A model generated the notes under the pieces. The model did not search any database, was not told the origin of the DNA, and worked only from the letters and a program-made list of their open reading frames with translations. Positions 1 through 54,491 of a stretch of DNA of 54,491 nucleotides are shown here, in pieces; within the stretch, counting starts at the first letter, position 1, and the number at the start of each line of letters is the position of its first letter. A program made the position numbers and the translations under genes. The stretch spans positions 1-54,491 of the forward strand of contig MHTV01000042.1 of assembly GCA_001823215.1 (NCBI GenBank). The letters are read 5' to 3'. This DNA is from Candidatus Wildermuthbacteria bacterium RIFCSPHIGHO2_02_FULL_45_25. Its GTDB lineage: Bacteria; Patescibacteriota; Minisyncoccia; Minisyncoccales; UBA10102.

Positions 1-132
1 CCAAATATAGTGGAGCCGTGTTCGACCGATCAAAAAAACAAGCAAAGCCATTATCGTAGAGGTGGTGCCAATCAGAAACCCTGACAACGCGAAAGCATTA
101 ATCTCAATCAGAAAAGAATAAATTGTATCCAT
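1..132 (-). CDS. 5' end of a membrane protein gene running off the left edge (partial)
   Basis: ATG (minus) at 130-132 opens MDTIYSFLIEINAFALSGFLIGTTSTIMALLVFLIGRTRLHYIW with no stop to position 1. It contains a hydrophobic TM-like stretch. It is below the ORF-track length cutoff. Confidence 0.3.
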   Translation of the reverse strand, partial: MDTIYSFLIEINAFALSGFLIGTTSTIMALLVFLIGRTRLHYIW

Positions 133-294
133 GGTATCCCTATAAATTCATCATACAAATTCCCACCAAGAATACAATATGCTTAGAGAATTTGATAAAA
201 TACTTTAGAAAATAAAGAAAACGCCTGGCTTAATTCTGTAAAGTATTTGTCGGAACTGATTGAGCAGGGGAAAAGCGTGTGATACATTAAAAAT

Positions 295-1296
295 ATGAAA
301 AAGAATCTCAAGGTCATTCTTCCCCTGTTTGTGTTAACCATTGTGAGTATCGGAATCGGCGCTTGGCTGATTTTGAATAATCCTTTTCAAGGCAACATCG
401 CTCAATATTCCCCAACCCCTATCGCTTCAGCTTCGAGCCCCTCACCCTCGCCTACTCTGGAAAATCCATATACAAACTGGAATCCGCCGAGCGATTGGCA
501 AACCTATCGGAATGAAAATCTAGGATGGACCCTCCGTTATCCTCCAACTTGGGAAATTCTTACAAATTTCGAAAATACTCATTTTAGCTATTCTTTCCGA
601 GACAAACAATGGGAAGGATCTATGGAGTGGCCCGGGCTTGTTATTTCTACAATTGATGCAGCAAAAGAATTTCGAGATATGCCATTTCTTTCATATTTTC
701 TTTCCTCTTCTCAATCTGGCATAAGCCGAATAATAGTTACTCTTGTAAACACACAACTATTTACAAGCTGTGCGTTTTATTCAGATTCATCCGTAGTAGA
801 TACATGCAATAAAATTATTTCAACTCTTCGGACCAACTGGCTTACATATAGAAGTAATCAATATGGGTTGGAGATAAACTATCCAAAGGGCTGGCTTATA
901 GAGGAAAATGAAACTGCGATCGAGATTTCTAACTACGAAGATGTTTTTAGCAAAGCAACAGACGCAATCTATATCCAACTCTCTGTACCTCAAACTCATC
1001 TGGAACTCCAAGAACTTTATACTAAATTGGAGGATCTTCAACCAGGCAAGATAATTGTGTATAGATCAGAAACGTATACAAAAATTTCCAATGATACCCT
1101 CAATGGGATTCCTGCGATCCGTTATGCAAAAGACTATGAACCCAAACCAATTGGAGATTACATTGGGCATACGGAAGATATATTAATACAGCATCAAAAT
1201 GCCATCTTAAAAATCTCATGGACCGGATGGGATCAAATGGAAAAGAAACGAAAGATAGTAAATAAGATACTTTCCACCCTTCAATTCATTAAGTAA
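295..1296 (+). CDS. signal-anchored secreted hypothetical protein
   Basis: 333-aa ORF with an N-terminal TM/signal segment (ILPLFVLTIVSIGIGAWLIL) and an S/P-rich linker. Two copies of a W-x-x-Y-R-x(3,4)-G-x(4)-YP-x-x-W module are present (WQTYRNENLGWTLRYPPTW, WLTYRSNQYGLEINYPKGW). Confidence 0.7.
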   Translation: MKKNLKVILPLFVLTIVSIGIGAWLILNNPFQGNIAQYSPTPIASASSPSPSPTLENPYTNWNPPSDWQTYRNENLGWTLRYPPTWEILTNFENTHFSYSFRDKQWEGSMEWPGLVISTIDAAKEFRDMPFLSYFLSSSQSGISRIIVTLVNTQLFTSCAFYSDSSVVDTCNKIISTLRTNWLTYRSNQYGLEINYPKGWLIEENETAIEISNYEDVFSKATDAIYIQLSVPQTHLELQELYTKLEDLQPGKIIVYRSETYTKISNDTLNGIPAIRYAKDYEPKPIGDYIGHTEDILIQHQNAILKISWTGWDQMEKKRKIVNKILSTLQFIK

Positions 1297-1371
1297 GTCG
1301 CCCCATCAACGCAGACTAATCACATAAAGGAGTGGCCATTTCCCTAAGAAAATGGCCACTTATGTTGGTTC

Positions 1372-4300
1372 TTACTTGCTATTTATGTCAATTACCTCCA
1401 CCGGATTTCGGACACCTCCATCTATCAGCGGCTGCGCATCGTAATAATAGCCATTGGATCTGTGTTGATTATTTTTTTCACCTACCCATACCCAGCTCCC
1501 TTCTTTAAACTCAGTTTTATCAGTGAGTTTTTGGTCTGGATGCCGCACCTCAAAGTGCAAATGGGTGCCGAGTCCTGCCGATGAAACATCAGCAAGCGCG
1601 GCAATTTGTTGCCCTCCCACGACGCATTCTCCTACAGTTATGTCTGGCGAGGTGTGCACATATACCGAATAGAGTTTGCGCACAATCTCTCCTCGATAAG
1701 TGTAAGTGTCGCCCTGCTTGTTTGTCGGCCGCTTATATGCGCCAGGGATTGCAAATGCCCCGCGATGCTCCACGGCAATGAGTTTACCGAGATTGCCGAG
1801 GTTACTTATCATCACGACTTTCCCAGCGCCAATCGCATACACTAGCGTTCCAGCGCCAGATCCGCGATCTTCTCCAGCGTGGTATTCATAGAGTTTGCCA
1901 TGGTACCACCCGAGATAATTCGCAAACCCATTACCGCCATTTGGCCCAACATCCCACTGCTCATTGCTCAACGGCTTTTGCAATGAGGAGGAGATGCCAC
2001 ATTCAAATGGGACATCGTCCGTGATAATCGCCACGTATTTATGTTTGGCGGAACTCCACGCCACATACCCTCCTTCAAAGTCGGAGCGGCGGCGATTGGT
2101 GGCAGGGTCGGGGCGTTCATCGGTGATAGGGAATCCCAGATCGCCTTGCGCGCCTCCGAGGCGGTCATATTCCTTCCGGATAGCTCCATGCACTTCATAC
2201 ACCCCATGTTTGGAAGCGTAAATAGAGCCGCGCCGATACACGCTCATGGCTCCGGTTGAGCCAGAGAAAGAACCAAGCACGTCCCGCCTTTGTTTGAGCG
2301 CGCCAAAATTCATTAGGGTTGCTCGCATCTCATGCCATTTCATATCAATGGCATGATCTTGATACTTTCCCGCAGAACCCGTGTACAGAAGATTATCGAG
2401 CAAAGCTCGCGTTGCGATGTTGAGCTCACCTGTTGCGGGAATATCAGCATATTCGCGTTGAAGCCGCAGAACCGCGTCAAAGGTGAGATCACCGTAGAAC
2501 TCGGTTTCCTTGCCTGGAGATCCAGGCCCGCTTTCCGCGACTGTATACCCCAACAAATTCAAAGCAATTTGGAGTATCCAGACATCCTGGCCCGTGTCTC
2601 CCTTCCGCAAATCTGCAGGGAATATGGGCTGGAAAAGCAGCGACTGTTGATCATTTGGATCGCTTGTACCGTACAGTGTCAGCAGGTTTCCTATTCCCAC
2701 AAGGGATGCCAACACAATGATTAATGAATTTTCCGGTGTTGGAACAACCGTTGGATCCGCAGTCGGCGTTGGGGTAGGAATTTGCGTGGGTGTCGCAGTC
2801 GGCGTTTCTGTTGGCGGGGCAGGCGTAGATGGCTCCACAATCGCGGGCGCGATATGCTCGCTATCAATGGAAGGGACATTTGCTCCTACCGTTAACAGCA
2901 AGGTTTCGGGCAACGAAAAGTAGGCATAGCGCAGTTCGCCCGCAAGCGCATTGATCTCGCTTTCCAGCGCTTTTCGAGGAAACTTCGCGATTTCTTCCGC
3001 GATATTGTTGAACTGCGTTGCAACAGCTTCCCTCGCTTTCTTGCGCAGCTCATCTGCGTAATGGCATGAGAGAGAAGGCATCAGCAGTCGCGAGGACATA
3101 TCCATGTTCTTTCCCATAGTGTCATAGATCGTATCCCCGCCCATGCTTCGGCCCACTGCTTGCTGGTACGCCCCCAAACTCCGCTTCTCTAGGGGATCGG
3201 ACTCCGAAGGCCGATCTCCGTCCGCCCCAAAGTATCTGCCCCCAAGCGTGCCTTTGGTGTAGATTTCCTCGATCGTCTCCTCTCCATAGCCCAGCGTCCG
3301 CAAAAACAGAATTTGGCGTTCATCGTCCCTCGTGTCTTTCACCGCAGATCGAAGGGCAAGAATGATATGCAACCCCTCGCCTGCCTTCTGGAACACCTCA
3401 TGATCCTCCATCGTTGGGAAGAACATCCCTCCCGTAGAGGTCAATCCCGTGAATTGATCCAGAAAGCTTTGAAACGAAGGAGAAAGCTCCACCGCTTCAG
3501 ATGGGTCGCATGGGTCATCCAACGGGGCATCGGGTGTTGGAGTAACCGTGGGCAGCGCCAAAGGAGTCCTCGTCGCAGTGGGTTCGGGCGCAAAAGTCCC
3601 TGGTTGAGCCGCCGGATCATAGTCGTGCGTCTCGCTCGCTAGAATCCGCGCCACCTCCGTGCCGTCCGGCTTCATGCCGTACAATTGCCATCTCCCGCTT
3701 CGATTCGAGGAAAACAGAATGCGTTTGCCATCCCCGGACCACGAAGGCCCGCTATTCTCTGAAGGCCTCGCGTTCGTGAGTTGCTTGTGGTCGCTGCTGT
3801 CAGAACGAATCTTGCAGATTTCCTGACCGCAATCATAGACAATCCATTCTCCGTCGGGCGACCAGTTGCCATGGGTGTTGGATACCTCTTCGCTCATGTC
3901 CAGAGGAGCTGCGTTTTTCCCGTCGGCATCTGCCACCCAAATCACTGTGCGCACGCTTTTGATACGGGTGAAGCAAATCTTCTTGCCGTCAGGACTCCAG
4001 CAGGGATAGGTGGAACCAGCTCCCCTACTGCTTGTCAAAAGACGGCGATCCGTTCCATCCGCGTTCATCACCCAAATCCCCATGTCGCCGTATTCCGCTT
4101 TGGAACTGAAGGCGATCTTTTTGCCGTCCGGACTCCACGAGGGTTGGACGTCATTTGTGCCTTCCGGGGTTAGCACCACGGGATTGCTCCCGTCAATATT
4201 CCGTTTCACAATGGAACCATTACCTGTAACCGGATGCGCCGCCATATAGGCAAACTCTTTCCCATTAGGATTCCATGTGGGCGACCAATGATACACGTCT

Positions 4301-4521
4301 TGGTTCGTCACGCGCGCCTCATGGCTTCCGTCCACGTCTGCCATGCAAATCTGCGTCTTGGAGGACTCATCTGCGCACACATAGAGCAGTTTGCCTGTCG
4401 CGGCATACGCAGTTGTCCCATCGTAATGGGAGATGCGACCGTCTTCCGCCCAAGCCAGAAGCATGGCGCACAAGAGAACCGCAACGCTAAAAATGCTCAA
4501 TACCAATGCGAACTTTCCCAT
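1372..4521 (-). CDS. secreted multidomain cell-wall hydrolase: TolB-like PD40 beta-propeller + PG-binding domain + LGFP repeat + M23 peptidase
   Basis: 1049 aa with a signal peptide. PD40-type repeats are present (WSPDGKKIAFSS, WSPDGKKICFT, WSPDGEWIVYD, WSGDGKRILFSS), separated by P/T-rich linkers. A PG_binding_1-like segment is present (GDTGQDVWILQIALNLLGY...FDAVLRLQREY). An LGFP motif is present (GDLGFPITDE). M23 motifs are HAGEDRG and HLHFEVRH. Confidence 0.85.
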   Translation of the reverse strand: MGKFALVLSIFSVAVLLCAMLLAWAEDGRISHYDGTTAYAATGKLLYVCADESSKTQICMADVDGSHEARVTNQDVYHWSPTWNPNGKEFAYMAAHPVTGNGSIVKRNIDGSNPVVLTPEGTNDVQPSWSPDGKKIAFSSKAEYGDMGIWVMNADGTDRRLLTSSRGAGSTYPCWSPDGKKICFTRIKSVRTVIWVADADGKNAAPLDMSEEVSNTHGNWSPDGEWIVYDCGQEICKIRSDSSDHKQLTNARPSENSGPSWSGDGKRILFSSNRSGRWQLYGMKPDGTEVARILASETHDYDPAAQPGTFAPEPTATRTPLALPTVTPTPDAPLDDPCDPSEAVELSPSFQSFLDQFTGLTSTGGMFFPTMEDHEVFQKAGEGLHIILALRSAVKDTRDDERQILFLRTLGYGEETIEEIYTKGTLGGRYFGADGDRPSESDPLEKRSLGAYQQAVGRSMGGDTIYDTMGKNMDMSSRLLMPSLSCHYADELRKKAREAVATQFNNIAEEIAKFPRKALESEINALAGELRYAYFSLPETLLLTVGANVPSIDSEHIAPAIVEPSTPAPPTETPTATPTQIPTPTPTADPTVVPTPENSLIIVLASLVGIGNLLTLYGTSDPNDQQSLLFQPIFPADLRKGDTGQDVWILQIALNLLGYTVAESGPGSPGKETEFYGDLTFDAVLRLQREYADIPATGELNIATRALLDNLLYTGSAGKYQDHAIDMKWHEMRATLMNFGALKQRRDVLGSFSGSTGAMSVYRRGSIYASKHGVYEVHGAIRKEYDRLGGAQGDLGFPITDERPDPATNRRRSDFEGGYVAWSSAKHKYVAIITDDVPFECGISSSLQKPLSNEQWDVGPNGGNGFANYLGWYHGKLYEYHAGEDRGSGAGTLVYAIGAGKVVMISNLGNLGKLIAVEHRGAFAIPGAYKRPTNKQGDTYTYRGEIVRKLYSVYVHTSPDITVGECVVGGQQIAALADVSSAGLGTHLHFEVRHPDQKLTDKTEFKEGSWVWVGEKNNQHRSNGYYYDAQPLIDGGVRNPVEVIDINSK

Positions 4522-4642
4522 CTGTTCCTCTCCTTGCGCATCCTCAATTGTATAGAATGGTGAGGTGCTACATTGTTCGTATCAAAGCAATGCGGGAATG
4601 TCCAATATGTCCGACAGTTTGTTTACAAACTTTGAACTACCG

Positions 4643-4678
4643 AAACAAACAACTCGCCGCCAGGCGAGTTGTTTGTTT
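4643..4678. terminator. 16-bp hairpin terminator downstream of the 4701-4997 gene
   Basis: aaacaaacaactcgcc-gcca-ggcgagttgtttgttt is a perfect 16-bp stem with T-rich flanks. Confidence 0.55.
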
Positions 4679-4700
4679 TCTTTCCCCGCACACTTGAACC

Positions 4701-4997
4701 TTAATAAGGATTTTTCTTCTTTGCGTACGTGCTAATAAATACAATCAAACCCGCGGCCGTAAGAATAAAAGCAAAAATTCCATAGGCAATTCCAACGGGA
4801 GTGATATTCAATTGCGCCACCAATAGCAAATCCAACAAACCAATCAGACATGCCAGCGAGCCAAATACAAAAATAGAATTCAAACGCGCTACCATCCAAT
4901 AAAATACAAAGGTAACAAAAAATCCCAAAATCTCTCCAATCGCGATAAGGAATTGGTTTTCGTATAAAGAATGAATGATGAGTTGAACAATATTCAT
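4701..4997 (-). CDS. small integral membrane protein
   Basis: 98-aa ORF with about three hydrophobic helices. It lies on the same strand as murC, directly downstream of it, and is followed by a hairpin terminator. Confidence 0.6.
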   Translation of the reverse strand: MNIVQLIIHSLYENQFLIAIGEILGFFVTFVFYWMVARLNSIFVFGSLACLIGLLDLLLVAQLNITPVGIAYGIFAFILTAAGLIVFISTYAKKKNPY

Positions 4998-5009
4998 GCG
5001 CTTTTCAAA

Positions 5010-5213
5010 TCACATTTCCTTTTCTTCTTCGTCAAGAAACGGCGTTTGCCCTGTTGCGGGAGATGACTTTATTGATTCGACTGAAGCGCTTTTCGTTTCA
5101 GCGGGACGCTTCATGAGCATTCCAACAGCTCCTTTCTTTTGCACTTGCCACAAGGTAATAAGGATCAGAACTACGATAAAAAGTAAGCCAGCGGTAAGAA
5201 GTAACATATACAA
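5010..5213 (-). CDS. small single-pass membrane protein
   Basis: 67 aa with an N-terminal TM (LLLTAGLLFIVVLILITLW) and a polar tail. It is packed between murC and the next membrane gene. Confidence 0.45.
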   Translation of the reverse strand: MYMLLLTAGLLFIVVLILITLWQVQKKGAVGMLMKRPAETKSASVESIKSSPATGQTPFLDEEEKEM

Positions 5214-5247
5214 TTGTTATATTGATATCAACTTGCAGACCTTTGCA

Positions 5248-6633
5248 TTATTGTATTTTCTCCATTTTCTTGCTGTTCGTCAAATGAAGCGTAAGATTGT
5301 AGATACTGCCTGCTCCCATTACCATAACGACTTCGCCTCCTTTGAGATGACTTGCCAGATACTGCGGAATATCCGCAATATCTGCGATATATACTGTTCT
5401 GTCTCGCGCCTGCAAATTTCTTTTCCCTATTGCCTCCAGAAGCTTTTGAGACGAAACTTTTTTACGGATTTCTGTTTCTTCGCGCCCTGCCACATCATAA
5501 ATATCCGCCAGAATCAGTTTTTCAATCGGCAAGCTCGCCAAAACTTCGACAAAAGCGTCAAACAACAAATAGGTGCGCTGATACTGGTGCGGCTGATACA
5601 CAAGCCAGAGAGGACGATCCGGCCATTTTGCCTTTGCCCCAAGCACGGTAACCTTCACTTCCGTCGGGTGATGTCCATAATCGCTCACCAACGTATACGG
5701 AATACCGTCCAACTCTGTTTGGAAAATTTCAAAGCGCCGCCATGTTCCGGTAAATTCTCCCAGTGCGGTAAAACTTGTCTCGTCTGGGATACCCAGCTCT
5801 CTTGCCACTGCCAATGCCGCCAGCGCGTTTGAAACGTTATGTTCGCCAGGAACTTCGAGAATTCTCCTCAACGTTTCTGCTTCCGGCTGTTTGATCGAAT
5901 ACTTTTGAATTTTATATATTACTCCTTCTCGTGTATCTTTCGAAATTGCAGATTGTGAATTGAAAATTATCTTTTCGATGTTTTTATCATCCCCGTTTGC
6001 GATCAATACTCCGTCATCTCGCAAATGCGTAATATATCTCTCGAATGTTTTAACAATATTGTCGAGATTCTTGTAATAATCCAGATGATCTTCTTCCACA
6101 GTGGTAAGCACTGCCATCTTGGGCCAATAATTCAAAAACGAAGCAAAATGCTCGTCTGCTTCAATCACTAGATACTTGCTTTTCCCTACCCTGCAATTGG
6201 AATTTCCAAATTCCCGCACTTTTGTTCCCACAATCACCGTGGGATCAAATCCGGCTTTTGTGAGAAGTAAAGCAATCATGGATGTTGTCGTGCTTTTCCC
6301 GTGCGTTCCCGAAATTGCAATGGTGTAGTATTGTTTGGTTAACTCGCCCAAGCATTCAGGATAGCTCTTACACGGGATAGCAAGTTCTTTGGCTCGCAAT
6401 CGCTCCGCATTATCTTTTTGTACCGCCGGACTATACACGACCAAGTCAGTCTCCGGCGCAACATTCAAACCAGATGATTCGCCGATTGCGATTTTCACTC
6501 CCAATTTTTCAAGTCCTTGCGTAATTTCCGAAGAAGCCAAATCAGAACCGCTTACTTCATGGCCTTTTTCTCTGTAATAGCGAGCAAGCGCAGAAACTCC
6601 AATCCCTCCAATGCCGATAAAATGGATGATCAT
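5248..6633 (-). CDS. murC: UDP-N-acetylmuramate--L-alanine ligase
   Basis: 461 aa. N-terminal IHFIGIGGIGVSALARYY Rossmann motif, GTHGKSTTTSM P-loop, and Mur ligase middle and C-terminal layout. Confidence 0.95.
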   Translation of the reverse strand: MIIHFIGIGGIGVSALARYYREKGHEVSGSDLASSEITQGLEKLGVKIAIGESSGLNVAPETDLVVYSPAVQKDNAERLRAKELAIPCKSYPECLGELTKQYYTIAISGTHGKSTTTSMIALLLTKAGFDPTVIVGTKVREFGNSNCRVGKSKYLVIEADEHFASFLNYWPKMAVLTTVEEDHLDYYKNLDNIVKTFERYITHLRDDGVLIANGDDKNIEKIIFNSQSAISKDTREGVIYKIQKYSIKQPEAETLRRILEVPGEHNVSNALAALAVARELGIPDETSFTALGEFTGTWRRFEIFQTELDGIPYTLVSDYGHHPTEVKVTVLGAKAKWPDRPLWLVYQPHQYQRTYLLFDAFVEVLASLPIEKLILADIYDVAGREETEIRKKVSSQKLLEAIGKRNLQARDRTVYIADIADIPQYLASHLKGGEVVMVMGAGSIYNLTLHLTNSKKMEKIQ

Positions 6634-6637
6634 ACAG

Positions 6638-7024
6638 TTAGCCGGTAATTCCCCTTTTTAATTCCATTTCCTCAAGTTCTTGATCATCATACCCTTTATG
6701 ATGGGCGATTTCATGCCAGATTACGTCTTTGATCACTTCACGGATTGACTTGGCGCATTCTGCCGCGTACTGCTCGATCGCTGTTTGAAAAAGCGTAATT
6801 TTATCGGGAAGCGTAATACTTAATCCCTTTCCCCATGTGGTTTCAGGCACACCCTCATACAAACCCATGAGCATATTTCCGTGGCGCACGCCCGTTTTTT
6901 GCATTTGTTCTGGCGTGGGAATTTCCTCCACGCAAATTGCGACATTCTCCAGACGAATACTTGTTTCGTTGGTAAATTCTTCGGCGATTTGATCTGCCAA
7001 GTTGTGAAATTCTTTTTGATCCAT
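6638..7024 (-). CDS. zincin-like metallopeptidase family protein (Zincin_1/DUF1025-like)
   Basis: HEIAHH motif near the C-terminus in an acidic small protein. I prefer the ATG at 7024 (MDQKEF..., AAGGA 4 nt upstream). The track start at 7072 is a GTG lying inside the left arm of the repeat at 7031-7192. Confidence 0.75.
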   Translation of the reverse strand: MDQKEFHNLADQIAEEFTNETSIRLENVAICVEEIPTPEQMQKTGVRHGNMLMGLYEGVPETTWGKGLSITLPDKITLFQTAIEQYAAECAKSIREVIKDVIWHEIAHHKGYDDQELEEMELKRGITG

Positions 7025-7030
7025 ATATTC

Positions 7031-7192
7031 CTTTGAATTACGAAACCAGCACATATAAGGTTTTGAGAACACGGATATGTTTCTGCTGAAACATTCCTGG
7101 TGCTCCCCCTTCCACCTTGCGGTGAGGGGCTCGCGCCAGTCGCGCTCCCAACGTTCTCTAATCCTTGTATGCGCTGGTTTCGTAATTCAAAG
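7031..7192 (+). repeat. hairpin-embedded conserved-core element, copy A (40-nt inverted arms + 82-nt core)
   Basis: Arms 7031-7070 and 7153-7192 are reverse complements (36 of 40). The core 7071-7152 (acggatatgtttctgctgaaacattcc...cagtcgcgctcccaac) recurs at 36086-36170 and, shortened and inverted, at 31193-31247. Confidence 0.8.
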
Positions 7193-7223
7193 TACGCTTA
7201 ATTCTACTGTACCATAAAAATTG

Positions 7224-7250
7224 AAGGGCCGCTGATTTGGTGCGGCCCTT
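7224..7250 (-). terminator. rho-independent terminator of the 7263-7697 gene
   Basis: aagggccgc-N9-gcggccctt stem, followed on the minus strand by caattttta. Confidence 0.6.
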
Positions 7251-7262
7251 AAGAGATGCAGT

Positions 7263-7697
7263 TCACAAAAAATCTACCACTTGCGCCGCGCCGATGAAGC
7301 GTACCAGATCCTCGACGCTTGCCCATAACTCTTCCAGCGTCCGGGGGTCGCTCCGCATGTTTTCCTCGTCAGGCATGAGCTTCCATGCAAGATACGTCTC
7401 ATCCCCATAGAAATACCCGGGTACCTCAATAAACTTCCATGGGGCTTTACCTGCACGAAGGATATTGTATCCGTAGATGATGATTTTGAGGAAATTCAGA
7501 GCTTCTTGCGGGGTTTGCGCGATGTCAATCGCACAGAAAGGAACATGCGACTTATGTATTTCATCCACATGTCCCTCGCATGAACCGACCGTTCTCACCT
7601 CCATTTGATGCAGAGCCAGAACAAGCGGCCTGATGTGGGGATCCAAAGCGTCATATACGCTTTTGGATAATGTCCCCGGTAGTGTTTGGTTTCCCAT
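7263..7697 (-). CDS. hypothetical protein
   Basis: 144-aa ORF with normal composition and its own terminator. No family recognised. Confidence 0.55.
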   Translation of the reverse strand: MGNQTLPGTLSKSVYDALDPHIRPLVLALHQMEVRTVGSCEGHVDEIHKSHVPFCAIDIAQTPQEALNFLKIIIYGYNILRAGKAPWKFIEVPGYFYGDETYLAWKLMPDEENMRSDPRTLEELWASVEDLVRFIGAAQVVDFL

Positions 7698-7756
7698 AAC
7701 ATCGCTCCTATTCGCATTTTTCCGAGAAAACTAGCCCCAGTGTAGCGGAAAGTACT

Positions 7757-8353
7757 TCAAAAATCAATGCCCAAACTATAGATGACGAGAACAGCTGACA
7801 ATATGCCAATCAGCAAGCCCACGCAAACATCCGAAAACCAATGCAATCCTGCGGCGACTCGAGCCATGCCCATAAACAAAGTTGCGCCCAAAAAAATCCA
7901 GCCAATAATTCCAAAGCGCCACCATATCACAAAGGAAATTGCCCCATACAAAGCGGCATGCCCGGAGGGAAAGGAGTATTGCGCGGTTTTCTGAAGGTAA
8001 GAAAATACGGGGAGTTGATACAAGATAGCGGGCACTACTGCGAGTTGAGAGAAAGGTGGAGTATGCTGAAGGACCGCATAGGGTCGCTTCCGTTTCCAGA
8101 ATAACCGAATCAGTTCCGTGCAGATAAACCTGGCAAGAAAAGTGCTTGCCCCAAGGTATATTGCTGTTTCCAGCCACATACCTTGATTCATGAGATAGAT
8201 GACCACACCCGCACCTACCAACACCAGATACCATCCCCATTGAGCAATAAAACGAATGAAAGCGAGCCCATAGGAGGAGCGCTCTATCCACTCACCCATT
8301 TTCATTGTAATCACATAGTCTGTATGTCTCATTGCTCTGTTATAACACAACAT
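7757..8353 (-). CDS. PAP2-family phosphatase (undecaprenyl-diphosphatase-like) membrane protein
   Basis: PAP2 motifs KRKRP, PSGH (SFPSGHAALYG) and SR..H..D-like (RVAAGLHWFSDV). Multiple TM helices. The exact start is uncertain. Confidence 0.85.
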   Translation of the reverse strand: MLCYNRAMRHTDYVITMKMGEWIERSSYGLAFIRFIAQWGWYLVLVGAGVVIYLMNQGMWLETAIYLGASTFLARFICTELIRLFWKRKRPYAVLQHTPPFSQLAVVPAILYQLPVFSYLQKTAQYSFPSGHAALYGAISFVIWWRFGIIGWIFLGATLFMGMARVAAGLHWFSDVCVGLLIGILSAVLVIYSLGIDF

Positions 8354-8376
8354 TCTGCCTTCTTCATCTTACCAAT

Positions 8377-8410
8377 AAAAAAGGGTAGGAGATATCTCCT
8401 ACCCTTTTTT
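8377..8410. terminator. bidirectional hairpin terminator
   Basis: aaaaaa-gggtaggagat/atctcctaccc-tttttt, an 11-bp stem flanked by A6 and T6. Confidence 0.7.
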
Positions 8411-8436
8411 GGAACTACCTCCATACTAGGTTTTCC

Positions 8437-9222
8437 TTAACCGGACGATGTTCTCCTTTGTGTGAGTTGCATCAGAAATCTGTAACCTACCCCGAAGATC
8501 GTTCCGATCCACTTGGGATTTTTAGGATCATCCTCCAATTTTCGCCGCAGGTGTTGGATATACTTTCTAAGGATGTCATCGCCTGTCGTATCTCCCCATA
8601 TACGAGCAGCTATCTTTTCGCGGGAGATAGTGTCGGGATATTGTTCCACAAGGAGCAGCAGTATTTTCCTCTCGGTTGGTGTTAAATACAGAGGGTCTCC
8701 ATGCAACCATGTCAGGTGTGCCGGAACATCAATAACCAGTTCATCCTCCGGGCTATACAATACAACATTTTCCGGAGGATTGAGGGCAACCAGAGCCAGA
8801 GTTTCAGGCCGGGATAGTTGCTCTCTTTGTTTAAGGCGTAACATCATTTTGCCCTGGAAATGGGCTTCCAGTCCCTCCAAATCATTCCAGACATCCTGAA
8901 TCTCGATATACACCGCTCCTCCGGCCAAAGTTGCAATTGCGTCTTCCTTATTACCGGGATTATGAAGCACGACAATAGGAGCTTTTGTGATATCACGGAT
9001 ACTTTGAAGGAGACTTCTCAATGCAACTCCTCTAAAGTCCGTGACTACCATATCCCATCGGGGGTTAATACGCAGCTGACGGCAACATTCTTTCACTGTG
9101 GAAAACTCTTTAACATTCAGCTTGACGAGCAAATTTAGAATTGCATTCGTCAGGCAATAGGAAACCTGTCTCGCCAAATCTGACTCTTTGCTGATGCAAA
9201 GAACATTAATATCCTGGTCCAT
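8437..9222 (-). CDS. atypical response-regulator-like protein with OmpR/PhoB winged-helix DNA-binding domain
   Basis: The C-terminus shows the Trans_reg_C pattern (LTPTERKILLLLVEQ...IAARIWG...LRKYIQHLRRKL...GVGYRF). The N-terminal half is receiver-like (VVTD) but lacks the acidic DD pair. Confidence 0.75.
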   Translation of the reverse strand: MDQDINVLCISKESDLARQVSYCLTNAILNLLVKLNVKEFSTVKECCRQLRINPRWDMVVTDFRGVALRSLLQSIRDITKAPIVVLHNPGNKEDAIATLAGGAVYIEIQDVWNDLEGLEAHFQGKMMLRLKQREQLSRPETLALVALNPPENVVLYSPEDELVIDVPAHLTWLHGDPLYLTPTERKILLLLVEQYPDTISREKIAARIWGDTTGDDILRKYIQHLRRKLEDDPKNPKWIGTIFGVGYRFLMQLTQRRTSSG

Positions 9223-9368
9223 TACGCCGCCTCCTTATATGAAGTGCATTACCAGCGCCATTGTAGGGTAACTGCTTTCAGCAGTCAAGCCGGCCGCTAC
9301 TCCTACCGTTCTTTTGTATAAATCCACTCCGGAGGAAATGATCTTTAAGAAATAATGAAGATATTTCC

Positions 9369-11051
9369 TCACTTCTTTTTTCCGCGTGTCCAAAAATACA
9401 ACCGAGCCAAGCGAAGATCATCATACGACATTCTTATCCCATGCTCTGCGAGATACTGGCGCACCGGCGCCAATTTCTCAAATGTATGCTCCCCCGCCGC
9501 TTTTTCTAAAACAGAAAGAACGCGTTTTTCCGGGGCAAGATTGTCAAACTCCAGACGCATTCCTTCTTGAAGCAACTGCTCTGCGTGATGAATAATAGTC
9601 GAAAGCGTAAGATTTCTTTCTTCCGCAGCTTGTTCCAGCGAAACGCCGTTTTCCAAAAGCTTTCTTGTCGCTTCAAGGGTGGATACACGCGGCTTTTTTG
9701 CAGACCGGCGTTCCTTGTGCCGCTTTTTGGGCTCAACCGAACCCCCTGCCGAATGAATGAATAATTCGTGCCTCTCTTGAATTCCCTTTTTTCCAACTTG
9801 GAGAAGCCGTTCTTGCGCGAGGGAAGATCTCTTTCGGAACAAAACATCCACAGCCGCAACCCGGTCATCCACCATAAGCGCCATATCATTCAATCCGCGC
9901 AGATATAATCCATCCAGAGACCGAACGCGCGAAAGCGCAACATATCCTTGTCCGGGGACAAAACATTGAGAAAGATCGGTTTCTGCTTCATCGAGCGTCA
10001 TCCCCTGGCTTTTGTGCACCGTAATTGCCCATGCCATACGAAGCGGCACTTGCGTGATTTCAGCCAGCACTTTCCCGTCTTCTTCGCGTTTCCAACTCGC
10101 GGGGGTCGCAACAACTGTTTTTCCCTCGCGTGTTTTCACAAGCACGCCTCTCGATTCAAACCCGATCACTTTGCCCCGAGTTCCATTGACGTACTGCCCG
10201 CCCGGCTCATTCTTTACAAACATTACTTCCGCTCCTACTTTCAACCGCAGGATTTCGGGCGCCAAACACCCCCGCGTCAGCGATTCTACATATTGATCTT
10301 TGCCTGCTGTTTGCATTGCAAACGATTTTTCTTCCCCTTGCAATATTGCCAGCCGCTCTTCATTGATGGCATCCACATCCCGATTATGGGTGTACAAACG
10401 CGTAATATGTTCCTCATCTTTGGGACGCACGTGCAATCTCGCTTCAAGGAAGCGATATTCTTCATCCGCCATGCGCTGATTGCGAATTGCAGAAAGAATC
10501 CTCAAAAAATCCTTGTCTCCCTGCCGATGCTGCTCGTTCAAATAGCAAACAAGCAGGTTCATTTCGCGCCATCCTTTCGATTGAAACGCGTAACTTCTGG
10601 GAAGCTCCTCTTTCGCAACAGGCGGCAGCTGAAAAAAATCCCCCGAACACACCACTTGCATTCCGCCGAATGGCATATCTTTACGCTTGATATGGCGAGT
10701 TACCTGATCCACCATATCGAAAAATTCCCCTGAAAGCATTGAAATCTCATCAATGATAAGCACCCTCGCTTCGTGTAAACGTTCCCAGAGAGATTTTTTC
10801 TGTTCCATGCGCTCCAAATCAAAGGGCAATATCTTCTCTCGCACGCCAATACCAGACCACGAATGAATAGTTGTTCCCCCCAAATGAGTCGCCGCAATTC
10901 CCGTAGAAGCGGTTACCGATGGCATAATTTCATGCTGGCAAAGCCACTCAATATATTGATTGAGCACATAGGTTTTTCCCGAGCCGGCTTCTCCCGTAAG
11001 ATACACGCTGTGCCCCATCTTCAAAATATCCAATGCTTCTTGCTGGGTCAT
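9369..11051 (-). CDS. Pif1/RecD-like ATP-dependent DNA helicase with C-terminal HTH domain
   Basis: Walker A GEAGSGKTY, Walker B LIIDEISM, and SF1B motifs (QLPPV, VHKSQG, YVALSR). The C-terminal roughly 90 aa is helicase-HTH-like. Confidence 0.9.
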   Translation of the reverse strand: MTQQEALDILKMGHSVYLTGEAGSGKTYVLNQYIEWLCQHEIMPSVTASTGIAATHLGGTTIHSWSGIGVREKILPFDLERMEQKKSLWERLHEARVLIIDEISMLSGEFFDMVDQVTRHIKRKDMPFGGMQVVCSGDFFQLPPVAKEELPRSYAFQSKGWREMNLLVCYLNEQHRQGDKDFLRILSAIRNQRMADEEYRFLEARLHVRPKDEEHITRLYTHNRDVDAINEERLAILQGEEKSFAMQTAGKDQYVESLTRGCLAPEILRLKVGAEVMFVKNEPGGQYVNGTRGKVIGFESRGVLVKTREGKTVVATPASWKREEDGKVLAEITQVPLRMAWAITVHKSQGMTLDEAETDLSQCFVPGQGYVALSRVRSLDGLYLRGLNDMALMVDDRVAAVDVLFRKRSSLAQERLLQVGKKGIQERHELFIHSAGGSVEPKKRHKERRSAKKPRVSTLEATRKLLENGVSLEQAAEERNLTLSTIIHHAEQLLQEGMRLEFDNLAPEKRVLSVLEKAAGEHTFEKLAPVRQYLAEHGIRMSYDDLRLARLYFWTRGKKK

Positions 11052-11145
11052 AGAGATATTGTAACCACAATCAATGCATAATGCGAATGTTCAAAACAAT
11101 TTTCGACAAATTCATGTTCTCATCGAGATATCTCGATAAAAACAA

Positions 11146-11706
11146 TCACACCTCGTGATAACGAAAACAGGAAACGAGATGATCATTCACCAATCCGGCT
11201 CCCTGCATAAACGCATAGCAAATAGTCGTTCCGAAGAATCGGAATCCCCGCTTCTTCAAATCTTTGCTTATGGCATCTGAATCTGCGGTGCTGCTTGGGA
11301 TATTGCTCTCTTGTTCCCAGAGATTTTTCTTAGTTTGATTGCTCATCCAATTCCACAAATATACACCAAAACTCCCAAATTCTTTTTGGATATTCAAAAA
11401 TACGTTTGCGTTTTGCGTAGTTGCCTCGATTTTTCCCCGATGCCGAATAATTCCGCTGTCTTGCAGTAATTTTTCCACCTTTGCGTTCTGATAATTCGCG
11501 ATTTTTTGCACATCAAAATCGTCAAAGGATGTACGGAAATTTTCTCGTTTTCGGAGAATCGTTGCCCAACTCAATCCTGCCTGAAAAGAATCCAATAACA
11601 CATATTCAAAAAGCGCCGAATCCTTATGGCACGGAACACCCCATTCGGTATCATGGTATGTTTGCATCTGCGTATTCACGTTTGCCCATGGGCACCTTGT
11701 TCTCAT
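11146..11706 (-). CDS. tag: DNA-3-methyladenine glycosylase I
   Basis: RCPWA...YHDTEWGVP...LFEYVLLDSFQAGLSWATILRKRENFR matches the Tag signature along its length. Confidence 0.93.
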   Translation of the reverse strand: MRTRCPWANVNTQMQTYHDTEWGVPCHKDSALFEYVLLDSFQAGLSWATILRKRENFRTSFDDFDVQKIANYQNAKVEKLLQDSGIIRHRGKIEATTQNANVFLNIQKEFGSFGVYLWNWMSNQTKKNLWEQESNIPSSTADSDAISKDLKKRGFRFFGTTICYAFMQGAGLVNDHLVSCFRYHEV

Positions 11707-12317
11707 TTGCCTCCTGCGCTCAACACCATAAAGGAATCGAGCATTTCCTTCACAATTGCGGCGAATCCTTGATTCATTGGGTCTTCGCTCGTATAAGAAA
11801 CACGGATCAGTTCGCCTTCCTGCGGGGAGATAGCAATCAAATGCAACCCATCCACTCCATACTCGTATCCGCTATACCCTCCCAATATCACAGAATGAAG
11901 CTGCTCGATAATTTCCTCATCATTGCTTTGGCGCCGAGCTACCTCTGCCCTCATAAATTTCTCAACTGTTTCTCCGCTCACGAGCCTTTCCCGTTCTACG
12001 CTTAAAGAGATACCGTCAGACAACATCCTATCCTTGTTTTGCGAAGGCCCGGATTGAGAAAACGTTACCACTTCACCGTTTTGAATAACCTCCATTCCCG
12101 AGGGATACCTCATCGAAAACCCTATATCCTCATTTGAATACAGTTTCCAGCTTATAGATGGCGTAGGACTTGCGCTGGAAGTTGCTTTGCTCGTGGGACT
12201 TGCTGTTCCTTGCGCCATCTTATCTGTATCCCCCGCGCGCTGGAACAAAAGCCACGCGCCAAGCCCTAATCCAGCTACAATCAGAAGCCCTATTCCTGCC
12301 AATATATTGTTTTTCAT
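11703..12317 (-). CDS. signal-anchored secreted hypothetical protein
   Basis: 204 aa with an N-terminal TM and an S/T/P linker. WKLYSNEDIGFSMRYPSGM is the same module as in ORF 295-1296. There is a 4-nt overlap with tag. Confidence 0.65.
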   Translation of the reverse strand: MKNNILAGIGLLIVAGLGLGAWLLFQRAGDTDKMAQGTASPTSKATSSASPTPSISWKLYSNEDIGFSMRYPSGMEVIQNGEVVTFSQSGPSQNKDRMLSDGISLSVERERLVSGETVEKFMRAEVARRQSNDEEIIEQLHSVILGGYSGYEYGVDGLHLIAISPQEGELIRVSYTSEDPMNQGFAAIVKEMLDSFMVLSAGGK

Positions 12318-12353
12318 GGATAAAAATAAACTTCTTACATTTGTATTATACTC

Positions 12354-12632
12354 CTAACAAAAAGAAAAAGGCAGAGATTGACTATAACCAATCCTTGGGA
12401 TGGTCATTATCCACACGGGTGCCATAACATCATCGCTCAGCTTAGCACGGACCCGCTGGACATATTTGCGGATACTCGTCGGGAGGTCAACTGCCGGATA
12501 GTCCTCCCATACAGCCGCCTCCAACATTCGATGTGTTACAACGCTTCCACACCCCGCAACCAGTCTTTTGAATATCCGGAATTCTGTGGGAGTAAGATGT
12601 TCACTTGCGACTGTGGATTCCCCCCTAGGCAC
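12354..12632 (-). CDS. stand-alone OmpR/PhoB-type winged-helix DNA-binding protein
   Basis: LTPTEFRIFKRLV...LEAAVW...IRKYVQRVRAKL...IPRIGY is a Trans_reg_C pattern with no receiver domain. GTG start at 12632. Confidence 0.6.
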   Translation of the reverse strand: MPRGESTVASEHLTPTEFRIFKRLVAGCGSVVTHRMLEAAVWEDYPAVDLPTSIRKYVQRVRAKLSDDVMAPVWIMTIPRIGYSQSLPFSFC

Positions 12633-12798
12633 ACGTTGAGCAATCTCTCAATATCCGATGTACCGAATTTGACACAGAGGATATCAACTGCTTGTGCTTG
12701 TAGCATGGCCTCTCCTTTTGACCAGTTCCCTTCAAGGGTACCACTATTGTATCCGAGCTATGCGCATTGTCAACAACAATACATAAAAAATATATTGG

Positions 12799-13257
12799 CT
12801 ATCCCCCGTTTGTGTGTTGCGCGCGTTTCCAAAACATATACCACAAGCTAGCGGCCACACCGCCAGAAAGCCCATTGACCAGATCAAACATCGTGTCAAA
12901 GTGATCTCCTTGCAGCATCAAACCAGTGATCTCACTAACGGCAAATTCAAGAAGTTCCCACGCCGCGGCAGCGCATCCAACCATCGCAATAATGAGAAAG
13001 AGCCAAATCTGCCAAGGCAACGTACTTACAAATTCCCTCCTTCTCAACACATCGAGAAATGCTTTTCCTGCCATCGCAATACTGGCGCCGCCGAAAAAAT
13101 GCATCGGAATATCAACCGAAGGCCATGCGTGATACAAATCAATGCCAGGCAAGCTTATCACCGCATGAATCGCAAAAAGCGCAAACGGCGCTTTGAAAAT
13201 CAAAATCCATTCACTAAAATTGATTTTGCTTTCTTTCAAAAGGTAAAGATGAGACAT
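12799..13257 (-). CDS. integral membrane protein, unknown family
   Basis: About four hydrophobic helices. I prefer the start MSHLYLL at 13257, because the longer ORF would overlap hicA by 44 nt. Confidence 0.55.
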   Translation of the reverse strand: MSHLYLLKESKINFSEWILIFKAPFALFAIHAVISLPGIDLYHAWPSVDIPMHFFGGASIAMAGKAFLDVLRRREFVSTLPWQIWLFLIIAMVGCAAAAWELLEFAVSEITGLMLQGDHFDTMFDLVNGLSGGVAASLWYMFWKRAQHTNGG

Positions 13258-13258
13258 T

Positions 13259-13480
13259 TTATTTCTCCAGCCATTCTTCTTTCGGAATCCCAGATTGCGC
13301 AATGATTCCCTTTAAAGTCCTTGGTTTTAATGACCTTCCGTGGTGAAGAGGAATTGTTACTTGATGAAACTTTCCCTTATATGCCCCCGCATAATAAAAA
13401 TGGCTCCCGCGCGAGTGCGTGTACTGAAAGCCATATTCTTTGAGAAATCGCATTACATCTTCCGAAGTCCAATTATGCAA
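13259..13480 (-). CDS. hicA: HicA-family toxin (mRNA interferase)
   Basis: 73 aa. The pattern DVMRFLKEYGFQYTHSRGSHFYY...VTIPLHHG is typical of YcfA/HicA. It lies immediately downstream of a HicB-like gene. Confidence 0.85.
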   Translation of the reverse strand: MHNWTSEDVMRFLKEYGFQYTHSRGSHFYYAGAYKGKFHQVTIPLHHGRSLKPRTLKGIIAQSGIPKEEWLEK

Positions 13481-13495
13481 TCCTCTTGGTATACC

Positions 13496-13831
13496 CTACA
13501 CAAAGGCAAAATCCGATGAATTTTTTGATGTATTCAGTTGACCGCTTGTATATACCGGATATTTTGTTCTCTTTTTCTCTTGCGCCGCCCGCCAGATTTT
13601 TTCATATTCTTCGTCAATTTTTTGATTCAAAATTGCAGGTCTTGCTTTCATTTTCCGTGCGGCTTCCACATACCCTTGAATTGCCTCAAAAAGTAGCAAC
13701 AAAGCTTCACGAGGCGTATCTCCTTCTTCCACGATATTAAATTCAAGTCCTACCGCATACCATGTTTCCCTCTCGCGAAACACAATATACCGAACAGCTC
13801 CCTTTTGAAGGGTATTGCTATATTTTACCAT
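13496..13831 (-). CDS. hicB: HicB-like antitoxin
   Basis: 111 aa with an N-terminal HicB-type fold pattern (YIVFRERETWYAVGLEFNIVEEGDTPREAL). It is paired with hicA 15 nt downstream. Confidence 0.7.
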   Translation of the reverse strand: MVKYSNTLQKGAVRYIVFRERETWYAVGLEFNIVEEGDTPREALLLLFEAIQGYVEAARKMKARPAILNQKIDEEYEKIWRAAQEKKRTKYPVYTSGQLNTSKNSSDFAFV

Positions 13832-13889
13832 ACCTTAAATCTAGCATATTTCTTTTCTCCTATCAATTCGTACTTTGTGTATGGAAACA

Positions 13890-13925
13890 AAGAGAACCGT
13901 CAGCCCAAGGCCAGCGGTTCTCTTC
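13890..13925 (-). terminator. terminator of the VOC gene
   Basis: aagagaaccg-N16-cggttctctt stem, followed on the minus strand by tgtttcc. Confidence 0.5.
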
Positions 13926-13938
13926 TCTCACGCTCTGA

Positions 13939-14301
13939 TTACTCCATTGGCGAGCCAAGCTGAAAATAGTTTCCGTCGGGATCCGCGAACGTGGCGAGCG
14001 TCATTTCCTTTGCTTCCTCGGGATGATAGGGTTCGGCAACCACTTGCGCGCCCAATCCTTTGATTCGTTCAAATTCTTTCTCGACATCCTGCGTTTCAAA
14101 GTTGAATATAAGTCGCTCCGGATTTGCATTCTTCCCTTTTACTTTATCATGCGGGCCGATGATCAACATGCCAGACCCCGCTCTAAATCCTACGAAATCT
14201 CCTCCCTCCCATTCTGATTTTACCTCTAAGCATTTTCCATAAAACTCGGCCAATGCTTTTGGATTTTCAGACGAAAGTAACAATGAGTTGAGTTGAAGCA
14301 T
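13939..14301 (-). CDS. VOC (glyoxalase/bleomycin-resistance) family protein
   Basis: 120 aa with a beta-alpha-beta-beta-beta pattern and a C-terminal FADPDGNYFQL motif typical of VOC proteins. Confidence 0.8.
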   Translation of the reverse strand: MLQLNSLLLSSENPKALAEFYGKCLEVKSEWEGGDFVGFRAGSGMLIIGPHDKVKGKNANPERLIFNFETQDVEKEFERIKGLGAQVVAEPYHPEEAKEMTLATFADPDGNYFQLGSPME

Positions 14302-14377
14302 AGGAGAAATGTATATTATGTTTCTTTAGACCTTTATCTTCATGCTAGCAGAAATTTCTCTATTTGCCGATGGCAAC

Positions 14378-15100
14378 TTATACTCCACTACTTCGGGAAT
14401 TGAGAAAGGTCAAATCCTTCTCGTATTGCAAAATTGCCTTTGCTTCAAGCCGAACTAATTCGGCAAAAGAAGTTTTTGGATGCTTTTTCATGTAGTGTTC
14501 CACAAGCATATATCCTAAACGATAGCCAATCCAACGTGGCAATTTTCCAACTCCATAAAACCATTCTTGGTGATCTTCGTATGTATAATCCTTCTTGACC
14601 ATCATTCTCTTTGCCTTCTGCAAATACTTCATTTCATCTGCAATAGGGTTTGTGTATGGCGTTTTCCCGCCCATCTTTTTCTCAACATACGAAGCAATAC
14701 CTTCAGATACCATATCCTCAAACAAATCCACCATAGTATTTCCAAACAAATCCGCGCGTACGATATGGGAAAATTCATGAAAGAGAGTTGCCTTAAATTC
14801 TTTTTCAATAATTTTCTCAATATCCCGCCGTGAGAAATCAAACATACATATCATAAATTCCTCACGGCTTGCATACGCCGCCATCCCCAATTCCGGTATG
14901 ACAAACTGCGCACTCGTAGAAAAAATTACCAAGTCCACCGGCTTTTGAAAATCAAAAATCTCGCTCGCTTCATCAAGCGTCTCTTTTGCGATGTTCGCTA
15001 TTTCAGCTCTGCACTCCTCTGGTATTTTCACCAAATGCACATTTCCCTCTTTGCACTGTTTGTTTGCTTTGGCCATATCCCTTTCTCTATCACTTCTCAC
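14378..15100 (-). CDS. predicted Zn-dependent protease (DUF2268-like)
   Basis: HEFSH zincin motif in a roughly 240-aa soluble protein. It starts 21 nt after the res stop with no intervening terminator. An alternative start is at 15076. Confidence 0.6.
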   Translation of the reverse strand: MRSDRERDMAKANKQCKEGNVHLVKIPEECRAEIANIAKETLDEASEIFDFQKPVDLVIFSTSAQFVIPELGMAAYASREEFMICMFDFSRRDIEKIIEKEFKATLFHEFSHIVRADLFGNTMVDLFEDMVSEGIASYVEKKMGGKTPYTNPIADEMKYLQKAKRMMVKKDYTYEDHQEWFYGVGKLPRWIGYRLGYMLVEHYMKKHPKTSFAELVRLEAKAILQYEKDLTFLNSRSSGV

Positions 15101-15121
15101 AAGATCAAACCCGCAATATGT

Positions 15122-17800
15122 CTAATAACTGAACAATCTTACAGCTTCCATAAAGTCCCCTGGCTTATATCTCTCCCACTCCTCTTGTTTAACATACAGA
15201 GCTTTATACGCTATCCTCCTTTGCCTATTGCTTGCATCCGCGCACCATTGTTTTAACCGCTCTATTTTTAAAGGATCGTCTACATCCTCTCGCCCCTTTG
15301 TTTCAATAATAAAGATTGTATTCTCGTCTGCCTTCGCAAAGAAGTCGGGAATATAGCGCGCAATTGCCCCGCTCACATTTTTATAGTCAATCCTGAAATT
15401 TATTTCATTATAATTTTTTGCAAAAGAAATAATATCATTGCAATCCTCCAGAAAATCTGCAAACTCAAGCTCAAAATCGTTATCGCCGACAATCTTGTTG
15501 AACACGCTCTTTTTGGGTAGAAAATACTTTCTGTCGTTCACCACAAACGGCCTGCTGTCGCTCACCTTAATGTAATTCTTTACTTCCGCATCCCCGATAT
15601 CTTTCACCGTTAGATTGTTAATCTCCTTTTTAAATGTCTCGATTATCGTTTTTATAACTTCAGTTTCCGAGAAGTTTTGTAATATATTTCTATCCTCCAG
15701 ATTAACAGGAATTTCAAAAAGATAATCGCGGGCAAATTCTTTCATCTTGCCAAATAAGAGATCATAGCAACCAAATAATCGCAATTCTTTCATTACACGC
15801 TGAACAAACCATCCAAGCGCACTTTGATAATTCGGTTCAATAACTGATTCAAGTATTGTGCGATGATGTTCTTCATCTTCCACTACAGTTCTAAATACAA
15901 TCTCTTTTTTCTCTTCATCGCTAAACTCTTTGATCTTTATCTTTTTATGTCCAAATTTTGATATATCCAATTCGCCAAGATTTTTGTATTCCCTTTGAAT
16001 CCGCGGAGTCAGAATAGGTAGCTCAATATCCAAAGTCGGAATATCTTTCTTCTCATTCTCATTATCAACTTCAATAACTATAGGAGTTATTGGACCTACT
16101 CCAGTACCCATTTTCCGTTTCTCTAATTCAACCCCTTCCGCTTTGATAGATTCCACAAACTCCATAAACGCTGGCGTTCCAATAACGCTTACATATTCTT
16201 CAACATCTTCTCTTCCAAAAAACATCCTCCTTAATCCCCTTCCAAGTGTTTGCTCCGGCAAGATATTTGATTTCGCAGAAAACGCCCGAAGCCCTACAAT
16301 TGTCGTAACATTTTTCACATCCCAACCTTCTTTCAGCATCAAGACTGAAACAATTACCTTAAAAGGGCTTCCCATGCTATCAATTTCGTTCGCTTGCTTT
16401 CGAAGTTTGCGTAGTTCTTCTTCATCTTTCCCCTTTGTTGTTTCTGAAATTTCCCCGCTCTTGTTTGTATGAATAGTCAAAATAGCTCCTTTCAAATCAA
16501 GGTAGGTATTTTCTAAATAGGCGGCCACATCATCACAGTTCACCGTGTCGTCTGTCATAACAAACAAAATTGATTTTTTCCCCGTTGGCTCCAGCTCTTT
16601 ATTCGCCTTTCTCCACTCCTCAACACCAAGCCGAATAAAGTCTTCATACCGCTCTGCGAATAGAGAGCTCTGTTTTTCTACCAACTTTGCTCGGCTTGCC
16701 TGATCGGGAAGCACTGGATTTTTGACAACTCGCTGATGAATTGCTTCCACCAAAGGATAATCAGAAACTGTTTGCACAAAAATAGCTCCTTTCTCATCTT
16801 TTGGAGTTGCGGTTGCATCAATTTGTAACGCAAGCCGCTTCCCTTTCTGCAAAAGCTTGTTATGGATATCTTCAATAGACTTAGACCATGCCAATTTTTC
16901 ATGATGAATATGATGCGCCTCGTCATTTATCACAATCAGCTCATCAATATCCCGAACAATCTCTCCAAGATCAACGCGCGATTGATTTGTTTTTGCTGCT
17001 GGTTTGGCGCCCAGGAAATAATCCGAAGTATCTTCATCTTCAAAACTCGCTTCTTTTACATCACCCTCAAAAACCCGATGGATGTTCGTTAGAAATACAT
17101 TTCCTGTGCTGGATATAGCTCTCACTTCATCCTGTAAATGAAGTGTTATCTGAAAATCATCTTGCCAATTTTGCCCCTCGTATCCATTTTCCGGTAAAAC
17201 AGGATCCTCATAAAATATTTTTAATCCTTCGAAATCAATTTTGATCCGCTCCAAAACAATGATGTTTGGAGTTATTAAGAGAAAATTGCGGGCAAGGCCA
17301 GAATCCTTTTCATACATTTTGTGAAAATATGCCCACGCAAGAAGCAAGCTCATCACCTTTGTCTTCCCGCTTCCCGTTGCCATCTTCACCACAAACCGTA
17401 GCCAATCTTCCCGAAACATATTGGGGCTTACTCGTCCAAGTTTGTCGTATTTGAGCAAATCATATTTGCTCTCAACTTTAGCAACGTCATACAGCCAGAT
17501 GATGGTTTCTACCGCCTCTCTTTGAGCAAAATAATATCGGAACGGTACGGCAATACCTTTGGAATCAAAAGTTGTATGCGCCGTCTTAAACCACCAGTTG
17601 AGCAATGCTTTGCTTGTAGCACTCGCACTCTCATAGTTATTCTCCCTCCACTTCTTCACCTCTTCCCTCAACATTGGCACAAAGGGCGGCAACAGTTTTT
17701 CATACCCTTGCTCCCGCAAATCCTCATCAGCAGGAAACCACCGAATACTCGGGTCTAAGATTTTGTATGGGTCTCTTGGAAAGTTTTTGTGAAGCGCCAT
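15122..17800 (-). CDS. res: type III restriction enzyme, Res subunit (SF2 helicase + PD-(D/E)xK nuclease)
   Basis: Motif I ATGSGKTKVM, motif II DEAHH, helicase C-domain motifs, and a C-terminal nuclease motif (YIPDF...IIETKG). Confidence 0.9.
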   Translation of the reverse strand: MALHKNFPRDPYKILDPSIRWFPADEDLREQGYEKLLPPFVPMLREEVKKWRENNYESASATSKALLNWWFKTAHTTFDSKGIAVPFRYYFAQREAVETIIWLYDVAKVESKYDLLKYDKLGRVSPNMFREDWLRFVVKMATGSGKTKVMSLLLAWAYFHKMYEKDSGLARNFLLITPNIIVLERIKIDFEGLKIFYEDPVLPENGYEGQNWQDDFQITLHLQDEVRAISSTGNVFLTNIHRVFEGDVKEASFEDEDTSDYFLGAKPAAKTNQSRVDLGEIVRDIDELIVINDEAHHIHHEKLAWSKSIEDIHNKLLQKGKRLALQIDATATPKDEKGAIFVQTVSDYPLVEAIHQRVVKNPVLPDQASRAKLVEKQSSLFAERYEDFIRLGVEEWRKANKELEPTGKKSILFVMTDDTVNCDDVAAYLENTYLDLKGAILTIHTNKSGEISETTKGKDEEELRKLRKQANEIDSMGSPFKVIVSVLMLKEGWDVKNVTTIVGLRAFSAKSNILPEQTLGRGLRRMFFGREDVEEYVSVIGTPAFMEFVESIKAEGVELEKRKMGTGVGPITPIVIEVDNENEKKDIPTLDIELPILTPRIQREYKNLGELDISKFGHKKIKIKEFSDEEKKEIVFRTVVEDEEHHRTILESVIEPNYQSALGWFVQRVMKELRLFGCYDLLFGKMKEFARDYLFEIPVNLEDRNILQNFSETEVIKTIIETFKKEINNLTVKDIGDAEVKNYIKVSDSRPFVVNDRKYFLPKKSVFNKIVGDNDFELEFADFLEDCNDIISFAKNYNEINFRIDYKNVSGAIARYIPDFFAKADENTIFIIETKGREDVDDPLKIERLKQWCADASNRQRRIAYKALYVKQEEWERYKPGDFMEAVRLFSY

Positions 17801-17940
17801 ATTGTAATGTGAATAACTAGCTATTGACGGTATCTAACTCAACTGCTACCATACAAATGGAATTGACACCGTCTCGAACTGTCGCAATCCAATGCGGCGT
17901 TCCCGCAAGGGATAGAGCCGGTGTTTTGTTTTTACTCTTC

Positions 17941-18555
17941 TTACGGCCATACCTGCACTTTAAATTCATGCGGCTTAATAATCCTTCGGTATATATCTTT
18001 ATCTCCTTTTCCCGTAAAACTGCGATGCACAGATCCTGCGATCATATCTACAAGCTGGATAAGATTGTTTGAATGCGAGGATTGTATCTTAACTTTTTTA
18101 ATTAACCCATCTGTTTTCTTGCGCAGATATACTTGCAACTCGTGCTTAAACTCGCGCGATCCGCTACCATCAATAACAACCGTAGCATTGCGTAAATGCG
18201 GTTTTGCATTTTCAAACACAAGAAAACAAGCATACTTATAAAAAGATTCCTTGACAATAAATCCGTCTCCATAAAGTTTCTTGGGATCTTTATTGATGAC
18301 TACGCTAAAATATCCAAAAGAATATGGCAACACGGCCTTCAGAAATGCTTCTCGTTGTTCCCTCCGCATCTTGCGAAATTTAAACTCGTACCCATCTGGC
18401 ATACGCAGTTCTTTTTTCAACAACGAGATTCTTTGATCACAGGCAATCGCTTCGTCATTTTCTTCAAAAAATACCATAGAAACAACAAAATATCTGCTTG
18501 ACCCGCAATCAAGTTTTCTTCCGGTATCCCCTGATTCATCAATGAATACAAGCAT
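17941..18555 (-). CDS. DUF3800-family protein
   Basis: The N-terminal MLVFIDESGDTG signature and a length of about 200 aa are typical of DUF3800. There is a 4-nt gap from the upstream gene. Confidence 0.75.
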   Translation of the reverse strand: MLVFIDESGDTGRKLDCGSSRYFVVSMVFFEENDEAIACDQRISLLKKELRMPDGYEFKFRKMRREQREAFLKAVLPYSFGYFSVVINKDPKKLYGDGFIVKESFYKYACFLVFENAKPHLRNATVVIDGSGSREFKHELQVYLRKKTDGLIKKVKIQSSHSNNLIQLVDMIAGSVHRSFTGKGDKDIYRRIIKPHEFKVQVWP

Positions 18556-18559
18556 ACAA

Positions 18560-19750
18560 TTAAACCTTTCCCCTTTTTAAATATTCTTTGACGTTCTCCG
18601 TCCTCGTTACCTTTCCATGCATTCTTATATCACTAATTCCAGATGGCGAATCACCGTAGGATAATGCATGATAGATGATCCCATCGTTTGATTTTACTCT
18701 TTTATCATTAAAATAGGTGTACAGATTCGCCCGTGAGATTTGGTCATCAAGCATAGAGAACATGGCCATCTCACATAGCCCGAATTCAAATAATTGCTCT
18801 TCCCCATTCGCAGCACGATTATAAAAAACATTATAATCTCTTATAGCGGAAGAAACAAAAAATGGTTTTTGCACAACCTCTGCTGCCACAATTGCTCCAT
18901 TAAACAAAATCTTTACCTCTGTTACTAAATCTTTGTTTACTTGCGATGAAATAACAACGTAGCACACTTCGATCCAATCAAGCATTTCACTGGTCTTCAA
19001 AACAATGGAAACTCCTTCAATATCCTTCATAGATAACTCTAGTTTTCCTAACTTATCTAGCAACAAAGAAATACGCATTCCATCGCGTGAATAGATCGCG
19101 TCAAATAAATATACTCTTTCATTTGGCAATTTCGGGATGGCCAGTAAAAAATGAATCTCAAAATTCGCGAGTGAGCTTAGAAATCCTTGCCCCAATTGCA
19201 AAGCTATCTCGCCAATCTGCAACAAAGGATTCCTTAGAAATGTAATCCACTCATTAAAATCCGAAGGCCTATCTGGAGAAAAGTGCGAGCCACCGTCCTT
19301 GTTCGCAAACCATCCAATAACTTCGCGAACGCTATAATAATGACCCCTGATGCACACAATCTTTTTATCAGGAAACTCCTTAAAATTTATCTGCTGTTGC
19401 GACGGCAATTCTCTAGTAGCACTGACAGGAAAACCACTAATATGCATAGTAACTTCTCCAACTGGCAAGCTAGATTTACTTGTATCCGGCATCATGTATA
19501 ATTTCAATTCTTTATCAAATTTCTCTGCCAATTTTAGCAAAAGTGGATGCGCATCTTTACCTTTCGACTTATCAGTCAGAAGAGCTCTTAACTGACCCGA
19601 CAAGGGAAGGAAATAGTAAATACGATTGTTTCTTAACATATTGCATGAGTCTCGTAGTATCTGAAGAGACCACGACAATTCTATTATTTGCCGGCCTAAC
19701 GATTTTCCGATCTCGCCATATGTCCACTTTTTGTCTGCCTCTCCTCCCAT
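18560..19750 (-). CDS. hypothetical protein (helical N-terminal half, LamG/ConA-like beta-rich C-terminal half)
   Basis: 396-aa ORF tightly coupled to its neighbours (10 nt after the mod stop, 4 nt before the DUF3800 start). No family recognised. The C-terminal half follows a LamG-like pattern (inference). Confidence 0.7.
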   Translation of the reverse strand: MGGEADKKWTYGEIGKSLGRQIIELSWSLQILRDSCNMLRNNRIYYFLPLSGQLRALLTDKSKGKDAHPLLLKLAEKFDKELKLYMMPDTSKSSLPVGEVTMHISGFPVSATRELPSQQQINFKEFPDKKIVCIRGHYYSVREVIGWFANKDGGSHFSPDRPSDFNEWITFLRNPLLQIGEIALQLGQGFLSSLANFEIHFLLAIPKLPNERVYLFDAIYSRDGMRISLLLDKLGKLELSMKDIEGVSIVLKTSEMLDWIEVCYVVISSQVNKDLVTEVKILFNGAIVAAEVVQKPFFVSSAIRDYNVFYNRAANGEEQLFEFGLCEMAMFSMLDDQISRANLYTYFNDKRVKSNDGIIYHALSYGDSPSGISDIRMHGKVTRTENVKEYLKRGKV

Positions 19751-19760
19751 GACTTTAAGA

Positions 19761-21893
19761 TTATATTTTCACTTCAATTACCTTCGTCGTGTCATTCCCG
19801 AAAATATCAACAACCTTTACTGCAAGCTTATACTTGCCCGGAGAAACTTCCTTTTCAGAAGAAGTAAGCTCCAGTTTCTTATCTTTTTTCGTTCTGAAAG
19901 ATTGCCATTCGTTCTCAAAGATATATCCGCCAGTCCATTCCTCTTTTTCTTCTTTCGTTTCTGGATTGATAACTTTTACTATTTCTTTTCTATTCTCAAA
20001 ATCAAAATCCACCGACCAGTAGTCCACCCAGTCAGTCCAGTTTTTAGTCAAAACTTCACGCTCAACAATCTCCGTTTTCTTATCCTTTGAAAGTTTAATA
20101 ACTTGTCCGTTTTCAATCACTACCTTGCTTCCGCCTGGGCGCAGTTTTTCTTCGGTTTCACCGATGTCTTCCTGATTATAGAAAACGCTAAAATCAACAA
20201 GCTCAACCGATACAGTTTTCTTATTTCCTCTGCCTTTTACGATTGGTTTTGCTTCAAGATATGCGACATCATAAAACCGCACTTGTCCTTTCTCCACCGC
20301 CTTTTTATCAAACACTTCCCGTGGGATTTTCTTGAATTGGATGTCCAACCCCTGCTTCTTTGTATCCTCAAAATCCAGCCCCATTTCATAATCAAATCCC
20401 AAGACATCCGCCTTAGTGATTTTCTTTTCCTTACACTCTTTCACGATGTCTTGAATGAGCCCCGAAGTTATAGGTAAATCAATCGAACCGATAGCAACCA
20501 ATCTATCCCTTTTCTTCCCGACAAAAGTATTGAATGACTCCACTGGTTCTGCTTTGTAAGCAGAAAGAATGAGAGCGATGTATTCCTTTTCCTTTTTTGC
20601 CCGAACCTTTCTCTTTTCCTCCTCCCGCAAATCTTTGCTTACATGATTAACATAGTATTCCCGTTCATATTTACCAACATTCAATATCTCAAATGCCCGA
20701 TAGTGTTTACTATCTTTTTTGAGTTGTCTCTGCACCCCAATCATTCGCTTTCTCGTTGTATGAATTCCGAAGCGCCCTAAATCAGACCCAATCCATTTCC
20801 GTCCAAGTTTCTCTGCAACTGCTAGGGTTGTCCCTGAACCACAAAAGAAATCGGCTACGATATCACCTTCGTTTGAAGACGCTTTAATAATTCTTTCCAA
20901 TAAAGATTCGGGTTTTTGCGTGGGGTAACCAACTCTTTGATTATGATCTTGAATAACATAAATATCACTCCACCAATCATTTACAGCTAAATAATCATCT
21001 TCTTCAAGATATTTTCTATATTTTTTACCATCAGAGTGTTTATATTCTTTGTAGAATCCTTTTTCATCTTTTCCAGAAAATTTACTAATTTGCTTTTCGC
21101 CAAAAGGAACGCCTATGTCTTTCGCATTGAAAATAGCTCTGTCTGATTTTGCATAGAACCAAATTGTGTCGTGTTTTCTCTTGTACTGCTTTGGAGATTT
21201 TCCTGTACCTTGGTAACACCAGACTATTTCATTTCTAAGATTATCTGCGCCAAATATTTCATCTAAAACTAATCTCATAAACGCAGTAACTCTATAATCA
21301 CAATGCACATAAATACTCCCCTCATCAGAAAGTAAGTCGTACATAATCTTCAATCTTTCATAAATCATCGCGATAAAACTATCCGCGCCCTTGCCCCATG
21401 TATCTCTATAAGCAACTTCTTCAATCACCGATGGTTGCTTGGTAAAAGATTCATCTCCAATCTCGATATTCATTGAAAAATCCGCACCGACATCAAAAGG
21501 TGGGTCAATGTAGATAAGTTTCAGCCCTCCTTGCGCTTCAATCTCTTTCCTCATGGGACCATTCTTGAGAGAAGAAAGGATGAGTTTGTTGTCTCCCCAA
21601 ATGAGTTTATTCGTCCAATCTTTTATTTGCCTGCCAGAGGAGTCAAAAAGCTCCATTTGTGCCTTTCTTACTTGCTCGCTTCTTGGCTCGTCAATATGTT
21701 CAATTGTTTGGAATGGCAAAACAGTGTTTGCTACTTCATTGGTCTTTCCATTCCACACAAGTTCAACTTCCCGATCATCATCAAAAAGCAAAAATCGGTA
21801 TTTCTCCGGCAATGGTTTGCCAGATTCCAAATACTTCAATATATCCCGCTTTTCGCTGTCTGAAAGATTCATAAAACTGCCCATTTGTTTCAT
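19761..21893 (-). CDS. mod: type III R-M DNA methyltransferase, Mod subunit (beta-class N6A/N4C)
   Basis: Motif IV IYIDPPFDVGADF precedes motif I FFCGSGTTLAVAEKLGRKWIGSD. I place the start at 21893 (or 21884 or 21872) because a minus-strand terminator at 21951-21987 lies inside the longer track ORF. Confidence 0.9.
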   Translation of the reverse strand: MKQMGSFMNLSDSEKRDILKYLESGKPLPEKYRFLLFDDDREVELVWNGKTNEVANTVLPFQTIEHIDEPRSEQVRKAQMELFDSSGRQIKDWTNKLIWGDNKLILSSLKNGPMRKEIEAQGGLKLIYIDPPFDVGADFSMNIEIGDESFTKQPSVIEEVAYRDTWGKGADSFIAMIYERLKIMYDLLSDEGSIYVHCDYRVTAFMRLVLDEIFGADNLRNEIVWCYQGTGKSPKQYKRKHDTIWFYAKSDRAIFNAKDIGVPFGEKQISKFSGKDEKGFYKEYKHSDGKKYRKYLEEDDYLAVNDWWSDIYVIQDHNQRVGYPTQKPESLLERIIKASSNEGDIVADFFCGSGTTLAVAEKLGRKWIGSDLGRFGIHTTRKRMIGVQRQLKKDSKHYRAFEILNVGKYEREYYVNHVSKDLREEEKRKVRAKKEKEYIALILSAYKAEPVESFNTFVGKKRDRLVAIGSIDLPITSGLIQDIVKECKEKKITKADVLGFDYEMGLDFEDTKKQGLDIQFKKIPREVFDKKAVEKGQVRFYDVAYLEAKPIVKGRGNKKTVSVELVDFSVFYNQEDIGETEEKLRPGGSKVVIENGQVIKLSKDKKTEIVEREVLTKNWTDWVDYWSVDFDFENRKEIVKVINPETKEEKEEWTGGYIFENEWQSFRTKKDKKLELTSSEKEVSPGKYKLAVKVVDIFGNDTTKVIEVKI

Positions 21894-21950
21894 TATCCCC
21901 GAAAATCGCTCAAAAATCAACAAACATTTACTCGAAAAAAGAAAAATGAG

Positions 21951-21987
21951 AAAAACAAAACATCTGGTTAGCAAAGCCAACCAGATG
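21951..21987 (-). terminator. rho-independent terminator upstream of mod
   Basis: Minus strand catctggtt-N9-aaccagatg followed by ttttgttttt. Confidence 0.65.
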
Positions 21988-22006
21988 AAATATTTGAAAG
22001 GAATCT

Positions 22007-22228
22007 TCACGTACTTTTCTTCTTTCCCTCCTTCACAAGGCGGTAGCTTATGTAAATCAACAGCATCGCCAGCGCGATTCCTTGCGCCAACAGAACTGCT
22101 TTACCTTCCACCACAGACATCGCCCCGGAAGCAACCTCGTTTACCACCAGGAGCGGCAATATCCCCGTTACATGTATCATCGCCATCCATGGAGGTATCC
22201 GTCCCTCATTGCCAGCACGTTGTTTCAT
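22007..22228 (-). CDS. small two-TM membrane protein
   Basis: 73 aa with two hydrophobic segments, followed by the terminator at 21951-21987. Confidence 0.4.
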   Translation of the reverse strand: MKQRAGNEGRIPPWMAMIHVTGILPLLVVNEVASGAMSVVEGKAVLLAQGIALAMLLIYISYRLVKEGKKKST

Positions 22229-22369
22229 CTCCCACCTCCATTTACGAGCTATAGAATTTATAGCTCAAATAAATCCGGTTGGCAATTTTGCATTTGGATA
22301 AGCATTGCTTGAGTACCGCCAAGAATAAAGGGGGCGAGCATGTTTTCTTCGTTTTTTCCAGACCCTTCG

Positions 22370-22397
22370 TTGACAAACGCGCTCACGCGCATATAAT
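22370..22397 (+). promoter_or_regulatory. consensus sigma70-type promoter
   Basis: TTGACA (22370-22375), 16-nt spacer, TATAAT (22392-22397). GGGAGG lies 6 nt before the ATG at 22430. Confidence 0.7.
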
Positions 22398-22429
22398 GAA
22401 GCAAAATCAAACGCCGCGGGAGGCGAGGT

Positions 22430-22702
22430 ATGGCTACTCCAACTGATTTTCGCCAAATTTCCTGCTCGTATGAGAAATATCTCGAAGCGATTCAAGCCAA
22501 TGGGATTCCTTTGGCGCTCAAAGAAATTTGCGCCGATAGAGATCCTCATTCGCGGGCTGCCGGGTTTGCCGCGCTTTTTCGTATTTCAGATGACAAGAAA
22601 TATCGAGAACGCGCGCAGAGGATTATTGATTGCATTTCCGATCCGGAAATTCGGGCTACTCTGGGCAACCTTCTGCAAGAAAATTCTCTGGCATCCCGGT
22701 AG
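22430..22702 (+). CDS. small helical hypothetical protein
   Basis: 90-aa ORF with a perfect promoter and an SD upstream. Helical-repeat-like composition. Confidence 0.6.
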   Translation: MATPTDFRQISCSYEKYLEAIQANGIPLALKEICADRDPHSRAAGFAALFRISDDKKYRERAQRIIDCISDPEIRATLGNLLQENSLASR

Positions 22703-22787
22703 TCGCGACTTCTCGTTTGCTTCGCATCAAGGGCTTCCCCAAAGGAAGCTCTTACTTTTGAGCAAAAACATCTTCCACTCTTGCTTC

Positions 22788-22816
22788 AAAAAAGCCGCCG
22801 CGGCGCGGCGGCTTTT
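22788..22816. terminator. bidirectional GC-rich hairpin terminator
   Basis: aaaaaa-agccgccg-cggcg-cggcggct-tttt lies between convergent genes. Confidence 0.65.
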
Positions 22817-22829
22817 CTTCAATTCATGC

Positions 22830-23618
22830 TTATCTGATCTCATAAACAAGCGACACGTTCACGGTAACATCGCGAGAACCGGGTTCAATACTGGGAGCAG
22901 GCGCAGCTCCCCCTTTGCCATAATCAGCTTCAGTCATTGAATAATAAGCGTATGGTTGACCCGCCAGTCCGCCCTCGTTAATGGCAAGCAAACGTCCTAA
23001 GCGAAAATCTCCAGCTCGCGCTACTGATTCCGCTTTATCCTGCGCGTTTCTAATCGCTTCTTCTCGAGCTTCATTTTCAAGCGCCGTGGGATCATCCACC
23101 GTAAAAGAGAGTTGGGAAACACTGTTTGCTCCTTTGTCCACAACGCCAGACAGTAAATCTCCAATGACCGAAAAATCGCGCACTTTTACAATCGCCGATT
23201 GCTGAACCGTATAACCCACAATTTCAGGAGGAGGGCAAACCCCGCCGCCGTCTTTCGAAACTTGCTGGGAACAATCGAAATATTGATAACGCGGCGTAAC
23301 AAGATATGCTTGCGTGGCAATATCTTTGGAATCAATGTTCTTTAATTTGAGAAATTCAATTGCGTTATTCATTTTTGTTGTGTTTTCATCCTGGATGGCC
23401 TTTAATGCTTTACCTCCTTCCGTCACAACGCTCAACGAAAACTGCGCGATATCAGGCGCCGAAGTGACCTTTCCCTGTCCTGTAACAGAAAAACTTCTTG
23501 TCGAAGACGGATCAATCGCCTTTGAATAGGTCTGCGCGTAAGAAACCAGCGCGAACGCGCCAGCCAAAAGCGCAATAGTAGCCGCCGCCCAGAACGCATT
23601 TTTTAAATAGCTATTCAT
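22830..23618 (-). CDS. SIMPL-domain (DUF541) periplasmic protein
   Basis: Signal peptide, then FSVTGQGKVTSAPDIAQFSLSV... and a C-terminal IEPGSRDVTVNVSLVYEI, as in SIMPL/26-kDa periplasmic immunogenic proteins. Confidence 0.85.
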   Translation of the reverse strand: MNSYLKNAFWAAATIALLAGAFALVSYAQTYSKAIDPSSTRSFSVTGQGKVTSAPDIAQFSLSVVTEGGKALKAIQDENTTKMNNAIEFLKLKNIDSKDIATQAYLVTPRYQYFDCSQQVSKDGGGVCPPPEIVGYTVQQSAIVKVRDFSVIGDLLSGVVDKGANSVSQLSFTVDDPTALENEAREEAIRNAQDKAESVARAGDFRLGRLLAINEGGLAGQPYAYYSMTEADYGKGGAAPAPSIEPGSRDVTVNVSLVYEIR

Positions 23619-23734
23619 ATTCTTTCGTTTGTATTATGATTTTATTATAGCATTTTCCAACATCTATGAAAGCATCCAAGAAAATGGCGGGGTTCGGGGA
23701 ACTCCGCCATTTTTACGCCAGAGGAAGCGCAGAA

Positions 23735-24145
23735 CTACACGTTTCTCGAAAACATCCAAAGAAACGTCTCCAGGAAATTCATCTCGGCATCGTCAGGCAG
23801 CTTCCGTTCCATCAACGTTTGCACAGTTTTCTGGAGACGGCTTACCAACGTCTGAATATTCCCTTCGCCGCCAGGATGACACAATAAAATACTTGTCATC
23901 GTCCGCGACGCAACCAACTCATTTCCCTCGAATGGGCCAGAATTGGGACTAATTGCTTTCGTTATCCCTTTCTGCGTATCGCGGAGAAATTTATTAAAAC
24001 TGTTCAGTGTCCTTATGTCCGGCTCGGCAATGTTTTTTGTTCGCTTTGCTTGCAGCAGCACCTTAAGCATTGCCTCCGCGAGCGTCTTGTAGAAACTCTT
24101 ATAGGGTGGCTCAATGTCCAACCATGGCACCCGATACTGTGTCAT
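23735..24145 (-). CDS. hypothetical protein
   Basis: 136-aa ORF with no recognisable motifs. Confidence 0.45.
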   Translation of the reverse strand: MTQYRVPWLDIEPPYKSFYKTLAEAMLKVLLQAKRTKNIAEPDIRTLNSFNKFLRDTQKGITKAISPNSGPFEGNELVASRTMTSILLCHPGGEGNIQTLVSRLQKTVQTLMERKLPDDAEMNFLETFLWMFSRNV

Positions 24146-24195
24146 CGCCAGTTCCTCCTTTTCATATTTTCCCCTGTAATTATTCTAATTCAGAA

Positions 24196-24768
24196 CTATC
24201 GTTTTGACAACTCAATATGCTCCACAAGGTTATACCTTATTCCCCTTGGCTGCGGTTTGCTTGACATAATATCAAACCCCTGAACCTGAAATTCGATTTT
24301 CATTTCCTCTTGAATTTGGGGCAGTTCTTCCAATTCCATTCGAGCGAGCGCGGCAACATTCAATCGCGCAAGAGTCGCATGAGGAGAAAATTCCTGCTTT
24401 CCCGCTTTGACATTCAAGCCGGAGAAACCCGCAATACCTGTTTCAATATCTTTTCGCAAGTCGGCCAGTTCCTGCGAAGCATGTATGATTGCCCAAATCA
24501 TCCGCGGCTCTTCTTGACTTGGTCCGTACTGGATACCAGAAACCGCAAGTTCAAAAGAAGCATGCCTCTTCCCGATTTGCCGCATTGCGCTTGTAAGCGC
24601 TTCCAGTTCTTGTTCGGAGGTATTCCCCAAAAACAAAAGCGTAAGATGCAAATTTTCTTTGCTTGTCCAGCGAGCAGGCAATTCCGGCCATTTTTCTTTG
24701 TATGCCAACAACGTATCTATGACATTGTCTGGCAAATCAATCGAGATGAATATTCGATAGAGTTTCAT
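24196..24768 (-). CDS. thpR: RNA 2',3'-cyclic phosphodiesterase (2H family, LigT/ThpR)
   Basis: Two HxTx motifs (HLTLLFLG and HATLAR) at the expected spacing in a 190-aa protein. Confidence 0.88.
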   Translation of the reverse strand: MKLYRIFISIDLPDNVIDTLLAYKEKWPELPARWTSKENLHLTLLFLGNTSEQELEALTSAMRQIGKRHASFELAVSGIQYGPSQEEPRMIWAIIHASQELADLRKDIETGIAGFSGLNVKAGKQEFSPHATLARLNVAALARMELEELPQIQEEMKIEFQVQGFDIMSSKPQPRGIRYNLVEHIELSKR

Positions 24769-24954
24769 ATAAAAATTTTACCATTCCGCCCATGAAATGA
24801 AAGCGCCCCACTTGGCGGGACGCTTATCTTGATGTTACCTCCGTAATGGGCTACGGATCATGAGAATCATCGGCCGATGAGTTGAAACCGCATAAACTAT
24901 CGCTTCCTTTGCAAATCTTGGAAATAAAACAAACTTTGAGATAGAATAAGGATA

Positions 24955-25644
24955 ATGAAAAAAAGTTCGAGAACCAATAAGGAGCTGTCCGCGATATTTT
25001 CCCATATCGCAGAGCTTTTAGATATCAATAGCGTCCCCTTTAAGCCGGCCTCGTATCGGCGGGCCGCAAAGATTTTAGAACAAATGGGGCAAGAAGTACG
25101 AGATGTCTATGCTCAAAAAGGCACAGCCGGTCTCAAGGAAATCCCTGGCATTGGAGAAAGTATGGCATCGAAAATCGAAGAATTTCTTACCAAGAAAAAA
25201 ATAGCGGTTTATGAGGAATTGAAAGAGAAAACCGCCGTGCGCGAAGTTGTTACCCATTTTTTCCAAACCAAAGGGCTTTCGCTCGCAAAACTCAAAAAAG
25301 ACGCGCGGAAACACAACATTGTCTATGCGCGATATACTGCTCCCGCAAAACAATTGCTCGAATTGGCCGGATCCGTGCCAAAAGCAAAAGAGACCATAAG
25401 CATTGTCGCTGACTGGGCAAATTCAAGGAAACTGGATTATTCGATTGAAACCGTTTTCAAAAAATGGCTGGAGATGGATCGCCTCAAACCCAAAGAAATC
25501 GTGAAAAAACCCTTTTATGAAAATAACCCAATGGTTTGGTCGGAGGCAAAGAAGAAATGGTTTGTGGTAACTCCTCATGGCGAATGGCTGGAGTTTGCCG
25601 ATAGCGAATCAAAAATCGAATGGAAAATTCCCGAAGAAAAATAA
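24955..25644 (+). CDS. protein with PolX-type N-terminal helix-hairpin-helix (8-kDa-like) domain and unknown C-terminal domain
   Basis: Residues about 10-85 parallel the N-terminus of the PolX at 37135-38904 (FKPxxYRRAA..., KEIPGIGESMASKIEEFL versus QKIPGVGKGIAFHIEQLL). No polymerase palm or PHP domain is present. Confidence 0.7.
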   Translation: MKKSSRTNKELSAIFSHIAELLDINSVPFKPASYRRAAKILEQMGQEVRDVYAQKGTAGLKEIPGIGESMASKIEEFLTKKKIAVYEELKEKTAVREVVTHFFQTKGLSLAKLKKDARKHNIVYARYTAPAKQLLELAGSVPKAKETISIVADWANSRKLDYSIETVFKKWLEMDRLKPKEIVKKPFYENNPMVWSEAKKKWFVVTPHGEWLEFADSESKIEWKIPEEK

Positions 25645-25772
25645 AAGGGCGACGGCATATTCCCCAACAGCCGGCGCCCTCAAGGAGAAAGACATACATG
25701 CAAGGAGCATAATCACTGGTTGTAATTCTCTGCGTTGCAACGCATGCCTTACTATATAGTGTAGAGATTTCT

Positions 25773-26783
25773 ATGCGTACTCGTCAATACTCCCCATCTC
25801 TCATATTTTTTGGAACATCCGAATTTGGAGCGATCGTTCTTGAAAAACTTGTGGAACATCATTTCCGTCCGGTTTTGGTTGTAACCACTCCGGATCGTCC
25901 TGCCGGCCGCGGACAAAAACTTGCCATGCCGCCGGTAAAGACCGCCGCCCTTGCGCACCGCATTTCTCTTGCGCAACCTGAAAAAATAGCTGACATTCGC
26001 GAGGACATTCACAAACTCCAGCCCGATCTGATCATTCTGGCCGCGTACGGCAAGTTCCTTCCGCCAAGCATTCTTTCGCTTTCCAAATTCGGACCGTTAA
26101 ACGTTCATCCCTCACTCTTGCCCAAATTTCGCGGCCCCTCGCCGATTCAGTCTGCCATTCTCGAAGAAGTGGACACAACCGGCGTAAGTATTATGCTGAT
26201 GGACGAAGAAATTGACCACGGCCCTCTCATTGCTCAAGAACCATTCTCACTTTTCAATAGGGAGTTTCGAGACGGAAAAGGAAAGCCAACCTATGCGGAG
26301 CTTCACGATCAACTGGCTCAACAAGGAGGCAACTTGCTCGCAGATACAATTCCCAAATGGATGAGCCAGCAGATTCAACCCCAGGAGCAAAACCATGCTC
26401 AAGCCACGCTTACCAAACGGTTTACCAAAGAAGATGGACATATTGACTGGAAAAGCCCCGCAGGATATATAGAAAGGCAGGTGCGCGCGTTTCAACCATG
26501 GCCCGGCGCATTTGGGCAAATGGCTCTCAAGCATCAAAAAGCAAATCTGGCAAGCACAGAGCAAAAACCAAAAATTCTTAAAATCCTCCGCGCAAACACC
26601 AGGGAATACGACCGCGCAAAGCAGCCAGGGCTGACCTTTCGCGCAGATGACGGAAGCATTGAAATTCAAACAGGGAAAGGAATGCTTGCTGTCCAGGAGA
26701 TTCAACTCGAAGGGAAAAAGAGCGCTCATGCCCGCGATTTCCTTCTGGGATATCCAGACATTATCGGAACCATACTCACCTAA
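25773..26783 (+). CDS. fmt: methionyl-tRNA formyltransferase
   Basis: FFGTSEFG N-terminus, HPSLLPKFRGPSPIQSAIL catalytic motif, and a C-terminal Fmt domain. Confidence 0.93.
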   Translation: MRTRQYSPSLIFFGTSEFGAIVLEKLVEHHFRPVLVVTTPDRPAGRGQKLAMPPVKTAALAHRISLAQPEKIADIREDIHKLQPDLIILAAYGKFLPPSILSLSKFGPLNVHPSLLPKFRGPSPIQSAILEEVDTTGVSIMLMDEEIDHGPLIAQEPFSLFNREFRDGKGKPTYAELHDQLAQQGGNLLADTIPKWMSQQIQPQEQNHAQATLTKRFTKEDGHIDWKSPAGYIERQVRAFQPWPGAFGQMALKHQKANLASTEQKPKILKILRANTREYDRAKQPGLTFRADDGSIEIQTGKGMLAVQEIQLEGKKSAHARDFLLGYPDIIGTILT

Positions 26784-26797
26784 TATTTCAAAAACTT

Positions 26798-27373
26798 ATG
26801 CTTACATATTACGATCTCCGCAAAGGAGTGCAATTTATCTACGAAGACCAACCTTATGAAGTGCTCGAATTCCGCCAGATGGGAAAATCGCAAGATGTGG
26901 TCGTGGCGCAAACCAAAATCCGCAATCTTATCACAGGAAAAATCATTCCAAAAAACTTTCACCAGAACGAGCGTTTTGAGGAAGCCGACCTTCAAAAATT
27001 CGAGGCGAAGTTTATTTATGTCAACCGCGGCAAATATGTGTTCGCTTATAAAGAGAACCCGGGGAAACGATTTGAGCTCACGGCAGATCAACTTGGATAC
27101 TCCTCAAATTTCTTAAAAGCAAACATGGAAGTAACCGGAGTCATTTTTGACGAGAAAATTATCAACATCTCCTTGCCCATTAAAGTTCAGCTCAAGGTTA
27201 CCGACTCCCCTCCTGGCGTGAAAGGAGACCGATCGCAGGGCGGCACCAAAGCCGCAACTCTTGAAAGCGGAGTAACCATTCAAGTGCCATTATTCGTCCA
27301 AAACGATGACATTGTCGAAGTAAATACCGAAACAGGCGAGTACGTCCGGCGATTGGAAAAACGAGGGGCTTAA
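26798..27373 (+). CDS. efp: elongation factor P
   Basis: 191 aa with the three-domain EF-P pattern (YYDLRKGV..., loop QMGKSQ, C-terminal OB domains). Confidence 0.95.
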   Translation: MLTYYDLRKGVQFIYEDQPYEVLEFRQMGKSQDVVVAQTKIRNLITGKIIPKNFHQNERFEEADLQKFEAKFIYVNRGKYVFAYKENPGKRFELTADQLGYSSNFLKANMEVTGVIFDEKIINISLPIKVQLKVTDSPPGVKGDRSQGGTKAATLESGVTIQVPLFVQNDDIVEVNTETGEYVRRLEKRGA

Positions 27374-27402
27374 CAACAACACGTTTTACGCTATACTAAA
27401 AT

Positions 27403-28572
27403 ATGACTAATTCATCTTCATTCCCCACATTAGCAGATATTCAAAAAGCGATTCTTTCAGCAGACCGTGTTTTCAAGTGCTCCCCCAACGACTTGCTAGA
27501 TACCGCGTTCAGCAAAACAAAAAGCAGCCATGACGCCGTGTTTGTGTTTGATCCCGCAGGCGATTTCATGGGGGTCGTTTCCCCTTCGTATTCTCTATTC
27601 CAAAAACGGTATCCGTTCAACACGAAGGTAAAGTCGTGTCTTATCGGGCCGCCCCACATTACGATGGCTACTCCCTTGGCGCACATTGCCGATTTCATGG
27701 CGCATAGCCGCATCTACACGCTTCCGATTTTTTCAAGCAATGGAAAAGTGTCTGGCATCATTACCGCACGCAAACTTCTCAAAGCGACTCTGCAATATCC
27801 TGAACTATTCGCGCAACTTGCCAAAAACCTTCGTCCGGATGCCGTTCCCTTAGCTCCCATTTCATCTACCGCAAAAAGCGTCTACCAAATCATTCGCGCA
27901 AAAAAATACTCCCGCGTCGTCGTAGTTGATGAAAACGGAAAATTGGCCGGTCTCGTAACCCGCCACGATCTTCAGCTCCCCTTAATCAAACCCACTACTC
28001 ATCAGCGTTTCCGCACTGGCGGCAAAGGGAACACCCGCGATTATACCTTTGGAATCGAAAAAGAATCTCGGCTTGATAGCCCTATCACGCAATTTATCCA
28101 GCACAATGTGTTTGCTCTCGGAGATCAAACGCCAAAGCAGGATATTGCCCGCCAATTGATAGCTTCCGATACCAATAGCGTCGTTCTGCTGAATTCTGAA
28201 AGCAAGCCAACCGGCATTATCTCCATGCGGCATTTATTGCAAGCGTTAGCCAACGCCCAACCCGTCGCGGAATCACCCATTCTTTTTACCAATAGCGCGA
28301 AACTCGCAGAGAGCGAAATGGCGCCCTTGCAGGAAGCCGCCGAGCGATTGGAGCAAAAAATGGCAAAGCGTTCTCCGCTTCAGCGAATGGAAATAACCAT
28401 CAGAGAATCCCGCACCCAGCATCACACGCCAATCGAGTTTGAAATCGCTCTGCATGTCTTGTTTTATTCCGGAAAGACATTGTTTGCTGACGCTAAAGAT
28501 AAAGATCTTTATCAAGCCATGCACGAGGCAATCAAGAAAGTTGAAGCGCAGGCAAGAAAGGAAAAGGATTAA
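27403..28572 (+). CDS. CBS-domain protein fused to a C-terminal RaiA/HPF (S30AE) ribosome-hibernation-like domain
   Basis: Repeated CBS-like units are present (e.g. VVVVDENGKLAGLVTRHDL, VVLLNSESKPTGIISMRHLL). The C-terminal roughly 95 aa follows the HPF/RaiA pattern (ERLEQKMAK...MEITIRE...FEIALHV...GKTLFADAKDKDLYQAMHEAIKKVEAQARKEK). Confidence 0.8.
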   Translation: MTNSSSFPTLADIQKAILSADRVFKCSPNDLLDTAFSKTKSSHDAVFVFDPAGDFMGVVSPSYSLFQKRYPFNTKVKSCLIGPPHITMATPLAHIADFMAHSRIYTLPIFSSNGKVSGIITARKLLKATLQYPELFAQLAKNLRPDAVPLAPISSTAKSVYQIIRAKKYSRVVVVDENGKLAGLVTRHDLQLPLIKPTTHQRFRTGGKGNTRDYTFGIEKESRLDSPITQFIQHNVFALGDQTPKQDIARQLIASDTNSVVLLNSESKPTGIISMRHLLQALANAQPVAESPILFTNSAKLAESEMAPLQEAAERLEQKMAKRSPLQRMEITIRESRTQHHTPIEFEIALHVLFYSGKTLFADAKDKDLYQAMHEAIKKVEAQARKEKD

Positions 28573-28580
28573 CAACACAA

Positions 28581-28612
28581 GCAAAAGCGGCCCCTTCCGG
28601 GGCCGCTTTTGC
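28581..28612. terminator. bidirectional terminator between convergent genes
   Basis: gcaaaagcggcccc-ttcc-ggggccgcttttgc, a perfect 14-bp stem. Confidence 0.75.
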
Positions 28613-28857
28613 TACATCAACCCTGAAAACTGCTGGGCCATTGCCATTTGAGCTTTTTTGACCGCATCGTTAAACGCATTTCGCACAGCTTCCTCTTGTT
28701 CTTTCACGCCAAGCTCCGCGTTCAAGAAAACTTCGGTCGCCATAAGAGTTCCGTTCAGAACAAGTTTTGTTCCTCGACTCTCCCCTTCGTATCTTTGCTT
28801 CTGCATTTCGCCCTGCATTTTTTTGAGTTCCCGCAATTGTTTGAGTTTATCGAACAT
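28612..28857 (-). CDS. ybaB: YbaB/EbfC-family nucleoid-associated protein
   Basis: 81 aa. MFDKLKQLRELKKMQGEMQK... is the typical YbaB N-terminus and the length fits. Confidence 0.85.
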   Translation of the reverse strand: MFDKLKQLRELKKMQGEMQKQRYEGESRGTKLVLNGTLMATEVFLNAELGVKEQEEAVRNAFNDAVKKAQMAMAQQFSGLM

Positions 28858-28877
28858 ATAACTGTTGCACTGTTAAT

Positions 28878-29735
28878 TTATTTATTTTGTTGCATCTTTC
28901 TTTTTGCGTGCGCCAACGCTCCATACAAGCCGTTCAGATCTCCCAATTCCGCAAGCCGGATATCTGGAAGTTCTTGAAAAATCCTATTTGTTTCTTTCAC
29001 ATACTTGCGTATTGTTTCGATATCAAATCCTGGTTTTTTTGCGACCATTGAGCCGCCCAATACCAAAACATCAGAAGCCCACAGCATTATCATGTTATGC
29101 AGGCCGTACGAAAGTATCCGCATTAATTCATCCCATACTTTCGGATCCGTTATTTCGGCGGGGTTTTTCCCAAAACGTTTTGCAACTGCCGCTCCTCCCA
29201 CATACGCTTCCAAATCTCCCGGAGTTTTACAGCCCAAGCATATAATTTCCTTTTCCTGAAAATTAATAACTTGGTGGCCTGGTTCAAATCCAAATCGAGT
29301 TTCAGCAATCTCCCCCCGGACGATAAGACATCCCCCAACCCCTGTGCTCAACGTTACATACCCCATTACATTTTCTCCCCGGCCGGCGCCATATACTGAT
29401 TCCCCCAGACCGGACATAACAGCGTCATTTTCCAAATAGACCGGCGCGGACAGAGCTTCTTCCAATTTTTTGCATAATGGTTTCTCTTTCCAATCAGGAA
29501 TATTGGGCGCACACACTAACATTCTCTTCCCCCTGTCCAGCGGGCCTGCGATACCCCCTGCCAAGCACTTGATTTTCTGACCATCGGCAAGCTCTTTTGC
29601 AATCCGGGTAAATTCTTCAATCCCCTTGTCAAAACTCTGCGGCGTCGGGACTATAACAGATTCCCCCATTACATCCCCGTCAACCGAACTTGCCACTCGC
29701 ATATTTGTCCCCCCGATATCAAATACAATATACAT
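28878..29735 (-). CDS. ROK-family sugar kinase (glucokinase-like)
   Basis: DIGGTNMRVA phosphate-1 motif, ENDAVMSGLGE, and GVGGC motifs. Confidence 0.88.
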   Translation of the reverse strand: MYIVFDIGGTNMRVASSVDGDVMGESVIVPTPQSFDKGIEEFTRIAKELADGQKIKCLAGGIAGPLDRGKRMLVCAPNIPDWKEKPLCKKLEEALSAPVYLENDAVMSGLGESVYGAGRGENVMGYVTLSTGVGGCLIVRGEIAETRFGFEPGHQVINFQEKEIICLGCKTPGDLEAYVGGAAVAKRFGKNPAEITDPKVWDELMRILSYGLHNMIMLWASDVLVLGGSMVAKKPGFDIETIRKYVKETNRIFQELPDIRLAELGDLNGLYGALAHAKRKMQQNK

Positions 29736-29750
29736 ATTGATTATATGAGT

Positions 29751-31148
29751 TTACATCGTTCGCTTTGTTGACCCCACAAAGCGAAAATCTTTTATTTTCA
29801 TCGCTGGCACAACCGTCCCCGAAGGCATGCCTGCACTCATGGGATCAAATACCAGACGCGAAGGCCCCATCATTTCTACGCGTTTGAGAGCTTCAGGAAT
29901 AATCTCCTCAAAGCGCACATTTTCCATACACTGGCTCACCTTTCCTTTTTCTATCAAAAATACTCCGTGTTGCGCAATACCTGTCATGGTCGCAGTCTGA
30001 AAATGCTTCATTCCCAGATAGTGAAGTTTGGTAATCCACAAAGTCGGCTGCTGGCAGGAATCGATCATTTCCTCCAACGAACTTTTCCCGCCTTCCACCA
30101 CAAGGTTGAAAGGAGCAGCGCCTTCGGCTCGTTGAGAGGGTGGCAATGCGTTACCCGTGGATTCTTTGCCCAACCTTCGCGCCAATTCGCTGTCGTACAG
30201 TGCGTTCATAATTCGTCCCTTTTGCGCAAGCATAACCTGACTGCGCGGCATTCCTTCAAAATCAAACGGCACGGCTATTCCCTGTAATCTTGAATCCAAC
30301 GGATTGTCTGAAATGTCTATATTCTTACCCAGAAGTTCTTGTCCGATCTTTTTTGAAATAAAACTCTCTCCGCGTTCCACCATTAGTCCATTAAAGCCAA
30401 AGAAACCCAGCCAATCAAAAATCGGCTCCAAAAAATAGGGTTCAAGAATCACATCCATGCGCAAATCGTTTCCTTCCCGCAGTTTTTCAAAAATATCTCC
30501 CTTTGGCAGTTGGCGCTGAAGCTCACATTTACTTATGAGTTCTTGAGACACTCTTTCCAAATCAAGTGATTCAAAAGATGATCCTCCTGTATTGGCATAC
30601 GCAGAAATCGAAGCATCTTTCAAATCAAAACTGAAAAAACCGCTTCCCACGAGCGTATATACGCACGACTGCGCGCTTCCAATCGAATTCATATAATATA
30701 TTTCCCCGCGCCCAGCAGTTATCTTGCCAGATAAAATCAGCCCTTTCGCTTCCAACGCAGAATTTAATTGTAGAACAACTTCGAGCAGTCTGGAATCTTC
30801 TAGTAGAGCAGTTTCTTCGTCAAAGGAGTTTGCGACGCACTGGGCTTTTTCAAAAACTTGCCTTGGAAGAGTAATCTCATGCTCGGGCAAAAACTTGAGA
30901 TATTCCAAGGATTTTTCAATCATGCGTTCAGCCAGCAAAGGGTTATCAAAAGTTATGCTTTTTCTTCGTTTCCCCTTTACGATTGCCATATCAACCCCCC
31001 AGCTTTCTTCAGCTGGCGGCTGATCTACCTGTCCGCGTCGAAGACGTTTGAGAAGAAACTCATTCTTAAAAACTGCGACTTCGCAAAAGTCAACTTTTTT
31101 CTTCGTTGCGATATCCAATATATGTTGAGCGATTTGTTGAGTGTCCAT
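29751..31148 (-). CDS. pmbA: PmbA/TldE-family metalloprotease subunit
   Basis: TldD/PmbA fold pattern without the HExxxH motif. The start is set at MDTQQIAQ (31148), because the upstream part of the 577-aa track ORF reads through the repeat at 31161-31279. Confidence 0.85.
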   Translation of the reverse strand: MDTQQIAQHILDIATKKKVDFCEVAVFKNEFLLKRLRRGQVDQPPAEESWGVDMAIVKGKRRKSITFDNPLLAERMIEKSLEYLKFLPEHEITLPRQVFEKAQCVANSFDEETALLEDSRLLEVVLQLNSALEAKGLILSGKITAGRGEIYYMNSIGSAQSCVYTLVGSGFFSFDLKDASISAYANTGGSSFESLDLERVSQELISKCELQRQLPKGDIFEKLREGNDLRMDVILEPYFLEPIFDWLGFFGFNGLMVERGESFISKKIGQELLGKNIDISDNPLDSRLQGIAVPFDFEGMPRSQVMLAQKGRIMNALYDSELARRLGKESTGNALPPSQRAEGAAPFNLVVEGGKSSLEEMIDSCQQPTLWITKLHYLGMKHFQTATMTGIAQHGVFLIEKGKVSQCMENVRFEEIIPEALKRVEMMGPSRLVFDPMSAGMPSGTVVPAMKIKDFRFVGSTKRTM

Positions 31149-31160
31149 AGTAAGCCAAAG

Positions 31161-31279
31161 ATAGGGGGAATAAAGAACGCGCATCTGGGAACCTTGCGAG
31201 CGCGACTGGCGTGAGCACGAGGAATTTTTCAGCAGAAAAATATCCGCGTTCCCAGATGCGCGTTCTTTATTCCCCCTAT
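31161..31279 (-). repeat. hairpin-embedded conserved-core element, copy C (32-nt perfect arms + 55-nt short core, inverted orientation)
   Basis: Arms 31161-31192 and 31248-31279 are perfect reverse complements. The reverse complement of the core (gcggatatttttctgctgaaaaattcctcgtgctcacgccagtcgcgctcgcaagg) matches copies A and B but lacks their internal CCCC/GGGG hairpin. Confidence 0.8.
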
Positions 31280-32781
31280 CCCACCGACCCGACCTGAATA
31301 TCCGTGAAATACGCGGGCGAAGATCCATGCCCCGTATGCATTGTCTGCAAAGGATCCGCTTTCCCGCACGATCCCACTCCCTGAAGAAAGAAACTCTTCT
31401 CGTTGCACACCTCCTGACAATTTCTCCAAAAATGCAGATTATCGCCGTAATACTTTGCGTTCTTGCGCACCTCCCATTTCCCATTTACTTTTTCCCACGC
31501 AATCTCCGAACCAAAACTAAAATGCCTTCTCACGTCATCAATGCTCCAGCTCTTATTCGTGCCAAACATCATTGTTCCGTCAGCTACCGAATTTTTCAAC
31601 TCTTCAAAATCTTTTTTGCCTGGTTTTAAGATAATATTCACCATGCGGATAACCGGCCAACTTCCATAACTTTCTCCTCGCATTGCGCCCGAAGAGTGTC
31701 GAAAATACTCATACCCAATTGCTTTGTTTAATTGCGGAACCGTTTCTCTTGAAGTAAGCAACCCTTTCCAAATTCCGTTTTCCACCAACGGAATCTTTTG
31801 CGCGGGAGTGCCTTCATCATCGTACCCGTATGTTCCCACTCCGGTTGGCGTTACGCTATCGGCCATCAACGTTATTTTTTCAGAACCAAAGATAAATTTT
31901 CCGATTTCAGGCAACAAAGGAGTGAGAAAACTCCCACCGGCCAATGTCCATTCTGTTCCCAACACCCGATCCGCTTCTAATCCATGCGCGGTTTCATGTC
32001 CATGCAAATTCAACTGCGACGGCAACACAATAATACCCCTGCGGCCTGCCGGAGCATAAGGAGCATCCAGCAGTTCTGCCGCTTCCTTGGCGATCACCGC
32101 GGCATGATGCGCCAAATCCAATTTTTGCACCAATTCATGCCCGCCCTGCATAAAGTACAAATGCGAATCAGGGTACGATCTCCTTTGCGTATCCCCACTT
32201 GCCTCCTTTATCGCATGCGCCTGTGCCGCGGCTCCCGTCTCCACGATGGTTTGATCGGTTCTCACCCCTTCACTGGAAGCAAAAAGCTTTCGGGTGCGAA
32301 TCGCGGAATACTCGCAGGCGCGCCAGAAAATTTTCTCTGAAACCTGCCGCATTGCCTCATCCGCGGAAGCGAGCAACACGATTTTCTGATCCAGAGAAAC
32401 CGAAAAGGGATCAATTTCCATCGGCGTTTGATACACGGCAATATATCCGGTCTGCCATTGCTCCGCTCGAGCAGCCAGCGTTACCTTCTCTTTTTGCAGA
32501 ATACTATTTGCCTGCGCGCTTTTGATCGCTCGTTCCACCACGTAGGAAATTTTCTCTTTTTCCAAGAGCGGGCTTGCAAAAAATCCCCAACTGCCATTCA
32601 CCAATACCCTTACGCCAAAACCCGCGCTTTGCGAAGAATTCAACGCAGAAATCGCGCCATTTTCAACTTTCAGATGTTCTTCAATACGATCTGCAAGCAA
32701 TCTGCAATCCGCGTATTCCGCTCCTTTTTTCTTGGCATGCCAAAGCGATTCTTCTAAAAATGTTTGCCATTGAGGTTCCAT
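31276..32781 (-). CDS. tldD: TldD-family metalloprotease
   Basis: HETAHGLEAD metal-binding motif and TldD length. The start is set at MEPQWQTF (32781), which avoids overlap with the HIT gene. Confidence 0.9.
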   Translation of the reverse strand: MEPQWQTFLEESLWHAKKKGAEYADCRLLADRIEEHLKVENGAISALNSSQSAGFGVRVLVNGSWGFFASPLLEKEKISYVVERAIKSAQANSILQKEKVTLAARAEQWQTGYIAVYQTPMEIDPFSVSLDQKIVLLASADEAMRQVSEKIFWRACEYSAIRTRKLFASSEGVRTDQTIVETGAAAQAHAIKEASGDTQRRSYPDSHLYFMQGGHELVQKLDLAHHAAVIAKEAAELLDAPYAPAGRRGIIVLPSQLNLHGHETAHGLEADRVLGTEWTLAGGSFLTPLLPEIGKFIFGSEKITLMADSVTPTGVGTYGYDDEGTPAQKIPLVENGIWKGLLTSRETVPQLNKAIGYEYFRHSSGAMRGESYGSWPVIRMVNIILKPGKKDFEELKNSVADGTMMFGTNKSWSIDDVRRHFSFGSEIAWEKVNGKWEVRKNAKYYGDNLHFWRNCQEVCNEKSFFLQGVGSCGKADPLQTMHTGHGSSPAYFTDIQVGSVG

Positions 32782-32830
32782 CGTGTTTACTATGGCACAA
32801 GAATACAACAAATTCAAAAATCGGCGGGTC

Positions 32831-33292
32831 TTATTCTTTTTCAGCCACAAGGTGAAAATGCAAATACCCCACCGATTGATATCCCGGCCCGTTGGTAATA
32901 ATTTTATATTTCTTCAACCCCTCTTCCCTTATTTTTGCGCCCATGACCGCAAAAGCATCCGCCAGATATTCCTTATCCTCATCGGTCAATTGACTGGGAT
33001 CTTTAATATCTTTTTTGGGAACCGCCACATAATGAATATCAGCCAAGGGGAATGGATGGCGCATCAGCACGGTTTTGTCGGTCTCTTGCTCCACAAAGGG
33101 CAACAGATTTGCGGTCCGCTGAATTCCCACTGATCCTGCCAATCCCATGATTTCTTTCGGATCAAGGCATTCAATGCCCTGGCATTGACCCACCTCAAGG
33201 AACGCGCGCGGTTGCGTATCTGAAAAAAGATATCCGCCCACTCCAATTCCAGCTCCAAACATCAACATGACCAAGATAAGGAAACGTTTCAT
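32831..33292 (-). CDS. HIT-family protein with N-terminal signal/anchor
   Basis: Histidine triad HFHLV at the C-terminus. The N-terminal hydrophobic segment is MKRFLILVMLMFGAGIGVGGYLF. Confidence 0.8.
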   Translation of the reverse strand: MKRFLILVMLMFGAGIGVGGYLFSDTQPRAFLEVGQCQGIECLDPKEIMGLAGSVGIQRTANLLPFVEQETDKTVLMRHPFPLADIHYVAVPKKDIKDPSQLTDEDKEYLADAFAVMGAKIREEGLKKYKIITNGPGYQSVGYLHFHLVAEKE

Positions 33293-33317
33293 ATTATCTT
33301 TACCATATCAAAAAAAG

Positions 33318-33379
33318 TTACAACAAAAAAGACAAATCTGGTACAATATATTGACAACGGGATGTTTGCTTGAGAATAT
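33318..33379 (+). promoter_or_regulatory. two candidate tandem promoters for the ATP-grasp genes
   Basis: TTACAA-18-TGgTACAAT (extended -10, 33339-33347) and TTGACA (33351-33356)-17-GAATAT (33374-33379). Confidence 0.45.
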
Positions 33380-33408
33380 AGACGGTATCGCAAAATTTTC
33401 ACTTTTCT

Positions 33409-34560
33409 ATGGCTCAAAATGGAACCATGACCGCAAAGGATATTATTTTAATAGTTGGACTTGTTGATAAGGCAGTTGCTGAAAGCATTCTTGCAACAAA
33501 CAAACAACGTGGATGGAATTACCGTTTTGGCTTAATGTATTCCACGAGGCCGCTTTCAAAGTCAGAACAAGAAGTAGCGGCAATGTTTGATATCCAAATC
33601 CCCTGCAACTTCGATTCGCATAAGTCCATCACGCAGGCATTGCTTCCTTATGAAGGCCAGTTGAAAGCAGCTACCGTACGGGGAGAGAATAATATCCCTT
33701 ACTTTCAAAAAGTTATCCCTCACATTCCCTATCTCCGCACCCCCACAACTGAATCCTTAACATGGGCTACCAGCAAAATTGAGATGAGAACGCGCTTTTC
33801 AGAATACGATAAAACCGTAAGCCCGATTTTTAAAGTAGTCAGCGACGCGCATAAAAAAACTCTTGAAAGCATTAAAACGGAAATCGGCTTTCCCCTTGTT
33901 ATCAAACCAGCAGGATTGGCGGCTTCTCTCTTGGTTACCATCGCCTATCACGAAGAGGAACTTGCCAAATCTTTGCGCCGAGTCCTTCGCAAACTTCGAT
34001 CCCAATACAAAAAATGGGAAGGCCGCGGAGAACCTCAAGTGCTTGTGGAACAATTTATGGAAGGAGAAATGTATTCCATTGATTGCTATGTTAGCTCGAG
34101 CGGGAAAATATATTATTGTCCTTTGGTACATGTAAAAACCGGACGAAGCATTGGATTTGATGATTTCTTTGGATATCAGCGAATTACCCCCACGCTTCTT
34201 ACTCCAGAAAATATTCAATTAGCGCAGGAAACGGCAAAAAAAGCAATCTACGGACTTGGACTCCGAAGCTCCACCGCGCATATTGAACTTATGAAAACCG
34301 AGAACGGCTGGAAAATCATTGAGCTTGGCCCGCGGATTGGCGGATTCCGTGATACCATGTACCTGCTTTCTTTCGATATTTCTCACACCGCAAATGATAT
34401 TGCCATTCATCTTCCCGAGAAACCCGTTATTTCTCATAAACAATTGGGTTATACCGCGGCTCTGCAATTCTTTGCCAAACACGAAGGCAAAATTACCAAT
34501 CTCGTAGGAATAAAAAAAATCAAGAACTTGAATCACTTCATTCCTTGGAAATCAACCTGA
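33409..34560 (+). CDS. ATP-grasp domain protein, paralog 1 (frame lost at an A8 run near the 3' end)
   Basis: ATP-grasp pattern (GFPLVIKPAGLAASL..., VEQFMEGEMYSID, HIELMKTENGWKIIELGPRIGG). Comparison with paralog 2 shows that the reading frame should continue into 34545-34727. Confidence 0.8.
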   Translation: MAQNGTMTAKDIILIVGLVDKAVAESILATNKQRGWNYRFGLMYSTRPLSKSEQEVAAMFDIQIPCNFDSHKSITQALLPYEGQLKAATVRGENNIPYFQKVIPHIPYLRTPTTESLTWATSKIEMRTRFSEYDKTVSPIFKVVSDAHKKTLESIKTEIGFPLVIKPAGLAASLLVTIAYHEEELAKSLRRVLRKLRSQYKKWEGRGEPQVLVEQFMEGEMYSIDCYVSSSGKIYYCPLVHVKTGRSIGFDDFFGYQRITPTLLTPENIQLAQETAKKAIYGLGLRSSTAHIELMKTENGWKIIELGPRIGGFRDTMYLLSFDISHTANDIAIHLPEKPVISHKQLGYTAALQFFAKHEGKITNLVGIKKIKNLNHFIPWKST

Positions 34561-34727
34561 AAATTGGCGACAGGGCAATCTATGCCAAACATGGCGGGAA
34601 AAGCGTCTTTGATATTATCCTTTTTAACAAAGACCGGGCAAAACTTCTGGCGGATATCCGCCGACTCGAACAAATGATAAGTATCGAAACGGCCTCAAAG
34701 AGGATATCTCAAATGCAATCCGGCTAA
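34545..34727 (+). CDS. detached C-terminal segment of ATP-grasp paralog 1
   Basis: KIGDRAIYAKHGGKSVFDIILFNKDRAKLLADIRRLEQMISIETA aligns with the C-terminus of paralog 2 (KIGDKAIFAKHGGKSVFNIFLFNKERSNLLADIRRLEQTVSIETA). Confidence 0.7.
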   Translation: MEINLKIGDRAIYAKHGGKSVFDIILFNKDRAKLLADIRRLEQMISIETASKRISQMQSG

Positions 34728-34731
34728 TCTT

Positions 34732-35226
34732 ATGACTGCAACTACTCAAGCAAAACCAATTATCCTTATTATTGGAATCCCGGATCAAGAAACCGCAAAG
34801 AGAATAACCGAGTTCGGCAAAAAACGCGGCAAGAAATATCGTTATGCCGTGCTTCATAATACAGAACCTGTATCTAATTTGGACCGCGAAATTTTCTCGT
34901 ATTTTGATATCAAGATAATTTGCGATGTCGCTTCAGACCAAGCTATTCAGCGATCACTCGATCCCTATCGAGAAGAGTTGATCGCCGTTACCGTTCCGCG
35001 CGCGGAAAAATATATCCCATGGCTTCAACGCATTATCCCCCACGTTCCCAATCTCAAAACTCCAACTGTCGAATCCCTTGCTTGGGCAACAAGTAAAATC
35101 CAGATGAGAGAACGCATGCAAGATTATGACAAAAAAACTCTGCCCCGCATTTATGATTGTTCAGAATGCGAATGCGAAAACACTCAAGCAAATCGAAGAT
35201 GCTATTGGATTTCCTATGATTATTAA
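34732..35226 (+). CDS. ATP-grasp paralog 2, N-terminal part (frameshift at an A7 run)
   Basis: It aligns with residues about 1-135 of paralog 1 and diverges into nonsense after DYDKK at the A7 run (35131-35137). Confidence 0.7.
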   Translation: MTATTQAKPIILIIGIPDQETAKRITEFGKKRGKKYRYAVLHNTEPVSNLDREIFSYFDIKIICDVASDQAIQRSLDPYREELIAVTVPRAEKYIPWLQRIIPHVPNLKTPTVESLAWATSKIQMRERMQDYDKKTLPRIYDCSECECENTQANRRCYWISYDY

Positions 35227-36019
35227 GCCGACTGGTTTGGCGGCTTCTCTGCTTGTGAATATCGCTTTCCATAAAGATGAGCTTGAAATATCTTTGCATC
35301 GTATATTTCGCAAAATCCACGCCCAATACAAAAAATGGGAAGGCCGAGGAGAACCTCAAGTGCTTGTGGAACAATTTATGGAAGGAGAAATGTATTCCAT
35401 TGATTGCTATGTTAGCTCGAGCGGGAAAATATATTATTGTCCTTTGGTACATGTAAAAACCGGACGAAGCATTGGATTTGATGATTTCTTTGGATATCAG
35501 CAAATTACCCCAACCATGTTGCGTCCGGAGAATATAAAAAAAGCTAGAGAGTGCGCGCATAAAGCAATCCGCGCGCTCGCTCTGTTCAACACAACCGCGC
35601 ATATCGAACTCATGCGAACCGAACACGGCTGGAAGATTATCGAGCTTGGCCCCCGCATGGGCGGTTTTCGCGATTTAATGTACCAGCTTTCGTATGGGTT
35701 CAATCATACGCAAAATGACATTGCGAATCGTACAGGCCAACGGCCCAAGCTCTCTCGCAAAGTTCTGGGCTATACCGCGTCCCTTAAACTTTTCGCGCGC
35801 AAAGAAGGAGTAATTACCAATCTTCTCGGGATCAAAAAAGTGCAGGAGCTCGAATCCTTCCATTCCATGGAGCAAAACTCCAAAATTGGAGACAAGGCAA
35901 TCTTCGCAAAGCACGGCGGGAAAAGCGTCTTTAATATCTTTCTTTTCAACAAGGAACGCTCGAATCTGCTGGCGGATATCCGCCGCCTTGAACAAACTGT
36001 AAGCATCGAAACTGCGTAG
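35126..36019 (+). CDS. ATP-grasp paralog 2, catalytic C-terminal part
   Basis: It aligns with paralog 1 from KTLKQIEDAIGFPMIIKPTGLAASL to the end, and the frame joins 34732-35137 if one A is removed. Confidence 0.75.
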   Translation: MTKKLCPAFMIVQNANAKTLKQIEDAIGFPMIIKPTGLAASLLVNIAFHKDELEISLHRIFRKIHAQYKKWEGRGEPQVLVEQFMEGEMYSIDCYVSSSGKIYYCPLVHVKTGRSIGFDDFFGYQQITPTMLRPENIKKARECAHKAIRALALFNTTAHIELMRTEHGWKIIELGPRMGGFRDLMYQLSYGFNHTQNDIANRTGQRPKLSRKVLGYTASLKLFARKEGVITNLLGIKKVQELESFHSMEQNSKIGDKAIFAKHGGKSVFNIFLFNKERSNLLADIRRLEQTVSIETA

Positions 36020-36052
36020 CGTACAACTTATTTGACGTTTCAATCTTACTTA

Positions 36053-36203
36053 ATGTCATGTATTTTTGCCATCGGATTTTGAGAGCACGGATATTTTTCT
36101 GCTGAAAAATTCCTCGTACTCCCCCTACCACTCGTGGCGAGGGGCTCGCGCGTCAGTCGCGCTCCCAAGTCTCTCAAAATCCGATGGCAAAAATGCATGA
36201 CAT
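36053..36203 (+). repeat. hairpin-embedded conserved-core element, copy B (33-nt arms + 85-nt core)
   Basis: Arms 36053-36085 and 36171-36203 are reverse complements with one mismatch. The core 36086-36170 matches copy A with compensatory changes in its first hairpin. Confidence 0.8.
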
Positions 36204-36206
36204 CGC

Positions 36207-37130
36207 TTACTCCCCTTCATGAAATCGAAAGTACGCAAGAATTCCATTTACCACTCCTTGCGCGGCAAGTTGTGGCTTATCAATCAAAATTTGCCTATCA
36301 ACGGAATTTGACAGGAAACCTGCTTCCAGAATCACAGCAGGAGTTCCGGGCGCAAGCGCATTGGCAAATTTTTCATAATTGAACGCGTAATAATGAGTCA
36401 TGGCAGGTGGAATATACTCGTCAATAGGAAGGTTTGTTGCCTTGCCGTACTCTTCCTCAATCAATGCCGCAAGATTGTTCCCTTCTCCCTTGTCCCACCA
36501 TGGAGCCGCTATTTTAAATCCGGAATCTTTGCGCGGAGAATTTCCATCGGCATGAATAGCAATAAAAGCATCTGCCGTGTAGTTCGGCGGGATAACGGTT
36601 GGCAAAAGTTCCGTGCGTATGCCCTCCTTATCTAAGAGCATGGCAATATGCCAAGCGATCATATAATTTACCTGCCATTCCATCTTCCCGCCTCCGGAAG
36701 CTCCATGATTATCTTCAAGCCGCGACAACTCTTCCGGGACCTCATCGTTTTTCCAGTGTCCAATCTGAATTCCCACCTTCCATTCTTTCGCAACCGAAGT
36801 CGGCTGAACCGAAAAACGCGCCGAAGGCAACGGCAAAGGTTGTATGGATAAGGTTGGCGCGGGCGAGATGATCTGCAACGCCCGAGGAGTTTGGGATGGC
36901 ACCGCCGGAAAGACGGTCAAAATTGGAATTTCAGGTACCTCATCTGAACTCTTTCCATGATACTCCAAACGAGTATCATCAGAAGCAGAAGTGATTTTTT
37001 CTTCAAAAGCTTGCTCATCCCAATCCACACCTCCAACTCTATTTGCCGCAAACAGATATCCAACTCCGCAAAGTCCGATACAAACAACAGCCCATGCGGT
37101 CTTTTTTTGTTCAAAAAAACGTTTGAACAT
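36207..37130 (-). CDS. N-acetylmuramoyl-L-alanine amidase (Amidase_3) with N-terminal anchor
   Basis: N-terminal TM, then KVGIQIGHW..., DAFIAIHADGN and EAGFLSN motifs typical of MurNAc-LAA amidases. Confidence 0.8.
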   Translation of the reverse strand: MFKRFFEQKKTAWAVVCIGLCGVGYLFAANRVGGVDWDEQAFEEKITSASDDTRLEYHGKSSDEVPEIPILTVFPAVPSQTPRALQIISPAPTLSIQPLPLPSARFSVQPTSVAKEWKVGIQIGHWKNDEVPEELSRLEDNHGASGGGKMEWQVNYMIAWHIAMLLDKEGIRTELLPTVIPPNYTADAFIAIHADGNSPRKDSGFKIAAPWWDKGEGNNLAALIEEEYGKATNLPIDEYIPPAMTHYYAFNYEKFANALAPGTPAVILEAGFLSNSVDRQILIDKPQLAAQGVVNGILAYFRFHEGE

Positions 37131-37134
37131 GCCA

Positions 37135-38904
37135 TTATTTTAATTGCGAAAGAAATTCCTTGAGAGAAAACGTATTCAAGATATCTTTTTTCTCGGCCCA
37201 TCCTCGCCTGGCCTGCGCGATACCCAACGGTAAAAACGCATACTGTTCCATCGCGTGCGCGTCTGAATCAATCACCATGCGTGCCCCGCGCTCCACACAT
37301 CTTCGAATAAAGTTATCCTTGAGATCCAAGCGTTCGGGAGAAGCGTTAATTTCAAGAATTGTTTTTGTTTCCTTGGCTTTGGCGATGACAACTTCCATAT
37401 CAAGCTCGATTGGTTTGCGCTTGTTAATCAGTCGGCCCGTGGGATGAAAAAGAATATCAACGTGCGGATTCTTCATCGCCGCGACAACCCTGGCGGTTTG
37501 TTCTGATAGCGATAAATTAAAATGAGTATGCACCGCGGCTCCCACCACATCCAATTGCGAAAGTACCTCATCTGCAATATCCAAAGATCCGTCTTTGAGG
37601 ATATTCACTTCAGCTCCCTTAAGAATACATACCTTTTTCCCTTGAAGCCGAAGTTTTGCGTTCAACGTATCAATTTCCTTCATCTGCCGCAAAAGTTTTT
37701 CCTCATCAGTGCCATTTGTCATCGCAAGAGACTTGGTATGATCGGTGATCGCGATATATTCCAATCCCATTTGTTCGGCCGCCAGCGCCATTTCTTCAAT
37801 AGAATTTTTTCCATCGGTCCAATCGGTTTGAACCTGCAGATCTCCTTTCAAATCGCTGTATCCAATGAGCTTTGGCAACCATGGTTTTTCCCCGTGAAAT
37901 TCGCGGATTGCCGCGTCAATCTCTCCTGTATCCTCGCGAAGTTCCGGCTCCATATAACTCATCTCAAGTTTTTCATAAATTTCCTTCTCCGTTTTGCCAG
38001 CTACCATCTTCTTCCCTTTGAACAAGCCGTATTCATTCATTTTATATCCTTTTTTAATCGCAATTTTTCGCAGCGCAACGTTATGCGCTTTGGAACCCGT
38101 AAAGTAATTCAAAGCCGCGCCCCATGATTCCTCCGGGATAACTCTTACATCAACCTCCAAACCATTCCGCAAACGCACATTTATTTTTGTTGTTCCTTTC
38201 CCAAAAACGTGCCTGACCGATGGCAATGCAAGAAATTGCTCGGTTACTTTCTCTGGCTTATCGGTGCAAATCAGCAAATCCACGTCTCCAATTGTTTCTT
38301 TTCTTCGGCGCAAGGAACCTGCGATGGCGACTTTTCTTACTTCCTTGAATTTGACTACTGCTATCTCCAATTCTCGGGCATGATGAAGCGCGATTCCCAA
38401 TGGCTTTCTGCCCCCCGTTTGTTGGAGAAACTCAATTCCGCGGAGAATCTTTTCTTGCGACTTCTTTCCGAAACCCGGCAATTTTTGAATCTTCCCCGCT
38501 CTTGCCGCTTTTTCCAAATCATTGAGATTTTTAATTTTCAACCGTTCCCAAAGCATACTGATGGTTTGAGGCCCCACTCCTTCCACCGCCATCAGTTCTT
38601 CAATTTGAACCGGTGTTTTTGCCTTCAACTCGCGATATTCTTCAAAACTCCCTTTGGTCAAGAGCTGCTCGATATGAAATGCAATTCCCTTCCCGACTCC
38701 TGGAATTTTCTGCAAGCCGACGATTCCTTCGCGTTTATACAGGATGCCGATATCTTCATGAAAAGCAGCCACACTTTCGGCCGCTTTTTCATACGCGCGC
38801 GGCTTAAACTCTACATGATGCATCGCATACAAAACCGCCATTTCAGAAAGGATATTGGCGATTTGAGCATTATCCAATTGTTTGAGGTTTGCTTGCCTTG
38901 TCAT
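37135..38904 (-). CDS. polX: family X DNA polymerase with C-terminal PHP domain
   Basis: HhH motifs, GSLRRRKETIGDVDLLI nucleotidyltransferase motif, and PHP histidines (AITDHT..., VHTH, DSDAH). Confidence 0.92.
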   Translation of the reverse strand: MTRQANLKQLDNAQIANILSEMAVLYAMHHVEFKPRAYEKAAESVAAFHEDIGILYKREGIVGLQKIPGVGKGIAFHIEQLLTKGSFEEYRELKAKTPVQIEELMAVEGVGPQTISMLWERLKIKNLNDLEKAARAGKIQKLPGFGKKSQEKILRGIEFLQQTGGRKPLGIALHHARELEIAVVKFKEVRKVAIAGSLRRRKETIGDVDLLICTDKPEKVTEQFLALPSVRHVFGKGTTKINVRLRNGLEVDVRVIPEESWGAALNYFTGSKAHNVALRKIAIKKGYKMNEYGLFKGKKMVAGKTEKEIYEKLEMSYMEPELREDTGEIDAAIREFHGEKPWLPKLIGYSDLKGDLQVQTDWTDGKNSIEEMALAAEQMGLEYIAITDHTKSLAMTNGTDEEKLLRQMKEIDTLNAKLRLQGKKVCILKGAEVNILKDGSLDIADEVLSQLDVVGAAVHTHFNLSLSEQTARVVAAMKNPHVDILFHPTGRLINKRKPIELDMEVVIAKAKETKTILEINASPERLDLKDNFIRRCVERGARMVIDSDAHAMEQYAFLPLGIAQARRGWAEKKDILNTFSLKEFLSQLK

Positions 38905-38922
38905 GGAGAATAGTTTTCCTTC

Positions 38923-38951
38923 TTGACAACTTCAGATAAAAACGGTAATCT
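38923..38951 (+). promoter_or_regulatory. candidate promoter diverging from polX
   Basis: TTGACA (38923-38928), 17-nt spacer, TAATCT (38946-38951). Confidence 0.45.
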
Positions 38952-38957
38952 GAAAAT

Positions 38958-39059
38958 TGTCCACAATGAGAAGGGCGACTGGAATTCACTCATCCCCGCG
39001 GGGAGTGATTTCCTCCGCCCCATTGGGAACATACACGACCACTAAGCGTCGTGTTTTTT
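38958..39059 (+). ncRNA. candidate small RNA of about 100 nt (unclassified)
   Basis: A promoter lies upstream. An extended imperfect hairpin spans 38973-39020 (GGGCG..GGAA.TCACT..CCC/GGG..AGTGA.TTCC..CGCCC). A plus-oriented intrinsic terminator follows (acacgac-N8-gtcgtgt-ttttt, 39033-39059). There is no plus-strand gene and no SD-led ORF. Confidence 0.35.
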
Positions 39060-39825
39060 ATGCCGCAAGCCAGCCCCCGTCCACATAGAACGTTGCGCCG
39101 GTTACATAACTCGACTCTTCCGAAGCAAGAAACACTGCCATTGCCGCAATCTCTTCTGGCTTTCCCATGCGCTTGAGAGGCACGCGAGCCACAATTTCCT
39201 TCAGCATAGCTTCACCAAATTTCGTTTGAGGATCTCTGATCATCGGGGTATCAATAATTCCCGGAGCTACCACATTCACTGTAATTCCCAACTCCGCCCA
39301 TTCTGCGGCAAGCGTTTCTGACATCCCGATCACTCCACCTTTGGAAGCCGCGTAATGCACAGATCCCGCAAAACCAATTCCGACTCCTCCTGAAGCAATG
39401 GAAGCGATATTGATAATTCTGCCCCATTTCTTTTTTGCCATCTCTCTGGCGGCGGCTTGCGCGCACAAAAATTGCCCCTTGAGATTAATTGCCAACAGCG
39501 CATCCCATTCTTCCTCTAAAATCTCCAACGCCGGCTTTTGGATATACACCCCTGCGTTATTCACAAGAATATCCAACCCCCCGAATTCTTTCACGATTTG
39601 AGCGACTCCGGATTCCACTTCGTCTTTTTTTGAAACATCTATCCTCAACGCAATTGCCTCTCCCCCATTGCTATTGATTTCGTCTGCCACCTTCTGGCAA
39701 TTTTCTTTACTCAAATCGCTTAGTCCAACCTTTGCGCCCTGTTGCGCCAACGCAAGAGCGTCAGCTTTTCCCATACCCCTTTGCGCACCCGTTACAAGTG
39801 CAACTTTTCCTTGAAGATTAAACAT
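39058..39825 (-). CDS. SDR-family oxidoreductase (FabG/glucose-1-dehydrogenase-like)
   Basis: TGAQRGMGKA cofactor motif, NNAG, and catalytic YAASKGG (YxxxK). Confidence 0.9.
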   Translation of the reverse strand: MFNLQGKVALVTGAQRGMGKADALALAQQGAKVGLSDLSKENCQKVADEINSNGGEAIALRIDVSKKDEVESGVAQIVKEFGGLDILVNNAGVYIQKPALEILEEEWDALLAINLKGQFLCAQAAAREMAKKKWGRIINIASIASGGVGIGFAGSVHYAASKGGVIGMSETLAAEWAELGITVNVVAPGIIDTPMIRDPQTKFGEAMLKEIVARVPLKRMGKPEEIAAMAVFLASEESSYVTGATFYVDGGWLAA

Positions 39826-39922
39826 ATCTTTATCTTAGCATATCTATTTGTATCTGCGCTTGGCTAAAGCATTGACTGTGGATTCAATGGAGTTCATTGG
39901 AACGGCAAGTCAAAACTATTCT

Positions 39923-40732
39923 CTACAAGATTTTCCGTACAATACTCCTCCCCAGCACCGCAAGAATAAGCATTCCGGATCCCGTTAGAATAATTGTCGA
40001 ACCCGAAGGAATATCCAGGTAATAGGAAATCAGCAAGCCAATGCCAATCGCAAATTCCCCCGCAATAATACTTAACGTTACAAGTCCGATAAAAGAAGGC
40101 GCTAACAATTTTCCAATGGCGGCCGGGATAATCAGCAACGCGCTCACGAGAATAATTCCAAGAAGCTTCACTCCCAGAACAATCGTAACAGAAAGAAGAA
40201 TATAGAAAAGCAAATTCAGCAATTCGGTGTTCATTCCAGATGTCCACGCAGTCTCCCGATCAAAAGCAATCATGGTGAAATGCCGAGCATACCAGAAAAG
40301 AACACTAAAAATCACCGCGGCAAGGCCAGCAATCACGAGCATATCCGTCTGGGAAATAGCCAAGATATTCCCAAAAAGAAAGGTGATCAGATCGGGCTGG
40401 TACCCATGCTGAAAACTCATAAGCACCACTCCCAAAGCCAAACCGCTTGTAAACAAAACTCCGATCACCACGTCCGAAGATAGATTTGTTTTATGTTCGA
40501 GCGCATATACGCCAATTCCAAAAGCAATTCCAACCGCCAACGCGCCCCAAAAAGGATTCGCGCCTGTTACGATTCCAAGCGCGATTCCCGCCAACGAAGC
40601 GTGCGCGATGCCGTCTCCAAAAAAAGCCATGCGCCGCATACTCACAAAAACTCCCAAAAACGGCAAAATCAATCCTATGGCGATTCCAGCCAGCAGCGCT
40701 CTCTGCATAAAAGCCAATGTAAGAAATTCCAT
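39923..40732 (-). CDS. znuB: metal ABC transporter permease (ABC-3 family)
   Basis: 269 aa with 8-9 TM helices in the ABC-3 pattern, in an operon with an ATPase and a TroA-type binding protein. Confidence 0.85.
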   Translation of the reverse strand: MEFLTLAFMQRALLAGIAIGLILPFLGVFVSMRRMAFFGDGIAHASLAGIALGIVTGANPFWGALAVGIAFGIGVYALEHKTNLSSDVVIGVLFTSGLALGVVLMSFQHGYQPDLITFLFGNILAISQTDMLVIAGLAAVIFSVLFWYARHFTMIAFDRETAWTSGMNTELLNLLFYILLSVTIVLGVKLLGIILVSALLIIPAAIGKLLAPSFIGLVTLSIIAGEFAIGIGLLISYYLDIPSGSTIILTGSGMLILAVLGRSIVRKIL

Positions 40733-40738
40733 AATGCT

Positions 40739-41452
40739 TCAGCGTAGGGATGCGTGATGATATAATGTCGCGCCCATTCCAAAAATCTGCTCGAGCAATT
40801 CAGGAGTAAGTACGTCTCGGGGCGCACCCTCGCATAATAATTTCTTATTCAGACAAATCACTTGCGTGGCAAAATGGAATACCACATCGAGTTCATGGGA
40901 AACCATAACAATCGTATTCTTATATTGCTTGTGCAAACGATCCACTAATTCATAGAATGTCTGCTCCCCTCCCACGTCAATTCCGGCCGATGGCTCGTCT
41001 AAATACAGAATTTTCGGGTCATGTATCATTGCCCTTACCAGCAGAACACGTTGAAGCTGTCCGCCAGATAATGAACCAACAAGCGCTGTTTTCGCCTGCG
41101 CCATTCCAAAAAAATTCAAATATTCTTCAATCTTTTGGGATGGACATTCAAAATGGGAAAATTTCAGGAATTCCCAGACTGTCAAAGGAAATGTCCGGTC
41201 AAAAGAAAATTTCTGCGGCACATAACCAATAAAATTCCTCGCCTCTTTCGGTTGTTTTCCAAATACCGAAATGGTTCCCTTCTGGGGTTTGAGAATCCCC
41301 AGCAAAAGCTTCAGTAATGTTGTTTTTCCTGATCCATTGGGTCCGATAATTGCCGTTACCGCGCCAGTTTCAACGCAAAAACTCACTTCTTGCACTACGA
41401 GCGAAGACGTGTATGCAAACGCCACATTGGTTACTTCAATTGCGTTTTCCAT
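40739..41452 (-). CDS. znuC: metal ABC transporter ATP-binding protein
   Basis: Walker A GPNGSGKTTLL, signature LSGGQLQR, Walker B ILYLDEP. Confidence 0.9.
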   Translation of the reverse strand: MENAIEVTNVAFAYTSSLVVQEVSFCVETGAVTAIIGPNGSGKTTLLKLLLGILKPQKGTISVFGKQPKEARNFIGYVPQKFSFDRTFPLTVWEFLKFSHFECPSQKIEEYLNFFGMAQAKTALVGSLSGGQLQRVLLVRAMIHDPKILYLDEPSAGIDVGGEQTFYELVDRLHKQYKNTIVMVSHELDVVFHFATQVICLNKKLLCEGAPRDVLTPELLEQIFGMGATLYHHASLR

Positions 41453-41454
41453 GG

Positions 41455-42381
41455 TTATTTCAACGCCTGTGAAATCGCATTTCCATTATACCTCATCAAC
41501 CCGATATAGCTATCTCTGCCTTCCACTCCTCCAGCTTCATCCAAAAGTGAAAGCGCAAGATTATTATCTTTGGCAAACTGCCGCAACGATTCGCTGTTCA
41601 TTTGCGGTTCGGCAAACAAAACCTTTATGTTATTTGTTTGTATTTCCTCCCGCAAGCGAGCAAGAAATTGCGGAGTTGGTTCTTCTCCGGCTCGCGGCTC
41701 AAAAGTGCCCACAATATGCAAATCGAAATTCTGGGCAAAGTAATAAAACGCGTCGTGCAAGGTAATGATATTTCTGCTTTCAAGTGTCGAGAGCTGTTCT
41801 TTGATTTCATGTTCCGCAAGGGAAAGCTCCTGTCCGTACACCCGCGCGTTTTCCCTGTAATCTGCTTCATGTTCCGAATCCAACTCTCCCAGCTTCCGAG
41901 CGATGGTATCTGCGATTATTCTCGCGTTTTCGAATGATAACCAATAATGGGGATCAATCGGGCCATGGTCGCGCGCTTCTCCTTCCTCTCCGTGTTCTTC
42001 GAGAGATGAGAGCAACGCAATCCCTTGATCAACCAGTGTAATTTCGCTTCCCGGAATTGCTTCTTTTGCTTTTGTTACCCAATCATCCGCACCGTATCCA
42101 ATGGCAAAAATTGCCTTTGTTCCTTGAAGATTCGCCAACTGGCGAGGAGAAAATTCATAAAAATGAGGCGAGGCGCCAGGAGGCACCAGGAGCTCAACAT
42201 TCGCATATTCGCCGGCAACATTTTTCGCAATATCATACAAAGGGGAAAAAGTCGCCGCCACTTTCAACTGCTTTTCATCCCGCCCATCCTCTCTCGCAGA
42301 ATCCCACAAAGCCCAAATTCCATACCCGGCAAACAAAACTGCGAAAAGCGTGGCGATCCCGATAGGGAAAAATTTTTTCAT
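41455..42381 (-). CDS. znuA: metal (probably zinc) ABC transporter substrate-binding protein, TroA/ZnuA family
   Basis: Signal peptide and cluster-9 SBP layout. The acidic, His-rich loop EEHGEEGEARDHGPIDPH is typical of ZnuA. The metal specificity is inference. Confidence 0.8.
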   Translation of the reverse strand: MKKFFPIGIATLFAVLFAGYGIWALWDSAREDGRDEKQLKVAATFSPLYDIAKNVAGEYANVELLVPPGASPHFYEFSPRQLANLQGTKAIFAIGYGADDWVTKAKEAIPGSEITLVDQGIALLSSLEEHGEEGEARDHGPIDPHYWLSFENARIIADTIARKLGELDSEHEADYRENARVYGQELSLAEHEIKEQLSTLESRNIITLHDAFYYFAQNFDLHIVGTFEPRAGEEPTPQFLARLREEIQTNNIKVLFAEPQMNSESLRQFAKDNNLALSLLDEAGGVEGRDSYIGLMRYNGNAISQALK

Positions 42382-42389
42382 ACACTTTT

Positions 42390-42419
42390 ATCTTAACGCA
42401 ACGCAGTTGCGAGTGTCAA
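42390..42419 (-). promoter_or_regulatory. candidate znuA promoter with a dyad in the spacer
   Basis: Minus strand TTGACA (42419-42414), spacer containing GCAAC-TGC-GTTGC, then TTAAGA/TAAGAT (42396-42390) ending only 8-9 nt before the ATG. No SD is present, so the mRNA is possibly leaderless. Confidence 0.4.
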
Positions 42420-42428
42420 GTTGATGCT

Positions 42429-42480
42429 TCTGGGGATTGGGAACATTGTGCTTGCAAGCACAATGTTCCCAATCCCCAGA
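42429..42480. repeat. 52-nt perfect palindrome (26-bp arms, no loop)
   Basis: tctggggattgggaacattgtgcttg|caagcacaatgttcccaatccccaga is exactly self-complementary. It lies just upstream of the znuA -35. Confidence 0.9.
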
Positions 42481-42510
42481 TTTTCCAAATCCAAATAGCA
42501 TGAGTGCACA

Positions 42511-42569
42511 GAAAAACAAAACTGCCTCTACCGGCAGAAAAAAAACGAGCCAGACAAAGAATGTCTGGC
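42511..42569 (-). terminator. tandem intrinsic terminators
   Basis: On the minus strand, ggccagaca-ttctt-tgtctggc is followed by tcg plus T8. Then ctgcc-ggtaga-ggcag is followed by ttttgttttt. Confidence 0.7.
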
Positions 42570-42830
42570 CCTAGAGAAAAATAAGGATGTGCGCTCCTCG
42601 GAAACTGAAGTGCAAGCGGCACTCATTTCCATTTTTTAATGAATAAGGAGGTAAGGAGAGGAAGTGTTTTCGCAAAAAGACATCCTTCCAATCATCCTTA
42701 CATTACTGTTACATTAAAAAGAACTGCTAAGAAAAAGGGGCATGTTAACACGTTATTTAAGGGAGTCCATCCAACTATGCTCAACTTTTCGCATTTGGCG
42801 ACCCAGGTGCCAACTCGTCCCCTTCTTCTT
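42538..42830 (-). ncRNA. candidate non-coding transcript of about 290 nt (unclassified) upstream of the znu operon
   Basis: It is bounded by a perfect consensus promoter (42837-42864) and the tandem terminators. Only mini-ORFs without an SD lie in this orientation. It contains a CU-rich tract (cttcctctccttacctcctt). Confidence 0.4.
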
Positions 42831-42836
42831 GCCGCC

Positions 42837-42864
42837 ATTATACACGAGCAAGAAATATTGTCAA
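42837..42864 (-). promoter_or_regulatory. consensus sigma70-type promoter
   Basis: Minus strand TTGACA (42864-42859), 16-nt spacer, TATAAT (42842-42837). It lies immediately after the terminator of the upstream gene. Confidence 0.65.
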
Positions 42865-42880
42865 GCAGCAGAGGGGCCAA

Positions 42881-42915
42881 GAACAAAACAAAAGGGGATG
42901 CATGAGCATCCCCTT
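42881..42915 (-). terminator. rho-independent terminator of the 42930-43490 gene
   Basis: aaggggatgc-atga-gcatcccctt, followed on the minus strand by ttgttttgttc. Confidence 0.7.
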
Positions 42916-42929
42916 ATTTCCTTTACTCC

Positions 42930-43490
42930 TCACTGCTCTCCCAACATCTCTTCCACTAAAGTCGCATGGAACTCATCGCGGAATTTCATTCCTTCAAGTT
43001 CCGTGCCTCTTACCCTACACAGAATAATGTTCGGGCGCTGTTCCATTGCTTTGCGCAACTCCGCGAATCTCCCCTCCGAAGAAACATGGATTTCGCCTCG
43101 ATAAATCCCCCGAAGCTCAACAGTCAGCGGATTCTCCTTTACCACAGGACTTTCCAACCGAATCCGCCGCAGAGTGAGAATCGTTCGCCTGGGCAGGAAT
43201 GCTTCAGCAACAAATACCGGAGGGAATAATTCCCTCTCATTTGTCAACACAAGTTGAGTTAAAGGGAAATTTGCTTCTCCTGCGGCGCGCATGAGAGCTT
43301 CAGTACATGTTTCAAGCCCACACGCCCCCGGTCTTCTCTCAATCTCGACTTCCAACAGAACTGCCTCCCCATTCACCTCCCGAACAATCACCCATAACCC
43401 ATTAGGACTTTGGACAGATATCAGAACAGTACTCCTAATTCTCGCAATAAATTCCAACGTCGTTCCTCTCTTTCTGCACAGGATACCCAC
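42930..43490 (-). CDS. hypothetical protein
   Basis: 186-aa ORF with normal composition and its own terminator. No family recognised. Confidence 0.55.
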   Translation of the reverse strand: MGILCRKRGTTLEFIARIRSTVLISVQSPNGLWVIVREVNGEAVLLEVEIERRPGACGLETCTEALMRAAGEANFPLTQLVLTNERELFPPVFVAEAFLPRRTILTLRRIRLESPVVKENPLTVELRGIYRGEIHVSSEGRFAELRKAMEQRPNIILCRVRGTELEGMKFRDEFHATLVEEMLGEQ

Positions 43491-43514
43491 CTTTTACATC
43501 ATCTTTCTTAAAAG

Positions 43515-44780
43515 TCAATGGGAATCGCGCAACTCTTCTCCCGCATGACTGCCCGCCACATATCCGGTAGTCCAGCACAGTTGAAGAGAATAACCTCCCG
43601 ACGGACGATTAACATGCAAAAGATCACCTGTAATATACAGGTTGTCATATAGTTTCGATCGCATACTGCGGGTATCAATTTCCTCCAGCACAGCTCCCCC
43701 ATCCACGACAATCGCGCGGTCATATCCCAGCAAATTGGTAATTGTAACCGGCAAACACTTCATCAGCTTGGCAATTTCTCTCCGTTGCTCCTTTGTAACA
43801 CTATGCACTTTTCCATCTTCGCTGATCTTTTTAGAGATTTCAACAAAGGGTGCGACAACAGCGCTTGGCATAAACTCTTTGAGCATATTCTTGAGCAGTT
43901 TATTTTTATTCCTCTCAAAGACATCCAGAATATGAGCTTCCAGTTTCCTCAAATCAACATCAGGCGTAATATCAATCTCCGCAGTTACCACGCCTTCATG
44001 CAGGAGATCGCTTACTTTCGCGGCGCTATTTAATACGCAAGGACCGGAAAGGCCAAAATGCGTAAAAAGTATTTCCCCTGTTTTGGAAAACTGTTTCTTT
44101 CCGTTCACAAAGAAAGTAATTCCTGCTTTTGCTAAAGCTACTCCCGATAATTTTTTTGCCCATTGCTCCCGCACAGCCAAAGGTACAAGCGTGGGCGTGG
44201 GAACTTGGACTGTATGTCCGAGTTTCCCCAGCCAATCGAAACCATCGCCTGTAGAACCGGTTTCAGGATGAGAGAATCCACCGGAAGAGAGGATCATGGT
44301 GTACGCGCGATATTCTCCGCGCGAACTTTTGACTCCCAATACAGACCGTTTCCCATCCGTGATAATTTCCCGAACCAGCGTATCGAGCTGAAGCATTACC
44401 TTATTTTTCCTTATATATTCTTCCAGAACGCGCACCACATCTGAAGCTCGTTCTGTCTGCGGAAAAACTCGTTTTTTCTCTTGTACCACAAGCGGCAACC
44501 CTTTTGACTCAAAAAATGCATAAGTATCTTTTACGCCAAATTGGGAAAAAGGCGAGTATAGAAATTGCTCGGCCTTCCCGTAATGTCGGAGCAATGCCCG
44601 ATCGTCAAATTCGGCATTGGCGATATTGCACCTTCCACCGCCTGTGATTCTTAACTTCTCTCCAAGCCGCTTGTTTTTTTCAAGCAAGAGCACGCGTTTG
44701 CCGCGTTCTGCCGCGCGTCCCGCGGCTATCATTCCGGAAGCTCCGCCTCCAACAACAATAACATCAAAATCTGCATTCAT
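43515..44780 (-). CDS. BaiN/RdsA (HI0933-like) family NAD(P)/FAD-dependent oxidoreductase
   Basis: N-terminal FDVIVVGGGASGMIAAGRAAE dinucleotide motif and C-terminal LYITGDLLHVNRPSGGYSLQ, typical of the HI0933 family. Confidence 0.88.
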   Translation of the reverse strand: MNADFDVIVVGGGASGMIAAGRAAERGKRVLLLEKNKRLGEKLRITGGGRCNIANAEFDDRALLRHYGKAEQFLYSPFSQFGVKDTYAFFESKGLPLVVQEKKRVFPQTERASDVVRVLEEYIRKNKVMLQLDTLVREIITDGKRSVLGVKSSRGEYRAYTMILSSGGFSHPETGSTGDGFDWLGKLGHTVQVPTPTLVPLAVREQWAKKLSGVALAKAGITFFVNGKKQFSKTGEILFTHFGLSGPCVLNSAAKVSDLLHEGVVTAEIDITPDVDLRKLEAHILDVFERNKNKLLKNMLKEFMPSAVVAPFVEISKKISEDGKVHSVTKEQRREIAKLMKCLPVTITNLLGYDRAIVVDGGAVLEEIDTRSMRSKLYDNLYITGDLLHVNRPSGGYSLQLCWTTGYVAGSHAGEELRDSH

Positions 44781-44794
44781 AAGGCATGCGCACC

Positions 44795-45358
44795 CTAGAC
44801 AAGCAATTTCAATAATTCCGGGAATTTTTCTTTTTCCATATCCTCTAACGTAAAATGCCCTTTATTAGAAAAAGTATGCAACTTGGCTTTGGGCAAAGCG
44901 GCGCAAATCATATCCACCGATTGCTTCACCCCTTCCACTGTATCATCGGTAGAATACACAACAATAATTTGCCCAACCCGATCCTGCAAAGTTGCGTCAA
45001 CAGTAAAATCCAGAAAATCCTGGCGCTTGCGCATCTCATCCAGATAAGGCGCAACAAGCGCAAGTTTTTCTCCTTCCTTTTTATTTTCTCCAAGCCAGCG
45101 CAACAGAAAACCAGCTCCGCAGCTATGGCCCACAAGAAAAGTTCCTTTCGTAACTTCAAACCGATCCATCACCCTTTTCCATTTTTCATATCGCGGCTCG
45201 TATGGGGCTGGCATTTCCGGTGTCTGCGCCTGAATTCCTCGTATCGCCAACTGCTTTTGAAGCCATGGAAACCAATGGCTGTTGGAGCTGGAAGGAAACT
45301 GTTCGCTTAAAAATTCCTCCTTACTCGCACATCCATGCACTAAAATCGCGTTTTTCAT
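44795..45358 (-). CDS. YdeN/RBBP9-like alpha/beta serine hydrolase
   Basis: 187 aa with a GHSCGA nucleophile elbow and conserved HWFPWL near the N-terminus. Confidence 0.8.
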   Translation of the reverse strand: MKNAILVHGCASKEEFLSEQFPSSSNSHWFPWLQKQLAIRGIQAQTPEMPAPYEPRYEKWKRVMDRFEVTKGTFLVGHSCGAGFLLRWLGENKKEGEKLALVAPYLDEMRKRQDFLDFTVDATLQDRVGQIIVVYSTDDTVEGVKQSVDMICAALPKAKLHTFSNKGHFTLEDMEKEKFPELLKLLV

Positions 45359-45386
45359 ATTTTATTTTACCAGACTTTGCTATATA

Positions 45387-45424
45387 CAAAAAGGGTCCCA
45401 TCGGGAATACTCCCGATGAAACCC
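45387..45424 (-). terminator. terminator of the first ACP gene
   Basis: On the minus strand, gggtttcatcggga-gtat-tcccatgggaccc (the two imperfect positions become G-U pairs only on this strand) is followed by tttttg. Confidence 0.6.
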
Positions 45425-45439
45425 TTACATCCCCTTCTT

Positions 45440-45706
45440 TCAGCTTAATTCCAAAACTCCTTTCACATATTCTATTATATCCGCGACGCTTTCAAACCCA
45501 AACGCATTTTTATGCGGAATTTGGAATCGTCGGCCAGATTGCATAAACGTTTCTTGCAACGCTTCCACAAGCTGGACGAGATTCAAAGAATCTATCCCTA
45601 GATCTGCAAGCAAATCAGTCGGATGGACGGAGCGCATACCAGGGACATCCGCAGGACTGCAATGCTCCTGTATAACCTCAATAACCCGACGTTCAATTTC
45701 CGGCAT
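45440..45706 (-). CDS. acyl carrier protein-like (PP-binding) protein
   Basis: LADLGIDSLNLVQLVEAL contains the DSL phosphopantetheine-attachment serine. The start is set at MPEIERRV (45706); the longer track ORF adds a non-ACP-like extension. Confidence 0.7.
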   Translation of the reverse strand: MPEIERRVIEVIQEHCSPADVPGMRSVHPTDLLADLGIDSLNLVQLVEALQETFMQSGRRFQIPHKNAFGFESVADIIEYVKGVLELS

Positions 45707-45828
45707 ATCAACCCTCCTGAAAAAACTAGCGCTAGAATAGACCTTCAAAGCAACTTTGTCAATAATGAAACTTATCCTAGCATACTCCCGATGAAACCCT
45801 TCTATACGGAAGCTGCCCGCAATATCTT

Positions 45829-46086
45829 TCATTTCATTGCCAAAGCATCGCGAAGTTCATCAACTTTATCTTCCAACTTCTCAATTCTCCGTTGATGATC
45901 TCCAATCAAAATTCCTTCAATGCGATCAAGTCGTCCGTCAATGCCATCAAAGCACTCATCCACAATGTTAAACCGAGTATCCATTTCTTCTCGCATCTGC
46001 ATAAATTTTTCATCCACCCCATGAAAACCCTCGGCAATCATCCGCGCTAACCCTTCGTTTGTAACTTCGCCGTGATTGTTTTGCAT
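45829..46086 (-). CDS. small coiled-coil hypothetical protein
   Basis: Heptad-like acidic sequence (DGRLDRIEGILIGDHQRRIEKLEDKVDELRDAL). The start is set at 46086, because the longer ORF overlaps the upstream gene. Confidence 0.5.
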   Translation of the reverse strand: MQNNHGEVTNEGLARMIAEGFHGVDEKFMQMREEMDTRFNIVDECFDGIDGRLDRIEGILIGDHQRRIEKLEDKVDELRDALAMK

Positions 46087-46159
46087 ATTCCCATTATATG
46101 CCTCCCTCCAAACCCCGCAACCTGCTCCGACATTTTCTTTACAAATTAACTGCTTTCCA

Positions 46160-46639
46160 TCATCCGCGCAGAACCCCGCCTGAAAAGCTATGGCGAAATA
46201 CAACCTCGTCTTTGTGTAAAATCTGTTCCTGTCCTTCAAAACTTGCGATATCTCCAGTCCATTCACATATATATTTCCATTCGCCTTGGGCAAACTCTTT
46301 TGGCCCGCGCGGCTGAAATACTGTCTTCTCTCCTTGAGATAACACAATTTTCAAAAACTCATAAGTCTGATTGGCAAAATGCTTATCATTTTGATACGTG
46401 CGTTCCATTCCGCCGCTATACTGCTGTGTCCAAATCGGATTACCCCCATACCAAACAACTTCTTGCCCGGCTGAAGTGAAAAATCCGGCATAACTGTCTC
46501 GATATGCAAACTTTCCTTCCGCATATTCAAATTCCGTAAAACCAATCCGTTGACTTTGAGCTTTGCCTCCATTGCCAGCATACGTCGCCTTCGTTGCTTT
46601 CCCCAAAAATTCATGCAATTCTTCAAGTGAATATCCCAT
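46160..46639 (-). CDS. hypothetical protein (possibly DUF5680-like)
   Basis: Soluble protein of about 159 aa starting MGYSLEELHEFLGKATKATYAG. The family call is from memory and weak. Confidence 0.5.
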   Translation of the reverse strand: MGYSLEELHEFLGKATKATYAGNGGKAQSQRIGFTEFEYAEGKFAYRDSYAGFFTSAGQEVVWYGGNPIWTQQYSGGMERTYQNDKHFANQTYEFLKIVLSQGEKTVFQPRGPKEFAQGEWKYICEWTGDIASFEGQEQILHKDEVVFRHSFSGGVLRG

Positions 46640-46903
46640 ATTTTTACTGTAGCAAAACTTCGATAGCATAAAAAGTAAACCTCGGTCAGCTTGTCGCCGA
46701 ACCGAGGCCATTGAACTCGTTATAAGAGAAACTATTCAGCTATAATCGCATCCCCCACGTCAACGAAACCAGATTGGATAACTTCAGCGAGAATTCCGCC
46801 GCAATTGGTAAAAGCAGAAAGAAGAAGTCAAAACAATCATTTTTTGTATATATGTTCCAGCGAACTCTAGAATTTTATCCTTAGATTCTCTATAGTAAAT
46901 AAG

Positions 46904-47788
46904 ATGCATAGAACACAAATCGGTTTGGCACTAGGCGGCGGAGGCGCAAGAGGATTTGCTCATATTGGTGTACTGCAAGCGCTCGAGCAAGCAGATATAG
47001 AAATTCGCTGTCTATCTGGCACTTCCATGGGAGCTGTGATCGCCGCTGGATATGCTCATAAAAAAGATCTTAAGCGTCTAGAAAAGCATGTTTTAGATTT
47101 TGCATACTTGGATTTCATCAAATATCATAATCGAAACATCTCTATAGACATACATAAACTCATCGCGTACTTTGACGATTATCTCGAAAATTCAGATTTC
47201 AGCGAATTGCAAATTCCCTTACAGATATTAACCGCAGACTTAAAAGAAATGCGGGGGTTTGTAATCAATCAGGGTAAAGTGTCCAGAGCAATTGCCGCGG
47301 CCTGCACAGCGCCTTATATCCAGAAACCGATTCAATATGGAAACCGCTTATTAGTTGACGGCGGAGTGCTTTCAGATGTTCCAATTGAATTAGTTGATAA
47401 TCCTATTATTGATATGATTATCGGAGTAAAAGTGGCCTCAAAGCATCCGCGCGATGAGAGAGATGATTTTTCCATGAATAAACTTCAAAAACTAATGATT
47501 TCAAAATTTCCTCTCTTGTCATTTCTTTGGCATAAGCAAATAAGCGCATATATGAGGCATTCCAAAAGAATTGTTCATAACGAACTCGCGCAATTAAGAA
47601 TTGCTATGGTCAAAAAACCACTTGTCTTGATTGAACCGGAGCTTGGAGATATGAGTACCTTCTCATTCGACCAAGCCGATAAAGCCATAGAAGCCGGATA
47701 TATTGCTACTATCAAAGCGTTACCAACTTTGCGAAGCGCAGATTATTCGAATAGAGCGAATCAGGAAGTTTTACGTTCTAGTTTTTAG
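46904..47788 (+). CDS. patatin-like phospholipase
   Basis: Oxyanion GGGGARG, nucleophile GTSMG, and catalytic DGG motifs at canonical spacing. Confidence 0.9.
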   Translation: MHRTQIGLALGGGGARGFAHIGVLQALEQADIEIRCLSGTSMGAVIAAGYAHKKDLKRLEKHVLDFAYLDFIKYHNRNISIDIHKLIAYFDDYLENSDFSELQIPLQILTADLKEMRGFVINQGKVSRAIAAACTAPYIQKPIQYGNRLLVDGGVLSDVPIELVDNPIIDMIIGVKVASKHPRDERDDFSMNKLQKLMISKFPLLSFLWHKQISAYMRHSKRIVHNELAQLRIAMVKKPLVLIEPELGDMSTFSFDQADKAIEAGYIATIKALPTLRSADYSNRANQEVLRSSF

Positions 47789-48023
47789 AAATATCCTGAT
47801 GACTTAACACGTAATCCGCCACTTCTTTCACCGTTGTTACCTTTATGATTTCCGCGGGATTGATAACGATATTATGCTTATTTTTCAGAATAGAGATAAA
47901 TTCAATAATATCCATGGAATCTTTTGCCACATCTTCGAGAGGCGTTGCACTATTAATTGAACCTCTTTTCTGCTCAAAAACAGCTTCGATTATTTCAATA
48001 ATTTTTTGTTCAGTTAGTTTCAT
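47778..48023 (-). CDS. acyl carrier protein
   Basis: 81 aa with DSMDIIEF (DSx attachment site) at the canonical position. There is a 4-nt overlap with the upstream PPTase gene. Confidence 0.8.
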   Translation of the reverse strand: MKLTEQKIIEIIEAVFEQKRGSINSATPLEDVAKDSMDIIEFISILKNKHNIVINPAEIIKVTTVKEVADYVLSHQDISKN

Positions 48024-48667
48024 TGTAAATAGGTTATCTTCACTATACGTTTTTGAATCTCCTCATAGGGATAACAATAACCAATAACATATCCTTCACG
48101 CAAAAATACTTTTGCAAACCACTTTGAGCATTCAACGATTACAGAATAATCTTTTTTATCTTTCTCTATTTTCATATCCGTAAATGGATAAGCGATGCCT
48201 ACTCCCAACGCCTTGGATACTGCTTCTTTCATAACCCATATCTTTGTTACTATTGTATCTGGATTTTCTTCATCAAACAAACTTATTTCCTCTTCTGATG
48301 CGATGCTTCGCAATAGACTCTCCTCATGGTTTCGGATCAACTCTACATCTACGCCTATCTTAAAAAAAGCTGCGCCAGCTATACCTAATCCATAAGAATG
48401 CGCGATAGAGCAAAACATACTGGATATATCTAAAACTGGCTTACCAAAATTGTTATACTGAATTATAACCTTTTTAAAATCATTTTCTGAAACTGAATGC
48501 TTTACCGCAATCCTTCCTAAAAGTTTATCGCGGAGCTTGTTACCTTGGAAATTTCCAGAAAGATACGTTAATTCATCAGAAGAGAAATATTCCTCTTCTA
48601 CAACTTTATCTGACAAGTATGAGCTACTTACTACGACAAGTTGCATATGCATAAACTCTTGAAACAT
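48020..48667 (-). CDS. Sfp-type 4'-phosphopantetheinyl transferase
   Basis: GVDVE metal-binding motif and WVMKEAVSKALG motif. About 215 aa, which is Sfp size. The exact start is uncertain (48667, 48652 or 48646). Confidence 0.8.
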   Translation of the reverse strand: MFQEFMHMQLVVVSSSYLSDKVVEEEYFSSDELTYLSGNFQGNKLRDKLLGRIAVKHSVSENDFKKVIIQYNNFGKPVLDISSMFCSIAHSYGLGIAGAAFFKIGVDVELIRNHEESLLRSIASEEEISLFDEENPDTIVTKIWVMKEAVSKALGVGIAYPFTDMKIEKDKKDYSVIVECSKWFAKVFLREGYVIGYCYPYEEIQKRIVKITYLQ

Positions 48668-50161
48668 AAAAATATGGAGTCATTCTACCAATTCCTTTCT
48701 CTTTTTGAAAATTATGGCGATAACGAATCTTTATGCACATCCGATGAAAGTATTAAATTTACTTATAGGAACCTTGCGAAAGAAATAAAAAACTTTAGCC
48801 ATTTCGTATCAACCAGAATAAAACCCGGACAAAGAGTTGTTTTATTAGATCTGCATGGACCGCATTGGGTTATAGCATTCTTTTCAATTGTTCTTAATAA
48901 AGCGATCGCTGTGCCGATAGACAAAAGAATGAATCAAGCATTACAAGAAGAGATATTCAAAATGGTGGACGCGGAACTCTTAATCACCTGCAATCCATAT
49001 ATAAAATTTCCAAAAAGAATAATCGTCTATGAAGAAGAAAAACTGCCAAGTTCAGAATGGAAACCAGAAAAAGTAGCATTAGATACCCTCTGCGAGATCA
49101 TCTTCACATCCGGAACTTGGGGAAAACCAAAGGGAGTAGCACTAACTCACAGAAACATCCTCTCTAACTTACATTCCGTTCTTCAGGTATACAAACCAAA
49201 ACAAGGAGAGAAGGTTTTATCGGTTCTGCCGCTTTCCCATGCATATGAACAAATGTGCGGCCTTTTACTCCCTATCGCGTCAGGTTGCCATATTATTTAC
49301 CAGAGCTCACTGGATAGCTTTTCATTATTACAATCCCTCCAGAAATTTAAAGTGCACTATATGGTTGTGGTGCCTCGCTTCCTCGAACTTTTTCAATCCA
49401 GTATTACCAGCAATCTCGGAAAATCAAAGCCGATTTTCTCTTTCCTGCTAAAAATCTCAAAGTATTTACCGAAATTCCTCAAGCAACTTATTTTTACTTC
49501 ATTACACAAAAAGTTTGGCGGCAACCTCAAAACCTTTATCGTGGGAGGAGCTCCTTTTTCAAATAATTTAGAGGATTTTTTCAAGACATTGGGATTTACC
49601 TGTATTATTGGATATGGTTTATCGGAATCTTCTCCTGTGCTGACAGTATCTCAAGAAAAGAAACGCCCCAAAGATTCAGTTGGGTACCCTATTCCCCAAG
49701 TTACAATAGCAATTGCAGACGATGGGGAAATCATCGCCTCTGGTCCAAATATCTCGCCAGGATACTGGCCATTAGAGCAATTTCATACCGGAGTATTACA
49801 TACAGGAGATATTGGCGCCTTAGACGAGAAAGGCAGACTCTATGTGATGGGAAGGAAGAAAAATATGGTCGTATTTTCCACTGGTGATAAAATTCAGCTT
49901 GAGGATATCGAGGATTCCGCAACCAAATTAGACGGGATATCAGAAGTATGCGTGATCGCAGTTGGCAAAAACAATTCCGAACTGATCCTTTTCTATACAG
50001 GAACCGCGAAAGAAGAAACAATAATCGAATATCTCAATCAAAAACTTCCGCTCTATGCAAGAATACACAAAGTTATAAAATGGCACGAGGAGAAACTCCC
50101 TTCCTCCCATACCATGAAAATCCAGCGAAATATTATTCGCAATACCTATGCAACAGACTAA
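48641..50161 (+). CDS. AMP-dependent synthetase/ligase (fatty-acyl-AMP/CoA/ACP ligase family)
   Basis: Adenylation cores TSGTWGKPKGV, GYGLSES, HTGDIG, GRKKNMVV and a C-terminal K (MKIQRN). The start may be at 48674 (MESFYQF). Confidence 0.88.
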   Translation: MHMHKLLKHKNMESFYQFLSLFENYGDNESLCTSDESIKFTYRNLAKEIKNFSHFVSTRIKPGQRVVLLDLHGPHWVIAFFSIVLNKAIAVPIDKRMNQALQEEIFKMVDAELLITCNPYIKFPKRIIVYEEEKLPSSEWKPEKVALDTLCEIIFTSGTWGKPKGVALTHRNILSNLHSVLQVYKPKQGEKVLSVLPLSHAYEQMCGLLLPIASGCHIIYQSSLDSFSLLQSLQKFKVHYMVVVPRFLELFQSSITSNLGKSKPIFSFLLKISKYLPKFLKQLIFTSLHKKFGGNLKTFIVGGAPFSNNLEDFFKTLGFTCIIGYGLSESSPVLTVSQEKKRPKDSVGYPIPQVTIAIADDGEIIASGPNISPGYWPLEQFHTGVLHTGDIGALDEKGRLYVMGRKKNMVVFSTGDKIQLEDIEDSATKLDGISEVCVIAVGKNNSELILFYTGTAKEETIIEYLNQKLPLYARIHKVIKWHEEKLPSSHTMKIQRNIIRNTYATD

Positions 50162-51299
50162 AACACTCCCCCTTATCCTCTTTATTCAATTTATTGAAAT
50201 TACTGCGTATGCAATGCTTCTTCCCTTAATTCCATTTTATGCCCAAACTCTTGGAGCGCATCCCCTTACGATTGGTTGGATATTTGCCTCCTATTCAATT
50301 TTACAACTGTTTACTTCGCCATTCCTAGGAAAACTTAGCGACTTACATGGAAGAAAAAGGATATTCCTTCTGGGTCAATTCGGCACATTCTTGGGATTTA
50401 TCATCCTTGGATTTTCAAAGACAATACCCCTCGTCTTTATTTCTCGCATTACAGATGGATTGACTGGAGGGAACCAAACTGTTTCTTATGCGGCAATCAG
50501 CGATATAACTTCTGAAAGAGATCGAGCAAAAGCTTTTGGTTATATGGGGTCAATTCTCGCGATTGGATTGCTTACCGGGCTTCCGCTTGGAATTTTTTTG
50601 TATAAATTTGGCTTTTCATTCGTCTCGTTTTTTGCAGCTGCCATTTTTCTCGGGAGTACCGTTTTGACAATATTCTTCCTTCCAGAAACAAGAACATCCA
50701 CAACACTTACTCATACCACAAAAAGCTCTTTCACGCATTACCTAAAAGACAAAGCTATTCGTTTAATCCTTCTAAGGATTTTATTTTTTACTCTTCCCCT
50801 GAATATTTTTATATTTGGGTTTTCTCTCTTTGTTCAAAAGCAACTGGATTTTAATGCGCAATACGCAGGATATTCACTTGCGTTTATGGGTATTATAGGT
50901 ATTCTCTTTCAAGTACTATTTTTCGGATCGATTGTTTCAAAACTAGGAGATACGAAAGCATCTTATTTGGGTTTTCTCTTATTAATAACAGGATTTTTTG
51001 TACTTTCGGCGGTAGTGTCGATTCCAATTCTCTTCCTATCACTTACTCTTATCATTTCAGGCACCGTACTCGCCACAAATACATTAAGCAGTTTACTTAC
51101 AAAATCAGTAAGCATTCATGAGTACGGTCATATTATTGGACTCAATCAATCAATAAACAGCATCTGCCAGATACTGGGTCCCTTGATAGCTGGTCTCCTC
51201 ATCGCGAGATTTGAGAACTGGATTTTTGGTTTCACTGCTGCTCTCATCGCATTATTTGGAATTTTGTTTAGCACCAAATTAAATAAACTCTATGACTGA
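50148..51299 (+). CDS. MFS transporter
   Basis: 383 aa with about 12 TM helices and an MFS loop 2-3 motif (GKLSDLHGRKR). It overlaps the ligase stop by 14 nt. Confidence 0.85.
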   Translation: MQQTKTLPLILFIQFIEITAYAMLLPLIPFYAQTLGAHPLTIGWIFASYSILQLFTSPFLGKLSDLHGRKRIFLLGQFGTFLGFIILGFSKTIPLVFISRITDGLTGGNQTVSYAAISDITSERDRAKAFGYMGSILAIGLLTGLPLGIFLYKFGFSFVSFFAAAIFLGSTVLTIFFLPETRTSTTLTHTTKSSFTHYLKDKAIRLILLRILFFTLPLNIFIFGFSLFVQKQLDFNAQYAGYSLAFMGIIGILFQVLFFGSIVSKLGDTKASYLGFLLLITGFFVLSAVVSIPILFLSLTLIISGTVLATNTLSSLLTKSVSIHEYGHIIGLNQSINSICQILGPLIAGLLIARFENWIFGFTAALIALFGILFSTKLNKLYD

Positions 51300-51313
51300 C
51301 CAATTATTCATCC

Positions 51314-52060
51314 TCATACCTCATCTGAATAATGACCATAAGGATATTTGAATTTCTCTTCGCTGTAAATCGGTCCGTGCTTTTTTATGTGCAAATAGCA
51401 CCGTCCCCATAGTAATAATAATTTCATTCTTCCCTCTTTTCGCAGTCTTCGGGGCGAAGCAAATACATAAGGGTGATAATATAAATGAAATGCCGCGCCA
51501 TTTTTTCGAGACCGTCTAAGATAATCAATATCCTCTCCAATGATAACGCCCTCCTTAAAACCGTTTATACTTTCATGATTCCTCTTTGTCGTAAAGATAA
51601 ATGATCCACCATTCAAGGGATCTCCAAATAATCGCGCGAGAGATATAAACGTAAACGCAATAACAATAAATAAGTAATCGAGGAGATTAAATTTGAGAGG
51701 GAGGTGAAATACAAACCCAACAAATTTTTCGCTGCGCGGTGTTTTTTGCGATAATGTATTCAGGAAATTATGAGGGAGCACAATATCAGCATCGAGGAAT
51801 AAAAGATATGTATATATTGCCTTTTCCGCGCCCCTATTCCTTTGATACGGAAGACCCCTGTGTACCTGTAGTATTTGTAAATCCTGAAGCTGTGTATGAA
51901 ATTTTCGAGCTTCGCTGACCGTATGATCTTGAGAATGTCCATCCACAACGATTACCTGAAGCTTTCCTTGAAAATTTTGCGACGCGATTGAATTGAGAAG
52001 TTTTGGTAGATATTTTTCTTCGTTGAGCGCAGGAATGACTATGGAAAGTTCTTTTATCAT
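51314..52060 (-). CDS. family 2 glycosyltransferase
   Basis: SIVIPALNEEKYL N-terminus and LDAD (DxD) motif. The start is set at MIKELSIV (52060). Confidence 0.8.
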   Translation of the reverse strand: MIKELSIVIPALNEEKYLPKLLNSIASQNFQGKLQVIVVDGHSQDHTVSEARKFHTQLQDLQILQVHRGLPYQRNRGAEKAIYTYLLFLDADIVLPHNFLNTLSQKTPRSEKFVGFVFHLPLKFNLLDYLFIVIAFTFISLARLFGDPLNGGSFIFTTKRNHESINGFKEGVIIGEDIDYLRRSRKNGAAFHLYYHPYVFASPRRLRKEGRMKLLLLWGRCYLHIKKHGPIYSEEKFKYPYGHYSDEV

Positions 52061-52124
52061 ACTATAGTATAAGATAAGTTTACTGTTATTTATAGAAAAA
52101 CAATTAATCTCGCACAACTTCACC

Positions 52125-53081
52125 ATGACTGTATTAGAAAAAATTGCCGCCCTGTATGACTCTGCTTCAGATATGCAGATCATATCTAATTATTCTCATA
52201 ACGGATGGGGAATATTTCTATTTGCGGTAGCTTGTCTCATGCTTCTTGCTGGCTTTGGCTATAAAAAGAAAATTCTATCTCATGCCGTGCCAATTATCTT
52301 GCTCTTCATGGAAGGAATTTTCCTTATCTATTTTTTCTTCAATCGAGGTATTGAAAAATCTCTGCTCGTAGGACAACTTATATTCACCTTTCCTGAGATT
52401 TATGTTCACATAGCTATGGCTACTTTCACCATTCTCGGAAATACTATTGAATTGCTCTATGTTGCAGGCAAAATCAAGAATCCGCTTGCGGCCTTCGCAT
52501 TTCCTTCATGGTTTATTGGTGTTGGATATCTGAACATCTTGCATCCCCATGCAGGACTTCATGACCCCGCAAATATGTTCTTTCATTCCGTGCTTGGATC
52601 ATTGTTTATTCTCACTGGAATCATGATTTTAATATATCGACTTATCAAAAATCCCGCATGCGAACTTGCGGCCATCATAACTGCTTCAGCCACTCTTATG
52701 GCTCTTTCAGCAATGCTTGTGCAATATAAAGAACCTATTCTCGCCTATCAAGTATATTTTCCAATAAGAGAAAGCGGCATACCTGCGCTTGATATGAAAG
52801 ATAAAGGGGCAATTTATATTTCAAAAGATGGAATGATCCCGCAAAACATTAAAATCAAAGCGGGAGGGCAAGTCGCATTTATTCAAATTGACTCTAGTTG
52901 GCATGACATTTCTTCAGGTCTCCATCCCATACATACTGAATACCCGCCGCTCAACATCGGCTTCTTGAAAGAAGGAGAAACTCATCTGGTCGTATTTCCG
53001 ACATCGGGAATTTTTGGCTTCCATGACCATATCAATGAAACCGATACAAGATTTCAAGGGAACATTGAGGTATATGACTAA
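52125..53081 (+). CDS. polytopic membrane protein with C-terminal cupredoxin-like domain
   Basis: About six TM helices, then a beta-rich roughly 100 aa (IKIKAGGQVAFIQIDSSWHDISSG...GFHDHINE...GNIEVYD) resembling plastocyanin/EfeO-type cupredoxins (inference). Confidence 0.6.
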   Translation: MTVLEKIAALYDSASDMQIISNYSHNGWGIFLFAVACLMLLAGFGYKKKILSHAVPIILLFMEGIFLIYFFFNRGIEKSLLVGQLIFTFPEIYVHIAMATFTILGNTIELLYVAGKIKNPLAAFAFPSWFIGVGYLNILHPHAGLHDPANMFFHSVLGSLFILTGIMILIYRLIKNPACELAAIITASATLMALSAMLVQYKEPILAYQVYFPIRESGIPALDMKDKGAIYISKDGMIPQNIKIKAGGQVAFIQIDSSWHDISSGLHPIHTEYPPLNIGFLKEGETHLVVFPTSGIFGFHDHINETDTRFQGNIEVYD

Positions 53082-54106
53082 TAGGTGAACAATTTCCCTT
53101 GCCATACTTTTTCGTTTGGATTACTTATGTATTCTTTTCTGCCGCCAATGGAATCCACCCATAGTTTTATATCTTGTATCCCATTGTTAAAATCATAAGG
53201 TGGATCATAATGCAAATCCCGCTTAATTTTTTCAATCGAAAGTGTTGATTCTTGAGAGAACTGTCTTACTATATCTCTTGTGAAAAGAGGTGTTTTTTTA
53301 TGAGAAAAGATTCGATTTTGCGTTTCAAACAAAACAGCGATTCCATACGCAGCAAGATAAGGTACGTTGTACACTCTCGGATGAAGATCAAAAGCAAGGC
53401 ATAATCTTTTCAAAAGCTCGTTTACGGTGAGTGTTTTATCATCTGTAACGTTGAAGATACGAAACATCTCCAATTTTGCCGCAAGAAGAAGTGAAACTGC
53501 ATAACAGATATTCCCCACATGCGTGATTGAAAATTCATTTGTTCCATCTCCAATCACAAACTCCTTGCCTCTTTCTGCAAATTTAAGGATACGAGGCACA
53601 ATATGCCGATCGCCTGGTCCATAAATTACATGGGGTCTTAAAATCGTAACTTTTCTATATTTATTTGAAAAATCTTTAACCATTCTTTCCGCTTGAGCTT
53701 TTGTAGCTCCATAGTTATTTGCGTATTTTTCTGGATATAGAGAATCCTCGGTCGCTAAATGCTTTCCATACCAAGGATTATACACACTTGCGGTACTCAT
53801 ATATATAAAGTGTTCCGCTCCTTCCGCAAATTCCAAAGCGCGTTTTGTGCCCATTACATTAAGGTCATACATATCTCTATAGCGTCCCCACGTGTCTACA
53901 AATCCTGCGCAATGAATAAAGATATCAGCTTCACACCTCTCCAAAATCGGGCGCGTTATATCCCACAGACGAAAATCAGCAAATTTGAGAAGGTTTTCTG
54001 CGGGTTTTGAACGTCCATACGCCACTATGTTATGTCCTTGAGATGAAAGATGTCTCACCAAATGAGATCCCACAAATCCCGTCGCGCCAGTTATTCCTAT
54101 TTTCAT
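53078..54106 (-). CDS. NAD-dependent epimerase/dehydratase (3-beta-HSD-like extended SDR)
   Basis: GATGFVGSHL Rossmann motif and catalytic YGATKAQAE (YxxxK). Confidence 0.88.
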   Translation of the reverse strand: MKIGITGATGFVGSHLVRHLSSQGHNIVAYGRSKPAENLLKFADFRLWDITRPILERCEADIFIHCAGFVDTWGRYRDMYDLNVMGTKRALEFAEGAEHFIYMSTASVYNPWYGKHLATEDSLYPEKYANNYGATKAQAERMVKDFSNKYRKVTILRPHVIYGPGDRHIVPRILKFAERGKEFVIGDGTNEFSITHVGNICYAVSLLLAAKLEMFRIFNVTDDKTLTVNELLKRLCLAFDLHPRVYNVPYLAAYGIAVLFETQNRIFSHKKTPLFTRDIVRQFSQESTLSIEKIKRDLHYDPPYDFNNGIQDIKLWVDSIGGRKEYISNPNEKVWQGKLFTY

Positions 54107-54111
54107 ACAAA

Positions 54112-54453
54112 TTATTTCTTAAAAAGCTCTTGCAGTTTTTTCTTATCAATCTTTGATTGACGGCCAAACCGAGGTAATTTCATGATACTAATTTCATCAG
54201 GAAGCGCATGTATATCTATAGAATATGTTCCACTCCGAATACTTCGTTCAACAACTTCTGCAACATTCTTATCTTCAAGATTATATGGCTCAACTACTAA
54301 AATAATCGCTTCATCTTCTGCTTGCTCATCTCGGATACCAATAAGAGCACACGCGGCGACACCTGGTATTTGTTGTATGATTGGTTCATAAAGTCCGGGA
54401 TATATATTAGACCCACTGCACAATAGCATTCGTGTGCAGCCGCAGGAAAACAC
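54112..54453 (-). pseudogene. C-terminal subdomain of an adenylate-forming enzyme (PaaK/F390-synthetase-like); N-terminal domain absent
   Basis: SGSNIYPGLYE (like GxNVYP), VVEP..., and KLPRFGRQSKIDKKKL (A10-type lysine). An in-frame TGA lies at 54478-54480 just upstream and the window ends at 54491, so this may be a truncation or an assembly edge. Confidence 0.5.
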
Positions 54454-54491
54454 CGGCGGCTTTTTGTTATGCTCGTTTCAGATTGTAGAGT

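Follow-up and report, generated by a model that had tools for sequence, protein, structure and literature searches.

A folded core at the tip of locus-specific hairpins recurs across Patescibacteria and may be a small mobile element

The stretch of DNA analysed here, hereafter the window, comprises 54,491 nucleotides of a Candidatus Wildermuthbacteria contig, in which a core of approximately 56 nucleotides is present three times, each time between inverted repeats of 33–40 nucleotides that are unique to their locus. The copies are labelled A, B and C, and the strand given for each is the one that reads GGATAT. Copy A (7031–7192, plus strand) lies between the terminator hairpin of the open reading frame at 7263–7697 (minus strand) and the start of the Zincin_1 gene (6638–7024, minus strand; ATG at 7024). 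Its left arm (7031–7070) and right arm (7153–7192) are each 40 nucleotides long and 90% complementary. The left arm begins within AAGGA, the zincin gene's ribosome-binding site, which the original prediction has it cover, and because its outer end overlaps this site we take it to be the native arm. Between the arms, on the plus strand, lie hairpin H1 (7073–7097; GGA-T-ATGTTTC / TGCT / GAAACAT-TCC), an extra hairpin H3 (7105–7129; CCCCCTTCCACC TTGC GGTGAGGGG), which makes the junction four-way, and hairpin H2 (7132–7145; CGCGC CAGT CGCGC type), which is enclosed by a junction helix, TGGTG..CAAC.

Copy B (31160–31280, minus strand) is the minimal form, without H3, and lies between the TldD stop codon (31276–31278) and the PmbA start (31148). 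Its two 33-nucleotide arms, 31160–31192 and 31248–31280, are perfectly (100%) complementary; the latter, which is 5′ of the core on the GGATAT strand, has the TldD stop codon inside it and is taken as native on that ground. H1 (31221–31245, consensus GGATATTTTTCTGCTGAAAAATTCC) and H2 (31200–31213, CACGCCAGTCGCGC) are both read on the minus strand. Copy C (36053–36203, plus strand) is placed between the convergent genes for an ATP-grasp protein (35126–36019, plus strand) and an amidase (36207–37130, minus strand). It consists of a left arm of 33 nucleotides (36053–36085), the plus-strand hairpins H1 (36089–36113), H3 (36121–36144, CCCCCTACCACTCGTGGCGAGGGG) and H2 (36147–36162, CGCGCGTCAGTCGCGC), and a right arm of 33 nucleotides (36171–36203) that is 97% complementary to the left and ends 3 nucleotides before the amidase stop codon.

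A search pattern for H1, GGATATKTTTCTGCTGAAAMATTCC, matches at 7073–7097 (+), 31221–31245 (−) and 36089–36113 (+), with no match in 100 shuffles; a second pattern, CAGTCGCGCTCSCAA, matches the same three loci, and a covariance model run on the window finds nothing beyond them. Each of the three copies folds much more stably than shuffled sequence (z of −5.4 to −13.0). Together with the alignment of the arms, these matches bear out the three predicted positions and the placing of the core in the loop of inverted repeats that are specific to each copy, the arm sequences being unrelated between the three loci except at the innermost bases. The G:C to T:A double change proposed for H1 is correct. 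Two other details of the original prediction hold only in part. The inner arm sequence ttttgaga/tctcaaaa is shared, by the copies at 7031 and 36053 (the first and third) and not by the first and second; and the second hairpin, CCCCCT..AGGGG, is present in the first (7105–7129) and third (36121–36144) copies and entirely missing from the one predicted at 31161–31279. The inner arm ends of all three copies fit one degenerate pattern, TYTGRGARC. The window also has perfect palindromes that carry no core, at 42429–42480, 8377–8410 and 4643–4678.

As a single strand, the core forms a three-way junction of H1 (3 base pairs, a bulged T, 7 base pairs and a TGCT loop) and H2, which is closed by a short helix containing a G·A mismatch; H3 is an optional module, present in copies A and C and absent from B. 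Across 55 sequences, 90.2% of cells are paired versus 75.3% when shuffled, none of 500 shuffles reaches the observed value, and 17 pairs have changed on both sides. In diverged copies within TsaD genes every letter of the H1 stem has changed, yet the bulged T, the 7-base-pair stem and the TGCT loop are kept. This strong covariation, with the many further copies described below, supports the prediction of an interspersed element whose conserved centre is under selection for RNA or single-stranded DNA structure. At the gathering threshold, Rfam returns for the whole window only DUF3800-IX, elsewhere in the window; copies A and C give only chance matches below 23 bits at E-values up to 10, and 18 other loci give nothing that overlaps the elements. 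No Rfam family or known IS end was found that accounts for the element. Hammerhead, twister and pistol ribozymes were dropped as candidates, since their core motifs and any Rfam match are missing, as were CRISPR or omega-RNA guides (the arms are complementary to one another, and no nuclease is linked), a retron msr/msd (no reverse transcriptase) and the target of a DGR (the changes are not adenine-specific).

The family is not confined to the window. A single scan yields more than 112 loci, every one of them in MAGs of the ultra-small Patescibacteria (CPR) and from several classes, and a covariance model adds approximately 28 copies in 720 kb of other loci, often paired 50–150 nucleotides apart; no copy was found in the viral contigs scanned. 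A search for a published description by topic, nucleotide string and translated peptide found none, and the element appears to be an undescribed repeat family. Among the genes neighbouring 112 loci of 8 kb, no protein family, transposase-like cluster or recombinase is enriched, and no neighbour gene is consistent. Intergenic copies sit in short spacers and often span precisely the distance from one gene to the next; their orientation relative to the flanking genes is mixed (18 ‘<<’, 10 ‘>>’, 8 convergent and 5 divergent). A metagenome scan with PmbA for an empty orthologous site found a nearest relative only 53% identical, too distant to define an insertion; its TldD–PmbA spacer is 22 nucleotides long and has no element. 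Class-2 relatives, known from other genomes, are situated downstream of tRNA genes. Here tRNA genes are broken in the T loop, and an 18–19-nucleotide direct copy of the tRNA 3′ end, starting in the T loop, follows; the tRNA varies, and in each case the repeat corresponds to the tRNA concerned.

Approximately 10% of copies are observed in frame inside genes, in both orientations, in PheT, TsaD, GlmM, a UvrD-like helicase and Dus. An insert is present in about 100 of 120 TsaD homologues and in most of 120 GlmM homologues, and in PheT the same site is filled in three genomes. Among close homologues, one and the same loop of TsaD or GlmM is occupied by copies of many sub-families, in different orientations and frames, some of them doubled in tandem or partly deleted, and is empty in other alleles. 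Five of the six reading frames of the consensus core are open (on average 3.09 open frames per copy, against 2.47 in shuffles), which would allow copies in surface loops to be translated.

The arms reach at least 12 nucleotides in 79 of 107 copies, at least 20 in 42 and at least 30 in 14. By inspection of the listed copies, the innermost 6–10 nucleotides track the sub-family of the core, forming a terminal inverted repeat of degenerate form TTTnnRGRG ... CYCYnnAAA, and the outer arms are unrelated, their 10–45 nucleotides being unique to each locus. As predicted, and unlike in a classical MITE, the termini are not conserved among copies beyond these degenerate innermost nucleotides. The original prediction did not extend to a family spanning Patescibacteria, to in-frame copies in essential genes, or to a division of the arms in which the inner 6–10 nucleotides belong to the element and the outer parts derive, at least in part, from host sequence copied in inverted orientation. 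This division is observed in two genes. In the GlmM gene of L055, the outer right arm encodes FPRS, which aligns with PSRGF of the empty homologue P0134; in the TsaD gene of L057, the conserved FPLP that precedes RPM is encoded by an arm. In both cases native coding sequence makes up the outer part of one arm, so the other arm is its inverted copy. In the window, the arm 5′ of the core on the GGATAT strand includes the ribosome-binding site in copy A and the TldD stop codon in copy B. The argument for a native arm rests on these two genes plus the two window copies, and a census of stop codons in the arms (9 left and 6 right, not significant) gives no confirmation of a fixed side for the native arm. 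Near the window elements, no third copy of an arm was found except one 16/17 match inside a distant open reading frame, which speaks against arms brought from elsewhere or acting as guides, at least in the window. Direct target-site duplications were also sought outside the arms, and the longest repeats there are no longer than in a control of unrelated flanks. Between loci L146 and L147, homologous arms enclose the same core in opposite orientations.

The explanation that we favour, with confidence that is evenly balanced, is that the copies belong to a family of small, non-coding, non-autonomous, selfish and hairpin-forming mobile DNA, mobilised in trans by an unidentified enzyme and given its arms by inverted duplication. 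The transposable unit would measure approximately 75 nucleotides, the core being framed by the sub-family-specific terminal inverted repeat of 6–10 base pairs. Its folded core would be recognised by a structure-specific enzyme encoded by the host and acting in trans, the most obvious guess being a transposase or recombinase that works on single-stranded DNA. During insertion or later, an inverted copy of the neighbouring host sequence would be synthesised on the other side of the core by snap-back or template switching, leaving the core at the tip of a long, locus-specific and near-perfect hairpin. Templated correction within the hairpin could then maintain the complementarity of the arms, the core could flip or be swapped out between persisting arms, and copies would survive where they are harmless, in short intergenic spacers and protein surface loops. 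Of this account, movement in trans, passage through a single-stranded form and the making of arms by snap-back are inferences, whereas the sequences themselves show the family, its structure and distribution, the in-frame copies, a native and a copied arm in two genes and a change of core orientation between homologous arms. Against a mobile element stand the want of any insertion polymorphism between near-identical genomes (all related strains examined have all three window copies) and of a target-site duplication outside the arms; and, on the genomic evidence alone, no transposase or recombinase could be tied to it.

More tentatively, and with considerable doubt, the copies could point to an unrecognised system of Patescibacteria in which a host enzyme moves a single-stranded three-way-junction module of approximately 75 nucleotides, copies adjoining DNA in inverted form and flips or replaces cores. 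If so, this system builds long perfect palindromes, writes insertions of 25–45 residues into essential proteins and occasionally, by the same chemistry, rewrites a copy in a burst, as in the L151 allele discussed below. Inverted duplication of a target around a conserved centre would be a mechanism without a described counterpart.

It remains possible, although we lean against it, that the same mobile unit homes into the tip (the dyad centre) of hairpins or palindromes that the host already had, namely bidirectional terminators or chance inverted repeats, with cores turning over between the arms. In the outer arms, A is enriched on the 5′ side and T on the 3′ side (40 versus 10, p = 4e-5), a polarity resembling that of natural Patescibacteria terminator hairpins, and empty TsaD alleles keep a weak inverted repeat of 10–12 nucleotides, AAGGAAAAAT..ATTTTTCTTTT, where filled alleles have their outer arms; on both grounds, some arms may be pre-existing hairpins and not duplications. 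Homing would also suit the core-less perfect palindromes of the window, the many sub-families found in both orientations in the same loops and the class-2 relatives, since the T loop in which they break tRNA genes is likewise a hairpin tip. Many arms are not terminator-like, however, those of copies A and B among them, and perfect palindromes of 30–50 nucleotides in coding loops are implausible as prior sequence. Moreover, the empty GlmM allele of L166 has no hairpin (−5 kcal/mol) whereas its 77%-identical filled homologue has 29-nucleotide arms, and the 28-nucleotide arms of the L057 TsaD insert have no counterpart in the nearest empty homologues.

Conservation of the core across classes and its compensatory changes are a pattern also expected of a structured RNA that serves the host, as a cis-acting element in processing, stability or translation or as a small RNA. 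We consider such a function unlikely, and likewise, as part of the same joint reading, the more specific proposal that the long stem serves as a substrate of the RNase III type or occludes the neighbouring ribosome-binding site while the conserved junction binds a protein. The covariation extends over H1, H2 and the junction helix, the shape is kept when all letters change, the G·A mismatch, the bulged base and the tetraloop are conserved, and an arm of copy A covers a ribosome-binding site, all as this reading would have it. Wobble-type mismatches in the arms, at 46 A:C/C:A to 16 G:T/T:G (p = 1.8e-4), favour one strand, but this bias holds regardless of the orientation of the neighbouring genes and hence of their direction of transcription; such a strand-specific signal also counts in favour of the mobile element. 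The core has no promoter, a search of the copies for a promoter or terminator consensus gave nothing consistent, and copies face either way relative to flanking genes with no consistent gene association. Partly deleted and empty alleles are common, and in the five genes that carry copies in frame, cleavage would destroy essential mRNAs.

A host site acting at the DNA level is less probable still. Here the copies would be cruciforms or hairpins bound by a nucleoid, replication or recombination protein, or small invertible switches, and would act as local hotspots of recombination or variation. The long perfect arms would favour cruciform extrusion, a function independent of orientation would fit the mixed orientations, and the opposite cores of L146 and L147, seen across genomes, are what an inverton could give; no promoter lies in the core and no recombinase was found nearby, and classical inversion by a recombinase needs more than a segment of 55–85 nucleotides. 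A local hotspot would also fit strain L151: over 4645 nucleotides it departs from the window at 15 positions, 14 of them within copy A and the fifteenth a 1-nucleotide indel approximately 20 nucleotides outside it. This is a single differing allele: no difference is seen in copies B and C of that sample or in copy A of other strains, so general hypervariability of the element between strains is rejected. Copies that sit in coding loops and decay by deletion resemble insertions that are tolerated, not functions tied to a site.

That the copies are attL/attR scars or miniature derivatives left by integrase-driven integrative elements is very improbable: the direct repeats of tRNA 3′ ends are the classic footprint of tRNA-targeted integration, but only class-2 relatives have them, and use different tRNAs each with its own repeat, whereas class-1 copies, the three of the window among them, are flanked by inverted repeats and have no tRNA neighbour, occur tens per megabase at many unrelated sites, are only 75–170 nucleotides long and have no integrase gene in sight.

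The repeat family appears to mark a whole superphylum that holds a large share of bacterial diversity. Its architecture, a folded conserved centre with local arms, turns that of MITEs and REPINs around, and for this reason a new enzyme may lie behind it. Inserts of 25–45 residues in TsaD, GlmM and PheT bear on structure prediction, phylogenetic markers and alignments of Patescibacteria. The element also corrupts annotation and assembly: gene callers extend open reading frames through it (PmbA is called at 525 amino acids, the zincin at 138 or 146), and the contigs L027, L050, L052 and L154–L156 end within it. It also offers a test of how much weight covariation can bear, as hairpin-templated correction could mimic selection on RNA structure. 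If the arms arise by inverted duplication, as our preferred reading of a mobile element has it, the element is a natural generator of long palindromes, with a bearing on genome stability where repair is reduced.

Several known systems share features with this proposed mobile element. Conserved terminal inverted repeats and a direct target-site duplication, two marks of a classical MITE, are both missing; of a third, an autonomous IS with matching ends, the 112 loci of 8 kb gave no sign in the form of an enriched transposase-like cluster. BOX, ERIC and Correia/NEMIS repeats are, like it, small, modular, hairpin-forming and intergenic, with optional extra hairpins comparable to H3, but they have conserved termini, usually with target duplications (TA for Correia), and are genus-specific, whereas the present family has variable termini and spans classes of a superphylum. 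IS1397 and ISKpn1, which insert in REP loops, and group IIC introns, which insert at terminator stem-loops, also occupy a harmless position at a host hairpin; these are autonomous, of kilobase size and equipped with their own enzymes, in contrast to a unit of approximately 75 nucleotides for which at least some hairpins are inferred to be made from host sequence after insertion.

Integron attC sites resemble the element in conserving structure over sequence, in strand specificity, in extrahelical bases and internal unpaired spacers, and in stems specific to each copy. In attC, however, R boxes at the base are conserved and the tip varies, the opposite of the situation here, and the copies lie between housekeeping genes without cassette arrays or a nearby IntI. 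The attC R′′/R′ motif (RYYYAAC ... GTTRRRY) is not matched: just two copies have inner ends of the form YRRRAAC/GTTYYYR, and the hairpin base is unique to each locus. The PATEs derived from IS200/IS605, with subterminal hairpins bound by TnpA, have in common with the element two imperfect hairpins with an extrahelical T and a defined loop in a short unit, the absence of target duplication and a strand-specific single-stranded intermediate, which for the element is inferred. They differ in that no tetranucleotide target or cleavage site is defined here, there is no TnpA/TnpB partner, and flanking inverted duplications are foreign to the IS200/IS605 family.

REPs and REPINs, served by RAYT, an HUH Y1 transposase, are likewise non-autonomous, hairpin-forming repeats thought to act as single strands, recognised by shape and a few bases, mobilised in trans, long-persisting and able to form long hairpins. 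In a REPIN the arms (two REPs) are conserved and the loop is free, the reverse of the present element, and REPs carry a GTAG or CGTC head where the element has locus-specific arms; no RAYT gene was seen near the copies in the 54-kb window or the 8-kb loci. The Rickettsia palindromic elements (RPE) attributed to Ogata et al. 2000 are said to be hairpin-forming repeats of approximately 100–150 bp in a reduced genome, reportedly found between genes, within protein-coding genes (in frame, and some of these genes essential) and beside or inside RNA genes, and to our knowledge no transposase is known for them. We claim no sequence relation to that family and, all hosts here being Patescibacteria and not Rickettsiales, no membership of it. 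RPE copies are alike over their whole length, termini included, whereas here only the centre and 6–10 arm nucleotides are conserved, and the centre is a covarying three-way junction. The likeness to RPE lies in a short non-coding hairpin repeat that sits in frame within genes, as the copies in PheT, TsaD, GlmM, the UvrD-like helicase and Dus do.

Three loci in this Candidatus Wildermuthbacteria (Parcubacteria) contig carry the element: copy A at 7031–7192 (+), copy B at 31160–31280 (−) and copy C at 36053–36203 (+), oriented by the strand that reads GGATAT. The motif of core hairpin H1 has exactly 3 pattern matches in the window (7073–7097, +; 31221–31245, −; 36089–36113, +), against 0 in 100 shuffles, and a second conserved block, CAGTCGCGCTCSCAA, is present at the same three loci. 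Inverted-repeat arms enclose each core, at 7031–7070/7153–7192 (A; 40 nt, 90% complementary), 31160–31192/31248–31280 (B; 33 nt, 100%) and 36053–36085/36171–36203 (C; 33 nt, 97%), and, the core-adjoining bases excepted, these arms are unrelated between loci. The original prediction of three interspersed cores with locus-unique flanking repeats is thus borne out. The inner arm ttttgaga and the extra CCCCCT..AGGGG hairpin that it described as shared also exist, but in the first and third copies, the labels having been swapped; copy B lacks that hairpin and is the minimal form. Each of the three folds much better than shuffled sequence, whichever strand is taken (z −5.4 to −13.0), and a covariance model from 55 copies matches only A, B and C in the window.

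Copy A is flanked by a terminator hairpin and the Zincin_1 gene (ATG at 7024), and one of its arms begins within the AAGGA ribosome-binding site of that gene. Copy B lies between TldD and PmbA, with the TldD stop codon (31276–31278) inside its arm, and copy C lies between convergent ATP-grasp and amidase genes. Gene callers run open reading frames through such elements (L160 1408–2985; L153 2080–2496; L155 3–443): PmbA is called as 525 amino acids, overlapping TldD, with its true start at 31148, as in a 53%-identical relative (L113), and zincin is annotated with 138 or 146 amino acids instead of 128.

The core consensus is cacGGATATTTTTCTGCTGAAAAATTCCtcgtgctcGCGCc(a)gtcGCGCtcgcaag. H1 consists of 3 bp, a bulged T, 7 bp and a TGCT loop. 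A junction helix with a conserved G·A mismatch, tCgTg..cAaG, encloses the second hairpin, H2, whose GCGC/GCGC stem covaries with GTGC/GCAC, GCTC/GAGC, GCCT/AGGC and GGCT/AGCC. Some copies add multiloop hairpins (H3 in A and C, larger inserts in L021, L036, L040 and L072). Across a 55-sequence alignment, 90.2% of paired cells are complementary compared with 75.3% in shuffles, 17 pairs have changes on both sides, and none of 500 shuffles and no slid register approaches this level; positions left free in the search pattern (NN/NN) are complementary in 55 of 55 copies. Pairing is therefore kept with different bases, as had been claimed from the window alone. Diverged members in TsaD genes have every H1 stem letter changed (GCA-T-ATCCGCC/TGCT/GGCGGAT-TGC) and retain the bulge, the 7-bp stem and the loop, so the conserved features are shape, bulged base and loop, the usual signature of a protein-read hairpin. 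Because hairpin-templated correction would itself yield compensatory-looking changes, the covariation proves that the structure forms; the further inference of selection on RNA is not proven by it.

With both variable H1 pairs left free, scanning a single genome for each species matched at least 112 loci, all in Patescibacteria MAGs, with hosts among the loci listed including Paceibacteria lineages, Saccharibacteria and Uhrbacteria. Two loci come from a single bin labelled Gammaproteobacteria; MAG labels were accepted as given. As the pattern fixed most of H1, the conservation of H1 across these loci is partly ascertainment. The viral contigs scanned held no copy, Rfam has no family for the element in the window or in 18 other loci, and no published description was found by topic, nucleotide string or translated peptide. 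The sole Rfam family in the window is a DUF3800-IX RNA at 17865–17929 (+; 52.5 bits, gathering score 36.8). Searching 720 kb of other loci with the covariance model yielded about 28 further copies, roughly one per 26 kb, often paired 50–150 nt apart. Such neighbours, in the same or opposite orientation (L033, L019, L034, L068, L039, L020), suggest hot intergenic spots or insertion beside existing copies. In L005 (5607–5685), one copy occupies the spacer of an rRNA operon that separates the 3′ end of the 23S rRNA from a tRNA. Several contigs start or end within the element (L027, L045, L050, L052, L154–L156; in L155 and L156 the contig start falls inside H1 of copy A), indicating that the repeat breaks short-read assemblies.

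Copies also survive inside genes. An open reading frame extends at least 40 codons on both sides of 14 of 107 copies, about ten of them convincing; in-frame examples occupy one site in PheT (L030, L085, L067), one loop in TsaD (L029, L057, L088), GlmM (L055), a UvrD-like helicase (L082) and Dus (L100). Stops fall in a single frame of the six in the consensus core, and in-gene copies use all five open frames; per copy, open frames are modestly enriched (mean 3.09 versus 2.47 in shuffles). Among the closest 120 TsaD homologues, about 20 have a short loop (29–35 residues from PYPGG to PRPM) and about 100 have 20–70 extra residues at one same point. The inserts are of many kinds, all being the element in different orientations and frames (RLGSATARARGIFQQKNIR, RGLGSATARTRANFQQKIMG, SIAQADEPSIAIRQQANMR, GPNFSAEKFSQSSGRR, TDIFLLKNSSCS, GVSQADGPRGSAPRARGDS, GSLSPRARGALPLGSSACE), and some homologues carry tandem double inserts. 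GlmM homologues give the same picture, with partial-deletion derivatives (P0149, P0165, P0203) and empty alleles 75–77% identical to filled ones. Such a record of gain, divergence, drift that tolerates frameshifts, and loss is not what a sited function would leave.

The arms of 107 scorable copies reach at least 12 nt in 79, at least 20 in 42 and at least 30 in 14, the longest being 54 nt. The 12 nt adjoining the core read TTTnnRGRG-CAC ... CAAGT-CYCYnnAAA, and on inspection of the listed copies the innermost 6–10 nt track the core sub-family (..aaatgc with cgtg..caagg, ..tggaca with tagtg..caatg, ..ttttggag with tcaag..); they are part of the element. The outer arms are unrelated even inside one sub-family. 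We looked for a third copy of an arm nearby and for direct target duplication outside the arms and found neither. Arms often start at or overlap stop codons of flanking genes on either side, and there the element and its arms make up the entire spacer.

Two cases favour an origin of the outer arms by inverted duplication from the host. In the GlmM gene of L055, FPRS, encoded by the outer portion of one arm, aligns with PSRGF.SIPHEH of an empty homologue (P0134), and the other arm (TSWK) is the reverse complement of that arm; an empty GlmM allele (L166) has no hairpin at the insertion site (−5 kcal/mol). In the TsaD gene of L057, the conserved FPLP that precedes RPM forms the end of one arm, of which the other is an inverted copy. 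The arm with the native signal lies 5′ of the core on the GGATAT strand in copies A (ribosome-binding site) and B (TldD stop codon), as in L055, L057 and L029; this inference rests on few cases, and a stop-codon census in arms (9 versus 6) gives no significant support for a one-sided native arm. Alternatively, long arms may be pre-existing host hairpins used as targets. Outer arms are A-rich 5′ and T-rich 3′ (40 versus 10, p = 4e-5), the polarity of natural terminator hairpins in these genomes; empty TsaD alleles keep a weak inverted repeat, AAGGAAAAAT..ATTTTTCTTTT, exactly at the outer-arm position of filled alleles; and the window holds core-less perfect palindromes. Both processes may operate, and we rank duplication first because it alone explains long arms within coding loops.

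Perfect A-tract/T-tract hairpins stand behind genes at 8377–8410 and 4643–4678 (17-nt and 16-nt arms), typical of the long bidirectional terminator-like hairpins common in Patescibacteria loci, where 852 kb contain 65 whose arms reach 16 nt or more. A palindrome of 26+26 nt, perfect and without a spacer, lies in the intergenic region of divergent genes at 42429–42480; its centre is GTGCTTG-CAAGCAC, equivalent to the core 3′ end (CAAG) abutting the core 5′ end (CAC), plus its mirror image; this single instance could mark an excision or a target without an insert. Within a minus-strand open reading frame, 12645–12660 matches the inner right arm of copy C at 16 of 17 nt (about 0.001 expected by chance), which may be coincidental or may trace where the arm came from.

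Two TsaD copies (L146, L147) have homologous arms and the same core sub-family in opposite orientation, so the core flips or is re-inserted in place. Arm mismatches on the GGATAT strand are 46 A:C/C:A against 16 G:T/T:G (p = 1.8e-4), with the same bias for either direction of neighbouring genes (15:5 and 8:2); the hairpin-reading process thus uses one element strand, the complement of the GGATAT strand, and not the neighbours' mRNA. A contig from another sample (L151, ERZ4903137) agrees with the window across 4.6 kb apart from 14 substitutions inside copy A (compared at 7047–7172) and 1 indel 20 nt beyond the copy; its flanks, about 4.5 kb, show 0 differences. Among the substitutions are a compensatory G:C to A:T change affecting the junction helix and three pairing-restoring arm changes. 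In that sample, copies B and C do not differ from those of the window (1 SNP in 13.6 kb), and other strains with murC SNPs have the window allele of copy A. This has the look of one burst, or of a short tract of conversion with the element at its centre, as yet unexplained. A related strain (L158) has short, highly divergent tracts in an otherwise near-identical background, against window positions ~35156–35347 and 39909–40219, affecting among others the ATP-grasp gene beside copy C and leaving copy C unchanged; this mosaic looks like recombination.

Relatives of a second class, GTCAC-H1-GCGACCCCGCC..., lie 20–130 nt downstream of tRNA genes (L031 6595–6780; L017 1040–1290; L023; L049; L070; L110). 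They are followed by an 18–19-nt direct copy of the tRNA 3′ end starting in the T loop, resembling an integration scar, and also have 8–11-nt inverted arms. L107 holds two tandem copies of this class about 180 nt apart, each bounded by the direct repeat TTAAYTCAACYT.

The most likely reading is a selfish mobile element that forms hairpins, is non-autonomous and is mobilised in trans. A host enzyme, as yet unknown, would recognise the folded core and move it, inverted duplication of the DNA alongside would create or lengthen the arms, and templated correction would keep them complementary. No insertion polymorphism was caught and no mobilising enzyme identified. A cis-regulatory or small-RNA function could account for the shape conserved across classes, but is improbable given the absence of a linked gene or promoter, the mixed orientations relative to genes, the in-frame survival in protein loops and the frequent decay of copies.

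Defining tests failed for a MITE (conserved termini, target duplication), a REPIN (conserved arms) and an attC site (conserved base, variable tip). We file the element as a small palindromic repeat with inverted architecture, closest in behaviour to the Rickettsia palindromic elements, which likewise sit in frame in genes, and in likely chemistry to the hairpin recognition of REP/REPIN–RAYT and IS200/IS605 systems or to integron attC sites.

Follow-up and report, generated by a model that had tools for sequence, protein, structure and literature searches.

Canonical type III restriction-modification systems are two-gene mod-res units, and the locus described here raises the question of what it means when such a unit is interrupted. 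In a window of 54,491 nt (contig MHTV01000042.1 of the tiny groundwater CPR bacterium Candidatus Wildermuthbacteria bacterium RIFCSPHIGHO2_02_FULL_45_25, the whole stretch of DNA that was analysed) a beta-class Mod is followed on the same strand by a Res combining an SF2 helicase with a PD-(D/E)xK nuclease, as in systems of the EcoP15I/EcoP1I type. In those systems, however, mod and res are adjacent, whereas here res does not immediately follow mod: order and strand are kept, but 1.96 kb (1960 nt) of cargo, consisting of two protein genes and a convergent small RNA gene, intervenes. Our preferred reading, to which we give a probability of about 0.65, is that the type III system is intact and that its mod-res junction repeatedly serves as a cargo slot, holding in this case two independent, self-contained cassettes, namely a gene for a 396-aa protein and a DUF3800 gene with its small RNA (Table 1).

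Table 1. Features of the interrupted mod-res block and its surroundings, with positions in the window.
Feature	Position	Strand	Description
Intrinsic terminator of upstream 73-aa gene	21951..21987	-	stem 21987-21961 + T-run
Candidate promoter of block	21892..21920	-	TTGATT-17-GATAAT; 9/12 consensus; just 5' of mod start
mod	19761..21872 (ORF readable from 21893)	-	type III beta-class N6/N4 DNA methyltransferase
Cargo 1, 396-aa protein gene	18560..19750	-	unnamed family
Cargo 2a, DUF3800 gene, 204 aa	17941..18555	-	predicted RNase H-like nuclease
Cargo 2b, DUF3800-IX small RNA gene	17859..17934	+	Rfam RF02968 match at 17865-17929
Small RNA promoter	17824..17852	+	TTGACG-17-TACCAT, TG upstream
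res	15122..17800	-	SF2 helicase + C-terminal PD-(D/E)xK nuclease; type III restriction subunit
DUF2268 gene	14378..15100	-	HExxH putative metallopeptidase; PF10026 at 1.7e-26
HicA toxin and probable HicB	13259-13480 and 13496-13831	-	neighbouring toxin-antitoxin pair

The five open reading frames that share the minus strand, from mod to the DUF2268 gene, have exactly the coordinates and gaps given in the first-pass annotation of this DNA, with 10 nt between the mod stop codon and the ATG of the 396-aa gene, 4 nt between the stop codon of the latter and the DUF3800 ATG, and 21 nt between the res stop codon and the ATG of the DUF2268 gene, whose family assignment also held. The distance of 140 nt from the DUF3800 stop codon to the res ATG was likewise correct, but this gap is not empty, the small RNA gene in it having been overlooked; the -35 box of its promoter is 23 nt away from the start codon of res. 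For the same reason, the claim that no hairpin terminator lies inside the block is true of the coding strand only, as the opposite strand carries the hairpin and U-run of the small RNA. The short gaps are in keeping with co-expression of the block, which is insulated from transcription entering upstream by the terminator already noted there, a 12-bp stem (CATCTGGTTGGC/GCTAACCAGATG) followed by the T-run TTTTGTTTTT. It was also rightly described as AT-richer than its surroundings (GC 0.37–0.42 vs 0.44–0.49 in the flanks) and as adjoined by HicAB, with HicA matching PF07927 at 1.8e-12 in the Pfam scan and the probable HicB, a 111-aa ORF, having no Pfam match. The DUF2268 gene that follows res is missing from this position in all related loci and is a neighbour of the block, not a conserved component of the system.

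Both restriction genes were correctly identified from the outset. Mod matches PF01555 (1.3e-45) and the PADLOC model MTase_III (1.4e-117), and in its translation 'IDPPFD' comes before 'FFCGSGTT', which is the beta-class motif order; Res matches PF04851 (1.5e-16) and PF19778 (2.9e-5, 24.3 bits vs a cut-off of 23.4), and its translation shows GSGKT, DEAHH and IPDF...IIETKG (PD..ExK). Mod is 64–89% identical to the Mod proteins of six related loci, all of them full length, and the Res homologues, 74–84% identical, are also full length and each start with MALH. The mod frame can be read from 21893, where it had been said to open, but the start is probably 21872, since the alignments of all six close homologues begin at residue 8 of the 710-aa translation. 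Judged by its sequence, the type III restriction system looks intact; in systems of this type cleavage is ATP-dependent and calls for a Mod2Res complex and a hemimethylated recognition site.

The lineage to which this Mod and Res belong is widespread and very abundant in CPR/Patescibacteria, and its mod-res junction is variable. Cargo lies between mod and res in 12 of 20 loci, and the canonical junction of 4–16 nt is found in the remaining 8, in a modest sample of which 13 loci come from a 'viral contig' collection and which may therefore be biased (in IMG/VR the scan with a single Res protein gave no matches, whereas the alignment-based scan did). Six independent loci have a Res at least 76% identical, and every one of them carries cargo in the gap, each time different: 194-aa and 177-aa proteins; a Schlafen/AlbA_2-HATPase protein; a 196-aa protein with NYN; PIN_12 with a 91-aa protein and Schlafen; a 180-aa protein with NYN; and a 133-aa protein with KTSC and NYN. 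Among 13 further loci with Res 57–75% identical, cargo is present in 5 (KilA-N, DUF488 and unknowns) and the short junction in 8. Over the 20 loci the junction holds no fewer than 15 different cargo genes, the majority of which lack annotation. Homology between loci breaks off at the stop codon of mod on one side and at the res ATG on the other. The cargo starts on the mod stop codon or overlaps it and finishes short of the res ATG, truncating neither gene. A check for mobile-element ends bounding the inserts, which would have pointed to inactivation by insertion, found no such ends, terminal repeats or target duplications around them, only short chance repeats. One NYN cargo gene in a related locus also has a convergent promoter and hairpin, and an Rfam scan of the six related restriction loci returned no RNAs beside the other cargo. 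Comparison of the 396-aa family by hhalign with the 194-aa and 196-aa proteins and with a 394-aa gene lying after res in one related locus (L114) gave probabilities below 1% in all cases.

The second of the two cassettes is that of DUF3800. Its protein matches PF12686 at 8e-15 (56.2 bits vs a cut-off of 21) and, at E 1.6e-11 over residues 3–193, the PADLOC model PDC-M04A for one gene of a multi-gene 'phage defence candidate', and no other PDC-M04 model matched any of the five block proteins. A search for the family returned 1597 homologues, and in an alignment of 22 of them (A4) D6, E7, D129, Q167 and D170 are invariant, leaving the DE...D...QxxD motif intact; no PDB sequence matched the DUF3800 profile. 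In the literature DUF3800 is described as RNase H-like and is linked to non-coding RNAs, retron type VII and Cas12a2/a3, and with the fold taken from these descriptions we predict an RNase H-like nuclease. A literature search on PDC-M04 and on the function of DUF3800, drum or skipping-rope RNAs found no report. The PDC models of PADLOC derive from a study of defence genes found nested within larger, multi-gene systems of defence (Payne et al. 2024, bioRxiv 10.1101/2024.01.29.577857), and PDC-M04A belongs to a candidate class that was itself predicted from such embedding.

The small RNA gene matches RF02968 (DUF3800-IX) over its full length, to model positions 1–67, with 52.5 bits vs a gathering score of 36.8 (E 1.5e-8). 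It is roughly 75 nt long, has a GGAAUUG box at its 5' end, a three-way junction formed by P1 (11 bp), P2 and P3, and a U-run, is convergent with DUF3800, and ends 7 nt from the complement of the DUF3800 stop codon. The fold has a minimum free energy of -27.6 kcal/mol (z -2.6), compensatory changes occur in 15 of 16 pairs over 60 relatives, and unpaired nucleotides of the junction are conserved. Orientation was derived from the promoter, the U-run and the asymmetry of the pair table, in which many G-U cells stand against a single C-A; this excess fixes the strand. RF02968 was found in 19 of the 20 related loci scanned, always on the opposite strand and 4–28 nt after the DUF3800 stop codon, and in 52 of 61 distinct loci (vs 0.3% of random positions) the promoter keeps the same distance from the RNA, its -10 box ending 6–7 nt before GGAAUUG. 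A conserved sigma-70 promoter of its own, a U-run terminator and convergence with DUF3800 together give the geometry of an RNA antitoxin, and suggest that the gene would be expressed as a discrete transcript. Eleven RNA structure classes, unrelated to one another, have been linked to DUF3800 genes (Weinberg et al. 2017, PMC5737381), and the RNA in the window adjoins a DUF3800 gene just as the family definition has it; to that description we add the convergent geometry, the sigma-70 promoter, the GGAAUUG box, the abutting terminator and frequent residence inside restriction-modification operons.

This residence became apparent from the neighbourhoods of the module, which occurs without the 396-aa gene in 75 distinct loci. 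Of the 50 DUF3800 loci with usable flanks, at least 14 are located within or next to type I, IIG, III or MTase+PLD-SNF2 systems, a methylase and a helicase-nuclease gene enclose the module in four or more loci other than the window, and the commonest neighbours are N6_Mtase, Eco57I, N6_N4_Mtase, ResIII and HsdS. The order Mod-DUF3800-sRNA-res is found again in two loci (L094 and L100) with divergent Mod and Res proteins (about 30% identity) and no 396-aa gene. The module is found in non-restriction contexts too.

A convergent RNA abutting a stop codon is the geometry of type I toxin-antitoxin pairs such as txpA/RatA, and the cassettes might accordingly be selfish, with DUF3800 and its RNA forming a toxin and RNA antitoxin, NYN and PIN cargo acting likewise as toxins, and no antiviral function being added; the mod-res junction would then be favoured since expression and retention are guaranteed there. 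That the convergent RNA has a promoter of its own and directly adjoins the stop codon of a gene for a predicted nuclease fits this explanation, as do the predicted RNases or nucleases (NYN, PIN, Schlafen-like) that make up much of the identifiable slot cargo, the similar promoter and hairpin at the NYN gene, and the nearby HicAB. Nevertheless, the conserved unpaired junction nucleotides and the eleven RNA classes argue for a specific RNA-protein partnership over simple antisense pairing, toxin-antitoxin and abortive-defence roles can coexist, and restriction-linked embedding has predicted real defences before. We regard purely selfish cassettes as unlikely.

Under the cargo-slot reading that we prefer, both cassettes would be transcribed from the mod promoter, given gaps of just 4–10 nt and a coding strand free of terminators. 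Co-transcription of the block is probable on these sequence features, and res would be reached by read-through across the antisense small RNA gene; the small RNA would therefore be the complement of the operon transcript where DUF3800 meets res, and its pairing there could modulate both genes. The DUF3800 nuclease may be restrained or directed by its cognate RNA, in the manner of an RNA antitoxin or a retron-type tripwire, and may act as an embedded second-line or abortive defence. Cassettes could be swapped if the mod and res sequences on either side, which are highly conserved, recombine.

A bolder version, which we hold to be decidedly unlikely as a whole, makes the junction a site specialised for exchanging RNA-controlled nuclease cassettes whose function is coupled to restriction. 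In such a system the small RNA would neutralise or guide DUF3800 and would also gate Res expression by pairing across the DUF3800-res junction; when a phage blocked restriction or host transcription, the labile RNA would fall and the nuclease would fire, so that a new protein-RNA pair would serve as a backup comparable to PrrC, while the 396-aa LamG protein, representing a new family, would act independently as a single-gene sensor-effector. If this were true, it would give DUF3800 RNAs their first function.

What the DUF3800 cassette has in common with RNA-controlled toxins (txpA/RatA, ToxIN, retron type VII) is a predicted nuclease with a dedicated gene for a small structured RNA. It differs in detail: the window RNA does not overlap the DUF3800 ORF itself; it lacks ToxI-like repeats; and the window has no reverse transcriptase, whereas in retron type VII DUF3800 is an associated or fused protein.

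The two inserts had been proposed to be co-expressed accessory components of a composite defence system, perhaps a sensor/effector pair. A genome-collection scan with a nine-sequence alignment found homologues of the 396-aa protein in 25 loci, equivalent to 20 distinct places after near-identical contigs were merged, and neither DUF3800 nor Res lies near the homologue in any of the 20 other places; even the closest homologue is not followed by DUF3800. The pair recurs in 0 of the 25 loci of the 396-aa family and in 0 of 80 DUF3800 loci elsewhere. Since neither insert co-occurs with the other elsewhere they are not a pair, and the two cassettes are independent of each other. Part of the proposal survives, in that DUF3800 is strongly associated with restriction-modification, but the 396-aa family occurs mostly outside defence or restriction contexts.

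A fixed four-gene composite is therefore not supported, and a system of four or five genes in which the 396-aa and DUF3800 proteins are dedicated subunits working only with this Mod and Res, as sensor/effector or anti-anti-restriction subunits, is very improbable, being largely refuted by the neighbourhood data. The common strand, the short gaps without a coding-strand terminator and the recurrence of DUF3800 between Mod and Res in L094 and L100 are what one would expect of it; against it stand the failure of the pair to recur, the unrelated cargo or empty junction of the nearest Mod/Res relatives, and the occurrence of DUF3800 and its RNA in type I, IIG, MTase+PLD-SNF2 and non-restriction loci. 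That a simple insertion broke an operon whose canonical genes are adjacent, as they still are in 8 of 20 relatives, and left a decaying restriction system is hardly credible, given full-length Mod and Res frames with all catalytic motifs, equally full-length proteins in cargo-bearing relatives, cargo that truncates neither gene, and the absence of transposon ends.

PrrC is the classical second-line abortive defence coupled to restriction. Its position in the EcoprrI type I locus (hsdM-hsdS-prrC-hsdR) resembles the situation described here in placing a latent RNase-type effector, predicted in our case, inside a restriction-modification operon. The host system is of type I there and of type III in the window, however, neither insert has an ABC ATPase or PrrC nuclease domain (Pfam, NCBIfam, PADLOC) or any sequence similarity to PrrC, and the likeness is one of gene arrangement. 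PrrC was reported to be 'almost exclusively embedded in type I RM' by Payne et al. (2024), who surveyed Hma, BREX, DISARM and type I systems as hosts. With the embedded genes of that survey the window shares extra genes nested between restriction core genes without disruption, and its DUF3800 protein matches PDC-M04A; it differs in having a type III host, outside those surveyed, a 396-aa family that is absent from PADLOC, and a small RNA partner of DUF3800 that is not in that description. The recurrent slot at the type III mod-res junction thus extends the known embedding of defence genes. Embedding in defence operons is currently among the most productive routes to new prokaryotic immune genes, and here a type III lineage abundant in CPR/Patescibacteria shows it at one precise site, a promising place to find antiviral genes because related bacteria carry different guests there or none. 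DUF3800 and its eleven RNA classes have been functional orphans since 2017; the pair now has a gene anatomy and a preferred habitat in restriction-modification operons, so that the hypothesis of a toxin/antitoxin or of an RNA-guided nuclease can be put to a direct test.

The other guest, the 396-aa protein, belongs to a family of about 714 clusters at 50% identity (E≤1e-3). Against Pfam, NCBIfam, PADLOC and PHROGs it gave only a weak match to phrog_7805 (E 0.0034), a Pfam scan of 91 family members yielded nothing usable (two weakly match Laminin_G_3), and a PDB profile search with the family found no match. In its AF2 model (pLDDT 84.6), the C-domain (residues 197–396) resembles the receptor-binding (Hc) region of BoNT/TeNT, pentraxin and the N-domain of TSP-1 (TSP-N) in Foldseek, with probability 1.00 and E 3e-6 to 1e-4, and is as modelled a concanavalin/LamG-like jelly roll. 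The N-domain (residues 1–195), in which R55 and a GGxH156 loop are invariant, had no match in the PDB when searched in isolation (best E 0.83), and its matches in BFVD, to phage proteins that are themselves uncharacterised, were no better than borderline (E 1e-3 and 0.09). A HEPN RNase, prompted by the NKxGGxH loop, was considered for this domain and rejected: the Rx4-6H motif is lacking, the position six residues before invariant H156 being Asn or Asp and not Arg in the nine-sequence alignment (A1) and invariant Arg55 standing 101 residues away, and neither the 91-member Pfam scan nor Foldseek returned a HEPN match.

No recurring neighbour family was found around the 396-aa homologues, and there are few PADLOC matches among their 112 neighbours. 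As the defence association of the family is weak, its presence in the mod-res slot may be incidental, and the gene is a solitary member of an unnamed, patchily distributed family. The analysis does define that family, which is sizeable, by an N-domain of unrecognised fold joined to a LamG-like C-domain, which we read as a binding domain. At one of its loci (L025), a Mod-like methyltransferase lies about 6 kb from the 396-aa homologue.

The type III Mod and Res of the window are intact, and the locus has the sequence makeup of a type III restriction-modification (R-M) system apart from mod-res adjacency, with two genes encoding a 396-aa protein and a DUF3800 protein standing between them. The first-pass annotation had described this arrangement accurately: the gaps along the five-ORF row are exactly 10, 4, 140 and 21 nt in the ORF table, Mod is of the beta class (PF01555, 1.3e-45; PADLOC MTase_III, 1.4e-117; DPPF before FCGSGTT in the translation), and Res carries, besides its domain matches, GSGKT, DEAHH and a C-terminal PD..ExK. 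The DUF3800 and DUF2268 assignments, the terminator upstream of mod (21987-21951), the AT-richness of the block (GC 0.37-0.42 vs about 0.46 in the flanks) and the presence of HicA nearby were likewise upheld. In the 710-aa reading of mod, alignment with the six close Mod homologues begins at residue 8 in all six cases, which probably puts the start at the ATG at 21872; a weak promoter match upstream of mod ends at 21892.

Features of the R-M block and of the small RNA (sRNA) gene in its DUF3800-res gap
Feature	Position	Strand	Evidence or remark
mod	19761-21893 (as first read)	minus	ORF table, translation
396-aa ORF	18560-19750	minus	ORF table, translation
DUF3800, 204-aa ORF	17941-18555	minus	PF12686, 8e-15
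UUUUGUUUUU, after outer stem of sRNA		plus	stops 7 nt short of complement of DUF3800 stop codon
RF02968	17865-17929	plus	antisense to DUF3800 and res; 52.5 bits vs 36.8 (gathering score)
GGAATTG box	17859-17865	plus
sRNA promoter, sigma-70-type	17824-17852	plus	TTGACG-17-TACCAT, upstream TG; directly upstream of RNA
res	15122-17800	minus	PF04851 + PF19778 matches
DUF2268, 240-aa ORF	14378-15100	minus	domain match
HicA	13259-13480		neighbour of block

The mod-res junction is a recurrent cargo slot in the Res/Mod lineage to which the window belongs, and the window's cargo consists of two independent cassettes lodged in it. Res itself is exceptionally conserved: identities to it are 74-84% for the best 120 homologues listed, and an alignment of 14 sequences, drawn from several CPR classes and other phyla, averages 85% column identity. 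At a Res identity of at least 76%, other genes lie between mod and res in 6/6 independent loci, whose Mod proteins are 64-89% identical (L handles here denote fetched loci with homologues of the block's proteins): 194-aa and 177-aa genes in L107, Schlafen/AlbA_2-HATPase_c_4 in L110, a 196-aa gene and NYN in L111, PIN_12, a 91-aa gene and Schlafen/AlbA_2 in L113, a 180-aa gene and NYN in L114, and a 133-aa gene, KTSC and NYN in L116. The cargo forms a mosaic in which each of three cassettes (177/180-aa, NYN, Schlafen) turns up in two or three combinations. IMG/VR yielded 15 further loci with Res 57-75% identical, 13 of them with mod ahead of res; the junction is canonical, at 4-16 nt, in eight of the 13 (two possibly being duplicates), and five bear cargo (KilA-N; DUF488 with a 276-aa gene; genes of 170, 206 and 222 aa). 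Overall, cargo from at least 15 gene families is present in 12/20 loci. Similarity between loci ends at the mod stop codon and returns at the res ATG, the ATG of the next gene often overlaps the mod stop codon, and no terminal repeats were found around the window's cargo.

The surroundings of this lineage vary. Directly upstream of mod in L107 (1943-4567) and L110 (467-3085) lies a gene for an 872-874-aa SMC_N/AAA_21-type ATPase, 81% identical between the two and absent from the window, which may be a further optional component of the R-M lineage. In the Parcubacteria genome GW2011_GWA2_49_9 the R-M island (L111 1800-11026, also L112) lies within the ribosomal-protein S10 operon, flanked by rplB and rpsS, in the order SEC-C protein, 264-aa gene, mod, 196-aa gene, NYN, res, 110-aa gene; in another lineage (L116-L118) the same R-M clade lies between dnaB and rpoB. 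The NYN cargo gene, too, is followed by a strong convergent promoter (TTGACT-16-TATAAT with TG, 11/12; L116 6885-6976, minus strand; L114 6853-6880); on the same strand as that promoter, a terminator-like hairpin lies inside the NYN 3' end. Rfam gave no match for the candidate RNA, which may be another type of antisense sRNA partnering a nuclease gene of the cargo.

The first-pass annotation had taken the two inserts for joint components of a four-gene composite defence system, a reading that is not supported, as they never co-occur elsewhere. No DUF3800 or Res gene was within reach of a 396-aa homologue in 20 other places, in hosts including Bacteroidota, Cyanobacteria, Desulfobacterota, Gammaproteobacteria, Gemmatimonadota, Bdellovibrionota and Verrucomicrobiota, and a 396-aa homologue was found in 0/80 DUF3800 loci. 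In the locus of the nearest 396-aa homologue (52% identity), DUF3800 is not the next gene downstream. Among 112 neighbouring proteins from 19 of these places there was no recurring neighbour family of the 396-aa homologues, the only defence matches being isolated ones to Drt2, PDC-S19, PDC-S13 and mad3. The two cassettes of the window are thus independent of each other. The closest full-length 396-aa homologue is directly preceded by a fragment of 55 aa with a match to the BsuBI/PstI family of restriction endonucleases (L008 603-770), and other homologues adjoin DUF4760 in one case and IS21/rve transposases in another.

The second cassette comprises more than its protein-coding gene. The sole match above gathering score in an Rfam scan of the whole window was RF02968, the 'DUF3800-IX RNA', which places the RNA in the 140-nt gap within that family. 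Among 80 fetched metagenomic loci encoding close relatives of the window's DUF3800 (53-79% identity), 20 were scanned and Rfam found the RNA in 19 of these, in every case on the opposite strand and 4-28 nt past the DUF3800 stop. A promoter with at least 9/12 consensus positions, its -10 box ending 6-7 nt before GGAAUUG, is present in 52/61 distinct loci, a fixed-offset test that succeeds at 0.3% of random positions. Typically nothing separates the U-run of the sRNA from the complement of the DUF3800 stop codon. Across 60 aligned distinct copies, compensatory double changes occur in 15/16 predicted pairs, and G-U cells are many (e.g., 38 and 17 at two P1 positions) against one C-A cell, from which it follows that the functional RNA strand is the one opposite DUF3800. 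The convergent geometry, promoter offset and covariation therefore define DUF3800 and DUF3800-IX as a protein-RNA module that is self-contained, convergent and compact (about 750 bp). The protein belongs to the DUF3800 family, with D6, E7, D129 and Q167xxD170 invariant in the alignment, and the gene for the structured RNA has a promoter and a terminator of its own. Eleven unrelated RNA structures tied to DUF3800 genes have been described, with no hypothesis on function (Weinberg et al. 2017, PMC5737381), and the literature searched contained no later functional work on such RNAs.

Restriction operons are a habitual home of this module. Of 122 immediate neighbours collected around 75 distinct modules, the most frequent families are N6_Mtase (8), Eco57I (5), N6_N4_Mtase (4), ResIII (4) and type I specificity subunits, and a restriction-type neighbour occurs within 4.5 kb in at least 14/50 loci having at least 1.5 kb of flank. 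The order Mod-DUF3800-sRNA-Res recurs in L094 and L100, both lacking the 396-aa gene and with Mod/Res about 30% identical to the window's. Elsewhere the module lies between an Eco57I-like methylase and a PLD-SNF2 helicase (L043, L081), or after hsdM (L061), a type IIG enzyme (L030) or hsdS (L027), its upstream junction being typically 0-15 nt on the same strand. The window's DUF3800 also matches PADLOC PDC-M04A (1.6e-11); the PDC models stand for candidates that were predicted from their embedding ('guilt-by-embedding') in Hma, BREX, DISARM and type I R-M (Payne et al. 2024, bioRxiv 10.1101/2024.01.29.577857). tRNA genes within 1-3 kb of DUF3800-IX modules or their host R-M loci (L039/L041, L050, L094, L100) may be island integration sites, and a second, partial DUF3800 start (58% identity, 36 aa) after the first module in L086 (1237-1344) suggests tandem modules or a remnant of one.

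The 396-aa protein had no match in Pfam, NCBIfam or PADLOC, and a word-indexed search returned only 9 relatives. A profile search of 1.84 billion representatives gave 714 clusters at E<=1e-3, of which 168 reach E<=1e-30; nearly all are 380-415 aa long, and only R55, G154 and H156 are invariant in 91 members. The AlphaFold2 model is confident (pLDDT 84.6) and has two domains. By Foldseek on this model the C-terminal half is a ConA/LamG-type jelly roll, matching the clostridial neurotoxin receptor-binding (Hc) region, pentraxin and the thrombospondin N-domain (E 3e-6 to 1e-4). The N-terminal half, modelled by itself (pLDDT 81.6), had no Foldseek match in the PDB (best E 0.83) and only borderline matches to uncharacterised phage proteins. 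A HEPN identity was rejected for its N-domain and a PrrC identity for both inserts, the defining features being absent, and profile comparison found no relationship of the 396-aa family to the cargo at the equivalent position in other loci. As a weak reading of the predicted structure, the protein might combine a sensor (the LamG-like domain) and an effector (the R/H-bearing N-domain) in a single gene.

The cassettes would be expressed from the mod promoter, since the terminator scan found no convincing coding-strand terminator inside the block and spacing is 4-10 nt. The sRNA -35 box lies just 23 nt from the res ATG, a space in which the promoter scan detected no coding-strand promoter, and transcription therefore probably enters res by reading through the antisense sRNA gene. 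In that case the sRNA would be complementary throughout to the operon transcript at the DUF3800-res junction, and the levels of DUF3800 and Res could be modulated by convergent transcription or by pairing; the geometry is equally tight in L094. DUF3800 is reported in the literature to be RNase H-like, and to serve as the effector-like partner in retron type VII as well as beside Cas12a2/a3. The most economical model would make the window's DUF3800 a nuclease that its cognate RNA either holds inactive or directs, and that acts as an embedded second-line or abortive defence.

The window's inserts are the same phenomenon as two known cases of genes nested within defence loci, PrrC in EcoprrI and the defences that Payne et al. 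(2024) reported as embedded. They differ from both in that the host is type III, in the precise recurrent junction site with very diverse cargo across a CPR-wide lineage, in the RNA partner of DUF3800 with its defined gene anatomy, and in the unnamed 396-aa family. The arrangement is a real and useful discovery handle rather than a categorically new system.

Several further features were observed in the window. Its Mod is 79.5% identical to that of L107 over residues 8-256 and 89% over 293-710, and the unalignable middle (residues about 257-292, window 20790-21130) looks like a swapped target-recognition domain, implying a different recognition sequence. Just upstream of the block are a perfect TTGACA-16-TATAAT promoter match (22370-22397, plus strand) and a GC-rich palindrome (22794-22812) that reads as a bidirectional terminator. 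Two more AT-rich stretches (1-1000 and 47000-54491; GC 0.34-0.40 vs about 0.46) may be further acquired regions. Both the window (13939-14301) and L113 (10714-11112) have a glyoxalase-family gene at a distance of a few genes downstream of res, which could be conserved synteny or coincidence.

What the first reader, a model, noticed from the sequence alone, without database searches (positions are those of the whole stretch)
42511..42864. Orphan transcription unit (consensus promoter, about 290 nt, tandem terminators) with no credible ORF, directly upstream of the znu operon
Seen on the minus strand:
- TTGACA-16 nt-TATAAT (42864-42837) begins right after the terminator of the preceding gene.
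- About 290 nt later come two consecutive intrinsic terminators (42569-42511), the first with an 8-bp GC-rich stem and a T8 run.

A 12/12 consensus promoter with a 16-18-nt spacer is expected about 0.02 times in this amount of two-strand sequence under equal base frequencies (somewhat more in AT-rich DNA).

In that orientation there are only 9-34-codon ORFs without SD sequences. The transcript contains a pyrimidine tract complementary to SD sequences (cuuccucuccuuaccuccuu).

Inference: it is either an independent sRNA or a terminated leader or riboswitch-like element sensing a signal for the downstream metal-uptake operon.
Basis: partly seen in the sequence, partly recalled or inferred. Interest (0 to 1): 0.6.

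Follow-up and report, generated by a model that had tools for sequence, protein, structure and literature searches.

The report
Orphan small-RNA gene beside znuA
A 548-base gap in a tiny groundwater (CPR/Patescibacteria) genome most likely holds a stand-alone gene for a folded non-coding RNA of about 290 nt that has no relative in anything searched. It is probably not a switch for the neighbouring metal-uptake genes, and no expression data could be obtained.

Summary
On the minus strand a 12/12 promoter (42864-42837) is followed by about 290 nt with no credible ORF. A strong terminator follows (42571-42547 plus T8, -18.1 kcal/mol), then a weak second one.

The promoter is probably real. The 0.87-Mb genome has eight 12/12 promoters against 0.64 expected, and none lies inside a credible gene.

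The transcript folds unusually well (z -5.6 overall, -4.1 without the terminator). Only 1 of 110 random genome windows folded that well. A 109-nt helix starts at the predicted transcript start and is favoured on the minus strand.

The transcript matches no Rfam family. I found no homolog in about 440 related genomes, phages, plasmids or the protein databases. The genome's nearest sampled relative is only 65% identical in a neighbouring conserved protein.

The leader/riboswitch reading is not supported. znuA has its own TTGACA-18-TAAGAT promoter, with an operator-like palindrome in the spacer. The -10 ends 8 nt before an ATG that has no Shine-Dalgarno (SD) sequence, so the mRNA is leaderless, which is common in this genome.

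The RNA is not a detectable member of the pth-linked CCCUCCU-loop sRNA family that this scan found in other CPR genomes.

Function is inferred only.

The parts
42892..42915 (-). Intrinsic terminator of the preceding 186-aa orphan gene. It marks the upstream boundary of the unit.
   Evidence: 10-bp stem, 4-nt loop, T-rich tail. The sequence was read.
42837..42864 (-). Sigma-70-type promoter TTGACA-16 nt-TATAAT (12/12).
   Evidence: There are 8 such sites in the genome against 0.64 expected, all outside credible genes.
42538..42832 (-). Predicted primary transcript of about 290-295 nt, running from a start near G42832/A42830 to the U-tract of terminator 1. The boundaries are inferred, not measured.
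   Evidence: MFE -97.5 kcal/mol, z -5.63. Without the terminator, z -4.1 on the minus strand against -2.5 on the plus strand. 1 of 110 random 258-nt genome windows reached z -4.1. No Rfam match.
42726..42832 (-). Domain 1: a 5'-terminal rod-like hairpin that begins at the predicted transcript start. It has helices of 14, 2, 8, 5, 4 and 4 bp, a 10-nt apical loop GAAAAGUUGA and an open internal loop CUUAAAUAAC.
   Evidence: -41.3 kcal/mol, z -4.45. The fold is strand-specific, z -4.3 on minus against -1.7 on plus, because G-U pairs become A-C on the other strand.
42633..42720 (-). Domain 2: a hairpin in which two AAGGAUG segments pair with the CU-rich tract (42664-42645).
   Evidence: -20.7 kcal/mol, z -3.2 on the minus strand. 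The plus-strand version folds better, -26.3 kcal/mol, z -5.45.
42644..42652 (-). ACCUCCUUA, identical to the canonical anti-Shine-Dalgarno core. It lies mostly in an internal loop of domain 2. On the plus strand it reads TAAGGAGGT.
   Evidence: Sequence. Unpaired probability is 0.3-0.9 for CUCCUUAUU. The 16S rRNA gene is not in the assembly, so the organism's own anti-SD sequence could not be read.
42582..42630 (-). Domains 3 and 4: two short hairpins, 42630-42599 and 42598-42582.
42538..42571 (-). Terminator 1: 10-bp stem, 5-nt loop, U8.
   Evidence: -18.1 kcal/mol, z -6.35.
42512..42537 (-). Terminator 2, a weak back-up: 5-bp stem, 6-nt loop, U4GU5.
   Evidence: -8.5 kcal/mol, z -2.2.
42429..42480 (.). 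Perfect 52-nt palindrome between the terminators and the znuA promoter. It is context, not part of the predicted RNA.
   Evidence: 26-nt arms, 100% complementary. -46 kcal/mol as RNA. Identical in all 19 population contigs.
42379..42419 (-). znuA's own promoter TTGACA-18 nt-TAAGAT (42419-42390). The spacer holds the palindrome CGCAAC-N3-GTTGCG (42411-42397). The start ATG (42381-42379) has no SD and lies 8 nt after the -10, which indicates a leaderless mRNA.

Best explanation
The gap holds a stand-alone, strongly and probably constitutively transcribed gene for a structured non-coding RNA of about 290 nt. The gene is specific to this lineage.

Proposed working:
- RNA polymerase starts about 6 nt after the consensus -10.
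- The first 109 nt fold at once into a long 5'-terminal helix. Such a helix would protect the 5' end (inferred).
- Three smaller hairpins follow.
- Transcription stops at a strong intrinsic terminator, backed by a weak second one, so the RNA is insulated from znuA.

The RNA most likely acts in trans. The likeliest route is pairing through its exposed segments: the ACCUCCUUA anti-SD-like internal loop, the GAAAAGUUGA apical loop and the CUUAAAUAAC internal loop. These would pair with mRNAs, for example with the minority of messages in this genome that carry an SD. An action as a protein-binding RNA is the alternative.

Shown by computation: the promoter and terminator motifs, the fold statistics, the absence of a conserved ORF, the absence of homologs, and the promoter-like motif in front of znuA. 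Inferred: that the unit is transcribed, its ends, and every statement about function.
For: - The 12/12 promoter belongs to a class that is 12-fold enriched in this genome and lies only outside credible genes.
- The terminator is strong, -18.1 kcal/mol followed by U8.
- The whole transcript has z -5.63. The body without the terminator has z -4.1, reached by 1 of 110 random genome windows.
- Domain 1 starts at the predicted +1 and folds far better on the minus strand, z -4.3 against -1.7.
- No ORF inside the transcript exceeds 34 codons. The 88-aa and 62-aa ORFs across it have no homologs and no Pfam hit.
- It is not a tRNA or tmRNA and matches no Rfam family at E<=1.
- It is not a copy of the genome's hairpin repeat elements, and it has no paralog.
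- znuA has its own leaderless promoter with an operator-like palindrome.
- There are no SNPs in the 548-nt gap across 19 population contigs. About 3 would be expected from the flanks. This is weak evidence because the SNPs are clustered.
Against: - There is no evidence of transcription.
- No homolog was found anywhere, so there is no covariation and no conservation: 40 relatives by DNA, 35 family genomes by two covariance models, 400 genomes of the order by DNA, and phages and plasmids.
- An orphan sequence next to an orphan 186-aa gene could be recent, evolutionarily transient DNA.
- Domain 2 folds better on the plus strand.
- No Hfq or CsrA gene was found in the genome.
- A crude duplex scan against 759 gene starts gave no informative target.
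Confidence: 0.5

Rival explanations
1. Functionless or decaying DNA. The promoter may fire, but the transcript is a by-product with no role, for example the remnant of a lost gene or of recently acquired DNA. Its folding would come from local inverted repeats rather than from selection on an RNA.
For: - There is no homolog of the RNA, nor of the adjacent 186-aa ORF, in any collection.
- The neighbourhood is not syntenic in the nearest relatives.
- The same gap holds a perfect 52-nt palindrome, and the genome carries hairpin repeat elements, so DNA-level hairpins arise here.
- 6 of 110 random windows reach z <= -3.
Against: - The genome is 0.87 Mb and about 89% coding by a crude call, so long idle spacers are rare.
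- A full consensus promoter, a helix starting at +1 and a strong terminator in the right order and orientation are unlikely in decaying DNA.
- Translated searches of the gap find no trace of a former gene.
- There are no SNPs in the gap in 19 contigs.
Confidence: 0.2
2. A sense/antisense pair of the type I toxin-antitoxin kind. The plus strand would encode a 17-codon peptide (GTG 42664; MFSQKDILPIILTLLLH) behind tandem SD sequences (TAAGGAGG-TAAGGAG). The strongly expressed minus-strand RNA would be its antisense repressor, and the 'anti-SD tract' would simply be the complement of that ribosome-binding site.
For: - TAAGGAGGT followed by AAGGAG lies 5 nt before a GTG, in a genome where only about 15% of gene starts have an SD-like motif.
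- Domain 2 folds better on the plus strand (-26.3 kcal/mol, z -5.45) and buries the GTG. Toxin mRNAs of this kind often do the same (my own knowledge).
- The peptide has a hydrophobic C-terminal half.
- The antisense RNA has a much stronger promoter than any candidate on the sense strand.
Against: - The best plus-strand promoter upstream of the ORF scores only 7-8 of 12 and is badly placed.
- The hydrophobic stretch is only about 10 residues, too short to span a membrane.
- There is no paralog in the genome, whereas such loci are usually multi-copy.
- There is no convincing plus-strand terminator.
- The peptide is too short for any homology tool used here.
Confidence: 0.1
3. A cis-acting leader of the metal-uptake operon. 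Transcription from the consensus promoter would be stopped at the tandem terminators or allowed to read into znuACB, depending on a metal or another signal sensed by the folded RNA (riboswitch or attenuator).
For: - The unit lies on the same strand as znuACB and directly upstream of it.
- It has two successive terminators.
- A 10-nt alternative pairing exists between the domain 2 apex (AAGGAUGUCU) and the 5' arm plus loop of terminator 1 (pair I8).
- Earlier notes of this scan describe promoter-plus-double-switch attenuator cassettes in other CPR genomes.
Against: - znuA has its own promoter with a perfect -35, an operator-like palindrome and a leaderless ATG without an SD. A read-through transcript would carry that ATG internally with no ribosome-binding site.
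- A -46 kcal/mol palindrome lies in between.
- No riboswitch or leader family matches.
- The transcript has no start codon in its first ~20 nt, so the leaderless leader-peptide design does not apply.
- The alternative pairing would open only half of the terminator stem.
Confidence: 0.07
4. A small-protein gene on the minus strand, using one of the 10- to 34-codon ORFs inside the transcript.
For: - Other 12/12 promoters in this genome drive small ORFs of about 35-80 codons with short or no leaders.
- Earlier notes of this scan report such micro-genes in other CPR genomes.
Against: - There is no ATG or GTG within about 20 nt of the predicted start.
- The ORFs have no SD at a workable distance, and one of the 34-codon ORFs runs through the terminator hairpin.
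- The Pfam scan of the ORFs found nothing.
Confidence: 0.05
5. A diverged housekeeping RNA (RNase P RNA, SRP RNA or 6S RNA). None of these reaches its Rfam cut-off elsewhere in this assembly.
For: - No RNase P RNA (type A or B) and no SRP RNA (bacterial small, bacterial large or archaeal model) was found in the genome.
- The length of about 290 nt is in the right range.
Against: - A permissive scan of the region with all 4227 Rfam models (E<=1) shows no trace of any of them.
- RNase P RNA is readily found in 31 of 35 family genomes, often at contig ends. Its absence here therefore looks like an assembly gap; the rRNA genes are missing too.
- A housekeeping RNA would have homologs in relatives, and this RNA has none.
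- A weak 6S candidate lies elsewhere, at C1:36535-36670.
Confidence: 0.03

Closest known systems
Base-pairing sRNAs of Gram-positive bacteria with C/U-rich anti-SD seed motifs (RsaE/RoxS, RNAIII hairpins); from my own knowledge
   Same: It is a stand-alone unit with its own promoter and intrinsic terminator. It is non-coding and made of several hairpins. It has a pyrimidine segment complementary to SD sequences that is at least partly unpaired. The genome has no Hfq gene.
   Different: - There is no sequence or structural homology, and those families are in Rfam.
- The motif sits in an internal loop, not in apical loops, and occurs once rather than several times.
- The RNA is about 290 nt, two to three times longer.
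- There is no conservation and there are no known targets.
- The host genome uses SD sequences in only a minority of genes.
pth-linked CCCUCCU-loop small RNA of Patescibacteria
   Same: It occurs in CPR hosts, has a consensus-type promoter and a long closing helix, is non-coding, displays an anti-SD-like sequence, and is absent from Rfam.
   Different: - My covariance model of 14 copies also finds 3 copies it was not trained on. It gives no match in the window (best 2.8 bits) or in any of the 36 genomes of this family.
- This RNA is not beside pth. The pth flanks in this genome are 85 and 23 nt.
- The motif is ACCUCCUUA in an internal loop, not CCCUCCU in a hairpin loop.
- It is about twice as long.
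Ibs/Sib-type type I toxin-antitoxin loci of E. coli (from my own knowledge)
   Same: A very short ORF with a hydrophobic tail and a strong SD lies exactly antisense to a strongly promoted small RNA.
   Different: No credible promoter for the ORF, a hydrophobic stretch too short for a membrane helix, a single copy, and no homology testable.
Metal-sensing riboswitch leaders (czcD/NiCo, yybP-ykoY Mn) and terminator-based attenuators
   Same: A structured RNA ending in intrinsic terminators lies upstream of, and on the same strand as, a metal-transport operon.
   Different: - There is no match to those families.
- The downstream gene has its own leaderless promoter with an operator-like site.
- There is no convincing antiterminator.
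- A large palindrome separates the two units.

Membership tests
Any Rfam 15 family (including riboswitches, 6S, RNase P, SRP, tmRNA) | Covariance-model match at or near the family's gathering score | tested here: not met
   A permissive scan of 41500-44000 (E<=1) gave only miRNA/snoRNA-type chance hits far below their cut-offs. ARAGORN found nothing.
Cis-regulatory leader or riboswitch of znuACB | The leader and the regulated ORF lie on one mRNA, with no separate promoter for the ORF | tested here: not met
   TTGACA-18-TAAGAT ends 8 nt before the znuA ATG, which has no SD. The spacing fits the genome-wide leaderless peak. This rests on motifs only; the transcript start was not mapped.
Cis-regulatory leader or riboswitch of znuACB | Mutually exclusive terminator and antiterminator structures | tested here: inconclusive
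   There is only a 10-nt AU-rich alternative pairing with half of the terminator 1 stem (pair I8). The MFE and the centroid both keep the terminator.
Cis-regulatory leader or riboswitch of znuACB | A conserved ligand-binding fold upstream of orthologous operons | tested here: not met
   No homolog was found anywhere. The closest ZnuA-like proteins in the genome and metagenome collections are 41% identical or less, and their loci were not examined further.
Trans-acting base-pairing sRNA (generic) | Own promoter and own Rho-independent terminator, between genes, non-coding | tested here: met
   These are predicted signals only.
Trans-acting base-pairing sRNA (generic) | Detected transcript of discrete size | not testable with these tools
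Trans-acting base-pairing sRNA (generic) | An accessible seed with identifiable mRNA targets | tested here: inconclusive
   Accessible segments exist. A crude duplex scan over 759 gene starts gave no meaningful ranking, and znuA ranked 456th.
pth-linked CCCUCCU-loop sRNA of Patescibacteria (scan-internal family) | Match to a covariance model of the family | tested here: not met
   Model R3 was built from 14 copies. As a control it finds 3 untrained copies at 33-55 bits. It gives no hit in the window, 2.8 bits at best with filters off, and no hit in 36 family genomes.
pth-linked CCCUCCU-loop sRNA of Patescibacteria (scan-internal family) | Position next to pth | tested here: not met
   pth lies at C30:19048-19677, on another contig, with flanking gaps of 85 and 23 nt.
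Type I toxin-antitoxin (Ibs/Sib-like) | A small ORF with a membrane-spanning hydrophobic segment and its own promoter, antisense to the sRNA | tested here: not met
   The 17-codon ORF with an SD is present. However, its hydrophobic run is only about 10 residues, and no plus-strand promoter reaches 9 of 12.
Patescibacterial hairpin-tip repeat element (scan-internal family, three copies in this window) | The conserved ~56-nt core sequence | tested here: not met
   The core was read at 7031-7192, 31161-31279 and 36053-36203. It has no similarity to the gap.

The most novel reading that the evidence does not exclude
The RNA could be a non-homologous functional stand-in for the pth-linked CCCUCCU-loop sRNA. 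That sRNA is kept by many Patescibacteria, but this whole family (0 of 36 genomes) lacks it.

On this reading it is an abundant RNA that displays the ribosome's anti-SD sequence (ACCUCCUUA) in an open loop. It would titrate or mask the SD sites of the minority of mRNAs that still use them, in a largely leaderless genome. That would amount to a global translation modulator that arose independently in one lineage.
Probability: 0.1. Interest if true: 0.6.

Novelty: new member of a known kind. Interest (0 to 1): 0.3.

Why it matters
Almost nothing is known about RNA-based regulation in the ultra-small, uncultured CPR/Patescibacteria. If the unit is expressed, it would be one more lineage-specific small RNA in a genome that has shed most regulators: no Hfq or CsrA gene was found here. 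Its anti-SD-like loop would tie it to the question of how translation start is controlled in a genome that mostly uses leaderless mRNAs.

As it stands it is a well-formed but orphan prediction, with neither conservation nor expression data, so its value is as a candidate for metatranscriptome mapping. The side result is useful for annotating this operon: znuA looks like a leaderless, operator-controlled gene rather than a riboswitch-controlled one.

Tried and rejected
- **Rfam.** A permissive scan of the region found nothing real.
- **Housekeeping-RNA idea.** I searched the genome for RNase P A and B, small, large and archaeal SRP, 6S and tmRNA, and the family genomes for RNase P and SRP. I rejected the idea because the region shows no trace of these models and the RNA has no homologs.
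- **Homolog hunting.** All of the following were negative or chance:
  - DNA search of 40 relatives and of 400 genomes of the order. Every short hit lies inside a long ORF.
  - Two single-sequence covariance models against 35 family genomes. The one E=0.05 hit lies inside a 554-aa ORF.
  - Phages and plasmids.
  - ZnuA-anchored loci in genome and metagenome collections. The nearest is 41% identical.
  - Exact-protein look-ups, which returned only the same population at 99.7% identity or more.
  - The neighbouring flavoprotein. Its nearest relative is 65% identical and there is no synteny.
- **Protein-coding readings.** Pfam, PADLOC and NCBIfam scans of the ORFs and of the 186-aa neighbour gave nothing. 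The 88-aa and 62-aa ORFs have no homologs. The 186-aa protein is an orphan and its AlphaFold model is unusable, pLDDT 34, so no fold search was run.
- **Repeat, TIGR-array or mobile-element reading.** There are no tandem or dispersed repeats.
- **CsrA-sponge idea.** No csrA gene was found.
- **Target prediction.** The duplexfold scan was uninformative.
- **Shared promoter spacer.** The promoter at C3:6409 shares the spacer TATTTCTTGC with this one. I discounted this because the word is over-represented genome-wide.
Full report
**Setting**

The window is contig C42 of an 867,755-base, 46-contig genome that is 97% complete by marker genes. Exact-protein look-ups place it in Rifle-aquifer assemblies, including GCA_001823135.1. 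Earlier notes of this scan and the names given to neighbouring proteins identify it as a CPR/Patescibacteria bacterium.

Minus-strand gene order around the finding:
- a serine hydrolase;
- an HI0933-like flavoprotein (43515-44780);
- a 186-aa ORF (42930-43490);
- a 548-nt gap (42382-42929);
- a ZnuA-family binding protein (41455-42381), an ABC ATPase and an ABC-3 permease;
- a short-chain dehydrogenase.

The binding protein scores similarly, and below cut-off, against the zinc (AztC) and manganese (MntC) models. 'znu' is therefore a family name, not a proven specificity.

**Observation**

Read on the minus strand, the gap contains the following, in order:
- The terminator of the 186-aa gene (42915-42892).
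- TTGACA-16-TATAAT (42864-42837, 12/12).
- About 290 nt without a credible ORF.
- Terminator 1: 42571-42547, 10-bp stem, U8, -18.1 kcal/mol.
- Terminator 2: 42537-42522, a weak 5-bp stem, -8.5 kcal/mol.
- A perfect 52-nt palindrome (42480-42429).
- A second promoter, TTGACA-18-TAAGAT (42419-42390), whose -10 ends 8 nt before the znuA ATG.

**Is it more than chance?**

I counted 12/12 promoters with 16-18-nt spacers in the whole genome. There are 8, against 0.64 expected from base composition. None lies inside a credible gene. Each stands in front of a plausible unit: a small ORF, an ordinary gene, or another ORF-free structured stretch. The promoter class is clearly under selection in this organism, so this copy is very probably active.

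The predicted transcript (42832-42538) folds to -97.5 kcal/mol, z -5.63 against dinucleotide shuffles. Without the terminator the body still gives z -4.1 on the minus strand and -2.5 on the plus strand. Only 1 of 110 random 258-nt windows of this genome reached -4.1 (mean -0.49, sd 1.46).

The first 109 nt form a rod-like helix that begins at the predicted +1. It is strongly strand-specific: z -4.3 to -4.45 on the minus strand against -1.7 on the plus strand.

The second domain pairs two AAGGAUG segments with the pyrimidine tract. It leaves ACCUCCUUA largely unpaired in an internal loop. This domain folds better on the plus strand, z -5.45 against -3.2. I cannot explain that under the sRNA reading, and it keeps an antisense-pair reading alive.

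**Coding potential**

- Inside the transcript the longest ORFs are 34, 34 and 22 codons. None has a usable SD, and one runs through terminator 1.
- No ATG or GTG lies in the first ~20 nt. The 'leaderless leader peptide' design that earlier notes of this scan describe for other CPR genomes therefore does not apply.
- The 88-aa plus-strand ORF, which some annotation pipelines call as a gene, found only itself among 1.84 billion cluster representatives.
- The 62-aa minus-strand ORF found nothing.
- Pfam found nothing in either.
- The 17-codon plus-strand ORF behind TAAGGAGG-TAAGGAG is too short for any search tool.

**Known RNA families**

A permissive scan with all Rfam 15 models (E<=1) gave only chance miRNA/snoRNA-type hits. 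ARAGORN found nothing.

The genome-wide searches found no RNase P RNA and no SRP RNA in this assembly. I therefore asked whether the unit could be a diverged housekeeping RNA. It is not:
- The region shows no trace of those models.
- RNase P RNA is found in 31 of 35 family genomes, often at contig ends, so its absence here looks like an assembly gap. The 16S gene is missing too.
- A housekeeping RNA would have homologs in relatives, and this RNA has none.

**Relatives**

None was found.
- DNA search of 40 relatives: none.
- Covariance models built from domain 1 and from domains 2-4, searched against 35 family genomes: none. The single E=0.05 hit lies inside a 554-aa ORF.
- DNA search of 400 genomes of the order: only 19-59-nt matches at chance level. 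The five I inspected all lie inside long ORFs.
- Phages and plasmids: none.

The organism itself is isolated. The conserved flavoprotein next door drops from 100% identity straight to 65% in a 5.8-billion-protein collection. The loci of three such relatives share no synteny. The 186-aa neighbour has no homolog at all.

Nineteen contigs from the same population are at least 99.7% identical. They carry 38 polymorphic sites in 7 kb but none in the gap. About 3 would be expected, which is weak evidence because the sites are clustered. A covariation test is therefore impossible at present.

**Leader or independent gene?**

The znuA start has no SD. It lies 8 nt after a -10 that is paired with a perfect -35.

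Genome-wide, only about 15% of the gene starts I called have an SD-like motif. Hexamers resembling a -10 pile up 6 nt before start codons (36 cases against a background of about 10), and also at 8-9 nt. This is the signature of leaderless mRNAs.

The znuA promoter spacer contains CGCAAC-N3-GTTGCG, which is unique in the genome. That is where a metal-dependent repressor would be expected to bind. One Fur-family gene exists, on contig C13.

A transcript reading through from the upstream promoter would have to pass two terminators and a -46 kcal/mol hairpin. It would then present the znuA ATG internally with no ribosome-binding site.

I therefore regard the unit as insulated from znuA rather than regulating it in cis. 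The only hint of a switch is a 10-nt AU-rich alternative pairing with half of terminator 1.

**Relation to the scan's pth-linked anti-SD sRNA**

Earlier notes describe a conserved CPR small RNA beside pth with a CCCUCCU loop. I tested whether this unit belongs to it.
- In this genome pth (C30:19048-19677) has flanks of only 85 and 23 nt.
- None of the 30 family pth loci fetched (29 from relatives plus this genome's own) has a CCCTCCT-bearing gap.
- At class level I recovered 15 copies next to pth in 14 of 28 loci. I aligned 14 of them and built model R3.
- As a control, R3 detects three copies that were not in the training alignment, at 33-55 bits.
- R3 finds nothing in the window, at most 2.8 bits in the gap with filters off, and nothing in any of the 36 genomes of this family.

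This RNA is therefore not a detectable member, and this family appears to lack that sRNA. The shared theme, an abundant RNA showing an anti-SD-like sequence, is a resemblance only.

**Mechanism and odds**

- **Stand-alone, strongly transcribed structured RNA acting in trans (0.5).** The likeliest route is pairing through its open segments, including the anti-SD-like loop.
- **Functionless or transient DNA with an active promoter (0.2).**
- **Type I toxin-antitoxin-like sense/antisense pair around the 17-codon ORF (0.1).**
- **Cis leader of znuACB (0.07).**
- **Minus-strand micro-protein gene (0.05).**
- **Diverged housekeeping RNA (0.03).**

Only the sequence signals, the fold statistics and the negative searches are shown. 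Transcription, transcript ends and function are inferred.

**Verdict**

This is a well-formed but orphan candidate small-RNA gene. It is a new member of a known kind, of modest interest until expression or conservation is shown.

Noticed in passing
window 42379-42419 (minus strand): znuA appears to be a leaderless gene. A perfect -35 and TAAGAT end 8 nt before an ATG that has no SD. The 6-3-6 palindrome CGCAAC-N3-GTTGCG sits in the promoter spacer. It is unique in the genome and is a likely repressor site.
   Followed up: partly
whole genome G000: Leaderless signature: hexamers resembling a -10 (TAnnWT) peak 6 nt before start codons (36 against about 10 background) and are raised at 8-9 nt. 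Only about 15% of the 607 gene starts I called have an SD-like motif.
   Followed up: partly
35 family genomes; L056 = G022:C16:305-567: Neither bacterial SRP RNA model (small or large) finds an SRP RNA in 34 of 35 genomes of this family, including a single-contig genome. The one candidate, in G022, scores best against the archaeal SRP model (74 bits, below cut-off). The family's SRP RNA seems to be a diverged, long Alu-domain type.
   Followed up: partly
genome G000: No RNase P RNA (type A or B) and no 16S rRNA 3' end are in the assembly, although 31 of 35 relatives have a type A RNase P RNA, often at contig ends. This is probably an assembly gap.
   Followed up: partly
window 42930-43490 (minus strand): The 186-aa ORF between the flavoprotein gene and the RNA unit has no homolog in 5.8 billion proteins and no Pfam, NCBIfam or PADLOC hit. 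Its AlphaFold model is unusable (pLDDT 34), and its G+C is higher (0.51) than the genome's (0.45).
   Followed up: partly
G000:C35:12011 (+) and G000:C3:6409 (-): Two further 12/12 promoters drive orphan units. On C35 a structured stretch has no same-strand ORF for 3 kb. On C3 a ~35-codon ORF is followed by a terminator. The C3 promoter shares the spacer word TATTTCTTGC with the promoter studied here, but that word is common in the genome.
   Followed up: partly
class-level pth loci L096-L123: The pth-linked small RNA with a CCCUCCU loop is real and recurrent. I found 15 copies in 14 of 28 loci by motif, plus 3 more by covariance model, and two tandem copies in L118. It was not found in any of the 36 genomes of this window's family.
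   Followed up: yes
G000:C46:57-262 (minus strand): Four copies of a ~36-nt unit (CCCCCGACCCCTCCTCTTCAGGTATACCTTCGAGGG) are spaced about 68 nt apart at a contig end. This could be a CRISPR array.
   Followed up: no
window 42429-42480: A perfect 52-nt palindrome (-46 kcal/mol as RNA) is identical in all population contigs. Three Logan contigs end inside it, so it breaks assemblies.
   Followed up: partly
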